Shown: positions 1-64,000 of the stretch, in pieces
Position numbering within the stretch: the first letter of the stretch is position 1
Layout of the letters: every line of letters starts with the position of its first letter
IMG/VR virus record: IMGVR_UViG_3300032397_000001
Reading direction: 5' to 3' (one strand)
Length of the DNA: 64,000 nucleotides
Source of the DNA: a virus
Notes under the pieces: model-generated
The model's input: the letters and a program-made list of their open reading frames with translations, nothing else
Database searches by the model: none
What the model was told of the DNA's origin: nothing
Position numbers and translations under genes: made by a program

Positions 1-2
1 CT

Positions 3-152
3 TCAGATCTGTTAGATAGACCATTTTCTTCGTGTTGGGTTGAAGCTGGGATAACTCACAGTGTTATCCCCAGTTCTCAGGCTCGGTTGCTGATAATATG
101 TGTGCCACCTATTCCAGAGTTCAAGGGGGCTGGAGATTGTAGTGGTACTTAG
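3..152 (+). CDS. C-terminal fragment of a cupin-like protein (runs in from the left edge; not in ORF track)
   Basis: Frame 3 is open to TAG at 150-152: ...SSCWVEAGITHSVIPSSQARLLIICVPP..., resembling cupin motif 2 (G-x-x-H) and the C-terminal strand. Confidence 0.5.
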   Translation, partial: SDLLDRPFSSCWVEAGITHSVIPSSQARLLIICVPPIPEFKGAGDCSGT

Positions 153-417
153 AGAAGGATTGAGACTATCTACGAGCGTCGCTGAATTCAGAGGATATGT
201 TGTTCGTGCCTTACAAGATATTGATAAGGACGTTGGCAACATTGAAGAGAGATGTCGCTCTTGTGGTAAGACAATACAAGATTTGAGTGCTGGTTTGTCG
301 ACACTGAGTGCTAAGACGAAACTTATGATTGTAGTAATTGGGCTTACTGGGGGTATTTTAGGTAATCTCATAGTAACCCTAATTGTATTACTTTTCCGTC
401 ATGTAGGTACCGGGTGA
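142..417 (+). CDS. Small coiled-coil protein with C-terminal TM helix (XhlA/holin-like)
   Basis: ORF 100..417; likely GTG start at 142 after GGAG; heptad-like N-terminus then hydrophobic LMIVVIGLTGGILGNLIVTLIVLLF. Confidence 0.5.
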   Translation: MVLREGLRLSTSVAEFRGYVVRALQDIDKDVGNIEERCRSCGKTIQDLSAGLSTLSAKTKLMIVVIGLTGGILGNLIVTLIVLLFRHVGTG

Positions 418-1409
418 AAACGTTTGAGGATCGCGTTCTTCTTCTCGCGAGTAATCCTGAAACGAGAATTTTCTTTTGCTCTCATTCGACTTTTAGGTTA
501 TTGAATCCTTGTGTTGAGATTATTAATGTAGCTTATAATAATCAGTACGTGATATTTTCAACCAAATTGGTTCCCAATACAACTGAAAAAAGATATCAAT
601 CATGTAGGCATCAAACATGTAAATATTGTAAAGGATATGGGTTAGGTTCACCCTTCTCTGTCTATTCATCAATTTATACATTAGGATTAACACCTTTTCG
701 TTATATCCCAACAGATTGGGATAAAGAGATTTATAATCTTCTTGAGTGTCTAGTTAATATTTACCAAACTAAGAAAAGTGTAGATTGTTTATCTTGTATT
801 CTCCGATCAAATTGTACTTTACAATATGCTAGACGAAAGTGTGTGCCTGTTCAGAAAAGTGATTATCTGGTCATGTATAAAAATCCTTTCTTTGATCCTC
901 CTACTAAAGGAGGTGTATTTCCTTTTATGTTTATCGATCCTCAGATTCGTGACAGATATTTTTGTACAATTTCTTCTGTGCGAGTTCAGAGTGCAACTAC
1001 GTCCCAACAAGGTTTAGGAAAAAGGCCAAGACTCTATATTGCAGAATCGTCTAAAGTTATCTCACAAATAGAGATACCTAAAGCTGTTTGGGAGTTATGT
1101 TATCAATACTTTGTTTCTCGTTTTTATAAGTTAGGCCTAAAGATCAAACCGTTTATTCCTACTCCAAGAGTAGAAGAACAGATTCATTTTGGCCCAAATT
1201 TTAAACAGATCAAGAACAATTCTGACTTTCTTTGGAGAACTCGTCCTTTAGTGTCAGAACAGGTGTACTTGGAAACCCGTCCATATAAGATTTTCTGTGA
1301 AGTTCTTCCTTGGAATTTAAAATATGAAGCAATAGAAAATTCTAATATTAGTTTACATGATAGACTTCATGCAGGGCTAAAAAGAATCTTTGGAATTGGA
1401 TTATATTAA
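414..1409 (+). CDS. Hypothetical Cys-rich protein
   Basis: 331-aa ORF, GTGA overlap with upstream stop, CxxxxCxxC and CxxC clusters. Confidence 0.6.
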   Translation: MKTFEDRVLLLASNPETRIFFCSHSTFRLLNPCVEIINVAYNNQYVIFSTKLVPNTTEKRYQSCRHQTCKYCKGYGLGSPFSVYSSIYTLGLTPFRYIPTDWDKEIYNLLECLVNIYQTKKSVDCLSCILRSNCTLQYARRKCVPVQKSDYLVMYKNPFFDPPTKGGVFPFMFIDPQIRDRYFCTISSVRVQSATTSQQGLGKRPRLYIAESSKVISQIEIPKAVWELCYQYFVSRFYKLGLKIKPFIPTPRVEEQIHFGPNFKQIKNNSDFLWRTRPLVSEQVYLETRPYKIFCEVLPWNLKYEAIENSNISLHDRLHAGLKRIFGIGLY

Positions 1410-1414
1410 GTTAG

Positions 1415-1449
1415 TGCCCCGTTACTTTTAATTGAAGTGGCCTTATAAT
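1415..1449 (+). promoter_or_regulatory. Phage promoter motif copy 1 (TGCCCC-N23-TATAAT)
   Basis: TGCCCC 1415-1420, TATAAT 1444-1449, intergenic; same spacing at five other sites. Confidence 0.75.
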
Positions 1450-1486
1450 TATAATAAGAACAAAAAGATTGAAAACTAAAGTTTAG

Positions 1487-1521
1487 TGCCCCGTTTATTT
1501 TATCATGAACCAGTATATCTT
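1487..1521 (+). promoter_or_regulatory. Phage promoter motif copy 2 (TGCCCC-N23-TATCTT)
   Basis: TTAGTGCCCCGTT shared with copy 1; TAnnnT at 1516-1521. Confidence 0.6.
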
Positions 1522-1547
1522 GTAATCAGAAGGGAGGTGATACAACG

Positions 1548-1646
1548 TTGGTACAAGGTAGGTTGGAGAGGATTAAAATCTACCTTGGGTGGGGTCAGAA
1601 GTATCAAGAGGTTAGAGAACATGAGGACAACACAAGAAACCTTTAA
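1548..1646 (+). CDS. Candidate 32-aa leader ORF (MVQGRLERIKIYLGWGQKYQEVREHEDNTRNL)
   Basis: Strong SD GGAGGTGA 1533-1540, TTG start 7 nt later; its TAA overlaps the TAAGGAGG SD of the next gene. Confidence 0.45.
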   Translation: MVQGRLERIKIYLGWGQKYQEVREHEDNTRNL

Positions 1647-1658
1647 GGAGGAATCATT

Positions 1659-2084
1659 ATGGTGCTGAAGGTTGAAATTCCTGAGTCAGGTGCGCAAGTA
1701 GAAGGAAAGCCGGATGAGAAGGCCCCAAAGGCGAAGAAGGCCGCGGTTGTGGTTCCCGTTCCAACGAGCATCGATCTTGATGCGCTGTTGCAGAAGATCG
1801 GCGAGGCCAAGCCATCTGCCGGAGGAACTGGCCGTGCACCGTCTGTGATTGCATCGCAGATCGCAGATGTCGTGCGCAAGCTGCTGGAAAAGGCGAAGGC
1901 ATTGGGTGTGGAAAGACTGCCCCTCGGTACTTCTGTGAAGGCTGTGGCTGTCAACTCCTTCGGAGTTGAGGCGGGAAAGAAGTCTCAGTATTTCTACACC
2001 TTGGGCCAGTCGGTCCTGAAGATCCTGGGGGACGAGGTCGAAACCCAGAAGGAAGGGCGTACGCTGTTTTTGGTCTGCAAGTAG
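1659..2084 (+). CDS. Lys/Ala-rich hypothetical protein, GC-rich coding, possibly an abundant DNA-binding protein
   Basis: 141 aa, SD AAGGAGG, PKAKKA-type N-terminus, GC visibly higher than surroundings. Confidence 0.7.
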   Translation: MVLKVEIPESGAQVEGKPDEKAPKAKKAAVVVPVPTSIDLDALLQKIGEAKPSAGGTGRAPSVIASQIADVVRKLLEKAKALGVERLPLGTSVKAVAVNSFGVEAGKKSQYFYTLGQSVLKILGDEVETQKEGRTLFLVCK

Positions 2085-2114
2085 CCCCACCGCTTTTCAT
2101 TGGGTATTGCCTTA

Positions 2115-2154
2115 TGAATCGGAAGAGAGCACCTCTCCGCTCTCTTCCGATTCA
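2115..2154 (+). terminator. 16-bp perfect stem-loop after the 1659-2084 gene (terminator or 3' stabiliser)
   Basis: TGAATCGGAAGAGAGC-ACCTCTCC-GCTCTCTTCCGATTCA; no strong U-tract follows. Confidence 0.55.
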
Positions 2155-2185
2155 CCCTTCTAATGAAGCGATGTGAGGTGTACCT

Positions 2186-2668
2186 GTGAAGGTTTATTTA
2201 CCTTATCAAAAGCACCTGCTAACTGGCAGGGTTGAAGATTTGACTCTAAAGCATTCTTGGGATGCAGGGTTTGATCTTCAAACGTTTGGTATTATAGAAA
2301 CTCCATGCCACCCAGACGAAATTCCTTTCTTGATCGGCAACCCATTCATTTTACAGCCCCATAAAACTTACAAAATTTATTGTGGGATTTCTGTTTGTAT
2401 TCCACAAGGTTATGTAGGTTTCGTTGTTTCTCGTAGTTCAGCCAGAAGTAAAGGCATTACCGCTCTCTCTGTATGGGATGCTGGATATAAAGGCGTACTA
2501 ATGCCTTTTATTTCGACTTCTGGTTACACGGTTCCTGTTCTTTATGGGGAGAGACTAGTTCAATTAGTAATCACTTTGAAGCCTGAGGTTGTTCCTTATA
2601 AAGCGAATCTGGATGAGATCGAGACAACTAGGGGGTCTCAAGGGGTGGGATCAACGGGGCGACTCTGA
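2186..2668 (+). CDS. dut: Trimeric dUTPase
   Basis: DAGFDL, SRSS, DAGYKG, RLVQLV and C-terminal RGSQGVGSTG motifs. Confidence 0.92.
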   Translation: MKVYLPYQKHLLTGRVEDLTLKHSWDAGFDLQTFGIIETPCHPDEIPFLIGNPFILQPHKTYKIYCGISVCIPQGYVGFVVSRSSARSKGITALSVWDAGYKGVLMPFISTSGYTVPVLYGERLVQLVITLKPEVVPYKANLDEIETTRGSQGVGSTGRL

Positions 2669-3036
2669 TGAGTGAAGAGAATAAGTTAATGGTTCAAGTA
2701 ATAGGCTCCACATTAGGTGCGAGTCATTCAATGCACCGCCAGTTACATGGCATTTTCAGTAATCTATGTGACGCTGTTGTAATTTGCGGTATTCATGAAA
2801 CTTTGATTCGTACTGCTAAAGGGGAGACGGTTGAATCATTGAAGTGCATGGATAAGATTGTATCACTGCTGACTCCCTTGATAGTCTTTATGAAGGAATC
2901 TTTATCAGTTATCTTACATGATGCATCCCTTCCTATGCAGTTTCGTAATCTGTCTAGTGAAGTGATTAGATCATTTATGTCAGATGATTATAAAGATATA
3001 CTTCGGGAGTTAAGTAAATATCCATGGGTGCAATAG
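2668..3036 (+). CDS. Hypothetical protein
   Basis: 122-aa ORF, TGATG coupling to dut. Confidence 0.6.
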   Translation: MSEENKLMVQVIGSTLGASHSMHRQLHGIFSNLCDAVVICGIHETLIRTAKGETVESLKCMDKIVSLLTPLIVFMKESLSVILHDASLPMQFRNLSSEVIRSFMSDDYKDILRELSKYPWVQ

Positions 3037-3365
3037 CTGAGTTCACATTTAGTATTCGGGATATCGATCTTAAGAAATTCGTTGATTTTGAGTCTGTATT
3101 TCGTAATTCCAAACCTGGATCAAAAGTTCATTTCATTAAAGAGGTTTCAGAGAACTTGATTGATCAGTTGAAAACAAAAGGGAGGTTACCATTTCCAATT
3201 TTAGATTTTACCGATCTCGTAGAGCAAGTGTGTAAGGACAACCAAGTCGAGATAGGTAAAAGATTTATTAGGGAAGTTGTAAAATCACACGTGAAATCTC
3301 GAAATGATGTGGTACTGCGGTATAGGAGTGAACGGCAAGTTTACATAGATATCAAAGGAGGGTGA
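3024..3365 (+). CDS. Hypothetical protein
   Basis: 113-aa ORF in the operon. Confidence 0.6.
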   Translation: MGAIAEFTFSIRDIDLKKFVDFESVFRNSKPGSKVHFIKEVSENLIDQLKTKGRLPFPILDFTDLVEQVCKDNQVEIGKRFIREVVKSHVKSRNDVVLRYRSERQVYIDIKGG

Positions 3366-3368
3366 GAT

Positions 3369-3875
3369 ATGGCTAAGGACTTGATTTTCAATACTGATAT
3401 GCTGTTGGAGACCATTCTCAAAAAGTCCGTTGTCAAACGTGAGAAAGCATATGAGGATGCTTCTCCTATGATTGAGGAGATGACCCAAAAAATCATTGCG
3501 AAGTGTGCAGAACTTGATGTCAGCAAGGCTGCAAAAGTCAAATACTTATTTCGTCTGGGGTCTTGGTCACATTCGGGTGATTGTGCCAAAACAACTGGAA
3601 AATGGCGACATCTAACCGCTTACGATTTTGTTATTTGTCTCCATAAGGAAACGTGGGATATCCTTACGGATCATCAGAAAGAAGCTTTGCTTCATCATGA
3701 GCTTTCACATGTTGGCCATGTAGAGGACAAATGGATTGTCGTGAAGCACGACGTCGAAGAGTTCCTGACTACCTTTAAGCGTTATGGATCGTGGACTCCT
3801 AACCTCAAAATCTTAGAGGACATTAGAGTCTCAACGACGCTTGTAGGCGTATCAGGGACTGAAGGTGGAGAGTAA
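3369..3875 (+). CDS. Putative phage metallopeptidase
   Basis: ALLHHELSH (HExxH) followed by HDVEEF; SD GGAGG. Confidence 0.8.
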   Translation: MAKDLIFNTDMLLETILKKSVVKREKAYEDASPMIEEMTQKIIAKCAELDVSKAAKVKYLFRLGSWSHSGDCAKTTGKWRHLTAYDFVICLHKETWDILTDHQKEALLHHELSHVGHVEDKWIVVKHDVEEFLTTFKRYGSWTPNLKILEDIRVSTTLVGVSGTEGGE

Positions 3876-4521
3876 TTGGGAAAAATATGTACCAGTAGTA
3901 AGATATCACGCAGCCAGACTTTGTAAACGGACGAAGGTTTCATTTGACGACCTTTTCCAAAGTGGGTGCGTGGGTCTTTTTGAAGCGTTGGGAAGGCTTG
4001 ACGAGGACTTAAGCCTTCCCCAGCAATCTCACTTCGTTAGACAGTATATTTGGCATCACGTCCTACGAGCTATCAGAGAACTCCAACACCCTGTTTACAT
4101 TCCTTTATATCTTAATCGCAAAATAAATAACAACGAAATCCATATTTCTTCTATCTCTGAAAGCTTTCTAGACATAGAAGAAGGCTCACAAGACAAGAAA
4201 TCATATTCGAAGTCTCCTCATCCTAATTTTGTTACCTCATCTAATGAAGTAGTCTCTCGTTGTCATTATCGACGTATCGTTGAACTTTCTATATATAAAT
4301 TATTAGAAAGTGAACAAATCGATGTGATTGAATGTTTATGTTTTCTGCTTTTCCATGGACTCTTTAATTACCCCCGATTTCCTTTAGAAGATATATCCAA
4401 GATAATTGAAATCTCAGCAAATACAGTTTCGAAGAAAGTTTTAAAGGTAATGCGTGTCCTAAAGGTGAATGTTCCTATATATTATGAGAAAGATAGTATA
4501 TTCAATGGAAATGGGGAGTGA
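3865..4521 (+). CDS. Sigma70-family RNA polymerase sigma factor
   Basis: Region 2.2 DDLFQSGCVGLFEALGRLD; region-4-like HTH PLEDISKIIEISANTVSK. Confidence 0.8.
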   Translation: MESNWEKYVPVVRYHAARLCKRTKVSFDDLFQSGCVGLFEALGRLDEDLSLPQQSHFVRQYIWHHVLRAIRELQHPVYIPLYLNRKINNNEIHISSISESFLDIEEGSQDKKSYSKSPHPNFVTSSNEVVSRCHYRRIVELSIYKLLESEQIDVIECLCFLLFHGLFNYPRFPLEDISKIIEISANTVSKKVLKVMRVLKVNVPIYYEKDSIFNGNGE

Positions 4522-4540
4522 GGGTGTTTAATTCTAGCAT

Positions 4541-5056
4541 TTGATCAATTTAGAAGATATGAAGGTGATTCAGGGGCATATTCTAAAGTTTTTGTGTAAG
4601 CTTCATGCTAACCAGTATCATAAAACAATCCAGAAATTCGATGGTTCCTTTTTCTTGTATAATAGATGGTGGATTGACTGTAATATGCTCCCGAGGAAGT
4701 TTACTAAAGATATAGCCAACTTCCTTACACGGTATCATTCCATTCCATTCAGTGAGATTGGTAAAAGATTTGTACAAAGATTGACACTTAGTGAAAAGTT
4801 CAAACTCATGACTCTTATGTTAACATTAGAGGAAGCATCTGTATTGACAAGAATTCCGAAGGAGAGTTTTAGAAAAGCCGCTATACTGAGCGACATTAAA
4901 ATGATTTCTCTAGGTGGCAGGGATTTTGTTTTAAGATCTGAATTAGAACGAATCTTAGGAGTAGTCCTTGACGAGGAGAAAATTTTCCGAATTTGTACAG
5001 CTAAAGCTCTTTTGAGGAGACGGCACGATGGCGGAAAAATCCACTCGAATCGCTGA
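4541..5056 (+). CDS. Hypothetical protein with an excisionase-like HTH
   Basis: LTLEEASVLTRIPKESFRKA...GGRDFVLRSELERIL. Confidence 0.5.
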   Translation: MINLEDMKVIQGHILKFLCKLHANQYHKTIQKFDGSFFLYNRWWIDCNMLPRKFTKDIANFLTRYHSIPFSEIGKRFVQRLTLSEKFKLMTLMLTLEEASVLTRIPKESFRKAAILSDIKMISLGGRDFVLRSELERILGVVLDEEKIFRICTAKALLRRRHDGGKIHSNR

Positions 5057-5543
5057 TCAAGAAAGTGGTGAGTATGTTGCAACACGCGATGCAAGGGAAA
5101 ATGATGGTGGAGCCCATGCTCGTGTAATTCAGCTTATCGATATTGCACAACGAGAACTTTCACAAGTTACTCTACGAGGAGTAGGCGCACCAATTTCTTC
5201 CGCCGATAGCATTGATTTAACAAATTCACCCGCAGAATTAATCAGCACCAAACTTACCGTGGGTGACAAAACTACGTTGATCATAGATGTTGAGCATGTA
5301 GCAAATGATGGTGATGTAAGTATCACTCCAATCTTTTTCAATGTAGGTGGTACGGTAATTGGAATTGGTACTACAAAAACGTCCGCTATGGGGACAGCAA
5401 AGTTCAGGATGGGAGCCTCGAGTGGCAACTACAAAAGCCCTCGACTTGAATGGGACCTTCAAGGAGCAGCTTATGTAGGAGTACATATTACTGTCATTGG
5501 AGGATCTGCTAATGGAGTAGTCCTAAAAGGCGGATTGATTTAA
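5028..5543 (+). CDS. Probable virion structural protein (beta-rich)
   Basis: Gly/Thr/Val-rich 171 aa at the head of the structural module; TAATG coupling downstream. Confidence 0.5.
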   Translation: MAEKSTRIADQESGEYVATRDARENDGGAHARVIQLIDIAQRELSQVTLRGVGAPISSADSIDLTNSPAELISTKLTVGDKTTLIIDVEHVANDGDVSITPIFFNVGGTVIGIGTTKTSAMGTAKFRMGASSGNYKSPRLEWDLQGAAYVGVHITVIGGSANGVVLKGGLI

Positions 5544-7510
5544 TGTCACTCTTGAAGAGGCAAAGACAGAGCAACATTTCTGGCTTTATGGATGTTGAGA
5601 GGCAGTCTGGCTTGCCCCTTGAAAAAAGTATGTCTCTCCCACATTTGCCAGAAGATCCCACTCCTGAGTCCTTGGTTGACAGCTGGCTCAATGTTATCGA
5701 AGCTAACATCAAGTTTAGATCTTTCCGTCATCGCACTTACACTACTCAACGAACTGTTGAACTTGAGACTTTGATTGGAACATTTCAAGATTTCTATCGC
5801 GACGAAGATGATCAATCTGATTTTGAGTTTGGGGTTCTCGAGCATATTAATGCTGATGCAGGATACCTTGAACTAGATAAAATATCAACTCTTGATTCTG
5901 ATCAAATCAAAGGTGTAAGTATTGGCGAAACTGTAGTTGTTATCATTCGTTCTGATAATAGGGCATGGTGTCAAGGTCTAAACTTTTTCGGTCAATTAGG
6001 CGATGGAACACGTGAAGAGCGTGATACTTATGTTCCTACTTCGTTAATTGATGTTGTTCAAGTTGCAGCTGGTGATTATCATGTTCTTGCTTTGAAAAGT
6101 AACGGAACAGTCTGGGCCTGGGGAAGAAACAATTATGGTCAAGTAGGAAATAACTCTTATGTCCCCCAGGAAACCCCAGTTCAAGTTTTAGATAGTGTAA
6201 CAGGAATTGCTGCAGGAAGTTTTCATTCCATCGCATTCAAAAATGATGGCTCGGTTTACACATGGGGATGGAATGGAAGTGGTCAGTTGGGGCGAGGTAC
6301 TTTAGAAGATCGCTTGATTCCTACAGCTGTCCCTGCAATGACAAATGTAGTCGCCGTCTCTGGAGGATACAGGCATTCTCTTTTGGTTAAAAGTGATGGA
6401 TCAGTTTGGGGTGCAGGAAGTAATAAAAGAAAACAATTGTCAGATGCAGTAGGAGTTGCACAAGGTCAAGATATTGTTGTCAAAGTTTTTCAACGATTAT
6501 CTTTATCTGTGTTAACAAATGTGATAAAAGTATCTGCAGGACGTCAACACTCAATTGCTCTTAAGAGTAATAACTCAATTTGGTGTTGGGGTGATAATCA
6601 CTACGAACAATTATGTAGAGATAAAGATAGCGTTGCTTCTGGTATTGAAGAATCAATAACTCCTTTGCAAGTATTTGAGTCTAATAAAACCACTCCTGTA
6701 TATGCAAACAAAATCATCGCAAGCTGGTGGAGTGGTCTTATTTATGACACAACTTATAGTAAGTTAAGAGGTTGGGGTTCAAATGGTTGGTGTCAACTAG
6801 GCTTTTGGGGTAGCACTTATCCCACTCATAATACATTTGATTCACCTCAGAATGTTTCACTTGGAACAAGTATAGAGACTTGGGGCGCAGGTGGAAAAAA
6901 CATTTTTTACCAGCGAGTTTTGGGAGGTCCCATATATAAGACAATATCTTCAGGAGCAATACGCCATGGATTAAATCACGGGCAGTTTGTTCCTACCATA
7001 GAGGTATTTGGAAGTGTCCCTGAAGATCGCTCTGATCAGGATAGTGGAAATTCCTCAACTCTTGTATATGAAGGTTCAGGAAATCCGAGTGATGTATGGT
7101 ATACAGACTTTAGTTCATATGAGTTGGAAGGGAGTCGAGTTGCAATTTACGATTTGACAATAGTCGGAATAACAGATAATCCTCGAATGAAATGTAAAGG
7201 TCTTATTGCGGGATACACAAAACTATTTTTTGACGTTTGTATTTCATTTAATAAAGGTGCTACATGGTCTGATTGGATTACTGTATGGGAAGAGACTCCT
7301 GCAAAGCATATAACAAATCCTTCTGATCCTGCTCAGGGAGAATGGATAAGTGCAACCTTTAACAGTGGTTTTTTCACGATACCACAAATTCCTTTGTCAT
7401 TACCTATTAATTCAGTGTATTTGAAAGCAAAAACTAGATTCTATTCACGGGGGTGTTTTTCACCTCAGGTAACAGAGTTTATTCTTGATGTGCCTAACTA
7501 TCTTATTTGA
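5543..7510 (+). CDS. RCC1-repeat beta-propeller protein, probable tail/receptor-binding component
   Basis: Repeated VAAGxxHxLALKSxGTVWAWGxNxxGQLG blades. Confidence 0.85.
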   Translation: MSLLKRQRQSNISGFMDVERQSGLPLEKSMSLPHLPEDPTPESLVDSWLNVIEANIKFRSFRHRTYTTQRTVELETLIGTFQDFYRDEDDQSDFEFGVLEHINADAGYLELDKISTLDSDQIKGVSIGETVVVIIRSDNRAWCQGLNFFGQLGDGTREERDTYVPTSLIDVVQVAAGDYHVLALKSNGTVWAWGRNNYGQVGNNSYVPQETPVQVLDSVTGIAAGSFHSIAFKNDGSVYTWGWNGSGQLGRGTLEDRLIPTAVPAMTNVVAVSGGYRHSLLVKSDGSVWGAGSNKRKQLSDAVGVAQGQDIVVKVFQRLSLSVLTNVIKVSAGRQHSIALKSNNSIWCWGDNHYEQLCRDKDSVASGIEESITPLQVFESNKTTPVYANKIIASWWSGLIYDTTYSKLRGWGSNGWCQLGFWGSTYPTHNTFDSPQNVSLGTSIETWGAGGKNIFYQRVLGGPIYKTISSGAIRHGLNHGQFVPTIEVFGSVPEDRSDQDSGNSSTLVYEGSGNPSDVWYTDFSSYELEGSRVAIYDLTIVGITDNPRMKCKGLIAGYTKLFFDVCISFNKGATWSDWITVWEETPAKHITNPSDPAQGEWISATFNSGFFTIPQIPLSLPINSVYLKAKTRFYSRGCFSPQVTEFILDVPNYLI

Positions 7511-7517
7511 GTAAGCG

Positions 7518-10500
7518 ATGTCTGAAGAGAAGATTTTAAGAAATATTCAGGAGATGGTTATCAAGCTTCCTGAGCTTGAGTTTGACCCAGATATTAATTC
7601 TGGTGTTGACCAATGGATTAATACCACTGAAAAAGTTTTGAAGATTCGTGATGCTGTTGGTGGTACTACAAACTTTCCTCTTGATGAGATTCCCGCTACA
7701 GGTTCACCTATTATACTAAAAGGTCCAGATATTTTTTCTGTTGGAGAACACTGGGGCTTAGAGCAACATATTGTAGATCCCAGTAATCTTGTTGAAGGGT
7801 ATTATCTTACATTAGAGCGCAAAGCCCCAGAAATGTCTCGTACTGTTGCAGGTATCAATCATAGTTTAGCTCTCGATGTTCAAGGTAAAGTATGGTCATG
7901 GGGAAAATACCAGGAATATAATGGCGAATTAGAAGTCAATGAGAAAACAGGTCAGTTAGGTAATCCTTCGTATAATGGCAATCCTTTGCCTATGCACGAT
8001 GGATTCAATGAAGGTTTGTTTGTAACTGATGCGGTAGATTTCTTTGTGGGTCAAGACCATTCATATATAAAAAGAAAAGACAATTCATGGTGGTATTGTG
8101 GAAAGCGTTCATTTGAGGGTGTTTATTCTGTTGCAGGAAATGGTGAATCATTTTGTATTATTCTCCCTAATGTAGATTATGTACTCATTAAGAAGATTTA
8201 TAATGTTGATCGTGAGGCAGGATGGGTAAAGCGTCCCTTGCCAGTAAAAGCTGATTGGCGTGTCATTGGCTTTATTCCTACCCATTTCACATTAGATTAT
8301 ATTAATCAGTTAGAACCTTTTCAAAAAGGCGATGTGGTTACAGGTGTAACTTCAGGAGCAATAGCTACTATTGATAGTGGCGCCCTTCAAGGAAATTATA
8401 TTGATTCAGGGTCTCTTATTGTAAAAAATAGAATCCCTAACTTAGATTTCCAGTCAGATGAAACTCTTCGAGTAGGGTCAGCTGATAAAGCCACAGTTAA
8501 AATATCAGCAAGTTATCGTGGTTTCTTTTCCAAAGGAACCTTCTGTACCTTAGCATATAATAGTGATGTTGCAGTCTATTCAGAAGACGGAAAAGAATGG
8601 GTTCAAGTAACCCTTCCGATCAGTGGAAAATGGATTGATTGCTGTTACACAGAAAATTATTTTCTTGCGATATCTGAGGAAGGTTATGTTATAAAGACAT
8701 CAGATGGAATTAATTGGTCTTTCTTGGCATTAAATATTGTTCAACCTGAAAAATCGTTAGCCTACAATAATTTGCAGACAGGTAAGTCGTTTGCAGTTAA
8801 TGATGTTGTTATAGGTCATTCTTCAGGAATTACTGCAATAGTTGCAGACGTTGTTCCCGACCAAGCTGAACTAAATTATGATGGTGCTCCAGTCGCAGCA
8901 GTTCAGTATTATAAAGATATGCTGTATTCAAGATTGGAATATGATAATGCTCAGCCTGTCACAGGTGATGTTTATAAAGGGTTTGATGCAGGTCAGATCC
9001 TTGTAGGAGAAACTTCTGGCGCATCAGCAGTTATCAAGTATTCCTTTAGAGCTACTGCGACTATAGGAGTAGTTTACGTAGATGATATTCATGGAATCTT
9101 TGAGGATGATGAAATCTTATTGGTGGCAAATGAATATGTAGCAAATGTAAATAGCACTACAAGTGCTATTCGTTCATTCAAAATAGGTGATACAGTAAAA
9201 GGAAAATGGTCAGGTACGGTAGGTGCGGTTGCTTCATCTCAACCTTTAGGGCCTACTGGGTGGCTTACATTAATTGATATCGCGGGAACATTTCAAGATA
9301 TTGAACCTCTCATTCGTAATGACGACGGATTCGAGTTCTGTAAGGCGGACTTAGAGACCTTACCTATATCCATCTTCTATAAAGGTGATGTAGTAAAAGG
9401 TGTTTTGTCAAATGCACACGCTCGTGTTGTTGAGAATTATTATACAGGAATCCTTTCTTACGACACTTTACAAGATGGCAAATCATTTAATGTTGATGAT
9501 ATCGTCTATGGTGGAACTAGTGGTACAACAGGAAAAATTACTTTGGTAGATGCTCCTAATAAAAAACTCACCTTAGAAACTGTTCTGGGATCTTTTCAGG
9601 ATAATGAGCATCTTTTGGTGGATAATGATTTTATTGCTAAGGTTAATGGTAAGTTAATTGTTACAAGTGGTAAATTAGTTGTAGACAAGATTGTCGGAAG
9701 TTTCATAAATAATGAACACCTAGAAGTAAAGAGTATTTATCTCGCAGATGTTGATGGCACTTTAATGTTTAAATCCGGAATACTTTCACTTGGTAGTGTT
9801 TCCGGATCTTTTCAAGATGATGAACAATTGTACATCTCTGGAGAACACGTAGCCAATGCTAATGGTATTTCAGAAGACTGGGTTGGGGGCCCAATAACTT
9901 GGCAAACAATTATTGGAAAGTATCATACAGTTATTGCTCTCGCAAAAAATAGTAGTATTGCGGTACGCTCAACTAATCAAGGCCAAAGCTTTTCGAGAGT
10001 AAGTGTTCCAATCAAACGAGATTGGGCGTCCTCAATTGCTTGCTGGTGTCCTGGACAGATCAATCAAGATAGTTTGTACTTTTTAGTATTCGCAGAAGGA
10101 TCTCGAGAGTATTTGCGATCTCAGGATGGAAGTAGTTGGAAAGTTTATGTTTTCTCTACTGCTGGTGAAATAGGATTTGATACTCTCCAGTATCGTGATT
10201 GGCAATCTGGAACTGTTAAGGGCGAAACGACACTTTTTGCTGCTTCTCTGACTTACGAGAAAGAAGATTCAATTGATAGGTATGCTGGACAGTTAACTGT
10301 TGAGTTAGATTATGATACATTGTTATCTTATAACTCGAAGAAGAGTGAAAGGTATGTTGCTGACGAAAAATTATTAAGTGGCCCTTCAGAATTATACGTT
10401 GCTGATGCCGATGGAACAATAACAGGAATAACAGCTTTTCTATATGTGAATCAATGTGCTCGTGCATTGCGTATTCCATTTAAGAATGGTGTTCCTGCTC

Positions 10501-13500
10501 TCGTTAATGCATTGTCTCCAGGCGATGTTCTTATAGAAAATATTTCTGGGAAGAGTGTAACACTCTCTGGAATTGATAAACGTGAACGTTTGACTTATAA
10601 GAATGGTAGACAATCTTTATCACAGACTTCAGATTTTCATATTACAGGTAAATGGTCTGGTGCAAAGGCATCGGTCAGAGAAATCGAAACGTTTTATAGT
10701 AAGACATTAGGTTACAAAGATCTTTTAGAGAAGGGTACTCTCAAATATGATCATCTCGAGTCGGGAAGGTCTTTCTCTCCAAGCGATACGATTACAGGTC
10801 AGAGTTCAGGAGCGACTGCTTCAGTTCTGGATATGTACATTACGGAAGTGAGTGTGTCAGGAATTTTAACGATTGGAAGTGTTAGTGGATTATTTGAAAA
10901 CAATGAAAAGTTATTGGTTGGCGGTATAACTATTGCTGAATCGAATGGAATATACAAGAAAGGGTTTTCTAGAGGTGATTGGGTTGTTGGGCGTGATACA
11001 GGGAGTCGAGGATATATTATTGATTGTGATGAGACATCAAGTTCTACTGGGGTACTCAAGCTAGTTCAGATTGAAGGTGATTTTGATTGGGAAGATGTTG
11101 AAGAAGAGTTATCAGTAAATACTCTTCCAGGAGTAATAATTGCTACTTCGACAGGAGTTGCTAGTGATAGGTCTGAAGGTCGCTTAGTCATAGCAGATAG
11201 AATAGGTACTTTCATTGTAGGTGAACCACTTGTTATTGATGAATGGAAGACGTACTTTGCGGATGTTGATCAGGTTACGCAAGGTGTCTTTGGAAAACTC
11301 TTTTATCAAAAGATTGACAAACTAGACATTTATGGAACAGACGGAAGTGGAAATATAAAGCGTGTAAAGGGATGTTTGCATTATGATAATCTGCAGCCGC
11401 TCAGAAATTTCTTCATTGGTTTCATAGTTATTGGGAATACGTCAGGTAAAACGTTTACGGTAACTGCGGTCTTTGAGGATCCTCGCACCGGGTTTGAGAA
11501 ATGTGGTTATCTGTTTGGTGATGAAGCCTCAATTACAGAAATTAATGGTATGATTGAAAATGAACCGCTTCGGGGAAGGGTAAATCATTTCGCCAACTTC
11601 GATTGTGTTGATTGGGACGAATTAGAAACAATCTTTCTTACAAATGAGTGGGCTCCTGACTTCACTTTTTATAGAAAAAACTTTCAAGAGGTAAATGAGC
11701 ATGTTTGTGATTGTGAACAGTGGAGTCCTCAAGTTGTTAATCCTTTCCGTAGATATGATATTATTACTGGCAACACAGAAACTGCACGAATTCTTACATC
11801 AGAAATAAGTTCGCCTGCAGCTGAAGTTTCCCCAGGAACCTTTCGAGCTTTGGATATTGAAGCTTGCCTATATGTTGATCAAGTAAGTGGCGCTCTTTCA
11901 GGAACCGTTATAGTTGAGGACGTTATCACAGGTGCAGTATGTCAACTCGGTCCTCAGATGCAGTCAAAATATCCTAGTGCGTCTGAAATCATGGATCCTG
12001 TTTACGGTTTGGTTAAATACAAGAATAAAAAAGGTAAAGAGTTTGAAGTCGCAGATATAATTACTGGGGTGTCTTCAGGTACACGTGCAGTAATTACTGA
12101 TATTAGTGATTATGTAGCTTTGCGAGAAGGATGGCAATTCTATCATGAACTTGCTGAGATTGGTAGAATTAATTTTGATAATATTCAGACTGGGAGAAGC
12201 TTCCATGTAAATGATTGGGTTCTAGGGAACAGTTCGAAGGCACGTGCTGAGGTTTCTTACGTTTTCGATTCTGGAAATGTGCACGTCTTATTCTTGAGTG
12301 ATTTCGCTAGAACTCAATTGTTTTATGATCATCTGCAGTCTGGAAAATATTTTCTAGTAGGTGATGTGATTGTAGGAGCAACTTCAGAAGCACGAGCTAT
12401 TGTTACTCATATCTTTTCAGATTCTATTGGTTTGTCTAGTATATGGGGTACATTCCAAAATGATGAACACTTACAGGTAAACGGAATATATATTGCAGAT
12501 GTTAATGGGGTACTTTGGGAAAATCTTGAGTTCCTTGATGATGAACATCTGTATGTTGATGGTATTTACATTGCGAACGTTAATGGAAGTATTCAATACG
12601 GTTTCCAAGAAGGTGACGGAATTGAAGTCGTAGATAAATATGGTACTGAAGATCCTGTACTTCCTGTAGGCCAGTTTGTAGATCACTTTAAAGAAAATCG
12701 TGGATATTTCATTCTTGAACAGCAGGGTGAATTACTAGGCCCTGTTGTAGAAGTGCCTTATAAGAATCTGATTGCTGGTGAAGACTTTGATGTTGGATTC
12801 GATGTTGTTGGAGAAGAGTCAGGTGCTCGAGGAACTGTTCTTGAACATGAACCTGAAGTTGGTGATTTGCACTTCTTTGACTTGGAAGGTGGAGCAAGCT
12901 TTGATATTGGTGATCAGGTAGAATGTAGATATTCAGGTGCTTCAGGCAAAGTATTAAATAAGTTTAGTTATGTCACATTGGATTATGATAACCTTCAACC
13001 TGACAAAGGCTTTTATGTTGATGATCATGTTACTGGAATGAGTACTGCTGTAACAGGTACTGTTCAGGCTGTAATTGGGCACCAAACAGTTAATGCTCTT
13101 TCTTTTGATAATTATCAAGGTGTTAGAGAGTTTTATCCTGGTGAACATGTCATAGGTAATACATCATCTGCAAAGGCTCTCATTCAAAAGGTAGAAAGGA
13201 CTGGCCTCGTAGGTGTGTTGTGGTTAGTTTCTATTGATGGAGTTTTCCAGAATAATGAACACCTTCATGTAGGAAACGATTTATATTTGGCTGACACTGA
13301 TGGTATAATTTCAACTACTTATGGTTATGGATCACTATATATCAAAAACGCTTCTGGTACTTTTGTAAATGATGAGCATCTCAATACAAGTCACGGATAT
13401 ATTGCTATTGTTAATGGAGCGCCTATCAATAATGATTCTGGAGGCCTGCTTGTAGGTAACGTTTCCTTGGGGAGAGGATTTAATTGTCGTCTATTAAATG

Positions 13501-16500
13501 AGAGTATTGATGGAGAGGCCTTAAAAGGTGAATATTCAGGCGGGATAGTCACTGTGTCTGATTCTATACGGGCGCAATTTTTATCCTTCAAGAATTATCA
13601 AAAACTTGCCGGAAAGGTTTTCAATGTAGGCACTCTCATTAGAGGTTTTACCTCTAACGCTGAAGCCATTATTTTATATGTTGATGAAAGTAGTTTGAAG
13701 TTACGCCTTATCGATGTAGAGGGAACTTTTCAAGACAATGAAAAATTACTTGTGGATGATGAACACGTCGCAAATGCAGATGGTACCTTATGGGATACAT
13801 TAATTGTTGATTATGTTAACAAACTCAACTACAAGAGTTTACAACCTGGTCAAGTCTTTCATATCAGTGATATTGTTTCTGGTGCAACTTCTCATCAAAC
13901 ATCGATAGTAGAATATGTTGAAGATCATGGTGGTGGAACAGGAACTCTTGTTGTATCAAACTATACAGGTATTTACATTAAAAATGAGAATCTCAAAGTT
14001 AATAACGTCATCATTGCAACCTGTAATACTTTCAGTATCATTGGTGATCTTGATGTAAATAAAACTATCATTGGAGTTGATTCGGGTGCGACAGCTTTAG
14101 TAAAAGAAATAGATCCTCAATGCTGGACTCGGATCCTTGAGCTTTCCTGTATGACTAGTGTTAGTTATTCAGGAACATATAGAGATCGTGATAACAACTA
14201 TGCAAAGTTTGGTCTGTATGAATTATTAACATCTGCGTCTCCTGATCATTGGGGTACATCATACACTCTCGCAACTTGTTCTGGAGGCATGTCTGGACCT
14301 TTGTATGAAGTTCAAGGTGTAGGCCAAGTTGCGAATTTGAGTGTATTGAGCGTTGCTGTTACACATCCTCGTGATGGGTTACTTCTGTTAAGAAATATTA
14401 CAGATACTTTTCAGAATGGTGAGTTCTTGACGGTCGATGGTTATGTAGTTGCTAAGACAAGAGGGTTAGTGACAAAAGAAACTCCTTACGGGCGAGTCTT
14501 GCTTTCTGAGGCAAAAAAGTATCATACACTCGAACCTAACGAGTGGTTGATGTCAGATGATGATCGTGCATGTGCTATTGAATCTAATCAGTTCTTCAGT
14601 CAGAACTTCAAGCATGGCGAAGCAGTCTATATAGATGATGTAAAGAAAGCCCGAGTTTTATATAAGCCTCAGTATCATTTTGGGAGACTTATTTTAGATG
14701 ATACTAAAGGATTTTTCCATGATGGTGAGACATTAAGTTTAGATAAAGGGATTATCACTTTTGATAATTTACAGTCTGGTGCAAATTTCAAGATCGATGG
14801 AATTGTTCGAGGTATTGACTCGTTAGCTTTTGCTACACTCGTTGATTATAGTGTTGATGAAGCTAACAAAAGCGGATCTTTGTATCTCGGTGATATTCAT
14901 GGCGAGTTTGAAATTGATGAGGAAATCCATATCGAAGGGTCATATGTAGGTGATGTTGCATCACTCGTTGATTATCATAATGTAGCTATAGTTAATGCAG
15001 GAGCACGAGGCGCTTTCATTTACCTTTCAGGTACACTCCATGGATGGGATACAACCCCTCTCTTACAATTTTTCAGTGAAGAGGATCCTCCATACTGGAT
15101 GCCTTCAGAGCCTCCGGCTTACTTGTATATTAATGGTGTACAGTTTGCAGTCATTACCAGCGCCACCGAAATGAATAAAGGAGCCTATCTAAATATCAAT
15201 AACATTGAAGGTATTTTCGAAGATGGAGAGTGGTTAGAGGTCGATGGAGTATACATTGCTAGTGCAAAACGTTTCGGGCGTCAGATATGCTTTACTCCAT
15301 CAGGTCAGGTCGTACAATTCGAAGATGATTATGAAAGACGGAATTGGAAAAATGCAACATGGTCCCGTCAGAAAGGATTGTTCCTATTATCTGAAGAGAC
15401 AATGGAGAATTATGGATCTTTATTCATCTATAACTTGCAGATTCACCGAAGATGCTTTCAAGGGGATATTATTGAAGGTGAAACGTCAGGCGCGCAAGCG
15501 GAAGTTGTAGGTTATGAAGTAGGGCTTGATTATATAGTAATCTATAAGTTGAACGATATTGACTTTCAGTCAAAGGAACGTTTATTTGTAGGGGATTACT
15601 ATATTGCAGATGTCTTTGATGGAGATAGCAGTGACTTTATGGTTACTACTTCCTCTATTCAGGGATTAATGCTAAAGCAGTTAGGAATTAATGTTCAAGG
15701 TACATCATGGACTCCTGATAATGATGTCAAAGATTTTTTATGGACTGGAATATCAACTGTTTCTCCTGATGCTCCTATAGGATTGACAGTCGCACAAGTC
15801 ACATCACATCTAAGTAATTATCCTGCAGAAGTCGTTCATCCTTTCGATTTGATGCCTGGTTTAGATCCAGATGAAACGCTGCTCGATCAAGGGTGGCCTA
15901 ATTATGAGGGAATGAAGAAGTTAGTAAATTCACCTTATCTAGGTGATTTGTGTCTGATGAATAACGGTGACGTTTGGACTAGAGGGGCTGAACTCTTTAA
16001 ATGGTCTGCAGTGGCTTACAATAGTACTATTTTTGTAGCTTTCGGGTTAAACAGCGACAAAGTTGCGAGAGGGTACTTTGAAGATGTTCTTGAAGACGAA
16101 CTCAAATTAAAGTTCTATGAGCGTGTCAGTGCACAAAACTTTGATGTGGGAGATACCGTTGTTGGTCACACATCTGGTGTTTCGGGTATTGTATCAGTAG
16201 GCACATATCCTACCACAGAACCATTTCCTGATCCACGAAGTCTTAAAGCTGCATATATTGAGTTTCAACCCGGAACAGTTTCAGGTGATTTTCTTGAGAG
16301 TGAACTACTCTACAAAAATGGGAAGCAAATTGCTCGTGTTGAGCATTGGTTAAAAACAATTGATAAATCTAAATTACGCTCTAGTGTAACTTACTACAAT
16401 CTACCAAGTTCGAAAGCATGGAGTTCAGTTGTTTGGAATGGTTCCGTATTTTGTGCAGTAGCACGGAATAGTGATTCAGCAGCAACTTCGTCTGATGGAA

Positions 16501-19500
16501 TTACCTGGTTAGCCAGAACTCTTCCCGTTATTGCTGATTGGAATTTAATTGTTGCTCATGGTTCGACATTAATTGCTTTTATATATCAAAGTAAAACTTA
16601 TGCTGTATCTTCAGACAATGGAGTTTCTTGGGGTACCTATTCTACATTACCTGCTGTAGGTAATTGGTCAGCAGGTGCTTCGAGTGGTTCAAAATTAGTA
16701 GTCTTTTCTGAGAACAGTAACCTGGTTGTGGTTACAACTAACTTGGTAAGTTGGACTAGTAACGGTCTACCTTACGGAGGATTATACTGGTCTTCAGTTG
16801 TTTGGAATGGTTCAGTTTTCTGTGTAGTTGCACGGAACAGCCCATTTGTAGTAACCTCGTCTGATGGAAACACTTGGACTCATGTAGGCACATTTCATGA
16901 TATTAATGGTGCTAATAGTATCATTGCAGTTGGAAGCACCTTGTATGTTGAGTACTGGAAATCTATAGACAATGGAATTACTTGGACTAATGTTTTAGAA
17001 TCTTCATGGGATAGCTTACCTATAGGTGACACCTTAATAGGTACTATTTATAGACAAGCCGATCTTAGCGATCACAAGAAAAATTCTTTGGTATTCATTT
17101 GTAACGATGGTGTAGTCAAAGCGTCTTCACTTTACGAATATATTCACTGCGACACTGTCACAGTAACTATAAATAATGATGATCTCGATGATTATACAAC
17201 TGAGGCTGGTGAATGGTTACAGATAACTGAATTAGACAATATTGTTGATATTGCAGCTGGAAATAAACATTTCTTGTTCCTTGATTCTGATGGTGCTGTT
17301 TACGCAATGGGGGATAATCAATATGGTCAATTAGGTAACAACTCAACTGTCGATTCATTATACCCAACACAGATTACTCAATTGGCTTCTATGCTCATTG
17401 AAAAAATCTTCAGTGAAGGAAATAAATGTTGGGGAATTAATGATAGTGGGAATGTTTACGCTTGGGGAGAAAATCAGTATGGAGAGCTTGGATTGAATCC
17501 TAGTCTGTGGCCAGTAAGAGGCCCTCTGATTTCTACATTTTTACAAGACTCAATAATAATCACCGAAAGTTATGCTCTCAAATCTGATGGAACTATTTGG
17601 TCTCTTGAAGATCGTAAACAATTGTGGGCTTTCATTGGTAGCTGTAGTGATCTCTCACAAAAGGACGATGAAGTAAACTTTGTAGGTTCTGATCGAATGC
17701 TCTGGACTTTAAGTGAATCTGGAATACCTTTACAGAAGTTTGGAGAGCGTACTAGTGTCATTGATATGAGTAAGGCTCCATCTGATTATCAAGCTCTTGT
17801 GTTTGATAACAATACTATTTGGGGTAGAAGATGTATCTTAACTGGATCGGGCGAAGTCTCTGAGTTTATATGGCGGGGAGATAACATTATAAAAGCTCTC
17901 ATTGGGCGCCATATGAATCTTCAGTACTTTTCTAGTCAACCGCCTGGTCAGGAAGCACGATTTAATAGTGCATTTTCTCAGTATTGTTTCTTCCTTAAAG
18001 AGGATGGGACTGTATGGGCAAAGACATTATTGTTGTATGACAGTGAAGAAATAACTGAGTCATATAATAAGGCTTACTTGGGAACTACTGATATCGCATT
18101 CAGTCTCATCAGTACCAATGGAAAAATGCTTCACTTTAATACTTGTTTAGATTGGGAGTATAATTTAGATAAACCCCATGGCCAATTCATGCTTGCAAAT
18201 ATTCCTACCGGCATCGAAGATGTAGGATTTACCAGCGAAGTGTTTTTCGGAATCAAATCAGGTTTTACTAATAGAGGATACGTATCTCGAGATGGCTTTA
18301 GTTGGGATGAAGTAATATTACCATTCACAGGTGATTGGATCATTGCTCATTATGATCGGATTGATCATTATATCAGTGGTATCTTTGGTGGTACTGAATA
18401 CGATAGCTATTCTGATATGAAGTGGGGTATCCCTCTTGTTATATTGGCAAGAGGTCAAGGAACAGTTCTTCATTCTGAAGATGGTGTTCGATGGAATGGA
18501 TACTTCATTACTCCTATAATTGAGCAGTGGAAGAAAGTAATTGCTGCAAAAGAATTTCTTGAATCAGAATATGCAACTGAAGCACACTCTTGTACATATT
18601 TTGCGATTGTTGATGGTAGCGTAAATTATTTCTATATGTCAACAAATATTAAGAAGTGGGTTAAGAAAACACTGCCTATTACTGCGACATGGATTGATTT
18701 AATTCATATCAAGATCAACAATGCCACTGAAAATGTTACAGCATTTCTTGCTTCTGACCAGAACAAGATAATTTATTATGATTGGAATACTGGTACATGT
18801 ACTACTATTAATTTACCTACAAGGCCCACAGGTTCAACATGGAAAAGTTTGGCTAGAACATATTCTGCACAACTTGCAGCTCTTCCTTCAAAAGGTAATA
18901 AAGCAGCAGTTTGCAATTATGTTAGTTCACCCACTACTTGGAGTGAATGTACTTTACCTCATAATGCTACCTCTTGGAATGTTGTTTTAGGGTGGACTGA
19001 TAAGAAGTTCATCATTGTTAGTATTGCAGACAACAAAGCATATGTATCTGAGAATGCGTGGAGTGGAAATCTTCCAGTTGAAAGTTCTTGGGTAGAATTT
19101 AGTTTACCTGCTGGCGCTTCATCTTATAGTTATGTAGGTGCTTCTCGGTTTACTCCTTTGGGCTTGCCCTCAATTTTACGTAATCATACAAAAACGCCTG
19201 TACAATTAGAAGGGCTAACTGGTATCACTCAAATCAGTTTTCTGTATGCTGCTTACAATGTACATAATGAAAAGTATTATGGTTTCCCAGTTTCCGGAAT
19301 GTTTCCAATGGTTATCAAGAATGATGGAACTGTATGGATTTGGTCTCCTATCGAACTTCAGCCTAGACAGTTAACAGGATTGACTAATATTTCTCAAATT
19401 GGAGTTGATGACGAAGGATCTGCAGATGTATTAGCAGAAGTTGTAGTCACTGCAAAAAGAATAGTATATTATAAAAAAAAGCAAGTAGGTAGATCATTTT

Positions 19501-20858
19501 ACAGCCCGATCACAGGAGAAACCTCTGGTGCCATTATAACTTCTTTTCTGAGTACAGTCTTAGGAGCAGCTAGTGGATATTTGCTAATTTCAAGTATGAC
19601 AGGTAATTTCATAGATGGCGAACGCTTAAGGGTTGGTGGGAAATACACTGCAAATGTTGAGGGGGCTGATTTTAGTATCCTTGCAGTTGGTGGTAATATT
19701 GAAGGAAGATCTTCAGGAAGTACAGGAACCATTACTTCTGTAACAGAGTTAACAAAGCATACCGCAAGAATTCAACTTAATAATGTAAAGGCGAAAACGA
19801 GTTATGATGACCCGTTCAATCCCTGGTATTATTCTTCTACACCTCCAGGATTTCAGAATAGTGAAATCCTGAACATAGTTTACAGATCTTCATATGATCC
19901 CCAAGAACCATTGAGAGGATACATTTACAAAACGTATTCAGGGACCATTTCAAGTATCACACAATACTGGTTTAGAGATAGATATTATGCTCTCAAATCT
20001 GATGGAACTGTTTGGTCTTGGACAATGGATCGCGAAACTCTTGAAGTTATAGAATCTCTCCATCAAATTCCAAAATTGATTAACATAGAAGAGATTCATA
20101 TAGGCCCACCTAATGTTGCAATCAACACAGATAGAAGAGCATATTATTTCAGAGGGTCTGATAGCATTGGTGAATATGTTATACTAATCCCTCGCTTGGG
20201 GCAAATTAAAACTGTTTCTTGTGGCGGTGTTAGTGATCCTGTGCAGGGATATTATCGACAAGGCATAGCTATCGATTATGATAATAAGGTTTATCGCTTT
20301 ACAGAGTGGTTGGGCGACACTCTTGCAGATCAGTGGGATGTGTATTGGAAAAGATTCTTCCCTGTTGAAATCACTGAACGATTATACGATACAATTCGAA
20401 GTGTATTTGGATCTGCTAACATTGAAAGTATTCAATATGTATCTGACAGATATTGGGCATTCGTTGATCAAAAGGGCAAACTATATCACTTACAGAACTC
20501 ATTACAATTTCCTTATTCAGAAACAACTCCTGCTTTTACTGAGTTAGTTAAGTATTGTGATTACTTGTATTATGGTGAGAAGGGAGAATGGGTCTTTACA
20601 TTAGACTTATCAAAGGTGGGTAAGATTGGATCTTTCAATCTTGGTGGGTCTATCACAAACAAATATTACAGAATTTCACATGATAGAGGACAAACATGGA
20701 GTGATTGGGTTAATGGATATGGATTGGAATTAATCCTTTGGGTAGGATTGGAAGTGTATGATTCTTTACTGCAAATAAAGTATAGCCTCGAAGTTGACCC
20801 AGATGATTGGACTCAAAGTGCAGAACTCAACCTGGATATAGAAATTCAACCAGAATGA
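7518..20858 (+). CDS. Giant 4446-aa virion/tail-associated protein: RCC1 blades, Asp-box (BNR) propellers and >25 copies of a ~70-aa beta domain in nested order
   Basis: RCC1 motifs (GDNQYGQLG, ALKSDGTVW), SxDGxxW boxes, repeat LxYDNLQ..F.VGD.V.G..SGA.A.V...G.L.L....G.FQDNE.L.V....A..NG. Confidence 0.85.
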   Translation: MSEEKILRNIQEMVIKLPELEFDPDINSGVDQWINTTEKVLKIRDAVGGTTNFPLDEIPATGSPIILKGPDIFSVGEHWGLEQHIVDPSNLVEGYYLTLERKAPEMSRTVAGINHSLALDVQGKVWSWGKYQEYNGELEVNEKTGQLGNPSYNGNPLPMHDGFNEGLFVTDAVDFFVGQDHSYIKRKDNSWWYCGKRSFEGVYSVAGNGESFCIILPNVDYVLIKKIYNVDREAGWVKRPLPVKADWRVIGFIPTHFTLDYINQLEPFQKGDVVTGVTSGAIATIDSGALQGNYIDSGSLIVKNRIPNLDFQSDETLRVGSADKATVKISASYRGFFSKGTFCTLAYNSDVAVYSEDGKEWVQVTLPISGKWIDCCYTENYFLAISEEGYVIKTSDGINWSFLALNIVQPEKSLAYNNLQTGKSFAVNDVVIGHSSGITAIVADVVPDQAELNYDGAPVAAVQYYKDMLYSRLEYDNAQPVTGDVYKGFDAGQILVGETSGASAVIKYSFRATATIGVVYVDDIHGIFEDDEILLVANEYVANVNSTTSAIRSFKIGDTVKGKWSGTVGAVASSQPLGPTGWLTLIDIAGTFQDIEPLIRNDDGFEFCKADLETLPISIFYKGDVVKGVLSNAHARVVENYYTGILSYDTLQDGKSFNVDDIVYGGTSGTTGKITLVDAPNKKLTLETVLGSFQDNEHLLVDNDFIAKVNGKLIVTSGKLVVDKIVGSFINNEHLEVKSIYLADVDGTLMFKSGILSLGSVSGSFQDDEQLYISGEHVANANGISEDWVGGPITWQTIIGKYHTVIALAKNSSIAVRSTNQGQSFSRVSVPIKRDWASSIACWCPGQINQDSLYFLVFAEGSREYLRSQDGSSWKVYVFSTAGEIGFDTLQYRDWQSGTVKGETTLFAASLTYEKEDSIDRYAGQLTVELDYDTLLSYNSKKSERYVADEKLLSGPSELYVADADGTITGITAFLYVNQCARALRIPFKNGVPALVNALSPGDVLIENISGKSVTLSGIDKRERLTYKNGRQSLSQTSDFHITGKWSGAKASVREIETFYSKTLGYKDLLEKGTLKYDHLESGRSFSPSDTITGQSSGATASVLDMYITEVSVSGILTIGSVSGLFENNEKLLVGGITIAESNGIYKKGFSRGDWVVGRDTGSRGYIIDCDETSSSTGVLKLVQIEGDFDWEDVEEELSVNTLPGVIIATSTGVASDRSEGRLVIADRIGTFIVGEPLVIDEWKTYFADVDQVTQGVFGKLFYQKIDKLDIYGTDGSGNIKRVKGCLHYDNLQPLRNFFIGFIVIGNTSGKTFTVTAVFEDPRTGFEKCGYLFGDEASITEINGMIENEPLRGRVNHFANFDCVDWDELETIFLTNEWAPDFTFYRKNFQEVNEHVCDCEQWSPQVVNPFRRYDIITGNTETARILTSEISSPAAEVSPGTFRALDIEACLYVDQVSGALSGTVIVEDVITGAVCQLGPQMQSKYPSASEIMDPVYGLVKYKNKKGKEFEVADIITGVSSGTRAVITDISDYVALREGWQFYHELAEIGRINFDNIQTGRSFHVNDWVLGNSSKARAEVSYVFDSGNVHVLFLSDFARTQLFYDHLQSGKYFLVGDVIVGATSEARAIVTHIFSDSIGLSSIWGTFQNDEHLQVNGIYIADVNGVLWENLEFLDDEHLYVDGIYIANVNGSIQYGFQEGDGIEVVDKYGTEDPVLPVGQFVDHFKENRGYFILEQQGELLGPVVEVPYKNLIAGEDFDVGFDVVGEESGARGTVLEHEPEVGDLHFFDLEGGASFDIGDQVECRYSGASGKVLNKFSYVTLDYDNLQPDKGFYVDDHVTGMSTAVTGTVQAVIGHQTVNALSFDNYQGVREFYPGEHVIGNTSSAKALIQKVERTGLVGVLWLVSIDGVFQNNEHLHVGNDLYLADTDGIISTTYGYGSLYIKNASGTFVNDEHLNTSHGYIAIVNGAPINNDSGGLLVGNVSLGRGFNCRLLNESIDGEALKGEYSGGIVTVSDSIRAQFLSFKNYQKLAGKVFNVGTLIRGFTSNAEAIILYVDESSLKLRLIDVEGTFQDNEKLLVDDEHVANADGTLWDTLIVDYVNKLNYKSLQPGQVFHISDIVSGATSHQTSIVEYVEDHGGGTGTLVVSNYTGIYIKNENLKVNNVIIATCNTFSIIGDLDVNKTIIGVDSGATALVKEIDPQCWTRILELSCMTSVSYSGTYRDRDNNYAKFGLYELLTSASPDHWGTSYTLATCSGGMSGPLYEVQGVGQVANLSVLSVAVTHPRDGLLLLRNITDTFQNGEFLTVDGYVVAKTRGLVTKETPYGRVLLSEAKKYHTLEPNEWLMSDDDRACAIESNQFFSQNFKHGEAVYIDDVKKARVLYKPQYHFGRLILDDTKGFFHDGETLSLDKGIITFDNLQSGANFKIDGIVRGIDSLAFATLVDYSVDEANKSGSLYLGDIHGEFEIDEEIHIEGSYVGDVASLVDYHNVAIVNAGARGAFIYLSGTLHGWDTTPLLQFFSEEDPPYWMPSEPPAYLYINGVQFAVITSATEMNKGAYLNINNIEGIFEDGEWLEVDGVYIASAKRFGRQICFTPSGQVVQFEDDYERRNWKNATWSRQKGLFLLSEETMENYGSLFIYNLQIHRRCFQGDIIEGETSGAQAEVVGYEVGLDYIVIYKLNDIDFQSKERLFVGDYYIADVFDGDSSDFMVTTSSIQGLMLKQLGINVQGTSWTPDNDVKDFLWTGISTVSPDAPIGLTVAQVTSHLSNYPAEVVHPFDLMPGLDPDETLLDQGWPNYEGMKKLVNSPYLGDLCLMNNGDVWTRGAELFKWSAVAYNSTIFVAFGLNSDKVARGYFEDVLEDELKLKFYERVSAQNFDVGDTVVGHTSGVSGIVSVGTYPTTEPFPDPRSLKAAYIEFQPGTVSGDFLESELLYKNGKQIARVEHWLKTIDKSKLRSSVTYYNLPSSKAWSSVVWNGSVFCAVARNSDSAATSSDGITWLARTLPVIADWNLIVAHGSTLIAFIYQSKTYAVSSDNGVSWGTYSTLPAVGNWSAGASSGSKLVVFSENSNLVVVTTNLVSWTSNGLPYGGLYWSSVVWNGSVFCVVARNSPFVVTSSDGNTWTHVGTFHDINGANSIIAVGSTLYVEYWKSIDNGITWTNVLESSWDSLPIGDTLIGTIYRQADLSDHKKNSLVFICNDGVVKASSLYEYIHCDTVTVTINNDDLDDYTTEAGEWLQITELDNIVDIAAGNKHFLFLDSDGAVYAMGDNQYGQLGNNSTVDSLYPTQITQLASMLIEKIFSEGNKCWGINDSGNVYAWGENQYGELGLNPSLWPVRGPLISTFLQDSIIITESYALKSDGTIWSLEDRKQLWAFIGSCSDLSQKDDEVNFVGSDRMLWTLSESGIPLQKFGERTSVIDMSKAPSDYQALVFDNNTIWGRRCILTGSGEVSEFIWRGDNIIKALIGRHMNLQYFSSQPPGQEARFNSAFSQYCFFLKEDGTVWAKTLLLYDSEEITESYNKAYLGTTDIAFSLISTNGKMLHFNTCLDWEYNLDKPHGQFMLANIPTGIEDVGFTSEVFFGIKSGFTNRGYVSRDGFSWDEVILPFTGDWIIAHYDRIDHYISGIFGGTEYDSYSDMKWGIPLVILARGQGTVLHSEDGVRWNGYFITPIIEQWKKVIAAKEFLESEYATEAHSCTYFAIVDGSVNYFYMSTNIKKWVKKTLPITATWIDLIHIKINNATENVTAFLASDQNKIIYYDWNTGTCTTINLPTRPTGSTWKSLARTYSAQLAALPSKGNKAAVCNYVSSPTTWSECTLPHNATSWNVVLGWTDKKFIIVSIADNKAYVSENAWSGNLPVESSWVEFSLPAGASSYSYVGASRFTPLGLPSILRNHTKTPVQLEGLTGITQISFLYAAYNVHNEKYYGFPVSGMFPMVIKNDGTVWIWSPIELQPRQLTGLTNISQIGVDDEGSADVLAEVVVTAKRIVYYKKKQVGRSFYSPITGETSGAIITSFLSTVLGAASGYLLISSMTGNFIDGERLRVGGKYTANVEGADFSILAVGGNIEGRSSGSTGTITSVTELTKHTARIQLNNVKAKTSYDDPFNPWYYSSTPPGFQNSEILNIVYRSSYDPQEPLRGYIYKTYSGTISSITQYWFRDRYYALKSDGTVWSWTMDRETLEVIESLHQIPKLINIEEIHIGPPNVAINTDRRAYYFRGSDSIGEYVILIPRLGQIKTVSCGGVSDPVQGYYRQGIAIDYDNKVYRFTEWLGDTLADQWDVYWKRFFPVEITERLYDTIRSVFGSANIESIQYVSDRYWAFVDQKGKLYHLQNSLQFPYSETTPAFTELVKYCDYLYYGEKGEWVFTLDLSKVGKIGSFNLGGSITNKYYRISHDRGQTWSDWVNGYGLELILWVGLEVYDSLLQIKYSLEVDPDDWTQSAELNLDIEIQPE

Positions 20859-22465
20859 AAAGATACTACGACGATAGAGAATCGGTTACATCAGGGGAAA
20901 GAACGTCTGCTTTGATTCCTCAAACTCCTATTGTTATTGAAATACAACGAATTCCCGAATTTGATACTGATCCTGAAATCCCTATAGGATACAAAGAAAT
21001 AGTTGCACCTAATATGTGGTTCAACCGAACTGAGAAACGTATCAAGGTTCGCTCACCTTCAGGTAATGTTTACTTTCTGAAATCAGGACCGAAAGACGTT
21101 GTGACAGGAGAACCTTATTACTACTCATCTGGCGGCGGAGGTGAAATCCCCACTGAATGGAGTAGTAATTTGATGTATCCCAATGAAAGATATGGAACAA
21201 CTGTATATGATGGTGACTCCCCGCCCAATAAATGGGATTTTTTACATCTTAATGATGGAGAAATTTCAGAGCTCGTTCTTATTACTGATCCTGGAGACGG
21301 GTTTATCTTTTATTTCAAAGAGGCTCAACATATTCAAAAGGCTCGTTTTTACGATTTATATGATGATCTTACTACCGAAACGTTTAAGTTACAAGGATAC
21401 GATGTAAGTTGGGAAGATCTTGTAACTGCTATTCCGTGTCAACTAGGATGGCAGGAAGTTACTTTTGCGACTGCTAAAAGTTATAGAGAGTATCGTTTAC
21501 TATGTGAGAGTGATGAACGACAGTTTGGTTGTACTGAATGGGAAATGTATAAAGGTGCTGTAACAGGCGTAACTTGGTCATATGAGAATTTTACATCTGA
21601 GAAAAGTGAGACTGATTGCCAACCTATTGCTCATTTGCTTCCTGGAAGTGCTTGTGGTAATGCGTATGATGCTAACACAGTTACCGCGACACAGTTTAAA
21701 TTGACAGTAAATACATATGGTGATGCTCCTTGGTGGACTGCGCAGTTTGCTACACCTATACGAGTTGATAAGATACGAGTTTACAAATTTCATGTTGACT
21801 ATGCTCCTGATACGTGTTACATGGAAATAATGAAAGACAAAGACACTATTTATGGCATATCTTCTGCAGTGTTAGTTAGAGATATCCCATCAAGTGTAGA
21901 TTGGGAAGAGAGTGTATTTGTTGATGATAGCCCATTTATTTGCCCCATTTATGGATTGGCCTGCCGAGTTCGATCTCAAGGGTATATTGCCACCAAAAAT
22001 CAAACGGCTAGTTTATATGAAGCAGAATTCTACAGAGCAACTCCTGGTTACACTTATGGTTCAAATATTTGTATCAGTGCAAATGGTGCGATCTCAGGTT
22101 CAGGTGAATGCTCAAACACAGCTAACATCATAGATGAGAATGGTACAACTTATGGGCGAACAAATGTCGATGGTGCTGAACAGTATGGCTGGATTCAGTT
22201 TACTTTTAGTGTAGCAAAGCAGATTCAGAAAGTCAAAGCATACAAATTAAATCATGAGTGGAGTCCAGGTTCAGGGTTTGAGATAAGAGCTTATGATAGT
22301 GAAAGTGGGTTGTGGGAATTACTAGTTATGAGAATTCCTGAGTTTAATGGGTGGGGTGAATATGAATTCGAAAACAACAAGAGTTATACACAGTATCGAA
22401 TACATAGTAAGAGTGGATATGACACATTAATTTGCTACTCTTTAGAAATGTATGAACGGACATGA
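20855..22465 (+). CDS. Protein with three tandem discoidin/F5-8-like (carbohydrate-binding) domains; probable receptor-binding protein
   Basis: ATGA overlap at 20855; three repeats with F..A..I.K.R.Y and E.EMY-type ends. Confidence 0.6.
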   Translation: MKRYYDDRESVTSGERTSALIPQTPIVIEIQRIPEFDTDPEIPIGYKEIVAPNMWFNRTEKRIKVRSPSGNVYFLKSGPKDVVTGEPYYYSSGGGGEIPTEWSSNLMYPNERYGTTVYDGDSPPNKWDFLHLNDGEISELVLITDPGDGFIFYFKEAQHIQKARFYDLYDDLTTETFKLQGYDVSWEDLVTAIPCQLGWQEVTFATAKSYREYRLLCESDERQFGCTEWEMYKGAVTGVTWSYENFTSEKSETDCQPIAHLLPGSACGNAYDANTVTATQFKLTVNTYGDAPWWTAQFATPIRVDKIRVYKFHVDYAPDTCYMEIMKDKDTIYGISSAVLVRDIPSSVDWEESVFVDDSPFICPIYGLACRVRSQGYIATKNQTASLYEAEFYRATPGYTYGSNICISANGAISGSGECSNTANIIDENGTTYGRTNVDGAEQYGWIQFTFSVAKQIQKVKAYKLNHEWSPGSGFEIRAYDSESGLWELLVMRIPEFNGWGEYEFENNKSYTQYRIHSKSGYDTLICYSLEMYERT

Positions 22466-23517
22466 GAATTTTAGAAGTACCTTCTCCGGGTTGTACTGTC
22501 GTCCCTGAAGAAAGAATTCATTTAAATGCAGTACAACCCGGAGCAGTTGAAATTATGGTTTCATTATTTGTTCAGGGCTTTCGAGAATATAATCATGATT
22601 GTGATGTGTATGTAGTAAGTCACTCTCCTTACACACAGTTTCGTAATGTAAGAAATTTATATCCTCTACGAACTAATTTCATTGAGTGGGATCAATTTAA
22701 TAATCTCTTGATTGATACAGTTTTAGATCATCCTGAGATTGATATAATACATTTACATGCAACAGGTTGCGCTCAGTCCTCACGATGGATAGAAGTCAAG
22801 AAACCAGTAATAATGACGTGGCATGATCCTCCACTTCTTTTCGATGAGAAAGAATCAATATTAAACATTTCAAAAGTGATGAGACATAAGAAAGTAACTC
22901 CTGTATCCATAAGTCACTTTCAGAAGCAAGTTGGGAGTACAATCAATTCTGGTATTGCCAAGATTCCTACAATCTATAATGGAATAAATATACATCAATA
23001 TAGTCACACAAAAGCAAGAAGCAATAGATATTTTTCAATGGGAAGAGTTGTCCCTGAAAAAGGATTTGATATTGCTGTTAATACATGTATTAAGGCAGGT
23101 GTACAATTGGATATTGCAGGGTTCATTCATTCTCCTGAATTCTTTGAAGAGAAAGTGAAACCCAAAATTGACAATGATAATATAAAGTATCATGGAGTTG
23201 TATATGGTAATATCAAACGAAACTTATACCAAACATGTAAAGCTTTTCTGAATCCGATTCGATGGTCTGAACCCTTTGGCTTAACATTGGTTGAAGCGTT
23301 AGCTGCTGGCGCTTCTATTATTGGGTTTGCCCGTGGTGCTGTATCAGAAGTTGTTGGTAATTGTGGTGTTTTTGTTCAGTCTGAAAAACACTTGGTGGAA
23401 GCTCTTCAACAAGGAATGCCAAAAATTAGTCCAACAAAATGTCGAGATCGTGCAGAAAAATTCTCTTATGAAAAAATGTGCAAAGAGTATTTAAACCTTT
23501 TTGGAGGTTTAATGTAA
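22462..23517 (+). CDS. GT4 (GT-B) glycosyltransferase
   Basis: IYNGI, MGRVVPEKG, EPFGLTLVEALAAG. Confidence 0.92.
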   Translation: MRILEVPSPGCTVVPEERIHLNAVQPGAVEIMVSLFVQGFREYNHDCDVYVVSHSPYTQFRNVRNLYPLRTNFIEWDQFNNLLIDTVLDHPEIDIIHLHATGCAQSSRWIEVKKPVIMTWHDPPLLFDEKESILNISKVMRHKKVTPVSISHFQKQVGSTINSGIAKIPTIYNGINIHQYSHTKARSNRYFSMGRVVPEKGFDIAVNTCIKAGVQLDIAGFIHSPEFFEEKVKPKIDNDNIKYHGVVYGNIKRNLYQTCKAFLNPIRWSEPFGLTLVEALAAGASIIGFARGAVSEVVGNCGVFVQSEKHLVEALQQGMPKISPTKCRDRAEKFSYEKMCKEYLNLFGGLM

Positions 23518-23801
23518 TGATATTCAAGAGACCTAAGTCAGCCACCGCCTTGTTTGAGCGTATATATAAACTGCTCGAGGAAATAAATGTAAATATCAAA
23601 CAGATGCATCATGTATCTGTAATTGAGAAGAAAACTCTCGAGAAGGTTGAAAGCTTTGTCCCATCGATAAAAGCTCCTAACGTTGATATTCATGTTGAAT
23701 TACAAAAGGGAGTTACCACAAAAGATGTAGATTCAAGGACTTCGCAATTAAAAGGTGTATACGAAGTTTCATTTAAAGGGTCGCCTAATGAGATAAAGTA
23801 A
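23517..23801 (+). CDS. Small hypothetical protein upstream of the actin-like gene (candidate adaptor)
   Basis: TAATG coupling at 23515-23519 with SD GGAGG; helical N-terminus. Confidence 0.6.
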   Translation: MIFKRPKSATALFERIYKLLEEINVNIKQMHHVSVIEKKTLEKVESFVPSIKAPNVDIHVELQKGVTTKDVDSRTSQLKGVYEVSFKGSPNEIK

Positions 23802-23824
23802 CATTTATTTAAGAGGTTAACTTA

Positions 23825-24820
23825 ATGAAAGAGCAACCTATCGGTTTAGATATTGGAACTATGTTTCTGGTAAGTGCAGAGAAATCCGGCGATGGTCAGA
23901 TCACATTTTCTAAGTTGAGAAACATGTTTCTTCGAGTGGATGATCCAATGTCTTTGGATTTATCTAAAATATCTCATGCTATTATAGATAATGAATTGTT
24001 CATCTTATCTGAGGATGCTTATAGTTTGCCTTCTATTTTAGGGCACCGCGTAGATCGCCCTATGGTACATGGGTTCATTAATCCTACAGAGATTAACTCA
24101 CTCGATGTTCTTTCCACAATGATTAAACGGTTAATTGGAACTTGTGAGGGCAACTTTCCTTGTTGTTTTTCTGTTCCTGGTAACCCCATTGATTTAGAAG
24201 CAAACGTCCTTTATCATAGAAAAGTTTTAGAGCGTATCGTTAAGAGCTTAGGATATAATCCTATCCCTTTAAATGAGGCTGCTGCTATCGTTCTTTCGGA
24301 GTGTGATAATTTTAATGGTATAGGAATCTCTTTTGGCGCGGGCGCTACAAACGTTGCTATCACATATAAGGCTATTCCTGTATTTGATTTTTGTGTTGTT
24401 CGTGGAGGAGATTGGATTGATGAGAATGCAGCGAATGCTACTGGTACAATACCAAGTAGAATCACTTCTCTTAAAGAAAGACATATAGATCTATCAAATT
24501 TTGAGCAGGGTGAGAAACGTGAACGAAGGATTCGAGAGGCTGTTGTTTATTACTATGCTGAACTCATTAGATATACATTGAATACAATTATGAAGGAATT
24601 AGTAAGAAGAACAGAGAAGCTTAATTTACCTGATGAGATCCCTTTGGTGGTTTCAGGAGGAACATCTTTAGCTCAGGGATTCATGACGCTTTTCAATCAA
24701 CTCTTGGATTCCTATCGAAGCAAGCTTCCGTTCAAACTGTCAGAGGTTAGACAAGCAAAAGATCCTCTGAATGCTGTTGCTGAAGGTTGCTTAATAAGAG
24801 CTTTAGTGCAACTAAAATGA
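23825..24820 (+). CDS. Actin-like ATPase (MreB/MamK/ParM superfamily)
   Basis: Phosphate-1 IGLDIGT, connect-1 LNEAAA, phosphate-2 SFGAGATN, adenosine VSGGTS, connect-2 DPLNAVAEG. Confidence 0.88.
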   Translation: MKEQPIGLDIGTMFLVSAEKSGDGQITFSKLRNMFLRVDDPMSLDLSKISHAIIDNELFILSEDAYSLPSILGHRVDRPMVHGFINPTEINSLDVLSTMIKRLIGTCEGNFPCCFSVPGNPIDLEANVLYHRKVLERIVKSLGYNPIPLNEAAAIVLSECDNFNGIGISFGAGATNVAITYKAIPVFDFCVVRGGDWIDENAANATGTIPSRITSLKERHIDLSNFEQGEKRERRIREAVVYYYAELIRYTLNTIMKELVRRTEKLNLPDEIPLVVSGGTSLAQGFMTLFNQLLDSYRSKLPFKLSEVRQAKDPLNAVAEGCLIRALVQLK

Positions 24821-24828
24821 TTTTTTAA

Positions 24829-24863
24829 TGCCCCTTTTAAAGTTCTAAAAAATATTATATAAT
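24829..24863 (+). promoter_or_regulatory. Phage promoter motif copy 3
   Basis: TGCCCC 24829-24834, TATAAT 24858-24863, intergenic. Confidence 0.75.
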
Positions 24864-24917
24864 ATAATCAAAGAAATAAAAATAGCTTAATTGTGCCCCA
24901 AATAAAGGTTAACCTGT

Positions 24918-26324
24918 ATGTACTTAGAGGTTAATAATACATTCACTTTCGCAAAAGAAGGTGATATCCCAATACATCTGCTCAAGATCTTCAACTTTTT
25001 CCTCCGCAATGATCTTTACTTGATGCGAAGACTCCCCAACCTTCCCGTGAAACGTAAGTCGATTTATTTCCCTCAATGGAAGTGCTTCTTTACAGGCGCC
25101 CTGCCTTTACTCATTCAGCAGTATCCATGTCGAATTGTTGACGCTAGAAAAAAGCCTGATATTGACAAAACTAAGATAAATCCTCCAGATTGGCTACGCC
25201 CATTTCAAAAGACAGCATTTCAGAAAATGCTCGATCGTGAACGAGGTATTATTCGTCACACTACAGCAACAGGCAAAACATATCTTGCAGCCTCTTGGGT
25301 TCAAGCTGTTCCTGTTAACCATTTAATTTTGGTACATATACGAGAAGTTTTTAAGCAATTTCAGGAACGCCTTGAAGATACATTAGGTGAAGAATTTGAT
25401 GCAATTGGATCGGGTGTTGAAGATTATAAAAACAGACGTGTGTGTTTAGGAATGATTGAATCTATAGAGCCTAGGATGGCTCGTAAAGAATTTGATATCA
25501 TGCATTATGACTCAATCCTTGTAGATGAATCACATCATACAGGGTGGGGCTCTAGATATGTAAACGTTTTGGCTCATGCTGATAATGCCTATTTCAGATT
25601 TGGGTTAACAGGAACTCCTAAACGGGAAGCAGGTGATAGCATAGTTCATATGGGCTTAATCGGCCCCATCATACATGAGTATCGATATGTTGATGCAGTT
25701 GCAGATAAATACATTACTCCTGTAACTGTGTATTCTATTCATAATTGTAAGTATACTGGTATTATTCCTGCTATAGAGCCATACCATATCTTTTATAAGG
25801 ATATGATTGTTAATAACCCTGAACGTAACAAATTGATTGGTGACATTGCAATAGTACTTCTTGAGTCAAATATTAGTACATTAATATTAGCTAAAGAGAT
25901 TATTCATCAGGAAAACCTGTTGGAAATAATTCGTCAGGGATTAATTCATAAAGGTGTTCCTCTTGCAGATGTGTCACGTAAAGTAGATATAGTTCACGGA
26001 AAGGATCCAGAACGATATCAGAAGAAGAAAGACTTTGAGAATGGTATAATAAAGTGTTTAATCACAACTACATTGTACGATGAAGGTATAGATATACATA
26101 GAATTGGTGCTGCAATTCTTGCTGCTGGAGAGCGCTCTGAGCGTGCGTTATTACAACGAATAGGAAGAGGTCAACGCTTAGATGAAGGCAAGAAGGTACT
26201 TTTAGTATTTGACTTTTTAGATGGATTCAGTCAGAAAACTAAAGATCATGCGAAGCAACGACTGAAGGCTTGTATTAGTGAAGGTTATAAGGTGGAAGGT
26301 TTACAACCGGGGAGACAGTATTAA
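24918..26324 (+). CDS. SF2 DNA helicase, UvsW-like
   Basis: LRPFQ Q-motif, TATGKT, DESH, GLTGTP, DEGID, QRIGRGQR. Confidence 0.9.
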   Translation: MYLEVNNTFTFAKEGDIPIHLLKIFNFFLRNDLYLMRRLPNLPVKRKSIYFPQWKCFFTGALPLLIQQYPCRIVDARKKPDIDKTKINPPDWLRPFQKTAFQKMLDRERGIIRHTTATGKTYLAASWVQAVPVNHLILVHIREVFKQFQERLEDTLGEEFDAIGSGVEDYKNRRVCLGMIESIEPRMARKEFDIMHYDSILVDESHHTGWGSRYVNVLAHADNAYFRFGLTGTPKREAGDSIVHMGLIGPIIHEYRYVDAVADKYITPVTVYSIHNCKYTGIIPAIEPYHIFYKDMIVNNPERNKLIGDIAIVLLESNISTLILAKEIIHQENLLEIIRQGLIHKGVPLADVSRKVDIVHGKDPERYQKKKDFENGIIKCLITTTLYDEGIDIHRIGAAILAAGERSERALLQRIGRGQRLDEGKKVLLVFDFLDGFSQKTKDHAKQRLKACISEGYKVEGLQPGRQY

Positions 26325-27526
26325 TGGAGAACTTGTACGGTTACATTTTAAAGTGTTGCTCTAATGTCAAGTTTGTGAAAGTTCGTCTTGATGTTCCTCT
26401 TTTAAGAAAATATCGACATACAGAGATGAAACTCCTTGCTCGTCGGGCTGAACGGTTATGCGTCAAACCAAGTGAAGATCCTACAAGATTGATAGAGCAT
26501 ATTGACTTGTATGCTAAAGTTAATAATATTGATTTGTTTGGTGGAGAGTCTGGGAAGAAGTATGACACATTGTTTTTAGATACAGATTTCGCTGATTCAA
26601 GTGCCGGCTGTTATCGAAAACTGAAGAATAGAGTTGAACAAGTCTCTTTGGTAGATGAAAAAGTTTTATCTATTGTTTCTAAGAGTGCATGCTCGGTTGT
26701 ATTCAAGACGAAAAGTCGAAGTTCCAACATTCGATATTCACCTATTCCAATTAAGTATTGCCCTATGTGGGTTAGAAAAGCTTTTTTCCCTGAACCAGAA
26801 AAATACATGTTTGTTTATTTCGATGTGGTAACTGCTGAGTTTGCACACCTTCTTATGTGTGTTAACTTTGATAAGTATTACCCCTTATATGAATCAAAAG
26901 ATATTTACAATTACATTCAACATGAGTTAGGGATAAATGCTCCACGAGATTTAGTAAAGCAGTTTTCGATGGCTATGATTTGTGGAGGTACATATAAGGT
27001 AGCACAAACACTTCTTAGGATGACTGTTGATCACGCCAAAGATACAGTGCAGTCATTTTGGGAGTTATTCCCTGACGTTCAGGAACATTTAGAACAAGTT
27101 TGGATGAAGGTTAAGTTAACCAGTCACGATTTAGAACTTTCGAATGGTTTAGCTTTAGTTTGGGTTAATAACTTTAAGCAAGAGGAAGATTTTGAGGTTT
27201 TCAGAAGGAAGATTTTGTCTACTTACGTTAGAGATTCATTTGTAGCTTACTTCGCTCGCTATATAAAAGGGCTACATCAAAGGATATCTCAATTACAATA
27301 TATCGATAAAAGATATCAAGGGTTTGCTTATCTTTGGGTTGATTGTGCTTTAATACCCATTCCTATAACAATCTCATTGAATAGAATACAACCTGTCTTT
27401 AATTGTGACGATCAAGTATTGAAATTAAAGATTACTAAAGGCAATGCATGGGGTGATGCGCAGGAGTCAAATGATTACTTAGTTACAATGACAGGAGGAG
27501 GAAAACATGTTATTGGGTGGACATGA
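26324..27526 (+). CDS. Divergent family A DNA polymerase-like domain (no exonuclease)
   Basis: VRKAFFP...FVYFDVVTAE (motif A), DIY...RDLVKQFSMAMICG (motif B-like), FWELFPDV, WVDCALI (motif C-like). Confidence 0.65.
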   Translation: MENLYGYILKCCSNVKFVKVRLDVPLLRKYRHTEMKLLARRAERLCVKPSEDPTRLIEHIDLYAKVNNIDLFGGESGKKYDTLFLDTDFADSSAGCYRKLKNRVEQVSLVDEKVLSIVSKSACSVVFKTKSRSSNIRYSPIPIKYCPMWVRKAFFPEPEKYMFVYFDVVTAEFAHLLMCVNFDKYYPLYESKDIYNYIQHELGINAPRDLVKQFSMAMICGGTYKVAQTLLRMTVDHAKDTVQSFWELFPDVQEHLEQVWMKVKLTSHDLELSNGLALVWVNNFKQEEDFEVFRRKILSTYVRDSFVAYFARYIKGLHQRISQLQYIDKRYQGFAYLWVDCALIPIPITISLNRIQPVFNCDDQVLKLKITKGNAWGDAQESNDYLVTMTGGGKHVIGWT

Positions 27527-28136
27527 GATTGCAAGACTTATCAGTGAAGGTGTTCCTGCACGATTCAAAATCGATGGAACGCAAGAGGAAAAAGATCTTA
27601 AGCTTGGTGATAACGAGAAAGGTTTACATTTATATCCTCTCATAAATAGCATTGACGAGAATGCTATTATTGAGGGCGCGTCATTTGATTTGCGTCTTGG
27701 AGGAGTCTTCTTGCATGAACCAACCAAGTATCGGCGTCTGTTAATCAATTCCCGCAACACTGGGAAGTATGATCCACTCAAGACAAGAACAATTGGAGAC
27801 GTTTCAGATTTATATATTCTGGAGCCCGAAAGGTACTATTTGGCATCAACAATCGAGTCTGTTAACTTACCTCTTTATCTGTTAGGAAGATTGGTTTCAC
27901 GAACAACATGCTTTCGTTCAGGTCTTCAGGTTTTGTGTTCTGATATTAACCCCAATTACTTTGGTACTCTAACAATAGGGCTAAAGAACCTTACAAACAC
28001 TTCTTTAATTATTCAGAGAGGATTTCGTATCGTTTCAATAGAGTTTTATATCATTCAGGGGAAGAGCAATCCTTACGTTGGTAATTGGCAGGGAGGCAAA
28101 GTTTCGACTGAAGGAGAATTTGATCCATCAAGATGA
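27507..28136 (+). CDS. dcd: dCTP deaminase
   Basis: ASFDLRLG, SRTTCFRSGL, INPNYFGTLTI, YVGNWQG. Confidence 0.85.
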   Translation: MLLGGHEIARLISEGVPARFKIDGTQEEKDLKLGDNEKGLHLYPLINSIDENAIIEGASFDLRLGGVFLHEPTKYRRLLINSRNTGKYDPLKTRTIGDVSDLYILEPERYYLASTIESVNLPLYLLGRLVSRTTCFRSGLQVLCSDINPNYFGTLTIGLKNLTNTSLIIQRGFRIVSIEFYIIQGKSNPYVGNWQGGKVSTEGEFDPSR

Positions 28137-28249
28137 AAGATTTAGTGATATATGAATGTCCTTATTATAAGGAAACTTGATATTGCGTTAGGAGGAATTA
28201 GATTGTTAATTGTTGCACGATTAACAAGTGGTTTAGAGGAAGATCTCGA

Positions 28250-28471
28250 ATGGCTACAAAAGTAACTGAAATGTTTGCGTTTATCGCTGAGGATGAAAAA
28301 GGAGATGAAGGTGTAATGGCTTTTCATACTCCTCAACAAGGATGGATGCCTTTAGTAGGCGCTGATATTGAAAGAGTCAGCTCATTGATTCCTTATGCGA
28401 AAAGAATGTCTCAAGGTAAACCGTATAAGATTCTTCATTTCAAGTTAATAGGTGAAGTTCCAGTCGCTTGA
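28250..28471 (+). CDS. Hypothetical phage protein
   Basis: 73 aa, DEGVMAF...WMPLVGAD; SD GAGG. Confidence 0.65.
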   Translation: MATKVTEMFAFIAEDEKGDEGVMAFHTPQQGWMPLVGADIERVSSLIPYAKRMSQGKPYKILHFKLIGEVPVA

Positions 28472-28483
28472 AAGGAGGCTGAT

Positions 28484-28684
28484 ATGTTTACACCAGAAGA
28501 GTTTACACCAGAAGAGCTGAAGGAAATCGAAGAATGGTGTGTTAGCGCTCTAGAGAATGTGTATATTCATGATGAGCTGAAAGGTATTCCAGAAGACGTT
28601 GCCACCGCTGTTGCGTCCGAATTTGATGAGTCGCCTGAAAAGGTAGCGACATTGCAATCTATTATCATCAAATGTCGTATATAG
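28484..28684 (+). CDS. Small acidic hypothetical protein
   Basis: SD AAAGGAGG; 15-bp tandem duplication encoding FTPEE twice. Confidence 0.65.
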   Translation: MFTPEEFTPEELKEIEEWCVSALENVYIHDELKGIPEDVATAVASEFDESPEKVATLQSIIIKCRI

Positions 28685-28700
28685 AAAAGGGATAAGTGCT

Positions 28701-29033
28701 ATGCGAGGATTTTTCCGTTTCATCTTTTTTCGTGATCATCCAGACGCAGTTAGTATTTGCTTAGCACTTCTTTGTTGGTGATTGGATAGGAAGATGACAT
28801 ATCTCATCGTAAGGTTAAAGAGATTCTTGAGATCCTTGATTGGGCAAGTGGATTGAGTTTACAAAAAAACACATGACTTCGAAGAGTTACAATACTTTCT
28901 GAAGAATCTGAAATCACCTCTGAAGGGTGAGGTTGATTAGTTACGTTTAGAGGATCGCATTCGTCAAGCCTTGCGTCGATACAAAGAGGGCTTACTAATG
29001 CAAACTACTCTCTTCCTAGACGCTAGGAGATGA
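28701..29033 (+). pseudogene. Possible decayed ~110-codon ORF with three in-frame stops
   Basis: ATG 28701; TGA 28779, TGA 28854, TAG 28938; ends in ATGA overlap with the next gene. Confidence 0.35.
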
Positions 29034-29416
29034 AACGGGAAGAGGATACGAAGTGGAGGATAAACATGAACGAGTACCAAGAAGCTCTAGTGAAGGCTAA
29101 ACGAGAAGGATTGTGTGAATACTATATTCGATCGTCTGGACACTTCTGTTGTAATAAAGGTATTGTTCAAGTCGATGGAAGGTGGTTTTGTAAGCGTCAT
29201 GATCCAACTGTTATGGAGCAACAAAGAGAGGAAAGGTTCAATAAGTTCAGAGATAAAATAGAAGATGAAAGAGCTCTTGATTTGATTTATAGATTTGCCC
29301 CCGAGTTATATAAAGCTTGTAGAGCGGCTTTGCGTGGAGATTATAGTAAAATAGAACTCGCGGTTGCCGTAGCAGAAGGACGAATTAGCCAGAATAGCTT
29401 GCCCCGTGATTTTTAA
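29030..29416 (+). CDS. Hypothetical protein with Cys/His cluster (WFCKRHDP)
   Basis: 128-aa ORF; alternative ATG at 29066 after GGAGG. Confidence 0.65.
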   Translation: MKREEDTKWRINMNEYQEALVKAKREGLCEYYIRSSGHFCCNKGIVQVDGRWFCKRHDPTVMEQQREERFNKFRDKIEDERALDLIYRFAPELYKACRAALRGDYSKIELAVAVAEGRISQNSLPRDF

Positions 29417-29434
29417 ATTAAGGTCATTTATAAT
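29400..29434 (+). promoter_or_regulatory. Phage promoter motif copy 4
   Basis: TGCCCC 29400-29405, GTGATT, TATAAT 29429-29434. Confidence 0.7.
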
Positions 29435-29659
29435 ATGTATATAATTGGCGCTCGATGGACTCCACAAAGAAACTTTTTGTGTATAGTATGTGATTGTGGC
29501 TATCACTTAGCACATCCCGCAGATCGGTGGACCGTCAAGTGCTATCATTGTGGTAAATGTGAACGTCTTTCAGTTTTGAGGGAAACTTATTATGCAGAAT
29601 GCAATTCAGATCGATCCTCAGGAGCAACGTCTGGAACAGGAATGCTTAGAATGGATTAA
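29435..29659 (+). CDS. Small zinc-ribbon protein
   Basis: CDCG...CYHCG. Confidence 0.55.
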   Translation: MYIIGARWTPQRNFLCIVCDCGYHLAHPADRWTVKCYHCGKCERLSVLRETYYAECNSDRSSGATSGTGMLRMD

Positions 29660-31910
29660 GGAACTTTCCAACTTAAACACTTTCAGTCAAGTTGATTCTC
29701 TTCTAAGACCTTCCTCATTGGAAATCATCTTCAGTTCCTGTCAAAGTAATATAATTGTTACATCTCCCGTGGGATCAGGGAAAACGATTGAAGCTGTACA
29801 TCACGCTATTAATTGTGCAAGGAAAGGGAAGACTGTAATCATCGCGTGTCCACGCACTATCATTTGCGAACAATATCATAATTTGTTGAGAAACGCTGGT
29901 GTCAGCTGTTATCGATACTACAGAAAACATAAAGGGTATGGACAAGGTATTAATATAGTTATATTCGAGCAGTCTCACAAAGTTTTTATGAAATTGTTGA
30001 TGAAAGATATTAAGGTCGACTTTCTTATCGTTGATGAATTTCACTTACTCGACAACGACAACCTATTTCGTTTCCTTCAGAATAATGAGACGAGAAATGT
30101 TATCAATCTTTGTACAAGCAAAGGTATACCTACAATTCTCCTATCAGCAACTCCGACACCGAAATCTCTTAACCGTTTGAGGGGCCTTTTTGAACATGTT
30201 CGGTTATCAACTCCAGCTACGAAAACATTAAAGCTTTATCCATCATTGAATCCTTTGTCTTCCCTCATAAAGATGATTTCGGATTCTATGGATCAACAGC
30301 GTGTCGTAGTGTTTAATGACAATTGCGGAATCAATGGAGAGTTAGCTGTTCTTTTCGCACAGAAAGGTAAACGAACTCTTTCTTTAAACAACAAGTCGAA
30401 AGACACTGTTCCTGATTCATTAGACTGGTCAGGGTATGATATAGTTTTTGCTACCAGTGTTTCAGGTGCAGGGTTCTCTGTTCAAGATGGTATTTCAACA
30501 CGTGTCATTGTAATGGCTGCACATGATGGAATTTTTTCAGTGGTTCAAAAGGCAGGGCGTTTACGTTCAAATGTTTCTGAATATTCTGTAATACTGTCCG
30601 CTCGAAGAAGTCCTTGGTATCGAAAAGCAGTTGATGGGTTTTGGGCTCCTGGAATATCTAATCCAAATATTGACAGCATTCCTCAAGGATGGGAAGCTAT
30701 GCCTATCAGCGAAGGAAAAGCAGTTAAACATTGGGTGTGTAAAGATATTGAAACTTACAAGCAGAAGATCATTCTCTTTGGGGTGTCATCCAACAATGAA
30801 ATTCGTTATGTGTATAATGATAGCTTTGCTGACTTTACAGGATTCTCCATCTCTAGTCCTTCACTTCAATATTTCAATTTTAACAAGATAGAACTCAATG
30901 TCTTTAGTAGCATATTCAGAGCTTTCCTAGAAAGTATGTATCCCAGATTCACTCATATCCCAAACAGTGTGCGTGATTTATATGCTGCTGCTTCACTACT
31001 TCACATGGCTCCAATAAAAGGAAAAGCCAAACCTGGTATAGATATTCTTTGTAATTACATCAATACAAAGTATCGTCTCGATACAGGCCTTATGGCTGAG
31101 GCAAGCAGAGAGTTTCGTGAAATATATCAATGCCCCAGTGCACTCGCTGCATATCAGGATGAAGTAGAACAGCTTGCCATTACTTTTATCCAAAGTAAAT
31201 TCTTTGATCAATTCTCTTTAGACCTTCCGAAAACGTTTGACGATCTACTCTCTCGATCATCACGGAAACGTAAAGCTGATTCAAGAACGGCTGATCTCTT
31301 AACCCAATTTATATATAGTAACATTTATCCAGATAAGAAGCTGAGTCTTGATCCCATTCCAAATGCTGCAGTTCAATTAGTGTCAAAGTTATTCAATATG
31401 TTTAATGAACAGATGAAGTCCCAACAAGATTTGGATCCAGTTGAATTGAGAAAATGGGGTATATATGAGAAGGTTATCAAGCGACCAGTGTTCGAAGATA
31501 CAACGATTGATACAGCTTACTTGAGAGAGTTTGTTTCTAAGCATATAACTAAAGGTTGGGATTGGATTTTTGGTGGTGAATACATTGCTTCTAATTTGCC
31601 ACCTGACTACGAAAATCGATTGTATATCGCTGTATCTCAAATCGTTCAACTGTTTGCTCCAAAGGTTAAGCGTCATAATGTTTGCTATGTAATCTCTAGA
31701 GAAAACTTTAATCGTTTCTCCGCAATGCTAGGGGAGATGATTTCTTTTAAGATACATTTTAATCTTTTAAAAAGTCATCTCCCCCACCTGTTCATGAGAG
31801 ACGCTTCGGAGATCTTTCTATGCCCAATCCTTTATTCTATTCTGAAAGAAGAGATGGATTTAATGTTTCAGATACGAGATTCAGCGAATTCTGTAGCAGT
31901 CAACTACTGA
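29592..31910 (+). CDS. SF2 helicase with long C-terminal extension (origin-binding-protein-like)
   Basis: SPVGSGKT, VDEFH, LSATP, ATSVSGAGFS, QKAGRLR. Confidence 0.8.
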   Translation: MQNAIQIDPQEQRLEQECLEWIKELSNLNTFSQVDSLLRPSSLEIIFSSCQSNIIVTSPVGSGKTIEAVHHAINCARKGKTVIIACPRTIICEQYHNLLRNAGVSCYRYYRKHKGYGQGINIVIFEQSHKVFMKLLMKDIKVDFLIVDEFHLLDNDNLFRFLQNNETRNVINLCTSKGIPTILLSATPTPKSLNRLRGLFEHVRLSTPATKTLKLYPSLNPLSSLIKMISDSMDQQRVVVFNDNCGINGELAVLFAQKGKRTLSLNNKSKDTVPDSLDWSGYDIVFATSVSGAGFSVQDGISTRVIVMAAHDGIFSVVQKAGRLRSNVSEYSVILSARRSPWYRKAVDGFWAPGISNPNIDSIPQGWEAMPISEGKAVKHWVCKDIETYKQKIILFGVSSNNEIRYVYNDSFADFTGFSISSPSLQYFNFNKIELNVFSSIFRAFLESMYPRFTHIPNSVRDLYAAASLLHMAPIKGKAKPGIDILCNYINTKYRLDTGLMAEASREFREIYQCPSALAAYQDEVEQLAITFIQSKFFDQFSLDLPKTFDDLLSRSSRKRKADSRTADLLTQFIYSNIYPDKKLSLDPIPNAAVQLVSKLFNMFNEQMKSQQDLDPVELRKWGIYEKVIKRPVFEDTTIDTAYLREFVSKHITKGWDWIFGGEYIASNLPPDYENRLYIAVSQIVQLFAPKVKRHNVCYVISRENFNRFSAMLGEMISFKIHFNLLKSHLPHLFMRDASEIFLCPILYSILKEEMDLMFQIRDSANSVAVNY

Positions 31911-31972
31911 AAAATACTATAATTGCCAATATCTCTAACATGTGTTTGTCTATTCCTCTGTGGAGAGAAGAG

Positions 31973-32095
31973 ATGAATCTGTTAAAGCTTGCTGTAAAAG
32001 TTTCTGGTGTGATTGGTGAATCTACTGCGACTGTGAAGAAGATTCTGAAGGCTCAGTGTTCTGATGAGCGACTTGAAGATCGAGTTCGCAAGTGA
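31973..32095 (+). CDS. 40-aa ORF resembling an HU/IHF N-terminal fragment
   Basis: MNLLKLAVKVSGVIGESTATVKKILKA; SD GGAG; GTGA overlap downstream. Confidence 0.35.
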   Translation: MNLLKLAVKVSGVIGESTATVKKILKAQCSDERLEDRVRK

Positions 32096-32586
32096 ATAAT
32101 ATATTGTTAGTTGTTTCTCTTATTTTTAACGTTGTATTGCTGCTTGCTATGGGTATTTTGTATGGGAGTTTGCGTAAGCGTAAAAGAGAATCAATGTCTT
32201 GCATTAAATGTACTGAACCACAACAAGGGCATCGTCCTTTAATAGATGATACTGTATTCTATACATTAGTGCAAATGTTTTATTCAACATTATTAAATGG
32301 TGCAACTGTTGAAGATTTACAGAAAGCGTCAATACTAGCACGTCTCAAGTATGAGATAAAATATTATCATACGTCTGAACTTGATCAATGTGTTCTTGTA
32401 GAGACGAGATATAATATGGACCAACAATTCAAAACAATTGTTGATGGAGTCTTGCGATTACTTGACAATGCTAGTTCTACGCCTTCGGAATTACGTTGTG
32501 CATTGTCTATGGCTGCGAATGAGTTTGAACAACATAGAGTAATGAGAATCATTGTTGATAAGAATGGAGAAATAAAAAGTGCATGA
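32092..32586 (+). CDS. Hypothetical protein with N-terminal TM helix
   Basis: Hydrophobic residues 4-25 followed by RKRKR. Confidence 0.65.
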   Translation: MNNILLVVSLIFNVVLLLAMGILYGSLRKRKRESMSCIKCTEPQQGHRPLIDDTVFYTLVQMFYSTLLNGATVEDLQKASILARLKYEIKYYHTSELDQCVLVETRYNMDQQFKTIVDGVLRLLDNASSTPSELRCALSMAANEFEQHRVMRIIVDKNGEIKSA

Positions 32587-32857
32587 AAAAAAGATTTTTT
32601 GGAGCCCATGGGACCTGATAGATTATGATCCCTCAAATATTGAACAGATTCAATCACAGTTTAAGTTTGAGTTAGTCATCGAGGGAGCTGGAGCTTATAC
32701 TGTGGCAAGGTCGCGGCTCCCACTAGGGTATTTCCTTCCGTTTAGATATCTTGATTGTGCCTTTTATGACAAATGCCTTCTGTTTGCTGAGGCTAATGGA
32801 TGGGAAACCTTTTTCTGTCCTGTCAAATGTATTCAATGTGAATTGAAAAAGAAATGA
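32579..32857 (+). CDS. Hypothetical Cys-rich protein
   Basis: CAFYDKC...CPVKCIQC. Confidence 0.6.
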   Translation: MHEKKIFWSPWDLIDYDPSNIEQIQSQFKFELVIEGAGAYTVARSRLPLGYFLPFRYLDCAFYDKCLLFAEANGWETFFCPVKCIQCELKKK

Positions 32858-33681
32858 ATTGTATTGTTGAAAGCTGTGAGCTTTGTGGTGGCTTTTGTTG
32901 TAGAGCTATCACTTTAGATATGGGTATTCGAGCTCCTCAATGCTTCAAGAAGATTAATGGTCTTCAAGCGTTGGGGAAGAATCCTTTCTTGCCTTTACAT
33001 GAACTAGTTTACCTTTCGAAAGATGTTCCAGTTGAATTTTATAGTTGTGATAAACTGAAGGATGGTTTATGCTCTTGTTATGATAATAGAATGGAGATGT
33101 GTAAACGATATCCTGTTTATCAGGGAATGGATCAATTGCTGCATTTCGTTTTCGTTGTTCCTTGGTGTCATTATAGAATGTATCGACTCATTTTAGAGAA
33201 TGAAGATTATGAATTCAAGACTTTACAAGAATGCTTAGATTTCTATAGTGATCCCAGTGAAGAGAGATGGTTTTCTGGAATAAGTCCTTTAGATTGCTAT
33301 AGGTTCAATAGTTTATATAAGCAGGTAAATCATTTTCCTTTAATCACCCCTAGTTCTGTTAATGATTGGTTTCTTCAGGAAGTTTTTAATGGGTATCTGG
33401 TTCACTTTATATATAGGTTTAAGCGGGCAACAATCAAATTGAGTTCTGCTAGAAATTCGTTTCACAAGGCATCGCTATTATGTTATAAGTATGGCCTCTC
33501 TCCTGAAGCCTTTTGGAATATAGCTAGTCTATATGGGCAGGTTAACAGAGTTCCTGGGCAGTTTCCTTTTCCTACTTATATAGCAGGAGAAGCATTTGAG
33601 GAATTCGTTATCAGTAGGTTAGATAAGCTTAGAGATAGGGAGACTTTGAAACATGGCAAGACTGACGAGGGAATATTATAA
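32854..33681 (+). CDS. YkgJ-like (CxxCxxxCC) cysteine-cluster domain fused to an unknown C-terminal domain
   Basis: CELCGGFCC...CDKLKDGLCSCYDNRMEMCKRYP. Confidence 0.75.
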   Translation: MNCIVESCELCGGFCCRAITLDMGIRAPQCFKKINGLQALGKNPFLPLHELVYLSKDVPVEFYSCDKLKDGLCSCYDNRMEMCKRYPVYQGMDQLLHFVFVVPWCHYRMYRLILENEDYEFKTLQECLDFYSDPSEERWFSGISPLDCYRFNSLYKQVNHFPLITPSSVNDWFLQEVFNGYLVHFIYRFKRATIKLSSARNSFHKASLLCYKYGLSPEAFWNIASLYGQVNRVPGQFPFPTYIAGEAFEEFVISRLDKLRDRETLKHGKTDEGIL

Positions 33682-33847
33682 TGCGATAAGAGATACGGCT
33701 CTGGGAGCTAACAAGAAATGGGTTGATGCTTTGTGTCCTAGGTGTGGTAAATGGCATAAAGCTAAAGTGTACTGGACAGGAAATACAACGCCAAAATTCT
33801 TTTGTAACTTTTGTAAGTTTATTAGAAGAGGGGTTTCTGAGTTGTGA
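33653..33847 (+). CDS. Small zinc-finger protein
   Basis: CPRC...FCNFC; SD GGAG. Confidence 0.65.
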   Translation: MARLTREYYNAIRDTALGANKKWVDALCPRCGKWHKAKVYWTGNTTPKFFCNFCKFIRRGVSEL

Positions 33848-34030
33848 TTTTAAACAATAGTCAAAAGAGAGCTCTTGAATATGTACGAAATACGAATGGT
33901 GGTGCATCAATAGAAAATTTCATTTGGAGAATTATGGTCTGATATCAAAGTACCTGGATGGGTAACTGTTGATAAGAACGGTAAAATTCGTCTTACTGAA
34001 GAGGGAAAAAGTCAACTTAAAAGAGGTTAA
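33844..34030 (+). pseudogene. Frameshifted small winged-helix-like gene
   Basis: GTGA-coupled frame MILNNSQKRALEYVRNTNGGASIENFI switches near 33925 to GELWSDIKVPGWVTVDKNGKIRLTEEGKSQL. Confidence 0.55.
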
Positions 34031-34035
34031 GTTTT

Positions 34036-34254
34036 ATGACTTTACCAAAGGAAACGATTCATACAGGTGCACCTAACAAGTGTCCAGATTGTGGTAAGAG
34101 ATTAGTAGAAGAGGTGCTTTATTCTCCTGCAGGATATTATATTGGTACACAGTGTTGTTGTGGCCCCTATAGCAGAGAGAGCTATTACTATATTTCACGA
34201 GAGACTGCTCAGAAAGACTTGGATGCGAGGACCGTTAAGTACAGAGAGTTGTAA
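34036..34254 (+). CDS. Hypothetical phage zinc-ribbon protein
   Basis: CPDCG...SPAGYYIGTQCCCGPYSRES. Confidence 0.7.
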   Translation: MTLPKETIHTGAPNKCPDCGKRLVEEVLYSPAGYYIGTQCCCGPYSRESYYYISRETAQKDLDARTVKYREL

Positions 34255-34303
34255 TAGATGGAGAGTTGTCGAAGATTTTCTTGATTGATGATCCTCCACG
34301 AGG

Positions 34304-34858
34304 ATGAAGATGCCAAGAATCTTGTGGGAAGAATATTTCCTTCTGCTAGCAAAGGTGGCTGCTCTTAGGAGTGGTTGTAACTCTCGTCCTAATGGCGCGA
34401 TTATAGTTAAGAATAAACGCATTTTAACGACAGGTTATAATGGCCCAATTCCTGGTCGATGGCATTGTACTGATCAAGGTTACGGATATTGTTATCGTAG
34501 GAGTCTTGGCATCCCTGATATTGATAAGTACAATTTCTGTCCTGCAATTCATGCCGAAGCTAATGCACTTAATCAAGCAGCTAGATTTGGAATTTCTGTA
34601 GATGGATCTGAGGTTTATTGTACTCTTGCCCCGTGTTATCCCTGTCTAAAGGATTTGGTTGCAGCAGGAATTAAGCGTGTGTATTTCGAGTCTGTATATG
34701 AAAGCAAAAATTTAGAGCGTGACACATTGTGGAATAAAGCATTGAAGGAATCAGGTGTTGAATGGAATCAGATTTCATTGTCTGAGGAAACTATTGAGCT
34801 TGCCTCTTCTTGGATGCATTCAATCACTTCGGTACGTAGATTAGCTCCTACGGATTAA
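34304..34858 (+). CDS. dCMP deaminase
   Basis: TGYNG, IHAEANA, PCYPC. Confidence 0.92.
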   Translation: MKMPRILWEEYFLLLAKVAALRSGCNSRPNGAIIVKNKRILTTGYNGPIPGRWHCTDQGYGYCYRRSLGIPDIDKYNFCPAIHAEANALNQAARFGISVDGSEVYCTLAPCYPCLKDLVAAGIKRVYFESVYESKNLERDTLWNKALKESGVEWNQISLSEETIELASSWMHSITSVRRLAPTD

Positions 34859-34862
34859 GTTT

Positions 34863-35183
34863 ATGGATGACACTGAATATTATCATTGGTTTCATTATAT
34901 TGTTACTTCAGGAATAGGTTGTGGCCTGATTCATCCTATTGAGTGGTGGTTGAATGCTTATCGTACTCCAGGTGGCACCTTGGATGATGGTTACTACCAA
35001 AAGATTGTGCAGGTAGCTTATCGTTACTTTAATGATATGTTCTCTTCTATTCATTTAAAGGATCCTGATGCTCAATCAGTTCGTGAATGGCTTGTTAGCT
35101 ATTATCAGGAAGATCACTTTTTCAAACGAAGTTTCGGTGCGATTTTGGTTGAGGCTTATGAAATGAAACATAATGGTTCCTAG
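34863..35183 (+). CDS. Hypothetical protein
   Basis: 106-aa ORF in the operon. Confidence 0.6.
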   Translation: MDDTEYYHWFHYIVTSGIGCGLIHPIEWWLNAYRTPGGTLDDGYYQKIVQVAYRYFNDMFSSIHLKDPDAQSVREWLVSYYQEDHFFKRSFGAILVEAYEMKHNGS

Positions 35184-36696
35184 CATTGACATCATCAGAT
35201 GCCTAAGGAATAAGCGTGCTTATAAATTCGTGGTTAGGTCAGGTGTGCCTATACCCGGTGAGGGGGGAGTCGCTGTGTTAGCTTCAGCGATTAAGAGAGC
35301 ATGGGATCAAGCACCTGAGTCGCTTTCTTTCTTGAGGAATGAATTAATAGAACCTTATCTACCTTCTGAATTGCAGCCTGATACAAGACAAAGTGTAGTT
35401 CAGTTAATGGATTTAACTCATGAGTTTTATGAGACAGAAAAGGCACTCCGAGTTGCATATACAGTTGTTTCAACTCGTAAGCTTTCAATTACAATTGAAA
35501 GGGTGTTTCAAGAGAATTCAGCTCCCCTTGAGATGGAGAAGAAACTTCGAACAGCTTTTGCTGAGTTGGCTCATCTTGAAGTATTAATGAGGAGATACTC
35601 TGAGGAAGATGATGTTGATAATAAGTTGTCTCTATCACCAATTATGGATGTAATGTCATTACGTTCTCCAGGAGGAGGAGGCAGAGTAAAAGCAGTAACA
35701 GGTGGAGATTTAGATATCTCTTTGGGAGGTGGCTTAGAAGAGGGGACATATACTATTTTATTAGGAAGTAAAGGAGAAGGTAAAACTTGGGTCACCTCTT
35801 GTGTAGCAGCACATAATGCAAGGATTGGGCGCAACGTTCTATTCTTCACGTTAGAGAATAGTAAATATTCAATAGCTCAACGAACATATCCATTATATTT
35901 ACAGTTCCCATTTTTTGTTGCTTCGTTCAGAAATTTTACTCAGACATTGGTAAGGACTGGGGCCACCATAATTACAAAGAATGTAGTTCAAAGAGTGGTA
36001 GACGCTGAGCTTGACGGCACAGGAGATTTACTTCTGAGAGAGTGGAAAAATATTTTCTTGAAACGCATTGAGGATTTTAATGGTCCATTACCTGTGTTAC
36101 AAGCAATGGATCTTCTTCAGGACCCTTTTTATGAATCCTTGGAGATTCTAAAAAAGTTTCGTGAAGAGCAATTATTGGGGCGTCTTGACATTCGTTTCTT
36201 TCCTGCTAACAGTTTGAAGATATCAGATATTGAACGTGAGATTGAAACTTCAGATGTTCATTATAGTTTGATTATTGTTGATTACTTAAATGCAGTTATG
36301 GTGCCTCCAGAGACACCTCGCCATGAATTTTTAGGGTGGTTTGCTAACGAGATTCGAAGATTATCTTCTGAGACTAGATGTGCAAGTTGGATAAACGCCC
36401 AATTGAAGAGGGGATTCAAGTTATATTCAAAAACTATTTCAAAAGGGGGAAGTGGTATAGATGAGGAAGCTTTTTATGAATTTGTAGCTGAATCATTTGC
36501 TGCTGTTTGGGGTGCTGATTATGTCGTTGTTTTGTTAATGAATCCTATCGTTCACAAACATGTGCAGACGGGGTATGTTCAACATGAACGTGCTTTACTA
36601 TTGAATAGAGCACGAGAAGTTATCTGTGGTGATTGGTTTTCGTTTAACGTAGACTTTAAGAAAGGTGTTTATGATATAAGGAAGTTGACAATATGA
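35173..36696 (+). CDS. DnaB-like (SF4) replicative helicase
   Basis: GSKGEGKT, FFTLEN, IIVDYLN, NAQLKR; adjacent to primase. Confidence 0.85.
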   Translation: MVPSIDIIRCLRNKRAYKFVVRSGVPIPGEGGVAVLASAIKRAWDQAPESLSFLRNELIEPYLPSELQPDTRQSVVQLMDLTHEFYETEKALRVAYTVVSTRKLSITIERVFQENSAPLEMEKKLRTAFAELAHLEVLMRRYSEEDDVDNKLSLSPIMDVMSLRSPGGGGRVKAVTGGDLDISLGGGLEEGTYTILLGSKGEGKTWVTSCVAAHNARIGRNVLFFTLENSKYSIAQRTYPLYLQFPFFVASFRNFTQTLVRTGATIITKNVVQRVVDAELDGTGDLLLREWKNIFLKRIEDFNGPLPVLQAMDLLQDPFYESLEILKKFREEQLLGRLDIRFFPANSLKISDIEREIETSDVHYSLIIVDYLNAVMVPPETPRHEFLGWFANEIRRLSSETRCASWINAQLKRGFKLYSKTISKGGSGIDEEAFYEFVAESFAAVWGADYVVVLLMNPIVHKHVQTGYVQHERALLLNRAREVICGDWFSFNVDFKKGVYDIRKLTI

Positions 36697-36902
36697 AAAT
36701 AGTTACACTGTCTTGTATCGCGGGTATTGCTGGCGTTGTTGATAAGAATGGAAATTTATTTACTGAAGAGTGTGATTGTGGGATGTCTTACTGCAAGGGT
36801 TGGGTAGTACGACCACACCCTAATATCGAAGAGTTGAAAAAGGTTTTACCACATTTGAGTAAGGCTGTGCCTGATGTGATAGAGGACATTTTCAAAAAGT
36901 GA
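36693..36902 (+). CDS. Small hypothetical protein
   Basis: CDCGMSYCKGW; overlaps both neighbours. Confidence 0.6.
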   Translation: MKIVTLSCIAGIAGVVDKNGNLFTEECDCGMSYCKGWVVRPHPNIEELKKVLPHLSKAVPDVIEDIFKK

Positions 36903-37732
36903 GTAGATTTACAACTCTATATGATTTTCCTCCTGATGTCGACTTTGTAAGGGCGAATGGTGTGCCTGTACCTGGTCGTGCTGATGAGTATAGGTTTAAT
37001 TGTCCTCACTGTGGTATGACTGATGGAAAATTATATGTTAATATTAAGAAGAAAAGGTATCAGTGTTATAGGGGGTGTGTTCGAGGTGGCTTTGGGAGTA
37101 TTGCTGTGATACCAAACACTCTTCAGATTGAGCAAATTCAATTGAAGAAAGAGAAAACAAAGGCTGTGTACTCTTTGTTTTCATTAGAACAGGAAACTTT
37201 TGAGTCTTCTATAGTTAAAGCTTATTTAAAAAGTAGAGGTATTGCTGATAATATCATTCGATCATTCAGGTTGCAAGGGGCTTTTATTTTTGGATGTTTT
37301 GCTGTTGCCTTTCCTGTTGTGACTCCCTTGATAACATATGAGGATATTGGATTTAGGTTAATCAATCATCAAGTGCTGAGGTATTATACTGCTTTCCCAA
37401 AAAAGATTTATGGGCATCCAAGTACTTTAACTGCGAAGGAATTGTTCCTTATGGAAGGACCCTTTGATGTATTGTGTTCGATACCTTTCAAAGCAATCGC
37501 CACTTTTGGTAAATCACCTACGGATGAACAGTTATCTTTTCTATCCAACTTTGTTTGTGCAAGTTTCAATATTTGTTTGGATGGATCTGTTGATGAGGGA
37601 AAGAAAATTACTTATGCGATGAAGGTGAGAATGATTACTGGAAGGGATGTATTTATAGTAGATTTACCGAAGGATAAGGATCCTGGTGATCTACGAGCAG
37701 AAGTGTTACAATGTCCGAAACACAAGATATGA
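36899..37732 (+). CDS. DnaG-type DNA primase
   Basis: CPHC...CYRGC zinc domain; Toprim MEGPFD, CLDG, KDPGD. Confidence 0.88.
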   Translation: MSRFTTLYDFPPDVDFVRANGVPVPGRADEYRFNCPHCGMTDGKLYVNIKKKRYQCYRGCVRGGFGSIAVIPNTLQIEQIQLKKEKTKAVYSLFSLEQETFESSIVKAYLKSRGIADNIIRSFRLQGAFIFGCFAVAFPVVTPLITYEDIGFRLINHQVLRYYTAFPKKIYGHPSTLTAKELFLMEGPFDVLCSIPFKAIATFGKSPTDEQLSFLSNFVCASFNICLDGSVDEGKKITYAMKVRMITGRDVFIVDLPKDKDPGDLRAEVLQCPKHKI

Positions 37733-37971
37733 GATGTGGTCATGATTGGAAACCAATTGAGGGTTGGGTAGGTCGCTATAGGTGTTCTTGGTGTAATATA
37801 ATTGGTTATCGTAAAATTATTATACCGCGATCAGTATTACGTGATAGTAAGGATGATCCTGGAGGGATTATCCCATATAAATGTGGTCATCCTAAGTGTA
37901 AACATTATGCTCATCGTTCTATTAGAAGAGGAGAATTCCGTTGTCTCAGTCATTCGAAAAAGACAACTTAA
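37729..37971 (+). CDS. Small Cys/His-rich protein
   Basis: ATGA overlap at 37729; CGH, CSWC, CGHPKC, CLSH. Confidence 0.6.
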   Translation: MRCGHDWKPIEGWVGRYRCSWCNIIGYRKIIIPRSVLRDSKDDPGGIIPYKCGHPKCKHYAHRSIRRGEFRCLSHSKKTT

Positions 37972-38270
37972 TACCAAAGATTCCTTTTAATACTTGGTCT
38001 TGGGAGAGGATACACCAAGGCCGCAAATGTTGTACTTCTAGAACTAAACGGTTTATTGTTTCTGGAGTCACGAGGATTGATCATATTACGTTGGATCATG
38101 TACAATGAGAGTTTTGGAGAGAGGAAGGAGCAGACTCTCCTGAAGAGTTCGAGAAGATTTGGTGTGAAATTCATCCTATTAAGGGATTCGATCCGTTTCA
38201 GAAAGTTTATGTTCATTGGTTCACTAATCCTTATCTATGTACAGTAACACCTATTCGAGTGTTGAGGTAA
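37971..38270 (+). pseudogene. ASCH-like domain pseudogene (ATA start, internal TGA at 38106)
   Basis: IPFNTWSWERIHQGRKCCTSRTK...(TGA)EFWREEGADSPEEFEKIWCEIH...VYVHWF fits ASCH GxKxxTxR and EG..S..EF motifs. Confidence 0.7.
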
Positions 38271-38275
38271 CAAAA

Positions 38276-38992
38276 ATGAATGTGAAATTGGCTTTCGAGG
38301 CTCCACTAAAGAGTTTAGAGTTGTCTTCAAAGTTTGGTGACTATTTGTTTGCGATTGCTCTCTGGTTAAAGCATTCTGAGTATTCTGACTTTGTTTTAGG
38401 TCGTCCTGAAAGTATGGAATTGTATCTTGACAATGGTTGTTATGAACAGGGAGCCTCAATTGATATTAGAGAGTATGTTGGTTACATTGAAGGGTTACAA
38501 CCTGACGTCGCGGTTGTTCCAGATGTATATTTAAACTATCCTGATACAATTCGTATGGCTGGAGTTTTCTTTAAGGAACATTTACCTCAGACGACGAAGT
38601 ATATGCTTGTTCCTCAAGGTAAGACTATGAGCGAGTGGGTGTTGTGTTATCATAAATTGTTACGAATGTTTCGTCATAGATTTAGTATTGTAGGAATTCC
38701 TCGAAATATGTTTCCTCACAGGTTACAGTTAGTTCGTCATGTATACAACATTTCGAAAAAAGATATTCATATTCTGGGTTGTGTAGAGCCCAGTGAAATT
38801 GCCGGGATTTTAGCATCGAATGTACCAGTAGTATCTATAGACACTTCATGGCCAGCCCGTTATGTTTTAGGGAAATTAGGAAAAGAGGATCGCATTGATT
38901 TTGAAACCGATGAGATTGGCTTTCAAGAATTTGATGGTGCTGTGAAGGAATTCTTGAGAAGAATCACACCTGAAAGAGTAAGGGTACGTTGA
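38276..38992 (+). CDS. tRNA-guanine transglycosylase-like protein (DpdA-like deazaguanine DNA insertase)
   Basis: YLDNGCYE, VPDV, LVPQG, VGIP, IHILG, SIDTS; genome also carries queC, queD and folE2. Confidence 0.65.
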   Translation: MNVKLAFEAPLKSLELSSKFGDYLFAIALWLKHSEYSDFVLGRPESMELYLDNGCYEQGASIDIREYVGYIEGLQPDVAVVPDVYLNYPDTIRMAGVFFKEHLPQTTKYMLVPQGKTMSEWVLCYHKLLRMFRHRFSIVGIPRNMFPHRLQLVRHVYNISKKDIHILGCVEPSEIAGILASNVPVVSIDTSWPARYVLGKLGKEDRIDFETDEIGFQEFDGAVKEFLRRITPERVRVR

Positions 38993-40260
38993 TGATCTGT
39001 GGACAAGAATTGTTAAAGGTTTTCGAGGTTACGAAGACTTTAGGAACCAACCAAAAGATTGCTCTGTTTTCACAACTTAAGAGTAATCCTATAGTATGTA
39101 ACATTTTGGTTTATGGTACTGATATTTATAGGCAGTATCATATACGTGATCTACCTCAAGTCAATTCTCCCTTTGATCATTGTCAATGGGAAACTTTATT
39201 TAAAGCATTAGATACTCTCACACAGAGTAAAGGAGCTTCCAACAAAGACAGAGAAATTTTGTCTGTGATAGCAAGTCCTTGTGAATTCTGTAGAAAGATC
39301 GTTCTTGATGTTTTACGGCATGAATTGCGTATAGGAATGGGAATTAAGAATCTTCGAGAAGCTGGATACAATATTGAATCAAGTGAGCACGTGCAACTCT
39401 GTAAAGAAGATATACTTAAGTTTCAATCCAAAGATTGTTTTCTTGCATCTGATAAACTGAATGGTTTTCGGGTTAAGTTTCATCAAGGAAATAATGGTAT
39501 TGAGTTTCTTTCGCGTAAAGGGAAGCCTTACCTAATGTTTAATCAGTTGTTTAGAAAGTATATGATTCCCTCGGGTGTAATTTTTGATGGTGAAATCATT
39601 CATAAATTAGGCAGGAAGGAAGACTTTGATTTCTTAGCTTCCGTTGCAAAAAGTGAGAAGTCAACTTATGACGATCCTCGTCAGTGTGATGTGAAGGTTG
39701 CTGTTTTTGATTGTCCTTCTCTGGGAGAGGAAAGTTTATTTTATCGTTTGAAGTTTCTTAAGGAGGAGATAAAATTACCTCAGGATGTAATGTATGTTTT
39801 ACCTCATATAGAAGTCAAGCCAACTTCAGAAAGTAACTTTGTTGAAGAAGTACTACGACTCCTTGAGGAGGCAATACCTAAGAGATATGAAGGTATTATA
39901 ATTAAGAATCCATTTGTTGAGTATGAGTTAAAGCGATCTCATAGTTGGGTTAAGGTTAAGGAAATGAAGTATTCTGATTTCCCTCTGGCTTTTGATCTTC
40001 CTGTCGTTGGGAAGATAGAGGGAAAGAGGGGTAGTAAGAATGAAGGGAGGTTGGGTTCTCTAGTAGTTGATTTTCAAGGGGTACAAGTTCGAGTGGGTTA
40101 TGGATATAGTGATCAACAGAGAATTGAGTTTTGGTCTAAGCCTCCCAAGATTATTGAAGTAAGGGCTCAACAGATTACAAAGGACGGTTCACTTCTCTTT
40201 CCCGGTTTTATGAGACCTCGTGATGACGAGAAGGATACAGGAGACTTTCAAAATGTCTGA
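38989..40260 (+). CDS. ATP-dependent DNA ligase
   Basis: KLNGFR (motif I), SRKGK, FDGE, VFD, EGIII, WVKVK, OB-fold tail. Confidence 0.92.
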   Translation: MMICGQELLKVFEVTKTLGTNQKIALFSQLKSNPIVCNILVYGTDIYRQYHIRDLPQVNSPFDHCQWETLFKALDTLTQSKGASNKDREILSVIASPCEFCRKIVLDVLRHELRIGMGIKNLREAGYNIESSEHVQLCKEDILKFQSKDCFLASDKLNGFRVKFHQGNNGIEFLSRKGKPYLMFNQLFRKYMIPSGVIFDGEIIHKLGRKEDFDFLASVAKSEKSTYDDPRQCDVKVAVFDCPSLGEESLFYRLKFLKEEIKLPQDVMYVLPHIEVKPTSESNFVEEVLRLLEEAIPKRYEGIIIKNPFVEYELKRSHSWVKVKEMKYSDFPLAFDLPVVGKIEGKRGSKNEGRLGSLVVDFQGVQVRVGYGYSDQQRIEFWSKPPKIIEVRAQQITKDGSLLFPGFMRPRDDEKDTGDFQNV

Positions 40261-40591
40261 AGATCGAAGAGTTGTAATTTTCAAGTCGGTTTCAGGAGAG
40301 TTAGGAATTGGTTATCTTATTTTAGAGGGTGAGATACCACAGCGTATTGAGAAGTGTTTAGGATTGAAGTTTCCTAAACTTCCTGCTCCCCCTCTATTTG
40401 GAAGGGATCAGCAGATTGAGGTTGCTATGTATCCATTGAACCCTTTAGGTCAAGAACCTCCGACGTTTAAGATGGAGCATGTAATCTTTTATGATCAAGT
40501 TATTCCTGAGCCTGTGTATTGTAAATTTATTGAACTTGTTTCGAAAATCAAAGTTCCTGTATTGAATGTGGTAACTAAAAGAACGAACTAA
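40253..40591 (+). CDS. Hypothetical protein (possible Sm-like fold)
   Basis: ATG 40253 after GGAG; VVIFKSVSGELGIG N-terminus. Confidence 0.55.
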   Translation: MSEDRRVVIFKSVSGELGIGYLILEGEIPQRIEKCLGLKFPKLPAPPLFGRDQQIEVAMYPLNPLGQEPPTFKMEHVIFYDQVIPEPVYCKFIELVSKIKVPVLNVVTKRTN

Positions 40592-40592
40592 A

Positions 40593-40835
40593 ATGAATGA
40601 AATCGAAATCAAAGGGAAATTAACACCAGCACACATCGAGTGGATAAAAGAGAAATATTATAAACAGTATGTCGGCTGTCAAAACACGGGGTTTCCAATT
40701 ATAACTTATTCAGGGGTACTCAGTGAAGAGGTTCTTAAGAAGATTAGGTTAGAATTGGTGATTGGTTTTAAACCAGAGTCGATCGAATATTATTTGGGGC
40801 GTCCTCAGGAAATTCCAAACTTATTCAGGAGGTAA
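40593..40835 (+). CDS. Hypothetical protein
   Basis: 80-aa ORF. Confidence 0.55.
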   Translation: MNEIEIKGKLTPAHIEWIKEKYYKQYVGCQNTGFPIITYSGVLSEEVLKKIRLELVIGFKPESIEYYLGRPQEIPNLFRR

Positions 40836-40840
40836 CAGTT

Positions 40841-41578
40841 ATGGTTCCATTTACACACACAAACGTTGACATGATTGATCCTGATAACCGCAAGGTAGTG
40901 CTCTTAGCTTCAGGAGGAATAGACTCTTCCTCATTGTGTTTCTTTCTGAAGAAGCACAGTTTTAAACTGAAACTTATCACATTTGATTATGAGTCCAAAC
41001 ATAATGAGGCGGAGTATAACGCTCTTATTAGGATATGTAATTTTGGTCATATTGATATTCCTCCTCGTATTTCTCTTTCTTTTATCAACCGACTATTTGT
41101 CTCTACTCTTTTGAAGAGTGGAAGAGATACGCCTCGAGGTCATTATGAAGATGTTTCAATGAAACAAACGGTTGTGCCTGGGCGTAATAGCATTATGTTG
41201 TCTATTGCAGCAGGCTATGCTCAAAGTTTGAAGTATTCTTATGTCGCTTATGCGAATCATGCAGGCGATCATTATATTTATCCTGATACCCGTCCCGACT
41301 TCGTGGATGCAATGAATACAGCTATCTCTTTGAGTTCTGAAGGATCTGTGAGTCTTTTAGCGCCGTTCACGTATTTGACCAAAGCAGATATTGTTCAGAT
41401 TGGTGCGGAATCAGGAACGCCTCTCGAGTTGACTTGGTCCTGTTATGAAGGGCGCTGGCCTTTTAGTTGTGGGCATTGCGGAAGCTGTGTTGAAAGACAT
41501 TGGGCCTTTGGGATGGCTGGTATTCCTGACCCAACACAGTATAAGGACAATCCCGAACAATATCTGGAAGGCAAGTAA
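40841..41578 (+). CDS. queC: 7-cyano-7-deazaguanine synthase
   Basis: SGGIDS, TFDY, VPGRNSI, YPDTRPDF, TWSCY, CGHCGSC. Confidence 0.95.
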   Translation: MVPFTHTNVDMIDPDNRKVVLLASGGIDSSSLCFFLKKHSFKLKLITFDYESKHNEAEYNALIRICNFGHIDIPPRISLSFINRLFVSTLLKSGRDTPRGHYEDVSMKQTVVPGRNSIMLSIAAGYAQSLKYSYVAYANHAGDHYIYPDTRPDFVDAMNTAISLSSEGSVSLLAPFTYLTKADIVQIGAESGTPLELTWSCYEGRWPFSCGHCGSCVERHWAFGMAGIPDPTQYKDNPEQYLEGK

Positions 41579-41633
41579 GTCAACTACCGCTTGTCTAAAG
41601 AACAAGCGGTTTCCGAAACTGGAGATTAAATGA
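41579..41633 (+). mobile_element. Minimal IS200/IS605-like (IscB-type end) hairpin element
   Basis: GTCAACT-ACCGCTTGT-CTAAAGA-ACAAGCGGT-TTCC...ATGA, directly after the queC stop. Confidence 0.55.
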
Positions 41634-42424
41634 AATTTCAACCTGTTTTCATTAATGCTACTACTATAGATGATGGGTGGCATCAGATATTGATCAATCT
41701 TAATCGATTTGGTCGGGCTTATACCATTACTGATGGATCGCATGCTGGTGAAGATCGCTTGGTGTTTGACCATGTATCTGGTTTCATTCATTATCCACAT
41801 AACCGGCCTTTAGCTGTACAAATGCCTGAAGGACTAGGTTTAGATCCTCCCACGACTGAGGAAGTTATTGAGGAGTATTTTACGGATTATCTTATGAATC
41901 CAACTCTTGGCTCTAATGAAGAGTATAAGTATGCTTCGTGGGTTATCGGAGGTAATGATATCTGTCCAACACCTCAATTAAATTGGGTAATTAGACATTT
42001 CCGAGAAGTAGGTTATGGTAATGAACATTGTACTATACGAATTGGAAATCATGACAGCAACTTAGCTTATGACAGATTCTTCTTCCGCTGTCCAAAATGT
42101 AAGTCGTATTACCCTCGAGGTTCTATTTGTGTTCTTTGTCGTATACCTACAGAACCCGATGAGACTAAAAGAGGAACTTCTCCTTGCTTAGTTGCCTTGG
42201 ATTTCCGAATGATTGAAGGGTTTCTTTCGACTCATGTAATATATAGATCGTGGGACGCTTTCGGAGGCTGGCCAACAAACATTGCGGGTTTTACTTTACT
42301 TAATGAATTTGTTGCAGGTCTGTTGGGAGTTCAACCTGGGCCATTGAGTTTTAGTTGTAAATCATTACACATTTATAGTCATCATTTGAAAATTTTATTA
42401 AGGAGGCTCCATAAAGAATCCTAA
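41630..42424 (+). CDS. thyA: Thymidylate synthase (divergent, with zinc-ribbon insert)
   Basis: SPCL, YRSWD..GWPTN, SLHIY. Confidence 0.85.
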   Translation: MKFQPVFINATTIDDGWHQILINLNRFGRAYTITDGSHAGEDRLVFDHVSGFIHYPHNRPLAVQMPEGLGLDPPTTEEVIEEYFTDYLMNPTLGSNEEYKYASWVIGGNDICPTPQLNWVIRHFREVGYGNEHCTIRIGNHDSNLAYDRFFFRCPKCKSYYPRGSICVLCRIPTEPDETKRGTSPCLVALDFRMIEGFLSTHVIYRSWDAFGGWPTNIAGFTLLNEFVAGLLGVQPGPLSFSCKSLHIYSHHLKILLRRLHKES

Positions 42425-42426
42425 AT

Positions 42427-42461
42427 TACCCCTTGAAAAAACTTAAGAAGTTTTATATAAT
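42427..42461 (+). promoter_or_regulatory. Phage promoter motif copy 5 (TACCCC-TTGAAA-N17-TATAAT)
   Basis: TACCCC 42427-32, TTGAAA 42433-38, TATAAT 42456-61. Confidence 0.8.
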
Positions 42462-42513
42462 AGAATAAAAAGATATTTTTGTTATTCGTTTGTGTTTCTG
42501 ATTTGGGTGCATT

Positions 42514-43560
42514 ATGCGAAGACGGAGAAAGTTTTTTTGTACCACTGGTCGAGTTCATGGAATTCAAAAGCCCAAGTTCCGCGGTGCTTCTACTATTTGG
42601 TATAGTATAATAAGGGCTTTCAAAGATAAAACACATTCAGAACTTATGACTCAAGATTTATTTGATTTCTATGTGACTCGCGAGTATTCGAAGTACAGTG
42701 TTGTCGAATTTAATTCTTATCGTTGGACAGATGATGGTTTTACCTTCTTTTGTGGTCAGTGGATTGTTTCTAGATGCTTAGTCACTGTTGTTCCTTTAGT
42801 TTTTGGTTCTAATCCCTCTCTATATGAAATCACTCCATACGTCGAAAATCAATTGCACTTCTTTGAACCTCAAAAATTTACTGTCAACGTTTTGGATCCT
42901 CTTCATCTAGATGATATACTTCGTCAGCTTGTTGTTAAGATGAACATAAATGTTTCTTATGCGAAAGCTCGTAGTACTTCTTCTTCTCGAGGCTTTGAAA
43001 CATCTTATGTATTATGTTACGGCAAATTTAGTAGTTATTATGTTATTCACCATAAGGATTTATGGGCTACTACTTTCACGAAGGATTTGACTGCCCTTGT
43101 AGGTGACATTGGTAAAACATTTAGAGTTCTAGTTGAATTAGATAATTCAGTGTTGGGGCGGTTATTGTTAGATTCGCCTTTGTTAGGATCTCAAATTAAT
43201 GATCCTCCTTGTACAGTAGTTTCTATTGGTAGTAGTACAAGGCAGTGGATGGAAGTAATTGATTCTAGTAATCGTTGTCAGAATGCTTCATGGAGTCAAG
43301 TGCAAACTGGTAAAGATAATGGACTCTTCGAAAAAGTTTTAAGAATTGCACACAGAAAATGTAAAAGTTTTCGTTTCGGTGATATAGTTAGTATTAGGCA
43401 TGCTGAAAAGTCTAGTACAGGAGGAGCAACTTATGCATATTATTTTCTGAATATCAAGTTTAAGGATTTTAGTCGCTTGTCTTTTCTTCTTCAGGTTTGT
43501 GGTTGTTATTCGAGAGTGATAAATGATATGGTTAAGGTAGTTTTGGAATACGCAGAGTAG
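42514..43560 (+). CDS. Hypothetical protein
   Basis: 348-aa ORF downstream of promoter. Confidence 0.6.
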   Translation: MRRRRKFFCTTGRVHGIQKPKFRGASTIWYSIIRAFKDKTHSELMTQDLFDFYVTREYSKYSVVEFNSYRWTDDGFTFFCGQWIVSRCLVTVVPLVFGSNPSLYEITPYVENQLHFFEPQKFTVNVLDPLHLDDILRQLVVKMNINVSYAKARSTSSSRGFETSYVLCYGKFSSYYVIHHKDLWATTFTKDLTALVGDIGKTFRVLVELDNSVLGRLLLDSPLLGSQINDPPCTVVSIGSSTRQWMEVIDSSNRCQNASWSQVQTGKDNGLFEKVLRIAHRKCKSFRFGDIVSIRHAEKSSTGGATYAYYFLNIKFKDFSRLSFLLQVCGCYSRVINDMVKVVLEYAE

Positions 43561-43571
43561 GGAGGTATGTT

Positions 43572-44756
43572 ATGCCTGATTCTCCAATGACAGTTTCAAA
43601 GATTAATGCAAAGCCTATTCATGAGGTTTTAGAGTATGTCGAGGCAATGATCAAACTCTGGGTAGCAGGAGCTGATGTAGCTATTCCTTATCTGGTAGGT
43701 ACTCCAGGTATAGCCAAAACATCGCTCCTGCTTCAAATGTGTCAAAGGAATGATTGGAATCTTTTACATTTGCATTTTATTCGTCCTATCGAAGAAATTT
43801 CAGGGATGCCTGACTTCAAGGATATTGAAATTAATGAGATACTTTATCGAGGGACAATGTGGAGACTCCCTGAAGTGCTAACAGAATTATATAAGATCGC
43901 TGGCAACGGAAAGACTACAGTTTGGTTCTTGGATGATTATCATTTAGCATCTCCTGCTCATCTACATCTCTCGTATGAAATGTTTTCACAAGATCGCAAG
44001 CTTCGGGGTTACGAGATTCCTAAGAATGTGGGATTCGTATTAGCAGGTAATGATAGTTCGAAAGCAGGAGCAAAGTCTCAGTTTTCAGCGGTTATGAATA
44101 GGTGTGCAAAGTTTCCAGTGACTTTAGATTTTGATTTCTGGAAGAATACTTATGCATATGAACATGGAGTTAACCAAAAGGTAGTCTCATTTCTTTCTCA
44201 TGCAAGTTACAAGCAATGGTTTTGTGGAGAAGAGAAAGTAGATCGCCCTTGGCCTTCTCCTAGAAGTTGGACTCGATTCGCTCGGATGTTGTCGATCATC
44301 GAAGCGAATCGAAAGAATCCTTCTCATGAAGAAGTTTTGTATTTAGGCAGTTCACATTTAGGTGAAGAGGGTGCAAGTGACTTTACTGGGTATTACAAGA
44401 TTTATTCAAAGATAGACATGGCTGGTGTTTATAATGGTAAGATCGATATTCTGATTCCCGATGAAATGGTCAATCGATATGTTTATGTCATCGCTGCAAC
44501 TCTGGAATTAGTAGACCGTGCTGCTAAGCAACAATCTATAGTATTGGTTGCAAGAGCATTGGATACTTATAGCCGAATTCTAGGTGAGATGACAAAGGTT
44601 AGTTCAGAGCTTGCAATTGTAGGATTAAAGGAAATTGTCATTTTGGAGAAATCACTGCAAATCAAAAAACTGTTTCAAGCAGTTATGGCTGCGATTAAGA
44701 AGATTTGTAGTGATAGTGTTTACCAGCAAATAATTGAAGATGTGAGATACACATGA
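43572..44756 (+). CDS. MoxR-like AAA+ ATPase
   Basis: GTPGIAKT, FLDDY, LAGN, AVMNR, PSPRSW. Confidence 0.85.
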   Translation: MPDSPMTVSKINAKPIHEVLEYVEAMIKLWVAGADVAIPYLVGTPGIAKTSLLLQMCQRNDWNLLHLHFIRPIEEISGMPDFKDIEINEILYRGTMWRLPEVLTELYKIAGNGKTTVWFLDDYHLASPAHLHLSYEMFSQDRKLRGYEIPKNVGFVLAGNDSSKAGAKSQFSAVMNRCAKFPVTLDFDFWKNTYAYEHGVNQKVVSFLSHASYKQWFCGEEKVDRPWPSPRSWTRFARMLSIIEANRKNPSHEEVLYLGSSHLGEEGASDFTGYYKIYSKIDMAGVYNGKIDILIPDEMVNRYVYVIAATLELVDRAAKQQSIVLVARALDTYSRILGEMTKVSSELAIVGLKEIVILEKSLQIKKLFQAVMAAIKKICSDSVYQQIIEDVRYT

Positions 44757-46000
44757 TTCACGAAACGTTACGTAGATCTATCCTAAAGATTTTGACTGCT
44801 GACTCTTTACGATTCTGGGGCCTTATTCTGTACAATTTAGAATTTAAAGTGGCGGAAGATGATCCTTTAACTCCTACAATGACTATTTATTATGACCGCG
44901 GGTGGTACTGCCGATATAATCCAGATTTCGTGAATGGAAAAAGTGAAACCGAAATGGTTTATATAGTCATTCATGAATTGGTTCATATGCTTAATGGTCA
45001 TTGCTTTAGATGTAGTGAAGAATATGTTTGGTATATTTGGGCTATCGCGATAGATCATGTAGTTAATGTTGCATTAGATCATGATATGGATTGTGGGTAT
45101 TTGAAGAGTATCTCAAAACCCCAAGACAGGACGATTTTTGAGGAGATTAAAGATAAAAATTGGACAGCGGAGCAAGTTTATAAATGGTTGGTGGAGAATG
45201 CAAAGGTAATTTTTCTTCCTCCTACTATGGTTGTGGTTGAAGTAGGTGATAAGCATTATCAATTTCCGATAGATATGATTGTATGTAGTGCAACCTTGGA
45301 ATCATTGAAGGCTTTGCGTGATTTAGTTTCTCAGGCTCGGGCTCATATCAATTCAGATAGAAGTAGAGGTTTACTTAGGGGATTCCTTAGAGAATTGTTA
45401 TCTGATCTGATAGATGTGGTGATTCCTCCTGAAGTTATTTTGGAGGATGCAATTAAGAATATGTTGTCAATTTCGGATAACCGAAGTTGGCGCAGTGTAA
45501 ACAAAAGATTGTTTGCACATGGCATTCTAGCTCCTGCTGATGATACTGAACTTTTGATGGCAGACGTCGTTTGTTTAGTCGATCATTCTGGGTCAATATC
45601 TAAAGAGGAAGCAAAAGCATTTTCAGGGGCAATAAGAAATTGCGCGCATCTGTTCAAACGTTTACACATCGTCAAACATGATGCTGCAGTTGACAAAGAC
45701 GGGGGAGTTACCATCCTAGATAGGGATGAGGTTTATCGATCCGGAACTTTGTTTGAGATGATTGGTCGAGGAGGTACAAGTCATAAAGAACCTTTTGATT
45801 ATTGTCAGCAGTTATGCAATCAGGGAGAAGAGATTAGTCTGGTTCTAGTATTTACAGACTGGGCAAGTGATATTCCTGCTATTTGGGATAAGTATACTTG
45901 GCACACAGAATTTCCTGTTCTCAATATAATTCCTAAAGGTAAAAGTTGGCTTGTCCCTGATAGATTTGGAAAGAAATATGAATTGTTTAAGGGGAAATAA
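44753..46000 (+). CDS. Metallopeptidase-vWA protein (DUF2201-like), partner of the AAA+ ATPase
   Basis: HELVH; VDHSGSI MIDAS, GRGGTS, FTD. Confidence 0.85.
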   Translation: MIHETLRRSILKILTADSLRFWGLILYNLEFKVAEDDPLTPTMTIYYDRGWYCRYNPDFVNGKSETEMVYIVIHELVHMLNGHCFRCSEEYVWYIWAIAIDHVVNVALDHDMDCGYLKSISKPQDRTIFEEIKDKNWTAEQVYKWLVENAKVIFLPPTMVVVEVGDKHYQFPIDMIVCSATLESLKALRDLVSQARAHINSDRSRGLLRGFLRELLSDLIDVVIPPEVILEDAIKNMLSISDNRSWRSVNKRLFAHGILAPADDTELLMADVVCLVDHSGSISKEEAKAFSGAIRNCAHLFKRLHIVKHDAAVDKDGGVTILDRDEVYRSGTLFEMIGRGGTSHKEPFDYCQQLCNQGEEISLVLVFTDWASDIPAIWDKYTWHTEFPVLNIIPKGKSWLVPDRFGKKYELFKGK

Positions 46001-48639
46001 TGAGTGATCTTGTTCGAATATATGAGCCAATTATCAGTAGACTAGGAAAGTATTTATCTGCAAAACATTACTCTAGTGTGGATGAAATCGCGCATGCTTT
46101 GCGATGGATGTATAATGATCATCTCCCCACAAAACAGCCTGTGATGGCTTTGTTGGGAGAAGCTCCCTCAGATGATGAATTCCAATTAGGATTTCCCTTT
46201 GTAGGTCCTGCAGGAGTAGTTCTTGAGGCTGGCTTAGAGTTTTCTAATTTCCCTCGTGATAACTGTTTTATCACAAACGTTTTTCCTTTTGAAAAGCCAG
46301 ATGAGTACAGATGGAAAGTAGGGGATTCTGATGTTGTTTCGTCATATATAAGAGATAAACTAAAAGACTTTCCTGTAATTACCTGTTTAGGTAAACCCGC
46401 GGTTCGAATATATTCAGATTCTCAAGAAAGTATTATTGACGCTAGTGGTAGCTGCTTTGAAGTTAATGGGCAGAAAATTATACCCTCAATTCATCCAGCA
46501 TACGCGTTGAAGGCTTTTATTTCTGATACAGGGGGTGACGAAAGCGTTTTTTGGTATTTAGTTCTCGCACTGCGAAACGCTAAGGGTATATTAAATGGTG
46601 AAGATGTTTTCGAATCTACAACAAATCATAAGGCAGGTTTAATCCTTGATAAGAATGATATGATTTCATGGTTTGGGTCTGTTCCTGATAAAGCTTTTGT
46701 TTCTCTAGACTATGAAGCAACACATACTAATCCTTATTTATCCTCGTTGCCTTTATGTGGTGGTTTGAGTTATGATGGTGTGAATAGCGTTTCGATGGCA
46801 TTCAATCCATGGTTTCCTGATTCAAACATTTCGTTTTCTGACTTCTTAAAGGTAGTTGCGGAGTGTAATCATTTACAGTTTATAATGCACAATCTCTTGT
46901 ATGATTATTCTCTTATGTACCGCTTTGGATATCGAGGGAATCCTCCTGCTGCAGACACGATGTATTTAGCTCACCTTGGATTCGAGTTCATGCCTAAAAA
47001 TCTCAAATTCCTTTCGTCTTTCTTTTGTAAGATTAAACCTTATTCATTTTCATTCAAGAATTTGGAGCCTTTCATACGTAAAGGGCCTGAACTTTATGAG
47101 GATTACAAGTATTGGTTAATTCGTCTTTTGAAATATAATGGTGTTGATGCTATAGCAACACGTCTTTTACTTGATGCGATTCCACGTTTCTTAGGTTTAG
47201 ATTGGCCTCGTGTTCAGAAGTTGTATAATGAATATATGCATCGATTGTTATTGAAGTTAAGGAAAGTTCAAGAGAATGGAATGATTTTGAATCTCAGTGT
47301 GAGAGAGGAAATTCATGATCAATTAAAGAGTGAGATGTCTCAGTCTGAGCATGGTTTCAAATCATATATGCCTGGTGTTGACAATCTAAGATCTTCTGAT
47401 CAGGTAGCTGATGCGTTCAAAGGGATTCTAGAAGATCAGTATCCGAGTTTAATTAGAAAGACTGAGAAGGGAAATCTTTCATTAACGGCGGGAGTGCTTA
47501 AAGCTCTTGCTGAGCAAGGAATTCAGCCTGCAGATCAGTTATTACATTATAGGAAGACATGTAAGCTTTTATCAACTTATATTGATAGTTATCCTGAGTA
47601 TCTTGATTCAGAAGGTTTGATTCACACTCAATTTGCATTAACTAAAACGTCTCGCTTGCGTTCTTCAGATCCTGCCCTTCAGACTCTTCCACGACAATCC
47701 GCTGTTTTGCAATTGTTTACTGCAGATGTTGGGATACCTCCTTATGAACATGTTCTTGTAAAGGGTGATTATTCTGGAGCTGAAGCTCGAGAGTTAGCTT
47801 ATTTCTGTGGTATTCAAGAGTTATTAGACCCTACTGTTGATATTCATGTTCTTACGGCTACAATATTTTTTGAAATTTCTAAAGAGCAAGTGACGCCGGA
47901 GAAAAGGCAAACAACTAAAAACTTGACATTCGGTGTTATTTATGGTGCGTCTGCTCCTCGGGTAGCTGTGCTTGTATTTGGAAGTGCAAGTCGTGAGAAT
48001 ATATCTAAAGCTCGTGATTTGATAGAAGCTTATTTTAAGAGGTTTTATCAGATTCCACAATTTATGCGTAATAGGGAGAATGATATCGCACGACTTGGAT
48101 ATGTTGAGACACCAATGGGTCTCCGACGTCATTTCCCTGTAGAGTGTATGATATTCCAAATTACTTTAGATGAAAAGCGAATGGTTGGTGCATTAGGTAG
48201 ACGATTTGGTAATAGAATGTACTCAAAGGCAAAACGTGAAGGATATAATTGTTTCCCTCAGACTGGAGTTGCGTATACGACAAATGTTTCCTTGTGTAAC
48301 CTAGATGACGCCTTTGAGGCGAAGGAGTGGAATGATAGACCTAAACCTACTGTCAACTTACAAATACATGACGCGCTGATATCAAGAATGCATCAGTCAG
48401 TTTTTATTGATGCTTTTGAGATAAAGAAGAATGAAATGTTAAGACCAATTATAGGGGACTTGGTCATCCCCGTAGATTTTTCGATAGGGTGGGATTTGCG
48501 TAATCAGGTAAAGATTATTTCAGCTGAAGAAAGTGTTCAACCTATTGATTGGGATAAGATTTTAGGCCGTTTAAGAGATTCCAAGAGAACAGATCTTTAT
48601 GACTTTGCATTACATGCAAAGTCTTTCAAGGAGGTTTAG
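46000..48639 (+). CDS. polA: DNA polymerase A with N-terminal UDG-family-4-like domain and 3'-5' exonuclease
   Basis: GEAP..PFVGPAG, HPAY; LDYE, HNLLYD, YNGVDA; SRLRSSDPALQ, GDYSGAE, RQTTKNLTFGVIYG, QIHD. Confidence 0.93.
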   Translation: MSDLVRIYEPIISRLGKYLSAKHYSSVDEIAHALRWMYNDHLPTKQPVMALLGEAPSDDEFQLGFPFVGPAGVVLEAGLEFSNFPRDNCFITNVFPFEKPDEYRWKVGDSDVVSSYIRDKLKDFPVITCLGKPAVRIYSDSQESIIDASGSCFEVNGQKIIPSIHPAYALKAFISDTGGDESVFWYLVLALRNAKGILNGEDVFESTTNHKAGLILDKNDMISWFGSVPDKAFVSLDYEATHTNPYLSSLPLCGGLSYDGVNSVSMAFNPWFPDSNISFSDFLKVVAECNHLQFIMHNLLYDYSLMYRFGYRGNPPAADTMYLAHLGFEFMPKNLKFLSSFFCKIKPYSFSFKNLEPFIRKGPELYEDYKYWLIRLLKYNGVDAIATRLLLDAIPRFLGLDWPRVQKLYNEYMHRLLLKLRKVQENGMILNLSVREEIHDQLKSEMSQSEHGFKSYMPGVDNLRSSDQVADAFKGILEDQYPSLIRKTEKGNLSLTAGVLKALAEQGIQPADQLLHYRKTCKLLSTYIDSYPEYLDSEGLIHTQFALTKTSRLRSSDPALQTLPRQSAVLQLFTADVGIPPYEHVLVKGDYSGAEARELAYFCGIQELLDPTVDIHVLTATIFFEISKEQVTPEKRQTTKNLTFGVIYGASAPRVAVLVFGSASRENISKARDLIEAYFKRFYQIPQFMRNRENDIARLGYVETPMGLRRHFPVECMIFQITLDEKRMVGALGRRFGNRMYSKAKREGYNCFPQTGVAYTTNVSLCNLDDAFEAKEWNDRPKPTVNLQIHDALISRMHQSVFIDAFEIKKNEMLRPIIGDLVIPVDFSIGWDLRNQVKIISAEESVQPIDWDKILGRLRDSKRTDLYDFALHAKSFKEV

Positions 48640-48992
48640 TGGAAAAGAAAAGAGTTCTTGTAAGATATGGAGAGTGTTTAAGGTGTGGTCAGTGCTGTCG
48701 TTTAGTTGAACTGGTTACTGCTGATGTAATAAATAAGGAGAAAGTTCAAGGTAATCTGAATTTACAACACTTTCTTAAACAAGAAGTTGCGCAATCAGTT
48801 CATTGTGTTCATTTGTGTTTTGATCCTTCGACAAAGTTAGTATCTTGTGGGTTGTTTGATAAACCCAATCGTCCACAATTTTGTATCGATCATCCAAGTA
48901 GTCCAGCATCTCTGACGAAGAGTTGTATAGGATATAAGTTTGAGTATGAGTGGTTAACTGATGAGGAGATTGCAAAACTGAAGCCCAATTAA
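48639..48992 (+). CDS. YkgJ-like cysteine-cluster protein
   Basis: CLRCGQCC...CVHL...CGLFDKPNRPQFC. Confidence 0.8.
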   Translation: MEKKRVLVRYGECLRCGQCCRLVELVTADVINKEKVQGNLNLQHFLKQEVAQSVHCVHLCFDPSTKLVSCGLFDKPNRPQFCIDHPSSPASLTKSCIGYKFEYEWLTDEEIAKLKPN

Positions 48993-48996
48993 TATT

Positions 48997-50085
48997 ATGT
49001 CTTGGACGAAAATCAGTTTAAAAACATCTAATAGGTTAGAGGTTTGGGAGTTGCCAATGTCTAGAGTACTGGGAGTACCAGATAATCCGCATATTGTTTA
49101 TGAGTATAAAGATAAAAATGTAAGTGTGTCGTCTCCTGAATTCTTTATTGGCACTTTCAGGGGTGTATTATGTTTTGGTTGTAAGCTTGAAGGACATTTG
49201 TGGTCTGTAGATTTTTTCTTATCGGAATTTCAGTCAAGTGTGAAGAGTTTACAGAATCGTTTCCGAAGAAAGATTTGTTCAGATCTTAATAATGATAATT
49301 ATGACTTAGAGTTGAAACAAGTTTGTTGTCTTACCGATGACTTGCGATTAAGGAGCGGCAATTCAAATAATGTAATGACATTCGATCGAGCGAGAATGTC
49401 TTTATTTGTGCAGTTGACTAATCATGCAGCTCTTTTTAATTTCTTGTGTACTTTCAGGATGCATTATATATCTTGGCGTAAAATGATTGATGAGATTATG
49501 AATGTGACCGTGACAATTAGTAAGGAATTAGATAGAACTGAAGGAGCAGCTTTAAAATTCTTTCAGTTCTTTGCTTCAGGAGGTAACTGTGAATTCAAAC
49601 AGTTAGGAGGGGTTTCTCCTTGGTTTGGTTTGAGAGACGCGAAATCTCTTTTGACATTTTTGAATGTGTATTCACAAAATCGGAAATTATTTCAGGAGTA
49701 TCAGGATCTTGATCATTCCAATTTTGTCAATTCTAAGGAATTCAAGGATTGGAAAAGAATATTATCTTTAGCTCAAATAGCTCGGGTTTCAAATTATAAG
49801 TTACAAGGGATTACTGTGTCAGCTGCTCGTATGCCCCATTCGACTGTGTCAATCAATAATAATTTACCTGCTTCGACTGATTGTCATGAAAATTGGTGGT
49901 TGCAATTTAAGATTGCAGGAGCCCTTTGCATTTATATTTATTTCAAAAATGATGAATTACAACCAGAACAATTTGTTCAGCCTAGTGCTTTACGTGCGGT
50001 TTGTTTCCCGCTGTTCTACTTGAAGGTAACTCATCAGTTAGATAAATTTGTAACTTCGTTAATGTCAAGGAAGTTAACAGGATGA
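48997..50085 (+). CDS. Hypothetical protein
   Basis: 362-aa ORF. Confidence 0.6.
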   Translation: MSWTKISLKTSNRLEVWELPMSRVLGVPDNPHIVYEYKDKNVSVSSPEFFIGTFRGVLCFGCKLEGHLWSVDFFLSEFQSSVKSLQNRFRRKICSDLNNDNYDLELKQVCCLTDDLRLRSGNSNNVMTFDRARMSLFVQLTNHAALFNFLCTFRMHYISWRKMIDEIMNVTVTISKELDRTEGAALKFFQFFASGGNCEFKQLGGVSPWFGLRDAKSLLTFLNVYSQNRKLFQEYQDLDHSNFVNSKEFKDWKRILSLAQIARVSNYKLQGITVSAARMPHSTVSINNNLPASTDCHENWWLQFKIAGALCIYIYFKNDELQPEQFVQPSALRAVCFPLFYLKVTHQLDKFVTSLMSRKLTG

Positions 50086-50318
50086 GTTATTTAGAGTTTG
50101 ATTTAATGTCGTACTGTTTACGTATGAAAGGTAAATGGTGGGCTAATCATTTCTTTCGTAATAGGGAAGCAAACACCTTTTATAATCATCTGCGTGTGCA
50201 GGACTTAGGTACTGTGATTGAGATTTTAGGATGTGGTTGCCCTAATTATCAAATTCATATTGATGGTTACTTTGGGTATATGTGTTCAGAACTTTACCCG
50301 CATAGGAGTATTCAATGA
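50082..50318 (+). CDS. Hypothetical protein
   Basis: 78 aa, ATGA overlaps on both sides. Confidence 0.55.
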   Translation: MSYLEFDLMSYCLRMKGKWWANHFFRNREANTFYNHLRVQDLGTVIEILGCGCPNYQIHIDGYFGYMCSELYPHRSIQ

Positions 50319-50872
50319 TGGGAACTTGTGTAGCAAGACATTTTAGTTTCTGTGCGAGCCATAGACTTTTTCTCTGTGTAGACAAAAATCATCCTTGTAG
50401 TCACTTGCATGGGCATAATTATGAAGGTGAAGTAATTGTGTCTGCCCGTCGTGCATATGATGGGATGTTTATTGACTTTAGTACTCTGAAAGAAAGGATT
50501 TCAAATCTTGAGCAGACTTTTGATCATTGTACTATTGTGAATGAGTCGGATCCTTTTGTAAAAGTTCTCACTGAATATAAAATGAAGAAAGTTGTTCTTC
50601 GTCATGGAGATCCTACTGTAGAGCATATGACTACAGTTTGGGCTGAAATGCTTACGAGACAAATTTTATATTACTTTATGAATGTAAACCGGCTAGATCG
50701 AATTGCTGATCTCAAATCTGTTACTGTCAAAATGGATGAGACCCGTAACTGTTGGGGTTCTTACGAACATGTTATAGAAGATTTAGTATTAATACAACCA
50801 AATAAATATAGCGATTCTCAGATTAAGGCAAGTATCTGTACAATCAACTCGAGATCGGAATTTTCAACGTGA
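50315..50872 (+). CDS. queD: 6-carboxytetrahydropterin synthase
   Basis: FCASHRL, CSHLHGHNY, IDF, FDH, PTVE, ET. Confidence 0.92.
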   Translation: MMGTCVARHFSFCASHRLFLCVDKNHPCSHLHGHNYEGEVIVSARRAYDGMFIDFSTLKERISNLEQTFDHCTIVNESDPFVKVLTEYKMKKVVLRHGDPTVEHMTTVWAEMLTRQILYYFMNVNRLDRIADLKSVTVKMDETRNCWGSYEHVIEDLVLIQPNKYSDSQIKASICTINSRSEFST

Positions 50873-51396
50873 GATCATTTTTATCTATCTATTCTCAGGA
50901 AGTTCCTGTCTTGATCAAGCGCTCTGATACTAGAGTTCGGCCAAGAGTGTTAGTATTTAAGCTAGGGTATAGAATTCCTGAGGGTGAAAAGATTAAGTTG
51001 AAATGGTCTCGTCATCTGGAAACGTTTAATGATAATTTGTTTGTGGACGCAAGAGATCCTATCAAGCATAATCCTTTTGATCCGTATAAGAAGGTTGTCA
51101 AGTTGCCAGATTTTAGAGATAGTAATTGTGCTCTACATATCATCTTAACATTTGAAACTCAATTCAAGGAAGAGTTTGAGAAGCATGTGATGTTCTGTAC
51201 TGTGGAAGGTTTTGAAGAAACGTTTATGCTTCTTACGAGTACTTCAGCACGTGCAGCTGACGCATTGTTGGCGCTGCGAACTCTAGATCGAAGGACCGAA
51301 AAAGAGGTTTTGAAAGAAGCGGAATATTCAACTGAGCATACTTTAAACGTTGAGGCTGCTAAGGCGTCTCAAATAATCAAAAGAGGAAAGTCGTGA
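50869..51396 (+). CDS. Hypothetical protein
   Basis: 175 aa, GTGA overlaps. Confidence 0.6.
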   Translation: MRSFLSIYSQEVPVLIKRSDTRVRPRVLVFKLGYRIPEGEKIKLKWSRHLETFNDNLFVDARDPIKHNPFDPYKKVVKLPDFRDSNCALHIILTFETQFKEEFEKHVMFCTVEGFEETFMLLTSTSARAADALLALRTLDRRTEKEVLKEAEYSTEHTLNVEAAKASQIIKRGKS

Positions 51397-52031
51397 GCAG
51401 AATAGTTTCTGTTCGTATTCATGGGACAGTTGATTATGAAGGTGAGATTCCGAAGAAGGAGATTCATGATTGGGTTAATACTTGCCCCTTTCCTTGGGTG
51501 GGTGTATCTGTGGAAATGGAAAAGCGGATGAAGCACCCAACACAAAAGGGATCTAGTTTTGAAAGACAATTTTGTAGGGCATTATCTCTGTGGGTATCTA
51601 AAGGTGTTGATGAAAATATTTATTGGAGGACTTCAGGGTCTGGGGGTTGGGCAACGCGTAAGCGTGCAAAAATTCAGTTAGGAGATATTACTTGCTACCC
51701 CGAGAAAGTAGAACTTGGGGGCTGGCTTCTAGAGTTAGCTGTTTTTGAATTGAAGTGTCGAGATATAGCAATTGGAGAGCTGTTTACCAAACCGTTTATG
51801 TTTATGGAAGAGTTAATTCACAAACTAAAATGTTCTGAGGAGGCGACAAGGATTCCATTAGTTGTTATGAAGTCGGAAGGAGCAATGCTTACGTTATCTC
51901 TTACTCGATTAGTTGAAACTCTCGGAGTTCGATTTTATAACTTCGATAATACGTTTGCTTTATTTGACTTCCGTGAGGTATTCACGAAAATTGATCCAAT
52001 GCACGCTAGAGTCGCTTGGACTCTAATATAG
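51393..52031 (+). CDS. Hjc-like PD-(D/E)XK Holliday junction resolvase
   Basis: KGSSFERQFC, RTSGSGG, GDI, FELK. Confidence 0.8.
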   Translation: MSRIVSVRIHGTVDYEGEIPKKEIHDWVNTCPFPWVGVSVEMEKRMKHPTQKGSSFERQFCRALSLWVSKGVDENIYWRTSGSGGWATRKRAKIQLGDITCYPEKVELGGWLLELAVFELKCRDIAIGELFTKPFMFMEELIHKLKCSEEATRIPLVVMKSEGAMLTLSLTRLVETLGVRFYNFDNTFALFDFREVFTKIDPMHARVAWTLI

Positions 52032-52606
52032 AAAGAGCGTTAATGTTTACTCAAGTCGAAAGAGAACCTCTAATTCAAATATCAACTTTCCAGAATCAGG
52101 GGTTATACTTTCCTTTTGTTCGGGTTGATAATACTTTACACTTTACATGTGAATGTTTAAATTCAATTCCTTGTGATGAAATGCTAAAGATGTCTTTATT
52201 CCCTTTAAATGCTTTAGTTAATCCTGTATTTCGAGATCGATTCCAGAGTGAATTTGAACTTGTTATGCTTGAAACATGGGATAGCAATCATTCTATAGTA
52301 ATTCCGATCTTTGGAGAAATTCCTCAGTATATAGAGCTATTTTATTTATGGGAATTATTCTTGATGCATGTTGAGGATGTATTTTCCATCCCTTCAACAC
52401 TTGATCTGCTTAAGTTCAAGGTGAAGCTTGAGGAGTCAGAAGAGGCTGCGCCATTAATTTTACAATCGTTTCCCTCGAAGAAGAAATTTGTTTGTTGGCT
52501 TCCTTTGGTAGATTATGCTTTACGTGGGTTGAATGGAGTTCTGTCTACTTGTGAGTGTGGTAGGACGTTTGGAATAATTCAAAAGATGTTATTGCATTAC
52601 AGATGA
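52016..52606 (+). CDS. Hypothetical protein
   Basis: 196-aa ORF, CEC motifs. Confidence 0.55.
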   Translation: MDSNIERALMFTQVEREPLIQISTFQNQGLYFPFVRVDNTLHFTCECLNSIPCDEMLKMSLFPLNALVNPVFRDRFQSEFELVMLETWDSNHSIVIPIFGEIPQYIELFYLWELFLMHVEDVFSIPSTLDLLKFKVKLEESEEAAPLILQSFPSKKKFVCWLPLVDYALRGLNGVLSTCECGRTFGIIQKMLLHYR

Positions 52607-55600
52607 AATACGACGATAAATCAATACAGGTTTTCAAGGGCGTTGAAGCTGTTCGCAAACGTCCTATGATGTACATTACTAGTCTTGACGCTAGTGGTAT
52701 TCGTCATATGTTTCGCGAGATTTTGACAAATGCAGTAGATGAACATTTAGCAGGATATGGTAATAAATTAATAGTCAAGAAGGTTGGTTCTCAGATAATA
52801 GTACGAGATTTTGGTAGAGGCGTCCCATTCGGAATTCATCCCGAAGAGCAGATTAATACCCTCACATTAGTCGCAACTCAATTACATGCAGGCGGAAAGT
52901 TCGATGAGAACCTCTATAAAATTTCTGCGGGATTACACGGTGTGGGGTTGTCGGTTGTGAATGCTTTATCTTCTTCCCTTATAATTAAATCGTTCCGTGA
53001 TGGGAAGAGTGCACATCAATTCTTTAAGAAAGGTATTCCTGATTCTGATGTTGTGCTTGGAAGTACTTCAGAGGAAAATGGAACCCTTGTTGTATATACT
53101 CCTGATAATGAAATCTTTAATACGATAGATATATCTGTTGATTGGCTTGTTGAAGACTTATTTTTCATCTCCTGTTTGAACTCGTTGCATATTGTAGCAG
53201 ATCTCGACGGGCAAGATTTAGAGTTAAAAGATAGATCACCTTGTTCGTTAATTGAGTCAAAAGATTTGCTTCATGAAGTTATTGAGATTCCTAATGCTAC
53301 GGCTGATAATAAGGTTTATGTGCTTTTTGCGTTTTCATTATCGTATAATCCTAAAGTGTTTTGTTTCGTCAATAATGTTCCAGTGCAGAGGGGTAATTTT
53401 TTATCGTCATTTTATGATTGCTTTGCGAAGCAGTTGAATGAATCTGGGATGGGTTTTGAATCAGGTGATTTGCAGGAGTCTATTAGTTTGGTATTATCTA
53501 TTCGAGCTCCTGTAAGTGTAATTCATTTCAAAGGGCAATCTAAAGAGGTTGCTGATTTAAAGTATGATAAGATCCGCCCATTATATGAATACCTTTTTGA
53601 TAGAGTGTGGGAAGCTCGAGGGTTCAAGGCACTCCTTACAAAATATTATAAACCCTTTCTGACAGCTGTTCAACAGAGAAGAGCGAAATCGAAAGATTTA
53701 AAGAATGCTTTGAAAGAGCTTGGTGATCAAAAGACTACTACTATTATTCTTCCTGGTAAGCTTGCTGACTGTCAAGATCAAGAGGGATATGGAGAACTGT
53801 ATATAGTAGAAGGAGAGAGCGTTAGTTATGATACTATGATTCCTTTTATTGATAAGAAGGGAGTTGAAAGATTTTTACGTATTTGTGATATTAATCCTGA
53901 AGATATAGAAAGCGTTCGAAGTTTTAATCTTCATTCTGGTAAATATGAGATCAAACGAGTTATTGGTGTTATTCGTCATTTATATAATAAGAAGTATATT
54001 TTTAGAGTTAAGGTAAAAGGGGGTTTTTGGTTTGATATTACAGAAGATAATCAGAGTATTTATGTATATAGAGATTCTTCTTTACATGAGGTTGGGCTTT
54101 CAGATATCAAGATAGGAGATTTGCTTGTTTCTCCAATACAAGAGGAGTTTAATATAATATCTAGTCCAATCAATGTAATTTCAGTTTTAGTTAGAGTTGT
54201 TGGGGAATCTCGAACTCAGAAGATTAGCAACAAGTTTATTCAGTTAGATTATCAAGATTTTGATTTTGGTGTAGAAGGGCTCATTTGTAGTTTAAAAGAC
54301 GTATTTTATTGTTATGGAATGGATAGATCTACAATTTCAAGATGGACTAATATCTCTTATAATGCTTTGGAAGGGTTTGATCGTAAAAGGTATTCAATTA
54401 GTTTATTCCATTTTGGGAAGGTCAAAAAATTTATTCAGGACTTTAATGAGAAGGATTTTTTTATCAAGTTACCTTTGACAGAAGAAAATGTTAAATATTA
54501 TTCAGGCAAAAGTAGTTTTCAATTTGTTATTCAAAGAGGTTCAGGGGGCTTAGGGGATCATTTTCTTAGTCCTTTACCTCTTCAATATAAAATGTCTGTA
54601 GACTTAGCTTTTATTATAGGGCAGTATATTGGAGATGGCTATCATCGTATGCCTTGCACTCCTAAAGCACAAGTCGCTTTTTGTATTGGAGAAGATAAAC
54701 ATCTGATTAGTGATCAGTTAAGATTGTGTTCAGAACGTCTTTTTAAGTCTCACGGTACGATCACGGAATCAAAACCTGCTAATAAATGTTTTCAACTAGG
54801 TGTTCTTGAACTGAGATTGATTTTATATGCATTAGGATTGACTCATGAGATTAAATCATCAGATAAATTTATTCCTCAGTGCTTCTTTTCGGAGAGTAAG
54901 GAAGTTGTCGAAAGTCTTTTAAAAGGATTATACTTAAGTGGTGGTTATTTAACTACTGATACAGATTATTTTAAGTTAGGTTTCGAGACTTCATCTAGAA
55001 GATTGGCTTTTGAATTATGTAGGTTGTTATTTTTATATTTTGGTATTATTCCAGTATTTCAAAGTAAACCCTCAAAAAGATATATTATCCAAGGTATTAG
55101 TGGTATAACTAAAGAGGTTTTTTGTGTTACCATTAATAAATATAACGATCAAATACGGTTGAAGTTTATATGCAAATTATTTGAGAGTTTCAATTCTGAT
55201 AAAAATATATCTGATCGGCCGCAATATTTTTGTCAAGGAGATTTTAGGTATATTCCAGTTGTTAAGATTGAGAGAGTTCCTTACAATAATCCATATGTTT
55301 ACGATTTAAGTATTAAGGATAATGAGAATTTTCATGTTGGAGCAATCCCTTTATTAGTTCATAATAGTGCTTCAGGTACTGCAAAGCAGGCTCGTGACCG
55401 TCGATTCCAGGCAATATTACCAATCCGAGGAAAAACTCTAAACACTTTAAAAGCAACACTTTCTAAAACAGTTGAGAGTGATGTGATTAAAGATATCTTC
55501 GCTGCGGTTGGCGTTGATATCTCGGGAAAGCAGATTACGATTAGACCTCGCTATTCGAAGATCATCATTGCCAGTGATGCCGACAGTGTTAGTGCTGAAA

Positions 55601-57516
55601 CAAAAATTCCTTTTATTAATAAAGATGGTTTTATTCGATTTGATCGTATTGATTCTGTGGTATTGGATAAGATTCATTCAGTTCTATCATTGAACGTAAA
55701 TTCTAGAGAGAGTGAAAATAAAAAGGTTCTCAGGATCATTAGTCACAAATATAATAAAAAGAAGATGTATAGAATCACGACGAAGGGCTATTCTGAAGAT
55801 GTAACTAAAGACCATATGGTTTATACCTTTAATTGTTTAACTGATGAGATTTGTCGGAAAGGCCCTCTTGAAATTAATACCAAACGTGATTTCTTAATTA
55901 TTAGTAACTCACTACCTGTTGTCAATAGAGAAATCACTTTAGATTTAAGAGAATCCCTTATTGAGGTACAGAAGAGCGAGAATAGCCTCTTCATAAGAGT
56001 CCTTGCTAAAGATTTCGATTGGAAAGTTGATGGCACTGTTAAATTAACAAAAGGAAACATTCAATTTACTAGAGAGCTTTCTAGATATAAGGTTGAGCGT
56101 CTTTTAGGATTTTCGAAGAATATGCTGCAAACATATGATGAGGGCAAAGGAAGAATTCCTTTAGATGTTTTTCAGAGAATTCGAGAGATTGTTCCTGTCG
56201 ATCTCAGTACTGTTTATGTATATGTAAAGTATTCAAAAGAGAATTTTCATTATTTAGATATTCTAGGTAGTTGTATTATTGATTGCAAAAGGAATATTAT
56301 TGATTGGAATGTTACATTAGATAGTGAAATAGCTTATCTAGTTGGTCTATATATTGGTGATGGATCATGGGGTACTGGTCCTGCGTATGCAATTGAGTTC
56401 GCGACTGGATTAAACTTGTATGAAGACTTTATTAGGAATTGTTCTAAAAAGTTGGGATATCATTTTAAAGAATATTTTAGAATCGAGAATTGTGCAAAGG
56501 CAGTTATCTGTTCTATTCAGTTTCAGGCTATTCTCTACGAGCTAGGATTACGGAAAAGTGTTAATCATTCGGTTAAATTTATTCCAGAGATTTTCTTTTC
56601 GGCAACAGAGTCTACTCGAAAAGCTTTATTGTTGGGGCTATATCATAGTGATGGCAGTTTTTATTATGCCTTAGGTTATTCTCCTTGCCTTGATTTTCGT
56701 ACTACATCAGAGAGTTTAAGAGATGGATTAACATTCTTATTACGTCAGTTTGGGGTATTTCCATCATTGCGTACTCGTCCTCCAAACAAGAAATTGAAAG
56801 AGCAGTGGGGCCGTTCTACTATTATTGACAGGAAACCTATTTTTGTTGTTACATGTAATCAGCAGCGTGACATTGTTAGTTTAGACTTTATTTGTAGGAT
56901 GTTTAACTTAGAGAATCTATCTAAATATAAAACACCTGTTGTTGATTTTATGGCACGTACTAGAGATTTTATTCCACTAACTGAAACGGTGTCTGCGGTT
57001 AGAATTCGGAGGATCGAAGAAGTAAGTTATGCTTATGATAGAGTTTACGACTTGGAAGTTGAAGAGCATCATAATTTCGGAATTGGCATGACAGGAATGA
57101 TACTCCGAAATAGTGACGGAAAACATATAACTTGCTTACTTTTAACATTCTTTTTGCAATGGATGAGACCTTTGATTGAGCAAGGGTATATTTATATTGC
57201 TAGATCTCCTCTCTATCGAATTGTAGAAAAGACAAAGATTCAGTTTGCATATTCTGATATTGAGTTATCTAAAATACAGAAATCTCCAGGCGCGATTATT
57301 ACTCGCTTTAAAGGGTTAGGTGAATTGAATCCAAATGAATTGGCTAAGGCAATATTTGATCCTTTAACTAGGCATTTGAGTTGTGTTTCGTTAAATGATC
57401 TTACGCAGGCAGCTACAGTTACTTATTGTTTAATGGGGCCTGATCGTGAGATGCGTTGGGATTTCATAAATGAATTTATGTCACAGATTGATTATGAATG
57501 GAAAGGGGAAGTATAA
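52603..57516 (+). CDS. gyrB: Type IIA topoisomerase subunit B (GyrB/ParE) with two inteins; ~612 aa after splicing
   Basis: EAVRKRPMMY, NAVDE, DFGRGVP, LHAGGKF, GLHGVG, PGKLADC, VEGE/SA, PIRGK, DAD/SDG.HI, RFKGLGE. Confidence 0.93.
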   Translation: MKYDDKSIQVFKGVEAVRKRPMMYITSLDASGIRHMFREILTNAVDEHLAGYGNKLIVKKVGSQIIVRDFGRGVPFGIHPEEQINTLTLVATQLHAGGKFDENLYKISAGLHGVGLSVVNALSSSLIIKSFRDGKSAHQFFKKGIPDSDVVLGSTSEENGTLVVYTPDNEIFNTIDISVDWLVEDLFFISCLNSLHIVADLDGQDLELKDRSPCSLIESKDLLHEVIEIPNATADNKVYVLFAFSLSYNPKVFCFVNNVPVQRGNFLSSFYDCFAKQLNESGMGFESGDLQESISLVLSIRAPVSVIHFKGQSKEVADLKYDKIRPLYEYLFDRVWEARGFKALLTKYYKPFLTAVQQRRAKSKDLKNALKELGDQKTTTIILPGKLADCQDQEGYGELYIVEGESVSYDTMIPFIDKKGVERFLRICDINPEDIESVRSFNLHSGKYEIKRVIGVIRHLYNKKYIFRVKVKGGFWFDITEDNQSIYVYRDSSLHEVGLSDIKIGDLLVSPIQEEFNIISSPINVISVLVRVVGESRTQKISNKFIQLDYQDFDFGVEGLICSLKDVFYCYGMDRSTISRWTNISYNALEGFDRKRYSISLFHFGKVKKFIQDFNEKDFFIKLPLTEENVKYYSGKSSFQFVIQRGSGGLGDHFLSPLPLQYKMSVDLAFIIGQYIGDGYHRMPCTPKAQVAFCIGEDKHLISDQLRLCSERLFKSHGTITESKPANKCFQLGVLELRLILYALGLTHEIKSSDKFIPQCFFSESKEVVESLLKGLYLSGGYLTTDTDYFKLGFETSSRRLAFELCRLLFLYFGIIPVFQSKPSKRYIIQGISGITKEVFCVTINKYNDQIRLKFICKLFESFNSDKNISDRPQYFCQGDFRYIPVVKIERVPYNNPYVYDLSIKDNENFHVGAIPLLVHNSASGTAKQARDRRFQAILPIRGKTLNTLKATLSKTVESDVIKDIFAAVGVDISGKQITIRPRYSKIIIASDADSVSAETKIPFINKDGFIRFDRIDSVVLDKIHSVLSLNVNSRESENKKVLRIISHKYNKKKMYRITTKGYSEDVTKDHMVYTFNCLTDEICRKGPLEINTKRDFLIISNSLPVVNREITLDLRESLIEVQKSENSLFIRVLAKDFDWKVDGTVKLTKGNIQFTRELSRYKVERLLGFSKNMLQTYDEGKGRIPLDVFQRIREIVPVDLSTVYVYVKYSKENFHYLDILGSCIIDCKRNIIDWNVTLDSEIAYLVGLYIGDGSWGTGPAYAIEFATGLNLYEDFIRNCSKKLGYHFKEYFRIENCAKAVICSIQFQAILYELGLRKSVNHSVKFIPEIFFSATESTRKALLLGLYHSDGSFYYALGYSPCLDFRTTSESLRDGLTFLLRQFGVFPSLRTRPPNKKLKEQWGRSTIIDRKPIFVVTCNQQRDIVSLDFICRMFNLENLSKYKTPVVDFMARTRDFIPLTETVSAVRIRRIEEVSYAYDRVYDLEVEEHHNFGIGMTGMILRNSDGKHITCLLLTFFLQWMRPLIEQGYIYIARSPLYRIVEKTKIQFAYSDIELSKIQKSPGAIITRFKGLGELNPNELAKAIFDPLTRHLSCVSLNDLTQAATVTYCLMGPDREMRWDFINEFMSQIDYEWKGEV
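53818..55365 (+). mobile_element. Intein 1 in gyrB (516 aa, Ser1...His-Asn/Ser) with LAGLIDADG domain
   Basis: VEGE|SVSYDT...YVYDLSI...VHN|SASG; LAFIIGQYIGDG and LLKGLYLSGG. Confidence 0.9.
55585..57111 (+). mobile_element. Intein 2 in gyrB (509 aa, Ser1...Arg-Asn/Ser) with LAGLIDADG domain
   Basis: DAD|SVSAET...VTKDH...VYDLEVEEHHNF...LRN|SDGKHI; IAYLVGLYIGDG, LLLGLYHSDG. Confidence 0.9.
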
Positions 57517-57870
57517 ATGTCAGTATCAGCTTATGAGACAAAGTTGAATAAGACGCTCGATGATCTTCAAAGTTTAAAAGAGGTGCTTCAAGAATTACAG
57601 CGACTAAAAGATAAAAATTTGTCATTGGCCTACTTCGTAGAAGTCTTGCAACGTGATAATAAACTACTTCTATCACGTGTAAAGAAGATAGATGAGGATA
57701 TTGTGAAAGGTGCAACTGAACAGGAAGCGTTACTTTTGGATAAGATTCGGCAATTACAAAGCGACTTTTCTGATATGTATGATGCTCATCGAACTACATT
57801 TAGGCGTTGTGTAAAGTGTAACCATTTACGAGAGCAAGGATTAATTTGTCCAAGTTGCGGAAATAATTAA
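57517..57870 (+). CDS. Coiled-coil protein with C-terminal zinc ribbon
   Basis: Heptads then CVKC...CPSC. Confidence 0.65.
   Translation: MSVSAYETKLNKTLDDLQSLKEVLQELQRLKDKNLSLAYFVEVLQRDNKLLLSRVKKIDEDIVKGATEQEALLLDKIRQLQSDFSDMYDAHRTTFRRCVKCNHLREQGLICPSCGNN
57800..57825. repeat. 26-bp sequence with a perfect inverted copy at 63860-63885
   Basis: TTAGGCGTTGTGTAAAGTGTAACCAT is the reverse complement of ATGGTTACACTTTACACAACGCCTAA. Confidence 0.9.
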
Positions 57871-57977
57871 GGTGGAAGAGCAATTTATCACCTACAGATT
57901 CTGCAGAGATGTAATATTGGTTGAAATTCCAGAAAAGAATTGGACTTGATCGTCGTTAGAATTAAGGAAGGAATATT

Positions 57978-58301
57978 ATGACTGAAAAAGAAGTGTGGTG
58001 GAATACGGTTGAGAAATACTGGGAGCATCTTTTCGCAATCATAATAAAATTTCTTCCTAATGTGACATTCATTGGTTGTGAGGGTAACATAATTTCTCAT
58101 GATACGTTGATGGAAATCACTTTACTAAAAGAATGTAAAGATCCTCGACTGTGTCGTTATCTTTTTATGGTATGGGATGCAGCACTTGATGATCCATCAA
58201 TTCATAGTATTTCTGGTTGGAGAATTTTATGTGACCTTCTTTCTGAAGAGTACATCTTCAATGAAGGGGAGGACAATGGGAATCTTGGTAAAGATGATTA
58301 G
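57978..58301 (+). CDS. Hypothetical protein
   Basis: 107 aa, SD AAGGA. Confidence 0.65.
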   Translation: MTEKEVWWNTVEKYWEHLFAIIIKFLPNVTFIGCEGNIISHDTLMEITLLKECKDPRLCRYLFMVWDAALDDPSIHSISGWRILCDLLSEEYIFNEGEDNGNLGKDD

Positions 58302-58464
58302 AGAGCTTATTGCTCGTGGAGAACCCCCTACACGCATTAAGTTTTTGCTAGGAATACCAAAGGAGTTCTTCGATACTTTTTATTCGACTGCAATTTATCA
58401 ACATCAAAAGAAGGTTTTGTCAAAACGAGGGTATTATGTTAAGGTCAGTGAAACTATGTGCTGA
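58276..58464 (+). CDS. Small hypothetical protein
   Basis: ATG 58276 after GGAGG. Confidence 0.55.
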   Translation: MGILVKMIRELIARGEPPTRIKFLLGIPKEFFDTFYSTAIYQHQKKVLSKRGYYVKVSETMC

Positions 58465-58526
58465 GTAGTGTAGTGGTGAGCACCAGTCCTGCACCCCTAA
58501 GCTGGCCTTTTTGGGAAAGGGATATT

Positions 58527-59510
58527 ATGTCAATTTTAATCACGTCTGATTTGCATTTCGATGAAAAGATTGTTAATGATGGGTATCATGAAAAGCTTTC
58601 AGGGTTTCTGAGAGAACAGCAGACCGCTCACAGGGCAAATATGCTTTTCATTTTAGGTGATTTCTTTAGTGAGCATTTAGACCCTCATCGGCGTATTGCT
58701 TTCAAAGTACTTGATGCGATCGCAGATTTTTTCCATTCATTGGACTTCGAAAAGATTGTCATTTTGAAAGGTAATCATGACGAGTCGTTTATCGGTCATC
58801 ATAATCTGAAGATTCTCTCGTTGGATTTCCGTGTACAAATAATCGATACACCTACAATAGTTAAGATTAACAACATAAAATTCCTCTTCATTCCTTTCTG
58901 CAAGGATAAAGATCTTTTTTATTCGATTATTGATCAGGCTGAAGGTGGTGAGAATGTGATCGCTTTGATTCATCAACCGATAGTTGGATTTCGAGTAAGT
59001 GCAAAACATGCTTGCACGAATGGGATTGATTCTAACAAACTGCATAAGTTTGCTTTAGTTGTTGCAGGTGATTTTCACGATTATCAGAGTCAAGGTAATG
59101 TGGTATTTATTGGATCACCATATCAGGTACGGCGTGACGAAGATCTCAAAAAGTTCATGATGTCAATATCTGATGATCGTGTGTCGCTTATAGAGTTACC
59201 TGTAGCTTTGTCTCAAAGGTTCATTTTTGTGGAGAATGCTACACAGATTGATCAGTTGGGGGACTTGCGAGGGAAAATTGTAGTTGTATCTGAAGATGTT
59301 GATATTGATAAAATTAACCAGCTTAGAGATAAAGGAGTTAAGATTGTTTCTTCAAAGGCATTAATGAAGGAAAGTGCTCCTGTTGTTGAAGTGGATTTGT
59401 CATCCTTTTCGGTTAATCTTTTGAAATCAGCTGTTGAAAGAATGACTGATCCTTATATGAAGGCTGTAGGCCAAGATTTATTAGAAAGGATTGGTTATGG
59501 CTCATCGTAA
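58527..59510 (+). CDS. Mre11/SbcD (gp47-like) nuclease
   Basis: SDLH, LGDFF, GNHD, IHQ, GDFH, GSPYQ. Confidence 0.9.
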   Translation: MSILITSDLHFDEKIVNDGYHEKLSGFLREQQTAHRANMLFILGDFFSEHLDPHRRIAFKVLDAIADFFHSLDFEKIVILKGNHDESFIGHHNLKILSLDFRVQIIDTPTIVKINNIKFLFIPFCKDKDLFYSIIDQAEGGENVIALIHQPIVGFRVSAKHACTNGIDSNKLHKFALVVAGDFHDYQSQGNVVFIGSPYQVRRDEDLKKFMMSISDDRVSLIELPVALSQRFIFVENATQIDQLGDLRGKIVVVSEDVDIDKINQLRDKGVKIVSSKALMKESAPVVEVDLSSFSVNLLKSAVERMTDPYMKAVGQDLLERIGYGSS

Positions 59511-59718
59511 ATATCCGAGGTTGGGTAGCCAATATAAAACTCAGGTTACAGGGGAAGAAGGCTTCTTAAAGTGTGATCAGTGCCAGACGTATTTGGTGAA
59601 GGGTGAAACAGTTGTGAAGCAGGATATTCAGCTTGACTGGTTTCGTGAGGATGATGACGTGAAGAATTTATGTAAAAAGTGTGTACAGATTCTAGATTTG
59701 TCGAAGTTGTCGAAGTGA
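59497..59718 (+). CDS. Small zinc-binding protein
   Basis: CDQC...CKKC. Confidence 0.6.
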   Translation: MAHRKYPRLGSQYKTQVTGEEGFLKCDQCQTYLVKGETVVKQDIQLDWFREDDDVKNLCKKCVQILDLSKLSK

Positions 59719-60057
59719 TTGAAGGAGTCTGTTATTCGGTGTATGAATTGTGGCTATTGTTGTATCTATTATGATGTTATAATTTTAAAGCCTGGAATTA
59801 ACCTTTCCAAGTTACGGGCTGTAAAAACTGAAGATGTTATTCAACACAAAAGAGGGGGTGAATGTTGCCCTCATTTAGAATGGCTTGCTGATGGCAAAGC
59901 GAATTGTAAGATTCATCACTTCAAGATTTATAAGAAGACACCTTGTTTTTCTCATAGTCAGATAGAGCGGAATTTTGAATGTAATTGTCGAATGGGTGAA
60001 TATATTTGGAAGCAAGGACGTGCTAAGGAAATCAGGAAGGAATTTGAGGGAAGGTAA
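59719..60057 (+). CDS. YkgJ-like cysteine-cluster protein
   Basis: CMNCGYCC...CPHL...CKIH...PC. Confidence 0.75.
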   Translation: MKESVIRCMNCGYCCIYYDVIILKPGINLSKLRAVKTEDVIQHKRGGECCPHLEWLADGKANCKIHHFKIYKKTPCFSHSQIERNFECNCRMGEYIWKQGRAKEIRKEFEGR

Positions 60058-60058
60058 A

Positions 60059-61909
60059 ATGGAAGTAGTTTTTGAAAGTATGAAGCTCAAGAATTTTCGA
60101 TCTTTCGTTGAGGCTGATGTTACGTTTGTTCCTGGAGTTCATTTAGTGCTGGGTAGAAATGAGAAGGAAAGCAGTGCGGATTCCAATGGTGCAGGTAAGT
60201 CAACCATTTTTTCATATGCTCCGCCATACATAATATTTGGCCGTTTCAAATCACCCAACGGCAAAATAGTTCGAACTGGTATGGAACGACGCAACGCAGA
60301 TGATAATTGTTTTGGTGAGATGAATTTACGTGTTTCGAATCAACCTATAGTTATTACTCGGGGTCGATCGAAAGGGAAACCTTTCTTGAAGTTGTCAGGT
60401 ACTAAAACTCCTGTAAAGGCTGATCAAGAGTTGTCTTTTCTTGTTGGGTGTGACTTTGATGCCTTTTCTTCCTTGCAGGTTTTAACAAGATCGTCGTTTG
60501 AGTCGGGATTGTTTTATGGGACAGACACCCAGCGTAAAGATTTCTTTTTATCAGTAGCTGGGATAGATAAACTAATTGAGCAATCTCTAGAAGTACTAAA
60601 AAGTGATAAAGTAGACTATTCACTGAAGGCGTTAGAGATGAGAACGATGTATAACGCTGAGGAGTCTGCGAATACATTAGCTTTTCGTATGAGTGAGATT
60701 AATCAAGAAGTCTTGCGGCTTGAGTCAAATATTTCGAGTGCGGATTTATTGATCGCGAATTATCAAAGTGAATTAATGAAGCGGACAGATGAGCTGGTAG
60801 CTACACAGGGTGTATTGAAGGAGAAGGAGCGAAAGGTTTTAGAACTATCTGAAGTTTCTGGTGAGTTTAAGCGTCTTCATAAAATGTATGAGGAAAAGGG
60901 AGAACTACAAGGAAAGGTTAATAGTCTTAAGGACGCAATCTCTGAGAGATCGAAATACTGTGCTCGTTTGCAATCCTTGTCAGGGGCTGAATGTCTTAAT
61001 TGTGGTCAATTGGTTAGAGAGGATTACGTCCGTAAAATCTTAACGAATATGCAGGAGATTATTCAGTCTTCGAAAACTGCTTTAAAGGAAGCAGAGTCAA
61101 CCTTTGACAAGACATCTTCTTCGATATCCGAGATGGAAGAACTCAAGCGTCAGGTGGATAATCTTGATCGTACATTGCAAGCTGGACTTAGGACATTGCG
61201 CGACGAAATCAATAGGTTGCAATCTGATATTCGGGTTATGACGAGTCAGTATGAGCAAGCACTTCAAAATTTACAGCAATATAAGGATGCTCGTGAAGCG
61301 CATACTTGTGCTCTAGAAGAGTTGAGGAGACGAGAACATTTTATATTGCGTAGATTGGGCGCTATTAGAGATGATGCTCTTTGTTTTGGAAATCTAGAAA
61401 GTGCATGTCTTAAATGGGTTGATTTCTTCAAAAATCAATTACCAGCGCAAGCATTAACTGATATCACAAAGTTTTTGGGAAACTTCTCTGAACAGTGTCT
61501 TCGCACTTTGTGGGACATGAAGGTATCTATGCAGGTATACTTTGATCCTGCTACACAGAAACCTATTATCGATGTGAAGGATTCGGATGGTGATTTGGTT
61601 AATATCGATTCTTTAAGTGGAGGAGAGCAAGCTCGGGTTTATTTGTCTCTTACACTGGGTTCTATTCTTGCGACAAGAAGTTTTCGTGGTTGGAGTTCGA
61701 ATTTGTTTGTGCTTGATGAAGTGTTTGATGGGTGTCTCGACAGAACTGGCCGAGAAATCATTCTTTCGCTTTTGCATGAGATGGCTTTGAAATTCAATTT
61801 ATGTGTTTATGTTATTTCGCATCATTTAGATTACGCAAGAGAGAGTGTACCAGGTAGCATCTATACGTCGGTAAAAACTGTTGAAGGTAGTTATTTAGAG
61901 GTTTCATGA
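60059..61909 (+). CDS. Rad50/SbcC (gp46-like) ATPase
   Basis: NFRSF, NGAGKST, CLNC zinc hook, LSGGE, LDEVFD, ISH. Confidence 0.92.
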   Translation: MEVVFESMKLKNFRSFVEADVTFVPGVHLVLGRNEKESSADSNGAGKSTIFSYAPPYIIFGRFKSPNGKIVRTGMERRNADDNCFGEMNLRVSNQPIVITRGRSKGKPFLKLSGTKTPVKADQELSFLVGCDFDAFSSLQVLTRSSFESGLFYGTDTQRKDFFLSVAGIDKLIEQSLEVLKSDKVDYSLKALEMRTMYNAEESANTLAFRMSEINQEVLRLESNISSADLLIANYQSELMKRTDELVATQGVLKEKERKVLELSEVSGEFKRLHKMYEEKGELQGKVNSLKDAISERSKYCARLQSLSGAECLNCGQLVREDYVRKILTNMQEIIQSSKTALKEAESTFDKTSSSISEMEELKRQVDNLDRTLQAGLRTLRDEINRLQSDIRVMTSQYEQALQNLQQYKDAREAHTCALEELRRREHFILRRLGAIRDDALCFGNLESACLKWVDFFKNQLPAQALTDITKFLGNFSEQCLRTLWDMKVSMQVYFDPATQKPIIDVKDSDGDLVNIDSLSGGEQARVYLSLTLGSILATRSFRGWSSNLFVLDEVFDGCLDRTGREIILSLLHEMALKFNLCVYVISHHLDYARESVPGSIYTSVKTVEGSYLEVS

Positions 61910-61912
61910 AAG

Positions 61913-61947
61913 TGCCCCGTGAAAAATAAATTGAGTTTTTGTATAAT
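61913..61947 (+). promoter_or_regulatory. Phage promoter motif copy 6
   Basis: TGCCCC 61913-18, GTGAAA, TATAAT 61942-47. Confidence 0.8.
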
Positions 61948-61970
61948 CTCATAATGAAGAGGAGTGCGCT

Positions 61971-62858
61971 GTGTTAACGGTTCATGATTTACAGCCAGAT
62001 GTTCAGTTAAAGATTCAGAAAGTTGGTATTCGTAAGATTTCGGTTCCTGTTCAGTTTTCGTTAGATAGCTTTTTATATGGAGGTTTTCAATCTGATGTTT
62101 CTGTTCAGTCTTTGTTAGCTGATGCTTCGTGTTACGCTGAATTGAATCAAGATCAGAAAGGAGCACATCTTAGTCGGTTTGCAGAAATTTTACGCAAATG
62201 GTCTCCTATAACGCTTTATGAGGGTCTACCGCTTCGCTTGATTCAGGATCTTGCGAATCGTCATGAGTCGCATTGTGTATATCTTAAATTGAGATTTGTA
62301 CCTCTCTTCGAAGGAATATTTACAGTTACATATCAGAAGAAAGCTGAGCCCTTTCTTGTAGACGATACTTTTATTCGTCATCCCGTCAATGTCAGTTTTC
62401 CGTTTCAAATGATTGTTCCTATGATTTTTGAATATTCTGCATATCGAGATGGAAAGGTTAAGTTTTTTGTAACCTTCGAATTAATAGGTTTCAATGTTTG
62501 TCCTTGTGCGCTGAAGGAGTGTGATGGCCTTGCTTCACACTCCCAACGCGCACTGTTACGTGTGAGTTTAGATCTCAGTTCGGTGAAGGCAAGTGTAATT
62601 ACGTGGGATGAGTTGTTTCATGGTTTGATAAATACAACGTTCGCTGCACCTGCTGGCACGGTATTAAAGCGTGATCAAGAGTTAGCAGTCATCCAAACGG
62701 GCTTTCAGAACCCTCGATTCGTAGAAGATAGTGTTCGATTTGCAGCTTCTTATCTAACTGAACTCTTACCAGGTGTTCCTTATTCATTGGTATGCGATTC
62801 TGATGAAAGTATTCATTATCATAATGCAGTTGCAGTGATTCTAAATGGTATGCCATGA
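61971..62858 (+). CDS. folE2: GTP cyclohydrolase IB
   Basis: IQKVGI, KGAHLSRF, CPCA, SHSQR, LKR, NPRFVED, ESIHYHNA. Confidence 0.92.
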   Translation: MLTVHDLQPDVQLKIQKVGIRKISVPVQFSLDSFLYGGFQSDVSVQSLLADASCYAELNQDQKGAHLSRFAEILRKWSPITLYEGLPLRLIQDLANRHESHCVYLKLRFVPLFEGIFTVTYQKKAEPFLVDDTFIRHPVNVSFPFQMIVPMIFEYSAYRDGKVKFFVTFELIGFNVCPCALKECDGLASHSQRALLRVSLDLSSVKASVITWDELFHGLINTTFAAPAGTVLKRDQELAVIQTGFQNPRFVEDSVRFAASYLTELLPGVPYSLVCDSDESIHYHNAVAVILNGMP

Positions 62859-62900
62859 TTGATGAAGGCGCTTTAGAGTTTAAGATAAAATTCTTTGAAG
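62851..62900 (+). repeat. 50-bp perfect direct repeat, second copy at 63764-63813
   Basis: TGCCATGATTGATGAAGGCGCTTTAGAGTTTAAGATAAAATTCTTTGAAG at both sites. Confidence 0.95.
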
Positions 62901-63211
62901 TTATTGGGGATGAGTTTACAGCAGCTAATTTACGAGTCGAGCTTTCATTACAACGCCTTCACATTGCAATGTGGAGCGTATCACTTACGGCTCAGCAAAC
63001 TGCAGATGCATTTAAAGTGTTTACTGATAAGGTAAAAAAAGCAACTCTGGAGACATTTACATTTATGCTTTCTCTTAATCTCATTGGTAAGGTTAATGAG
63101 TATTATGGTTTTCCCCCTCTTACTGCTTTTTATGGAGTGGACTATGGGAAAAAGAAAGTTGCTTCCGCTATTTTTAGTAGTGCTACTCGTAGGATGTTCA
63201 AGCTTCGTTAA
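62855..63211 (+). CDS. Hypothetical protein starting within the direct repeat
   Basis: ATGA overlap with folE2. Confidence 0.5.
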   Translation: MIDEGALEFKIKFFEVIGDEFTAANLRVELSLQRLHIAMWSVSLTAQQTADAFKVFTDKVKKATLETFTFMLSLNLIGKVNEYYGFPPLTAFYGVDYGKKKVASAIFSSATRRMFKLR

Positions 63212-63485
63212 GGATGCCTACAAAACGATTGACGATACAGGAACCGTGTATCAGGAGTCTGTTAATCTGTACAACAACAAAACCCTTATTATAGATTTAC
63301 AGGGCCACGCCGCAGTTCGCGCTGCAGCAACTAAGGTGTATACTGATTACAAGGGTGCAATAGATACTCTTGAGAGATACAAGTTGAACAAGACTGATCA
63401 AAATAAAGCGTCAGTTAGTGACGCGTTGGTCAAATTATCTAATTCAAGAGTTGAGTTAGAGAGGTTAATCCAAAAATATTATTAG
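63144..63485 (+). CDS. Lipoprotein
   Basis: MGKRKLLPLFLVVLLVG-C lipobox; SD GGAG. Confidence 0.75.
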   Translation: MGKRKLLPLFLVVLLVGCSSFVKDAYKTIDDTGTVYQESVNLYNNKTLIIDLQGHAAVRAAATKVYTDYKGAIDTLERYKLNKTDQNKASVSDALVKLSNSRVELERLIQKYY

Positions 63486-63496
63486 GAGGTTCTGTT

Positions 63497-63682
63497 ATGG
63501 GAAAAAATTCAGTTAATTCAGCACAAGCCGAATTTTTGTCACTGTTGATACGGATGGGAATTGAACAAGGTATTCCTGCTATCATTCAACTCTGTAAGAA
63601 TTTGAGTGATGAGCCCTCGCTCGAGGAAATTCGAGCATTGCGAAAGAAGGTTCTTCCTCCTGAAGAAGCTTTTCATGACTGA
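63497..63682 (+). CDS. Small hypothetical protein
   Basis: SD AGGAGG, 61 aa. Confidence 0.65.
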   Translation: MGKNSVNSAQAEFLSLLIRMGIEQGIPAIIQLCKNLSDEPSLEEIRALRKKVLPPEEAFHD

Positions 63683-63905
63683 AGAGGAAAAGTTTGGTGC
63701 AATGGCAAGCTTGTGGCCATTAAATGTAATAAGTGTAAGTGAGGCACGTAAGTTATTGAGTTTTGCCATGATTGATGAAGGCGCTTTAGAGTTTAAGATA
63801 AAATTCTTTGAAGCTATCGGTGACTCCGAGACGACTGAGAAGTATCGTGCAGAAGGGTTATGGTTACACTTTACACAACGCCTAATGGTATACACTTTGG
63901 TCTAA
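63675..63905 (+). CDS. Mosaic hypothetical ORF containing both repeat copies
   Basis: Contains MIDEGALEFKIKFFE and the 26-bp inverted copy. Confidence 0.4.
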   Translation: MTEEEKFGAMASLWPLNVISVSEARKLLSFAMIDEGALEFKIKFFEAIGDSETTEKYRAEGLWLHFTQRLMVYTLV

Positions 63906-64000
63906 TATAACTTATATCTCTAATCCTAAAAGTTTTGATTTTCGTCAACAGTATCAGGGAGATTGATCATTTTTAAAGAAGAAAGGGGGTGAAGATGAAA

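Follow-up and report, generated by a model that had tools for sequence, protein, structure and literature searches.

The window, a 64,000-nucleotide stretch of DNA from an uncultured sediment phage, carries an open reading frame of 4446 codons (7518-20858; this and all features below are on the plus strand). According to profile searches, the 4,446-aa product combines RCC1-like and BNR-like propeller blades with ~30 copies of a ~72-aa, six-stranded beta-barrel, a count that comes from a curated parse and includes weak copies. Around the gene lie a dUTPase gene and genes for a sigma factor, a glycosyltransferase and an actin-like protein; it is not part of a recognizable tail module, and no baseplate genes were recognized among the neighbors scanned, several of which are unannotated. 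The downstream gene (20855-22465) shows weak profile matches to sugar-binding folds and, by contig comparison, many amino-acid-changing polymorphisms. Searches of limited reach, from which absence does not follow, yielded no full-length homolog of the 4446-aa protein, and no close homolog was found in phage collections; Pfam recognizes only RCC1, at E 0.01, and neither PF23786 (wedge subunit) nor a polymerase domain.

The layout of this frame is identical in nine contigs from different assemblies, possibly all from one sampling campaign, which differ at 0-3 bases each over the gene and yield four full-length protein variants. Comparison of the aligned contigs revealed no joints, and the repeat halves are 41-59% alike in DNA. 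Given the nine colinear contigs, the gene layout is not the misassembly that the preliminary description had named as a way in which its claims could fail. A broader proposal, which attributes the scrambled order to misassembly or to a heap of decayed half-repeats and draws on the degeneracy of part of the halves, is effectively refuted by the colinear contigs without joints, the intact 13-kb frame, the repeat DNA identity below 60%, the balanced order and a confident AlphaFold2 model.

The preliminary description had divided the repeat into three segments, a, b and c, that close like balanced brackets. Profiles of the segments, built only from uninterrupted copies and then scanned over the protein, place them where that description had them, and a single profile recovers every copy, so that the repeats represent one homologous domain. 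In block 1 (aa 412-788, nt 8751-9881), the order is a412 b424 a450 (a461) a471 b488 c517 b553 c581 b619 a644 b656 c682 c718 c754, with five segments of each kind in a string that is well-formed under the grammar U -> a U* b U* c, so that the balanced order claimed for this block is recovered. Only 273 of 756,756 orderings are well-formed, a chance of 3.6e-4; here and below, the null is one of random orderings, with no duplication model.

The string opens with the first half of the outer barrel U1 (a1 b1, 8751-8858, segment profiles), followed by a2 (8865-8885), strand a of U2, which is cut off from its b by the subtree of U3 and U4. This strand is clear, at p 2e-4 per position, or 5e-4 with a profile holding no copy from the 4446-aa protein. 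The candidate strand a of U3, a3 (a461, 8898-8918), is weak (p 0.02-0.04 per position), and if it is dropped, the b/c string left in block 1 has a 1 in 6 chance of being balanced. Profile matches then delineate U4, an uninterrupted barrel and the deepest leaf (8928-9161), which a genuine a3 would place at depth 4; the b and c segments of U3, with no a next to them (9174-9353); b of U2 (9372-9443); U5, also an uninterrupted barrel, which occupies the b-c loop of U2 as a second branch (9447-9659); c of U2 (9669-9767); and c of U1, which ends the block (9777-9881). Similarity between b and c halves, examined with a Mantel test, was uninformative (p 0.22 and 0.84): it places the last-in-first-out pairing 4th and 12th among 24 pairings and does not single it out.

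Outside block 1, a single uninterrupted barrel was detected by profile at aa 257-332 (8286-8513), and profiles delineate a block 2 core of the form a b [a [abc] b c] c, with depth 3 (10584-11282). Its order, a b a a b c b c c, belongs to the 12 well-formed strings among 1680 orderings (chance 7e-3) and, once b998 is put in front, matches the succession ab, ab, a, abc, bc, c given in the preliminary description. Weaker tokens, several of them at p 0.02-0.5, stretch block 2 to aa 972-1480 and to a depth of up to 5. Because a3 is weak, depth 4 of block 1 rests on one weak strand; of the depth of about 4-5 originally proposed, depth 4 in block 1 and depth 3 in the block 2 core are found, the former with the help of a3 and greater depth with that of the weak extension tokens.

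Inserts also occur within segment c (12006-12692, profiles), where, as had been noted, a full copy (aa 1599-1667) sits inside another (aa 1549-1695); judging from the sequence, the latter is itself probably inside a copy starting at aa 1497, of which the outer c1 strand is weak (p 0.13). The profile order at nt 12747-13442 is ab ab ab abc c, again as first read, and at aa 2389-2495 a full copy lies within the last hairpin of another. Four insertion loops were found in total, which refines the 'at least three' claimed. About eight further barrels were detected by profile at 13443-15272, with ambiguous pairing: past nt 13440 (aa 1975), several parses are possible because the b and c halves resemble each other, which bears out the warning of a less certain parse after ~13430. 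Additional copies, at aa 257, ~2640, ~2870 and ~3980-4125, lie outside the range originally described (8750-15280).

The ab[abc]c stretch at aa 1813-1977 (12954-13448) was modeled with AlphaFold2, with an alignment 150 rows deep over the inner unit but only ~3 rows deep over the outer halves. The model consists of two nested six-stranded barrels (mean pLDDT 88; 81-93 and 85-91 for the outer halves) linked by two continuous 19-residue strands, model residues 34-52 and 113-131, which run from one barrel into the other. The unit comprises six strands in two related halves (DSSP of the model), each with a GD-box-like motif, and the modeled stretch can be aligned from end to end with two natural ab[abc]c stretches. 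In VIA-align comparisons, the inner unit (model 46-123) aligns to single barrels with Z up to 8.9; the best solved match is to residues 764-845 of a T4-type baseplate chain, taken as gp7 from its length (PDB 5IV5, 5HX2 and 9F4A; Z 8.1-8.9, rmsd 2.2 A, 77 residues aligned). The outer halves together (model ~2-164, 73-83 residues aligned) match single barrels of 80-110 residues, including those of eIF2gamma (Z 6.5), Hbs1 (6.4), SelB (5.9) and YgfZ (5.7), and no crossed ranges such as 1-123 or 46-161 appear among the matches listed. Because the outer halves jointly match single barrels, they are one domain in the predicted model, a discontinuous one closed around the inner copy. PDB sequence searches with the unit gave no significant match, and Foldseek of PDB gave none at E 0.001.

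For block 1 as one chain, single-sequence AlphaFold2 reached a pLDDT of 29. An ESMFold2 split test with aa 406-750 and c1 (aa 751-790) as separate chains gave 0.47 against 0.01 for the best control; the runs share at least 96% of contacts, with a pLDDT of 81-84 for the first chain and 81-86 for the partner (24 with an unrelated chain). The support that this lends is weak, as the mark was passed by 58 of 80 solved complexes and by 2 of 110 mismatches, at 0.60 or below by 7 of the 80 and by both mismatches, and split-domain halves tend to pass through likeness to solved barrels, the test having no interface output. Thus, the nested folding originally postulated is supported directly by the predicted model of the ab[abc]c stretch, weakly for block 1, and also by the independent cases of nesting in unrelated proteins given below, whereas branching comes from the parse and appears in no model; U2 would be a branch point holding two inserts, for which the split-chain test gives no contacts.

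Many phage fibers are intertwined trimers, and half-barrels of this class can dimerize, so that the orphan halves might complement a neighboring chain by domain swapping, forming an oligomeric, intertwined rod instead of single-chain trees; the ability of c1 to fold as a separate chain in the split test is compatible with such a fiber. This arrangement nevertheless appears very improbable, given that the monomer of aa 1813-1977 folds with high confidence, that exact balance within the blocks is unnecessary for pairing in trans and that the matching gp7 is monomeric within the T4 wedge (PMC3004832). There is a small, less negligible chance that the halves pair within the chain without being strictly last-in-first-out, with c-c or crossed barrels and a different tree, above all after nt 13440. 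The b and c half profiles align with each other (hhalign probability 67%, P 5e-5, a modest likeness), c-like halves occupy b positions at aa ~2363 and ~2533, and PilY1-like proteins contain arrays that begin with c and finish with ab, so that permuted barrels exist; against this, the model joins the outer ab with the outer c, and the counts and order in blocks 1 and 2 fit the strict grammar.

The whole of block 1 interrupts one BNR-like blade (aa 394-407 and 790-825; 8697-9992): in a splice test, the spliced blade scores 16.4 bits over profile positions 1-44, whereas the two sides score 10.6 and 4.0 bits when taken separately. Four uninterrupted BNR-like blades (16380-16877) were found with a profile from the protein's own blades and have no Pfam match, and RCC1-like propeller blades lie at 17226-17519 (Pfam PF00415, PF13540). 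Aa 883-2600, considered as one insertion in a second blade, are unsupported in this role by the splice test. Judged by its sequence matches, the barrel module is widespread in phage structural proteins and unannotated in Pfam: the unit matches PHROG families of baseplate wedge, head closure, tail fiber and structural proteins, the wedge families matching single units only, as well as BFVD structural proteins. Nesting is also observed in unrelated proteins, namely in the b-c loop and inside c of P0034, inside c of P0002 and P0003, and in the last hairpin of P0013, P0033 and P0099.

Over the whole gene, the contigs vary at only four sites (aa 3987, 4038, 4042 and 4046; nt 19477-19655), all of which fall in one barrel copy at aa ~3980-4052 (19455-19673). 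Each site gains or loses Lys/Arg, all four change the protein, and their confinement to 179 nt of 13,341 has p about 1e-5. The copies within 8750-15280 are invariant across the nine contigs and, therefore, are not favored as receptor-binding tips; clustered amino-acid-changing variation, as expected of receptor binding, is limited to the single barrel outside this range, so the multivalent adhesin of the preliminary description gains no support, and the clustered charge-changing sites are a hint of host contact by that one barrel. The window contains no diversity-generating retroelement template repeat for either variable region. Contig L013 folds back on itself at its end, which accounts for the numerous differences there.

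The nested fold might also belong to a protein that is no virion adhesin and acts in the infected cell or is pure structural decoration, with barrels devoid of a binding role. The neighborhood of replication and metabolism genes fits such a role, as do the lack of a close homolog among phage collections and the invariant residues of the unit, which appear structural. We consider this unlikely because the relatives of the module are virion or PilY1-like proteins, and because clustered charge-changing variation of the kind present in one barrel and in the next gene typically marks proteins of host recognition.

The best explanation overall, and a likely one, is that of self-nested plug-in barrels on a propeller scaffold in a virion surface protein. 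The barrel would be a plug-in module that fits any surface loop, those of its own copies included, with a stalk of two strands joining it to the host domain. Copies have been inserted at four loops of other copies, so that the halves close last-in-first-out, as the sequence shows and, for one pair, the predicted model; a barrel with inserts in two loops would make the chain branch. With whole trees plugged into blades, the outcome would be a propeller scaffold with short branched arms, 1-5 barrels deep, so the protein should fold into branched arms and not beads on a string. It probably resides at the virion surface, in the tail or baseplate region, and most barrels might be rigid spacers that also offer a docking or shielding surface. 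The clustered variation suggests a host contact made by at least one barrel (aa ~3980-4050) jointly with the product of the downstream gene, a proposition that we regard as evenly balanced; that product is a likely partner in host recognition.

Duplication and illegitimate insertion presumably gave rise to the nesting long ago, with a filter that retained only events leaving every half paired. The loop-targeted duplication process previously implied is not needed if the survivors are loop insertions with balanced halves, and the repeat DNA is too diverged for the duplication mechanism to be read from it. One-step half-register recombination could explain the b-c loop inserts only, leaving the other three loops. 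It is doubtful that the protein is a single-chain dendritic virion appendage with propeller hubs, several branched barrel trees up to five deep and the barrel itself as the host-binding module; if it is, self-insertion would be a general route for large phages to multi-armed recognition surfaces. Self-nesting would account for the scrambled look of such genes to repeat finders, the barrel would be a small scaffold that tolerates many-loop insertion and circular permutation, a useful property in protein design, and the variation hot spot provides the first testable handle on the role of the barrel.

Among known systems, the barrels of translation GTPases (EF-Tu and eIF2gamma domains II/III, of the RIFT or cradle-loop type) resemble the unit in having two related halves and match it at Z 6-7; at 4-16% identity, the likeness is one of fold only and points to no function. 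The barrel of gp7 (764-845) is similar, although it is one continuous barrel with 9-10% identity, and the phage protein is four times longer. The T4 sheath protein gp18 also has nested domains, with domain I (98-188, a six-stranded barrel and a helix) enclosed in domain II, which is in turn enclosed in III, and its outer barrel binds retracted tail fibers (PMC3004832); in contrast to the phage protein, its domains are unlike one another and form a single linear nest without branching. Literature searches of incomplete coverage turned up no description of self-nested barrels for a phage protein, in agreement with the preliminary description, which knew of no such phage protein, although the architecture has precedents in gp18 and in Si3 of the cyanobacterial RNA polymerase beta' subunit. 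Si3, the one system for which recursive self-insertion is well documented, consists of nested sandwich-barrel hybrid motifs (SBHM), reportedly at six levels with bifurcating nodes (PMC10895346, PMC13114784), and, like the phage protein, includes copies of one small beta domain recursively inserted into one another, with discontinuous domains. Unlike Si3, with its 8 copies, the phage protein has ~30 copies in several separate trees and uses four insertion loops; its unit best matches six-stranded barrels of the EF-Tu and gp7 types, with no SBHM structure among the fold matches listed, where other barrels are at the top; and its host is a propeller protein with RCC1/BNR-like blades, not the RNA polymerase beta' trigger loop in which the Si3 family resides. 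The phage protein shows the self-insertion principle of Si3 on a larger scale, in four loops, with what appears to be a different fold and with probable branching.

The giant gene (nucleotides 7518–20858, plus strand; an ORF of 4446 residues) belongs to a large phage genome from sediment metagenomes, with a GC content of 38%, that encodes polymerase, helicase, primase, ligase, gyrase and sigma-factor genes. RCC1 repeats near aa 3237–3334 are the only Pfam matches in the protein. Misassembly of the gene is excluded: four full-length variants of the protein are on record, nine contigs align colinearly with the window across the entire gene, and no joints were seen in the contigs aligned to it.

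The preliminary description had read the segments a, b and c of the ~72-aa barrel repeat as closing like balanced parentheses, and in the two blocks parsed most clearly this reading is correct and the feature is real. A scan of the protein with segment profiles derived solely from uninterrupted copies resolves the unit into six elements (a, b1, b2, c1, c2 and c3). In block 1 (aa 412–788, nucleotides 8751–9881), the order is a b a a a b c b c b a b c c c, the third a being weak; this string obeys the grammar U -> a U* b U* c and is one of 273 well-formed orderings out of 756,756. The core of block 2 (nucleotides 10584–11282), a b a a b c b c c, is well-formed as well (12 of 1680 orderings). Beyond the balanced order, the sequence displays insertion at several loops; at least three had been claimed, and four are used (a-b1, b2-c1, c1-c2 and c2-c3). 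Entire copies lie between c1 and c2 of another copy at aa 1599–1667 and between c2 and c3 at aa 2411–2486. The parse becomes ambiguous past aa 1975, given that the halves of the unit are related (a to c1, b1 to c2) and some copies are degenerate; the curated parse, with weak copies counted, yields ~30 barrels.

Insertion is also seen in a propeller blade. Block 1 interrupts a single BNR-like blade, which scores 16.4 bits when spliced vs 10.6 and 4.0 for the separate sides, so that the ends of the block must be near each other, as nesting predicts. A split test of the c segment of the outer barrel (aa 751–790) against the rest of block 1 gave 0.47 vs 0.01 for the best control (runs agree at ≥96%, partner pLDDT 81–86); passes as low as this occur in 7 of 80 solved complexes and in both mismatches that passed, and split halves of one domain can pass through likeness. 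The test output holds no interface and lends weak support to a fit of this segment somewhere in the rest of block 1, the exact place not being given.

Structure prediction of block 1 without an alignment was unsuccessful. Searches yielded 177 distinct units. For aa 1813–1977, the cleanest stretch with an inner copy inside a split outer copy, ab[abc]c, the alignment was deep for the inner copy and had ~3 rows for the outer halves, so that the outer pairing was not imposed by it. The resulting model (mean pLDDT 88, pTM 0.68), in which two 19-residue strands run between the barrels, one leading inward and one returning, bears out nested folding for one nested pair. Structure-search matches fall into two classes, the first covering model residues 46–123 and the second spanning residues ~2–164, yet with only 73–83 residues aligned, to a single small barrel. 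Read indirectly, from these ranges and not from a contact list, the second class implies that in the model outer ab and outer c together build one domain enclosing the inner copy.

A copy inserted at a given position of its parent and a pair of half duplications side by side leave identical sequences. In DNA, neighbouring halves are only 41–59% alike, with no pairing signal in their half-to-half similarities, and the insertion events are old. The loop-targeted duplication process proposed earlier is not required; selection for paired halves accounts for inserts sitting in loops.

Most relatives of the unit are single or tandem, not nested. In P0034, a protein from a small phage-like contig, the b-c loop of one copy holds another, and the copy bearing this insert sits in turn within c of a third. 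One copy lies within c of another in P0002 and P0003, and P0013, P0033 and P0099 have a copy in the last hairpin. These are insertions of the same kinds in unrelated proteins and, like the interrupted blade, provide independent support for nesting. In the PilY1/PilC-like relatives P0002, P0003, P0007 and P0015 (PF05567 was found on P0002 and P0015), the barrel insert is a circularly permuted array, opening with c and closing with ab. Together with the insertions in unrelated proteins, these arrays indicate that the unit is a generally permutable plug-in module. In the tandem arrays of P0008, P0017 and P0019, some c2-c3 joints are short and devoid of turn residues, which suggests an exchange of the last strand between barrels.

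Only four bases of the giant gene vary among the nine contigs. All four changes alter the protein, each gaining or losing Lys or Arg, and all fall in one barrel (aa 3987–4046, window 19477–19655; clustering p ~1e-5), outside the nested copies at nucleotides 8750–15280, which show no variation. The next gene has ~10 variable bases, all protein-changing (window 21260–22264); changes in the barrel and in this gene are mostly charge-altering, and elsewhere in the ~30 kb compared there is almost no variation. Clustered protein-changing variation is typical of host-recognition proteins, which makes this barrel a candidate host contact site. Given that it lies outside the invariant nested copies, the multivalent adhesin proposed earlier is only a possible role.

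Barrels with two inserts would be branch points, and the protein a propeller scaffold carrying short arms. The arms terminate in barrels, with no cargo domain at the tips, so that any binding must reside in barrels or propellers. A location on the virion surface is likely because relatives of the unit occur in baseplate wedge, head-closure, fibre and other virion proteins; against it stand the neighbours of the gene, which are not tail genes. Immediately upstream, an RCC1 propeller protein (window 5543–7510) weakly resembles the giant protein at either end, as would the same outer shell lacking its inserts. On contig L007, a 1006-aa gene (6377–9397) located ~4 kb upstream of the giant gene gives a faint PTL_trimer match and possibly encodes another virion protein. 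Elsewhere in the window are an actin-like gene, unusual for a phage (23825–24820; Pfam Volactin, E 5e-68), a weak family-A polymerase-like gene (26324–27526; E 5e-5) in addition to a full DNA polymerase gene (46000–48639), and a 1637-aa gyrase B-like ORF (52603–57516) whose translated sequence is interrupted by two intein-like inserts.

No paper describing self-nested barrels in a phage protein turned up in our literature search. In the T4 sheath protein gp18, unlike domains are nested, the innermost insert being a six-stranded barrel (PMC3004832). The best solved match to the model is residues 764–845 of a ~1030-residue T4 baseplate chain (Z 8.9, rmsd 2.2), gp7 judging from its length, followed by EF-Tu-type barrels (Z 6–7); the giant protein is, however, not a gp7. 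Of the eight hybrid motifs in Si3 of cyanobacterial RNA polymerase, four are discontinuous (PMC10895346); the arrangement is described as recursive insertion over six levels with bifurcating nodes (PMC13114784). The giant phage protein works like Si3, yet does not belong to the Si3 family.
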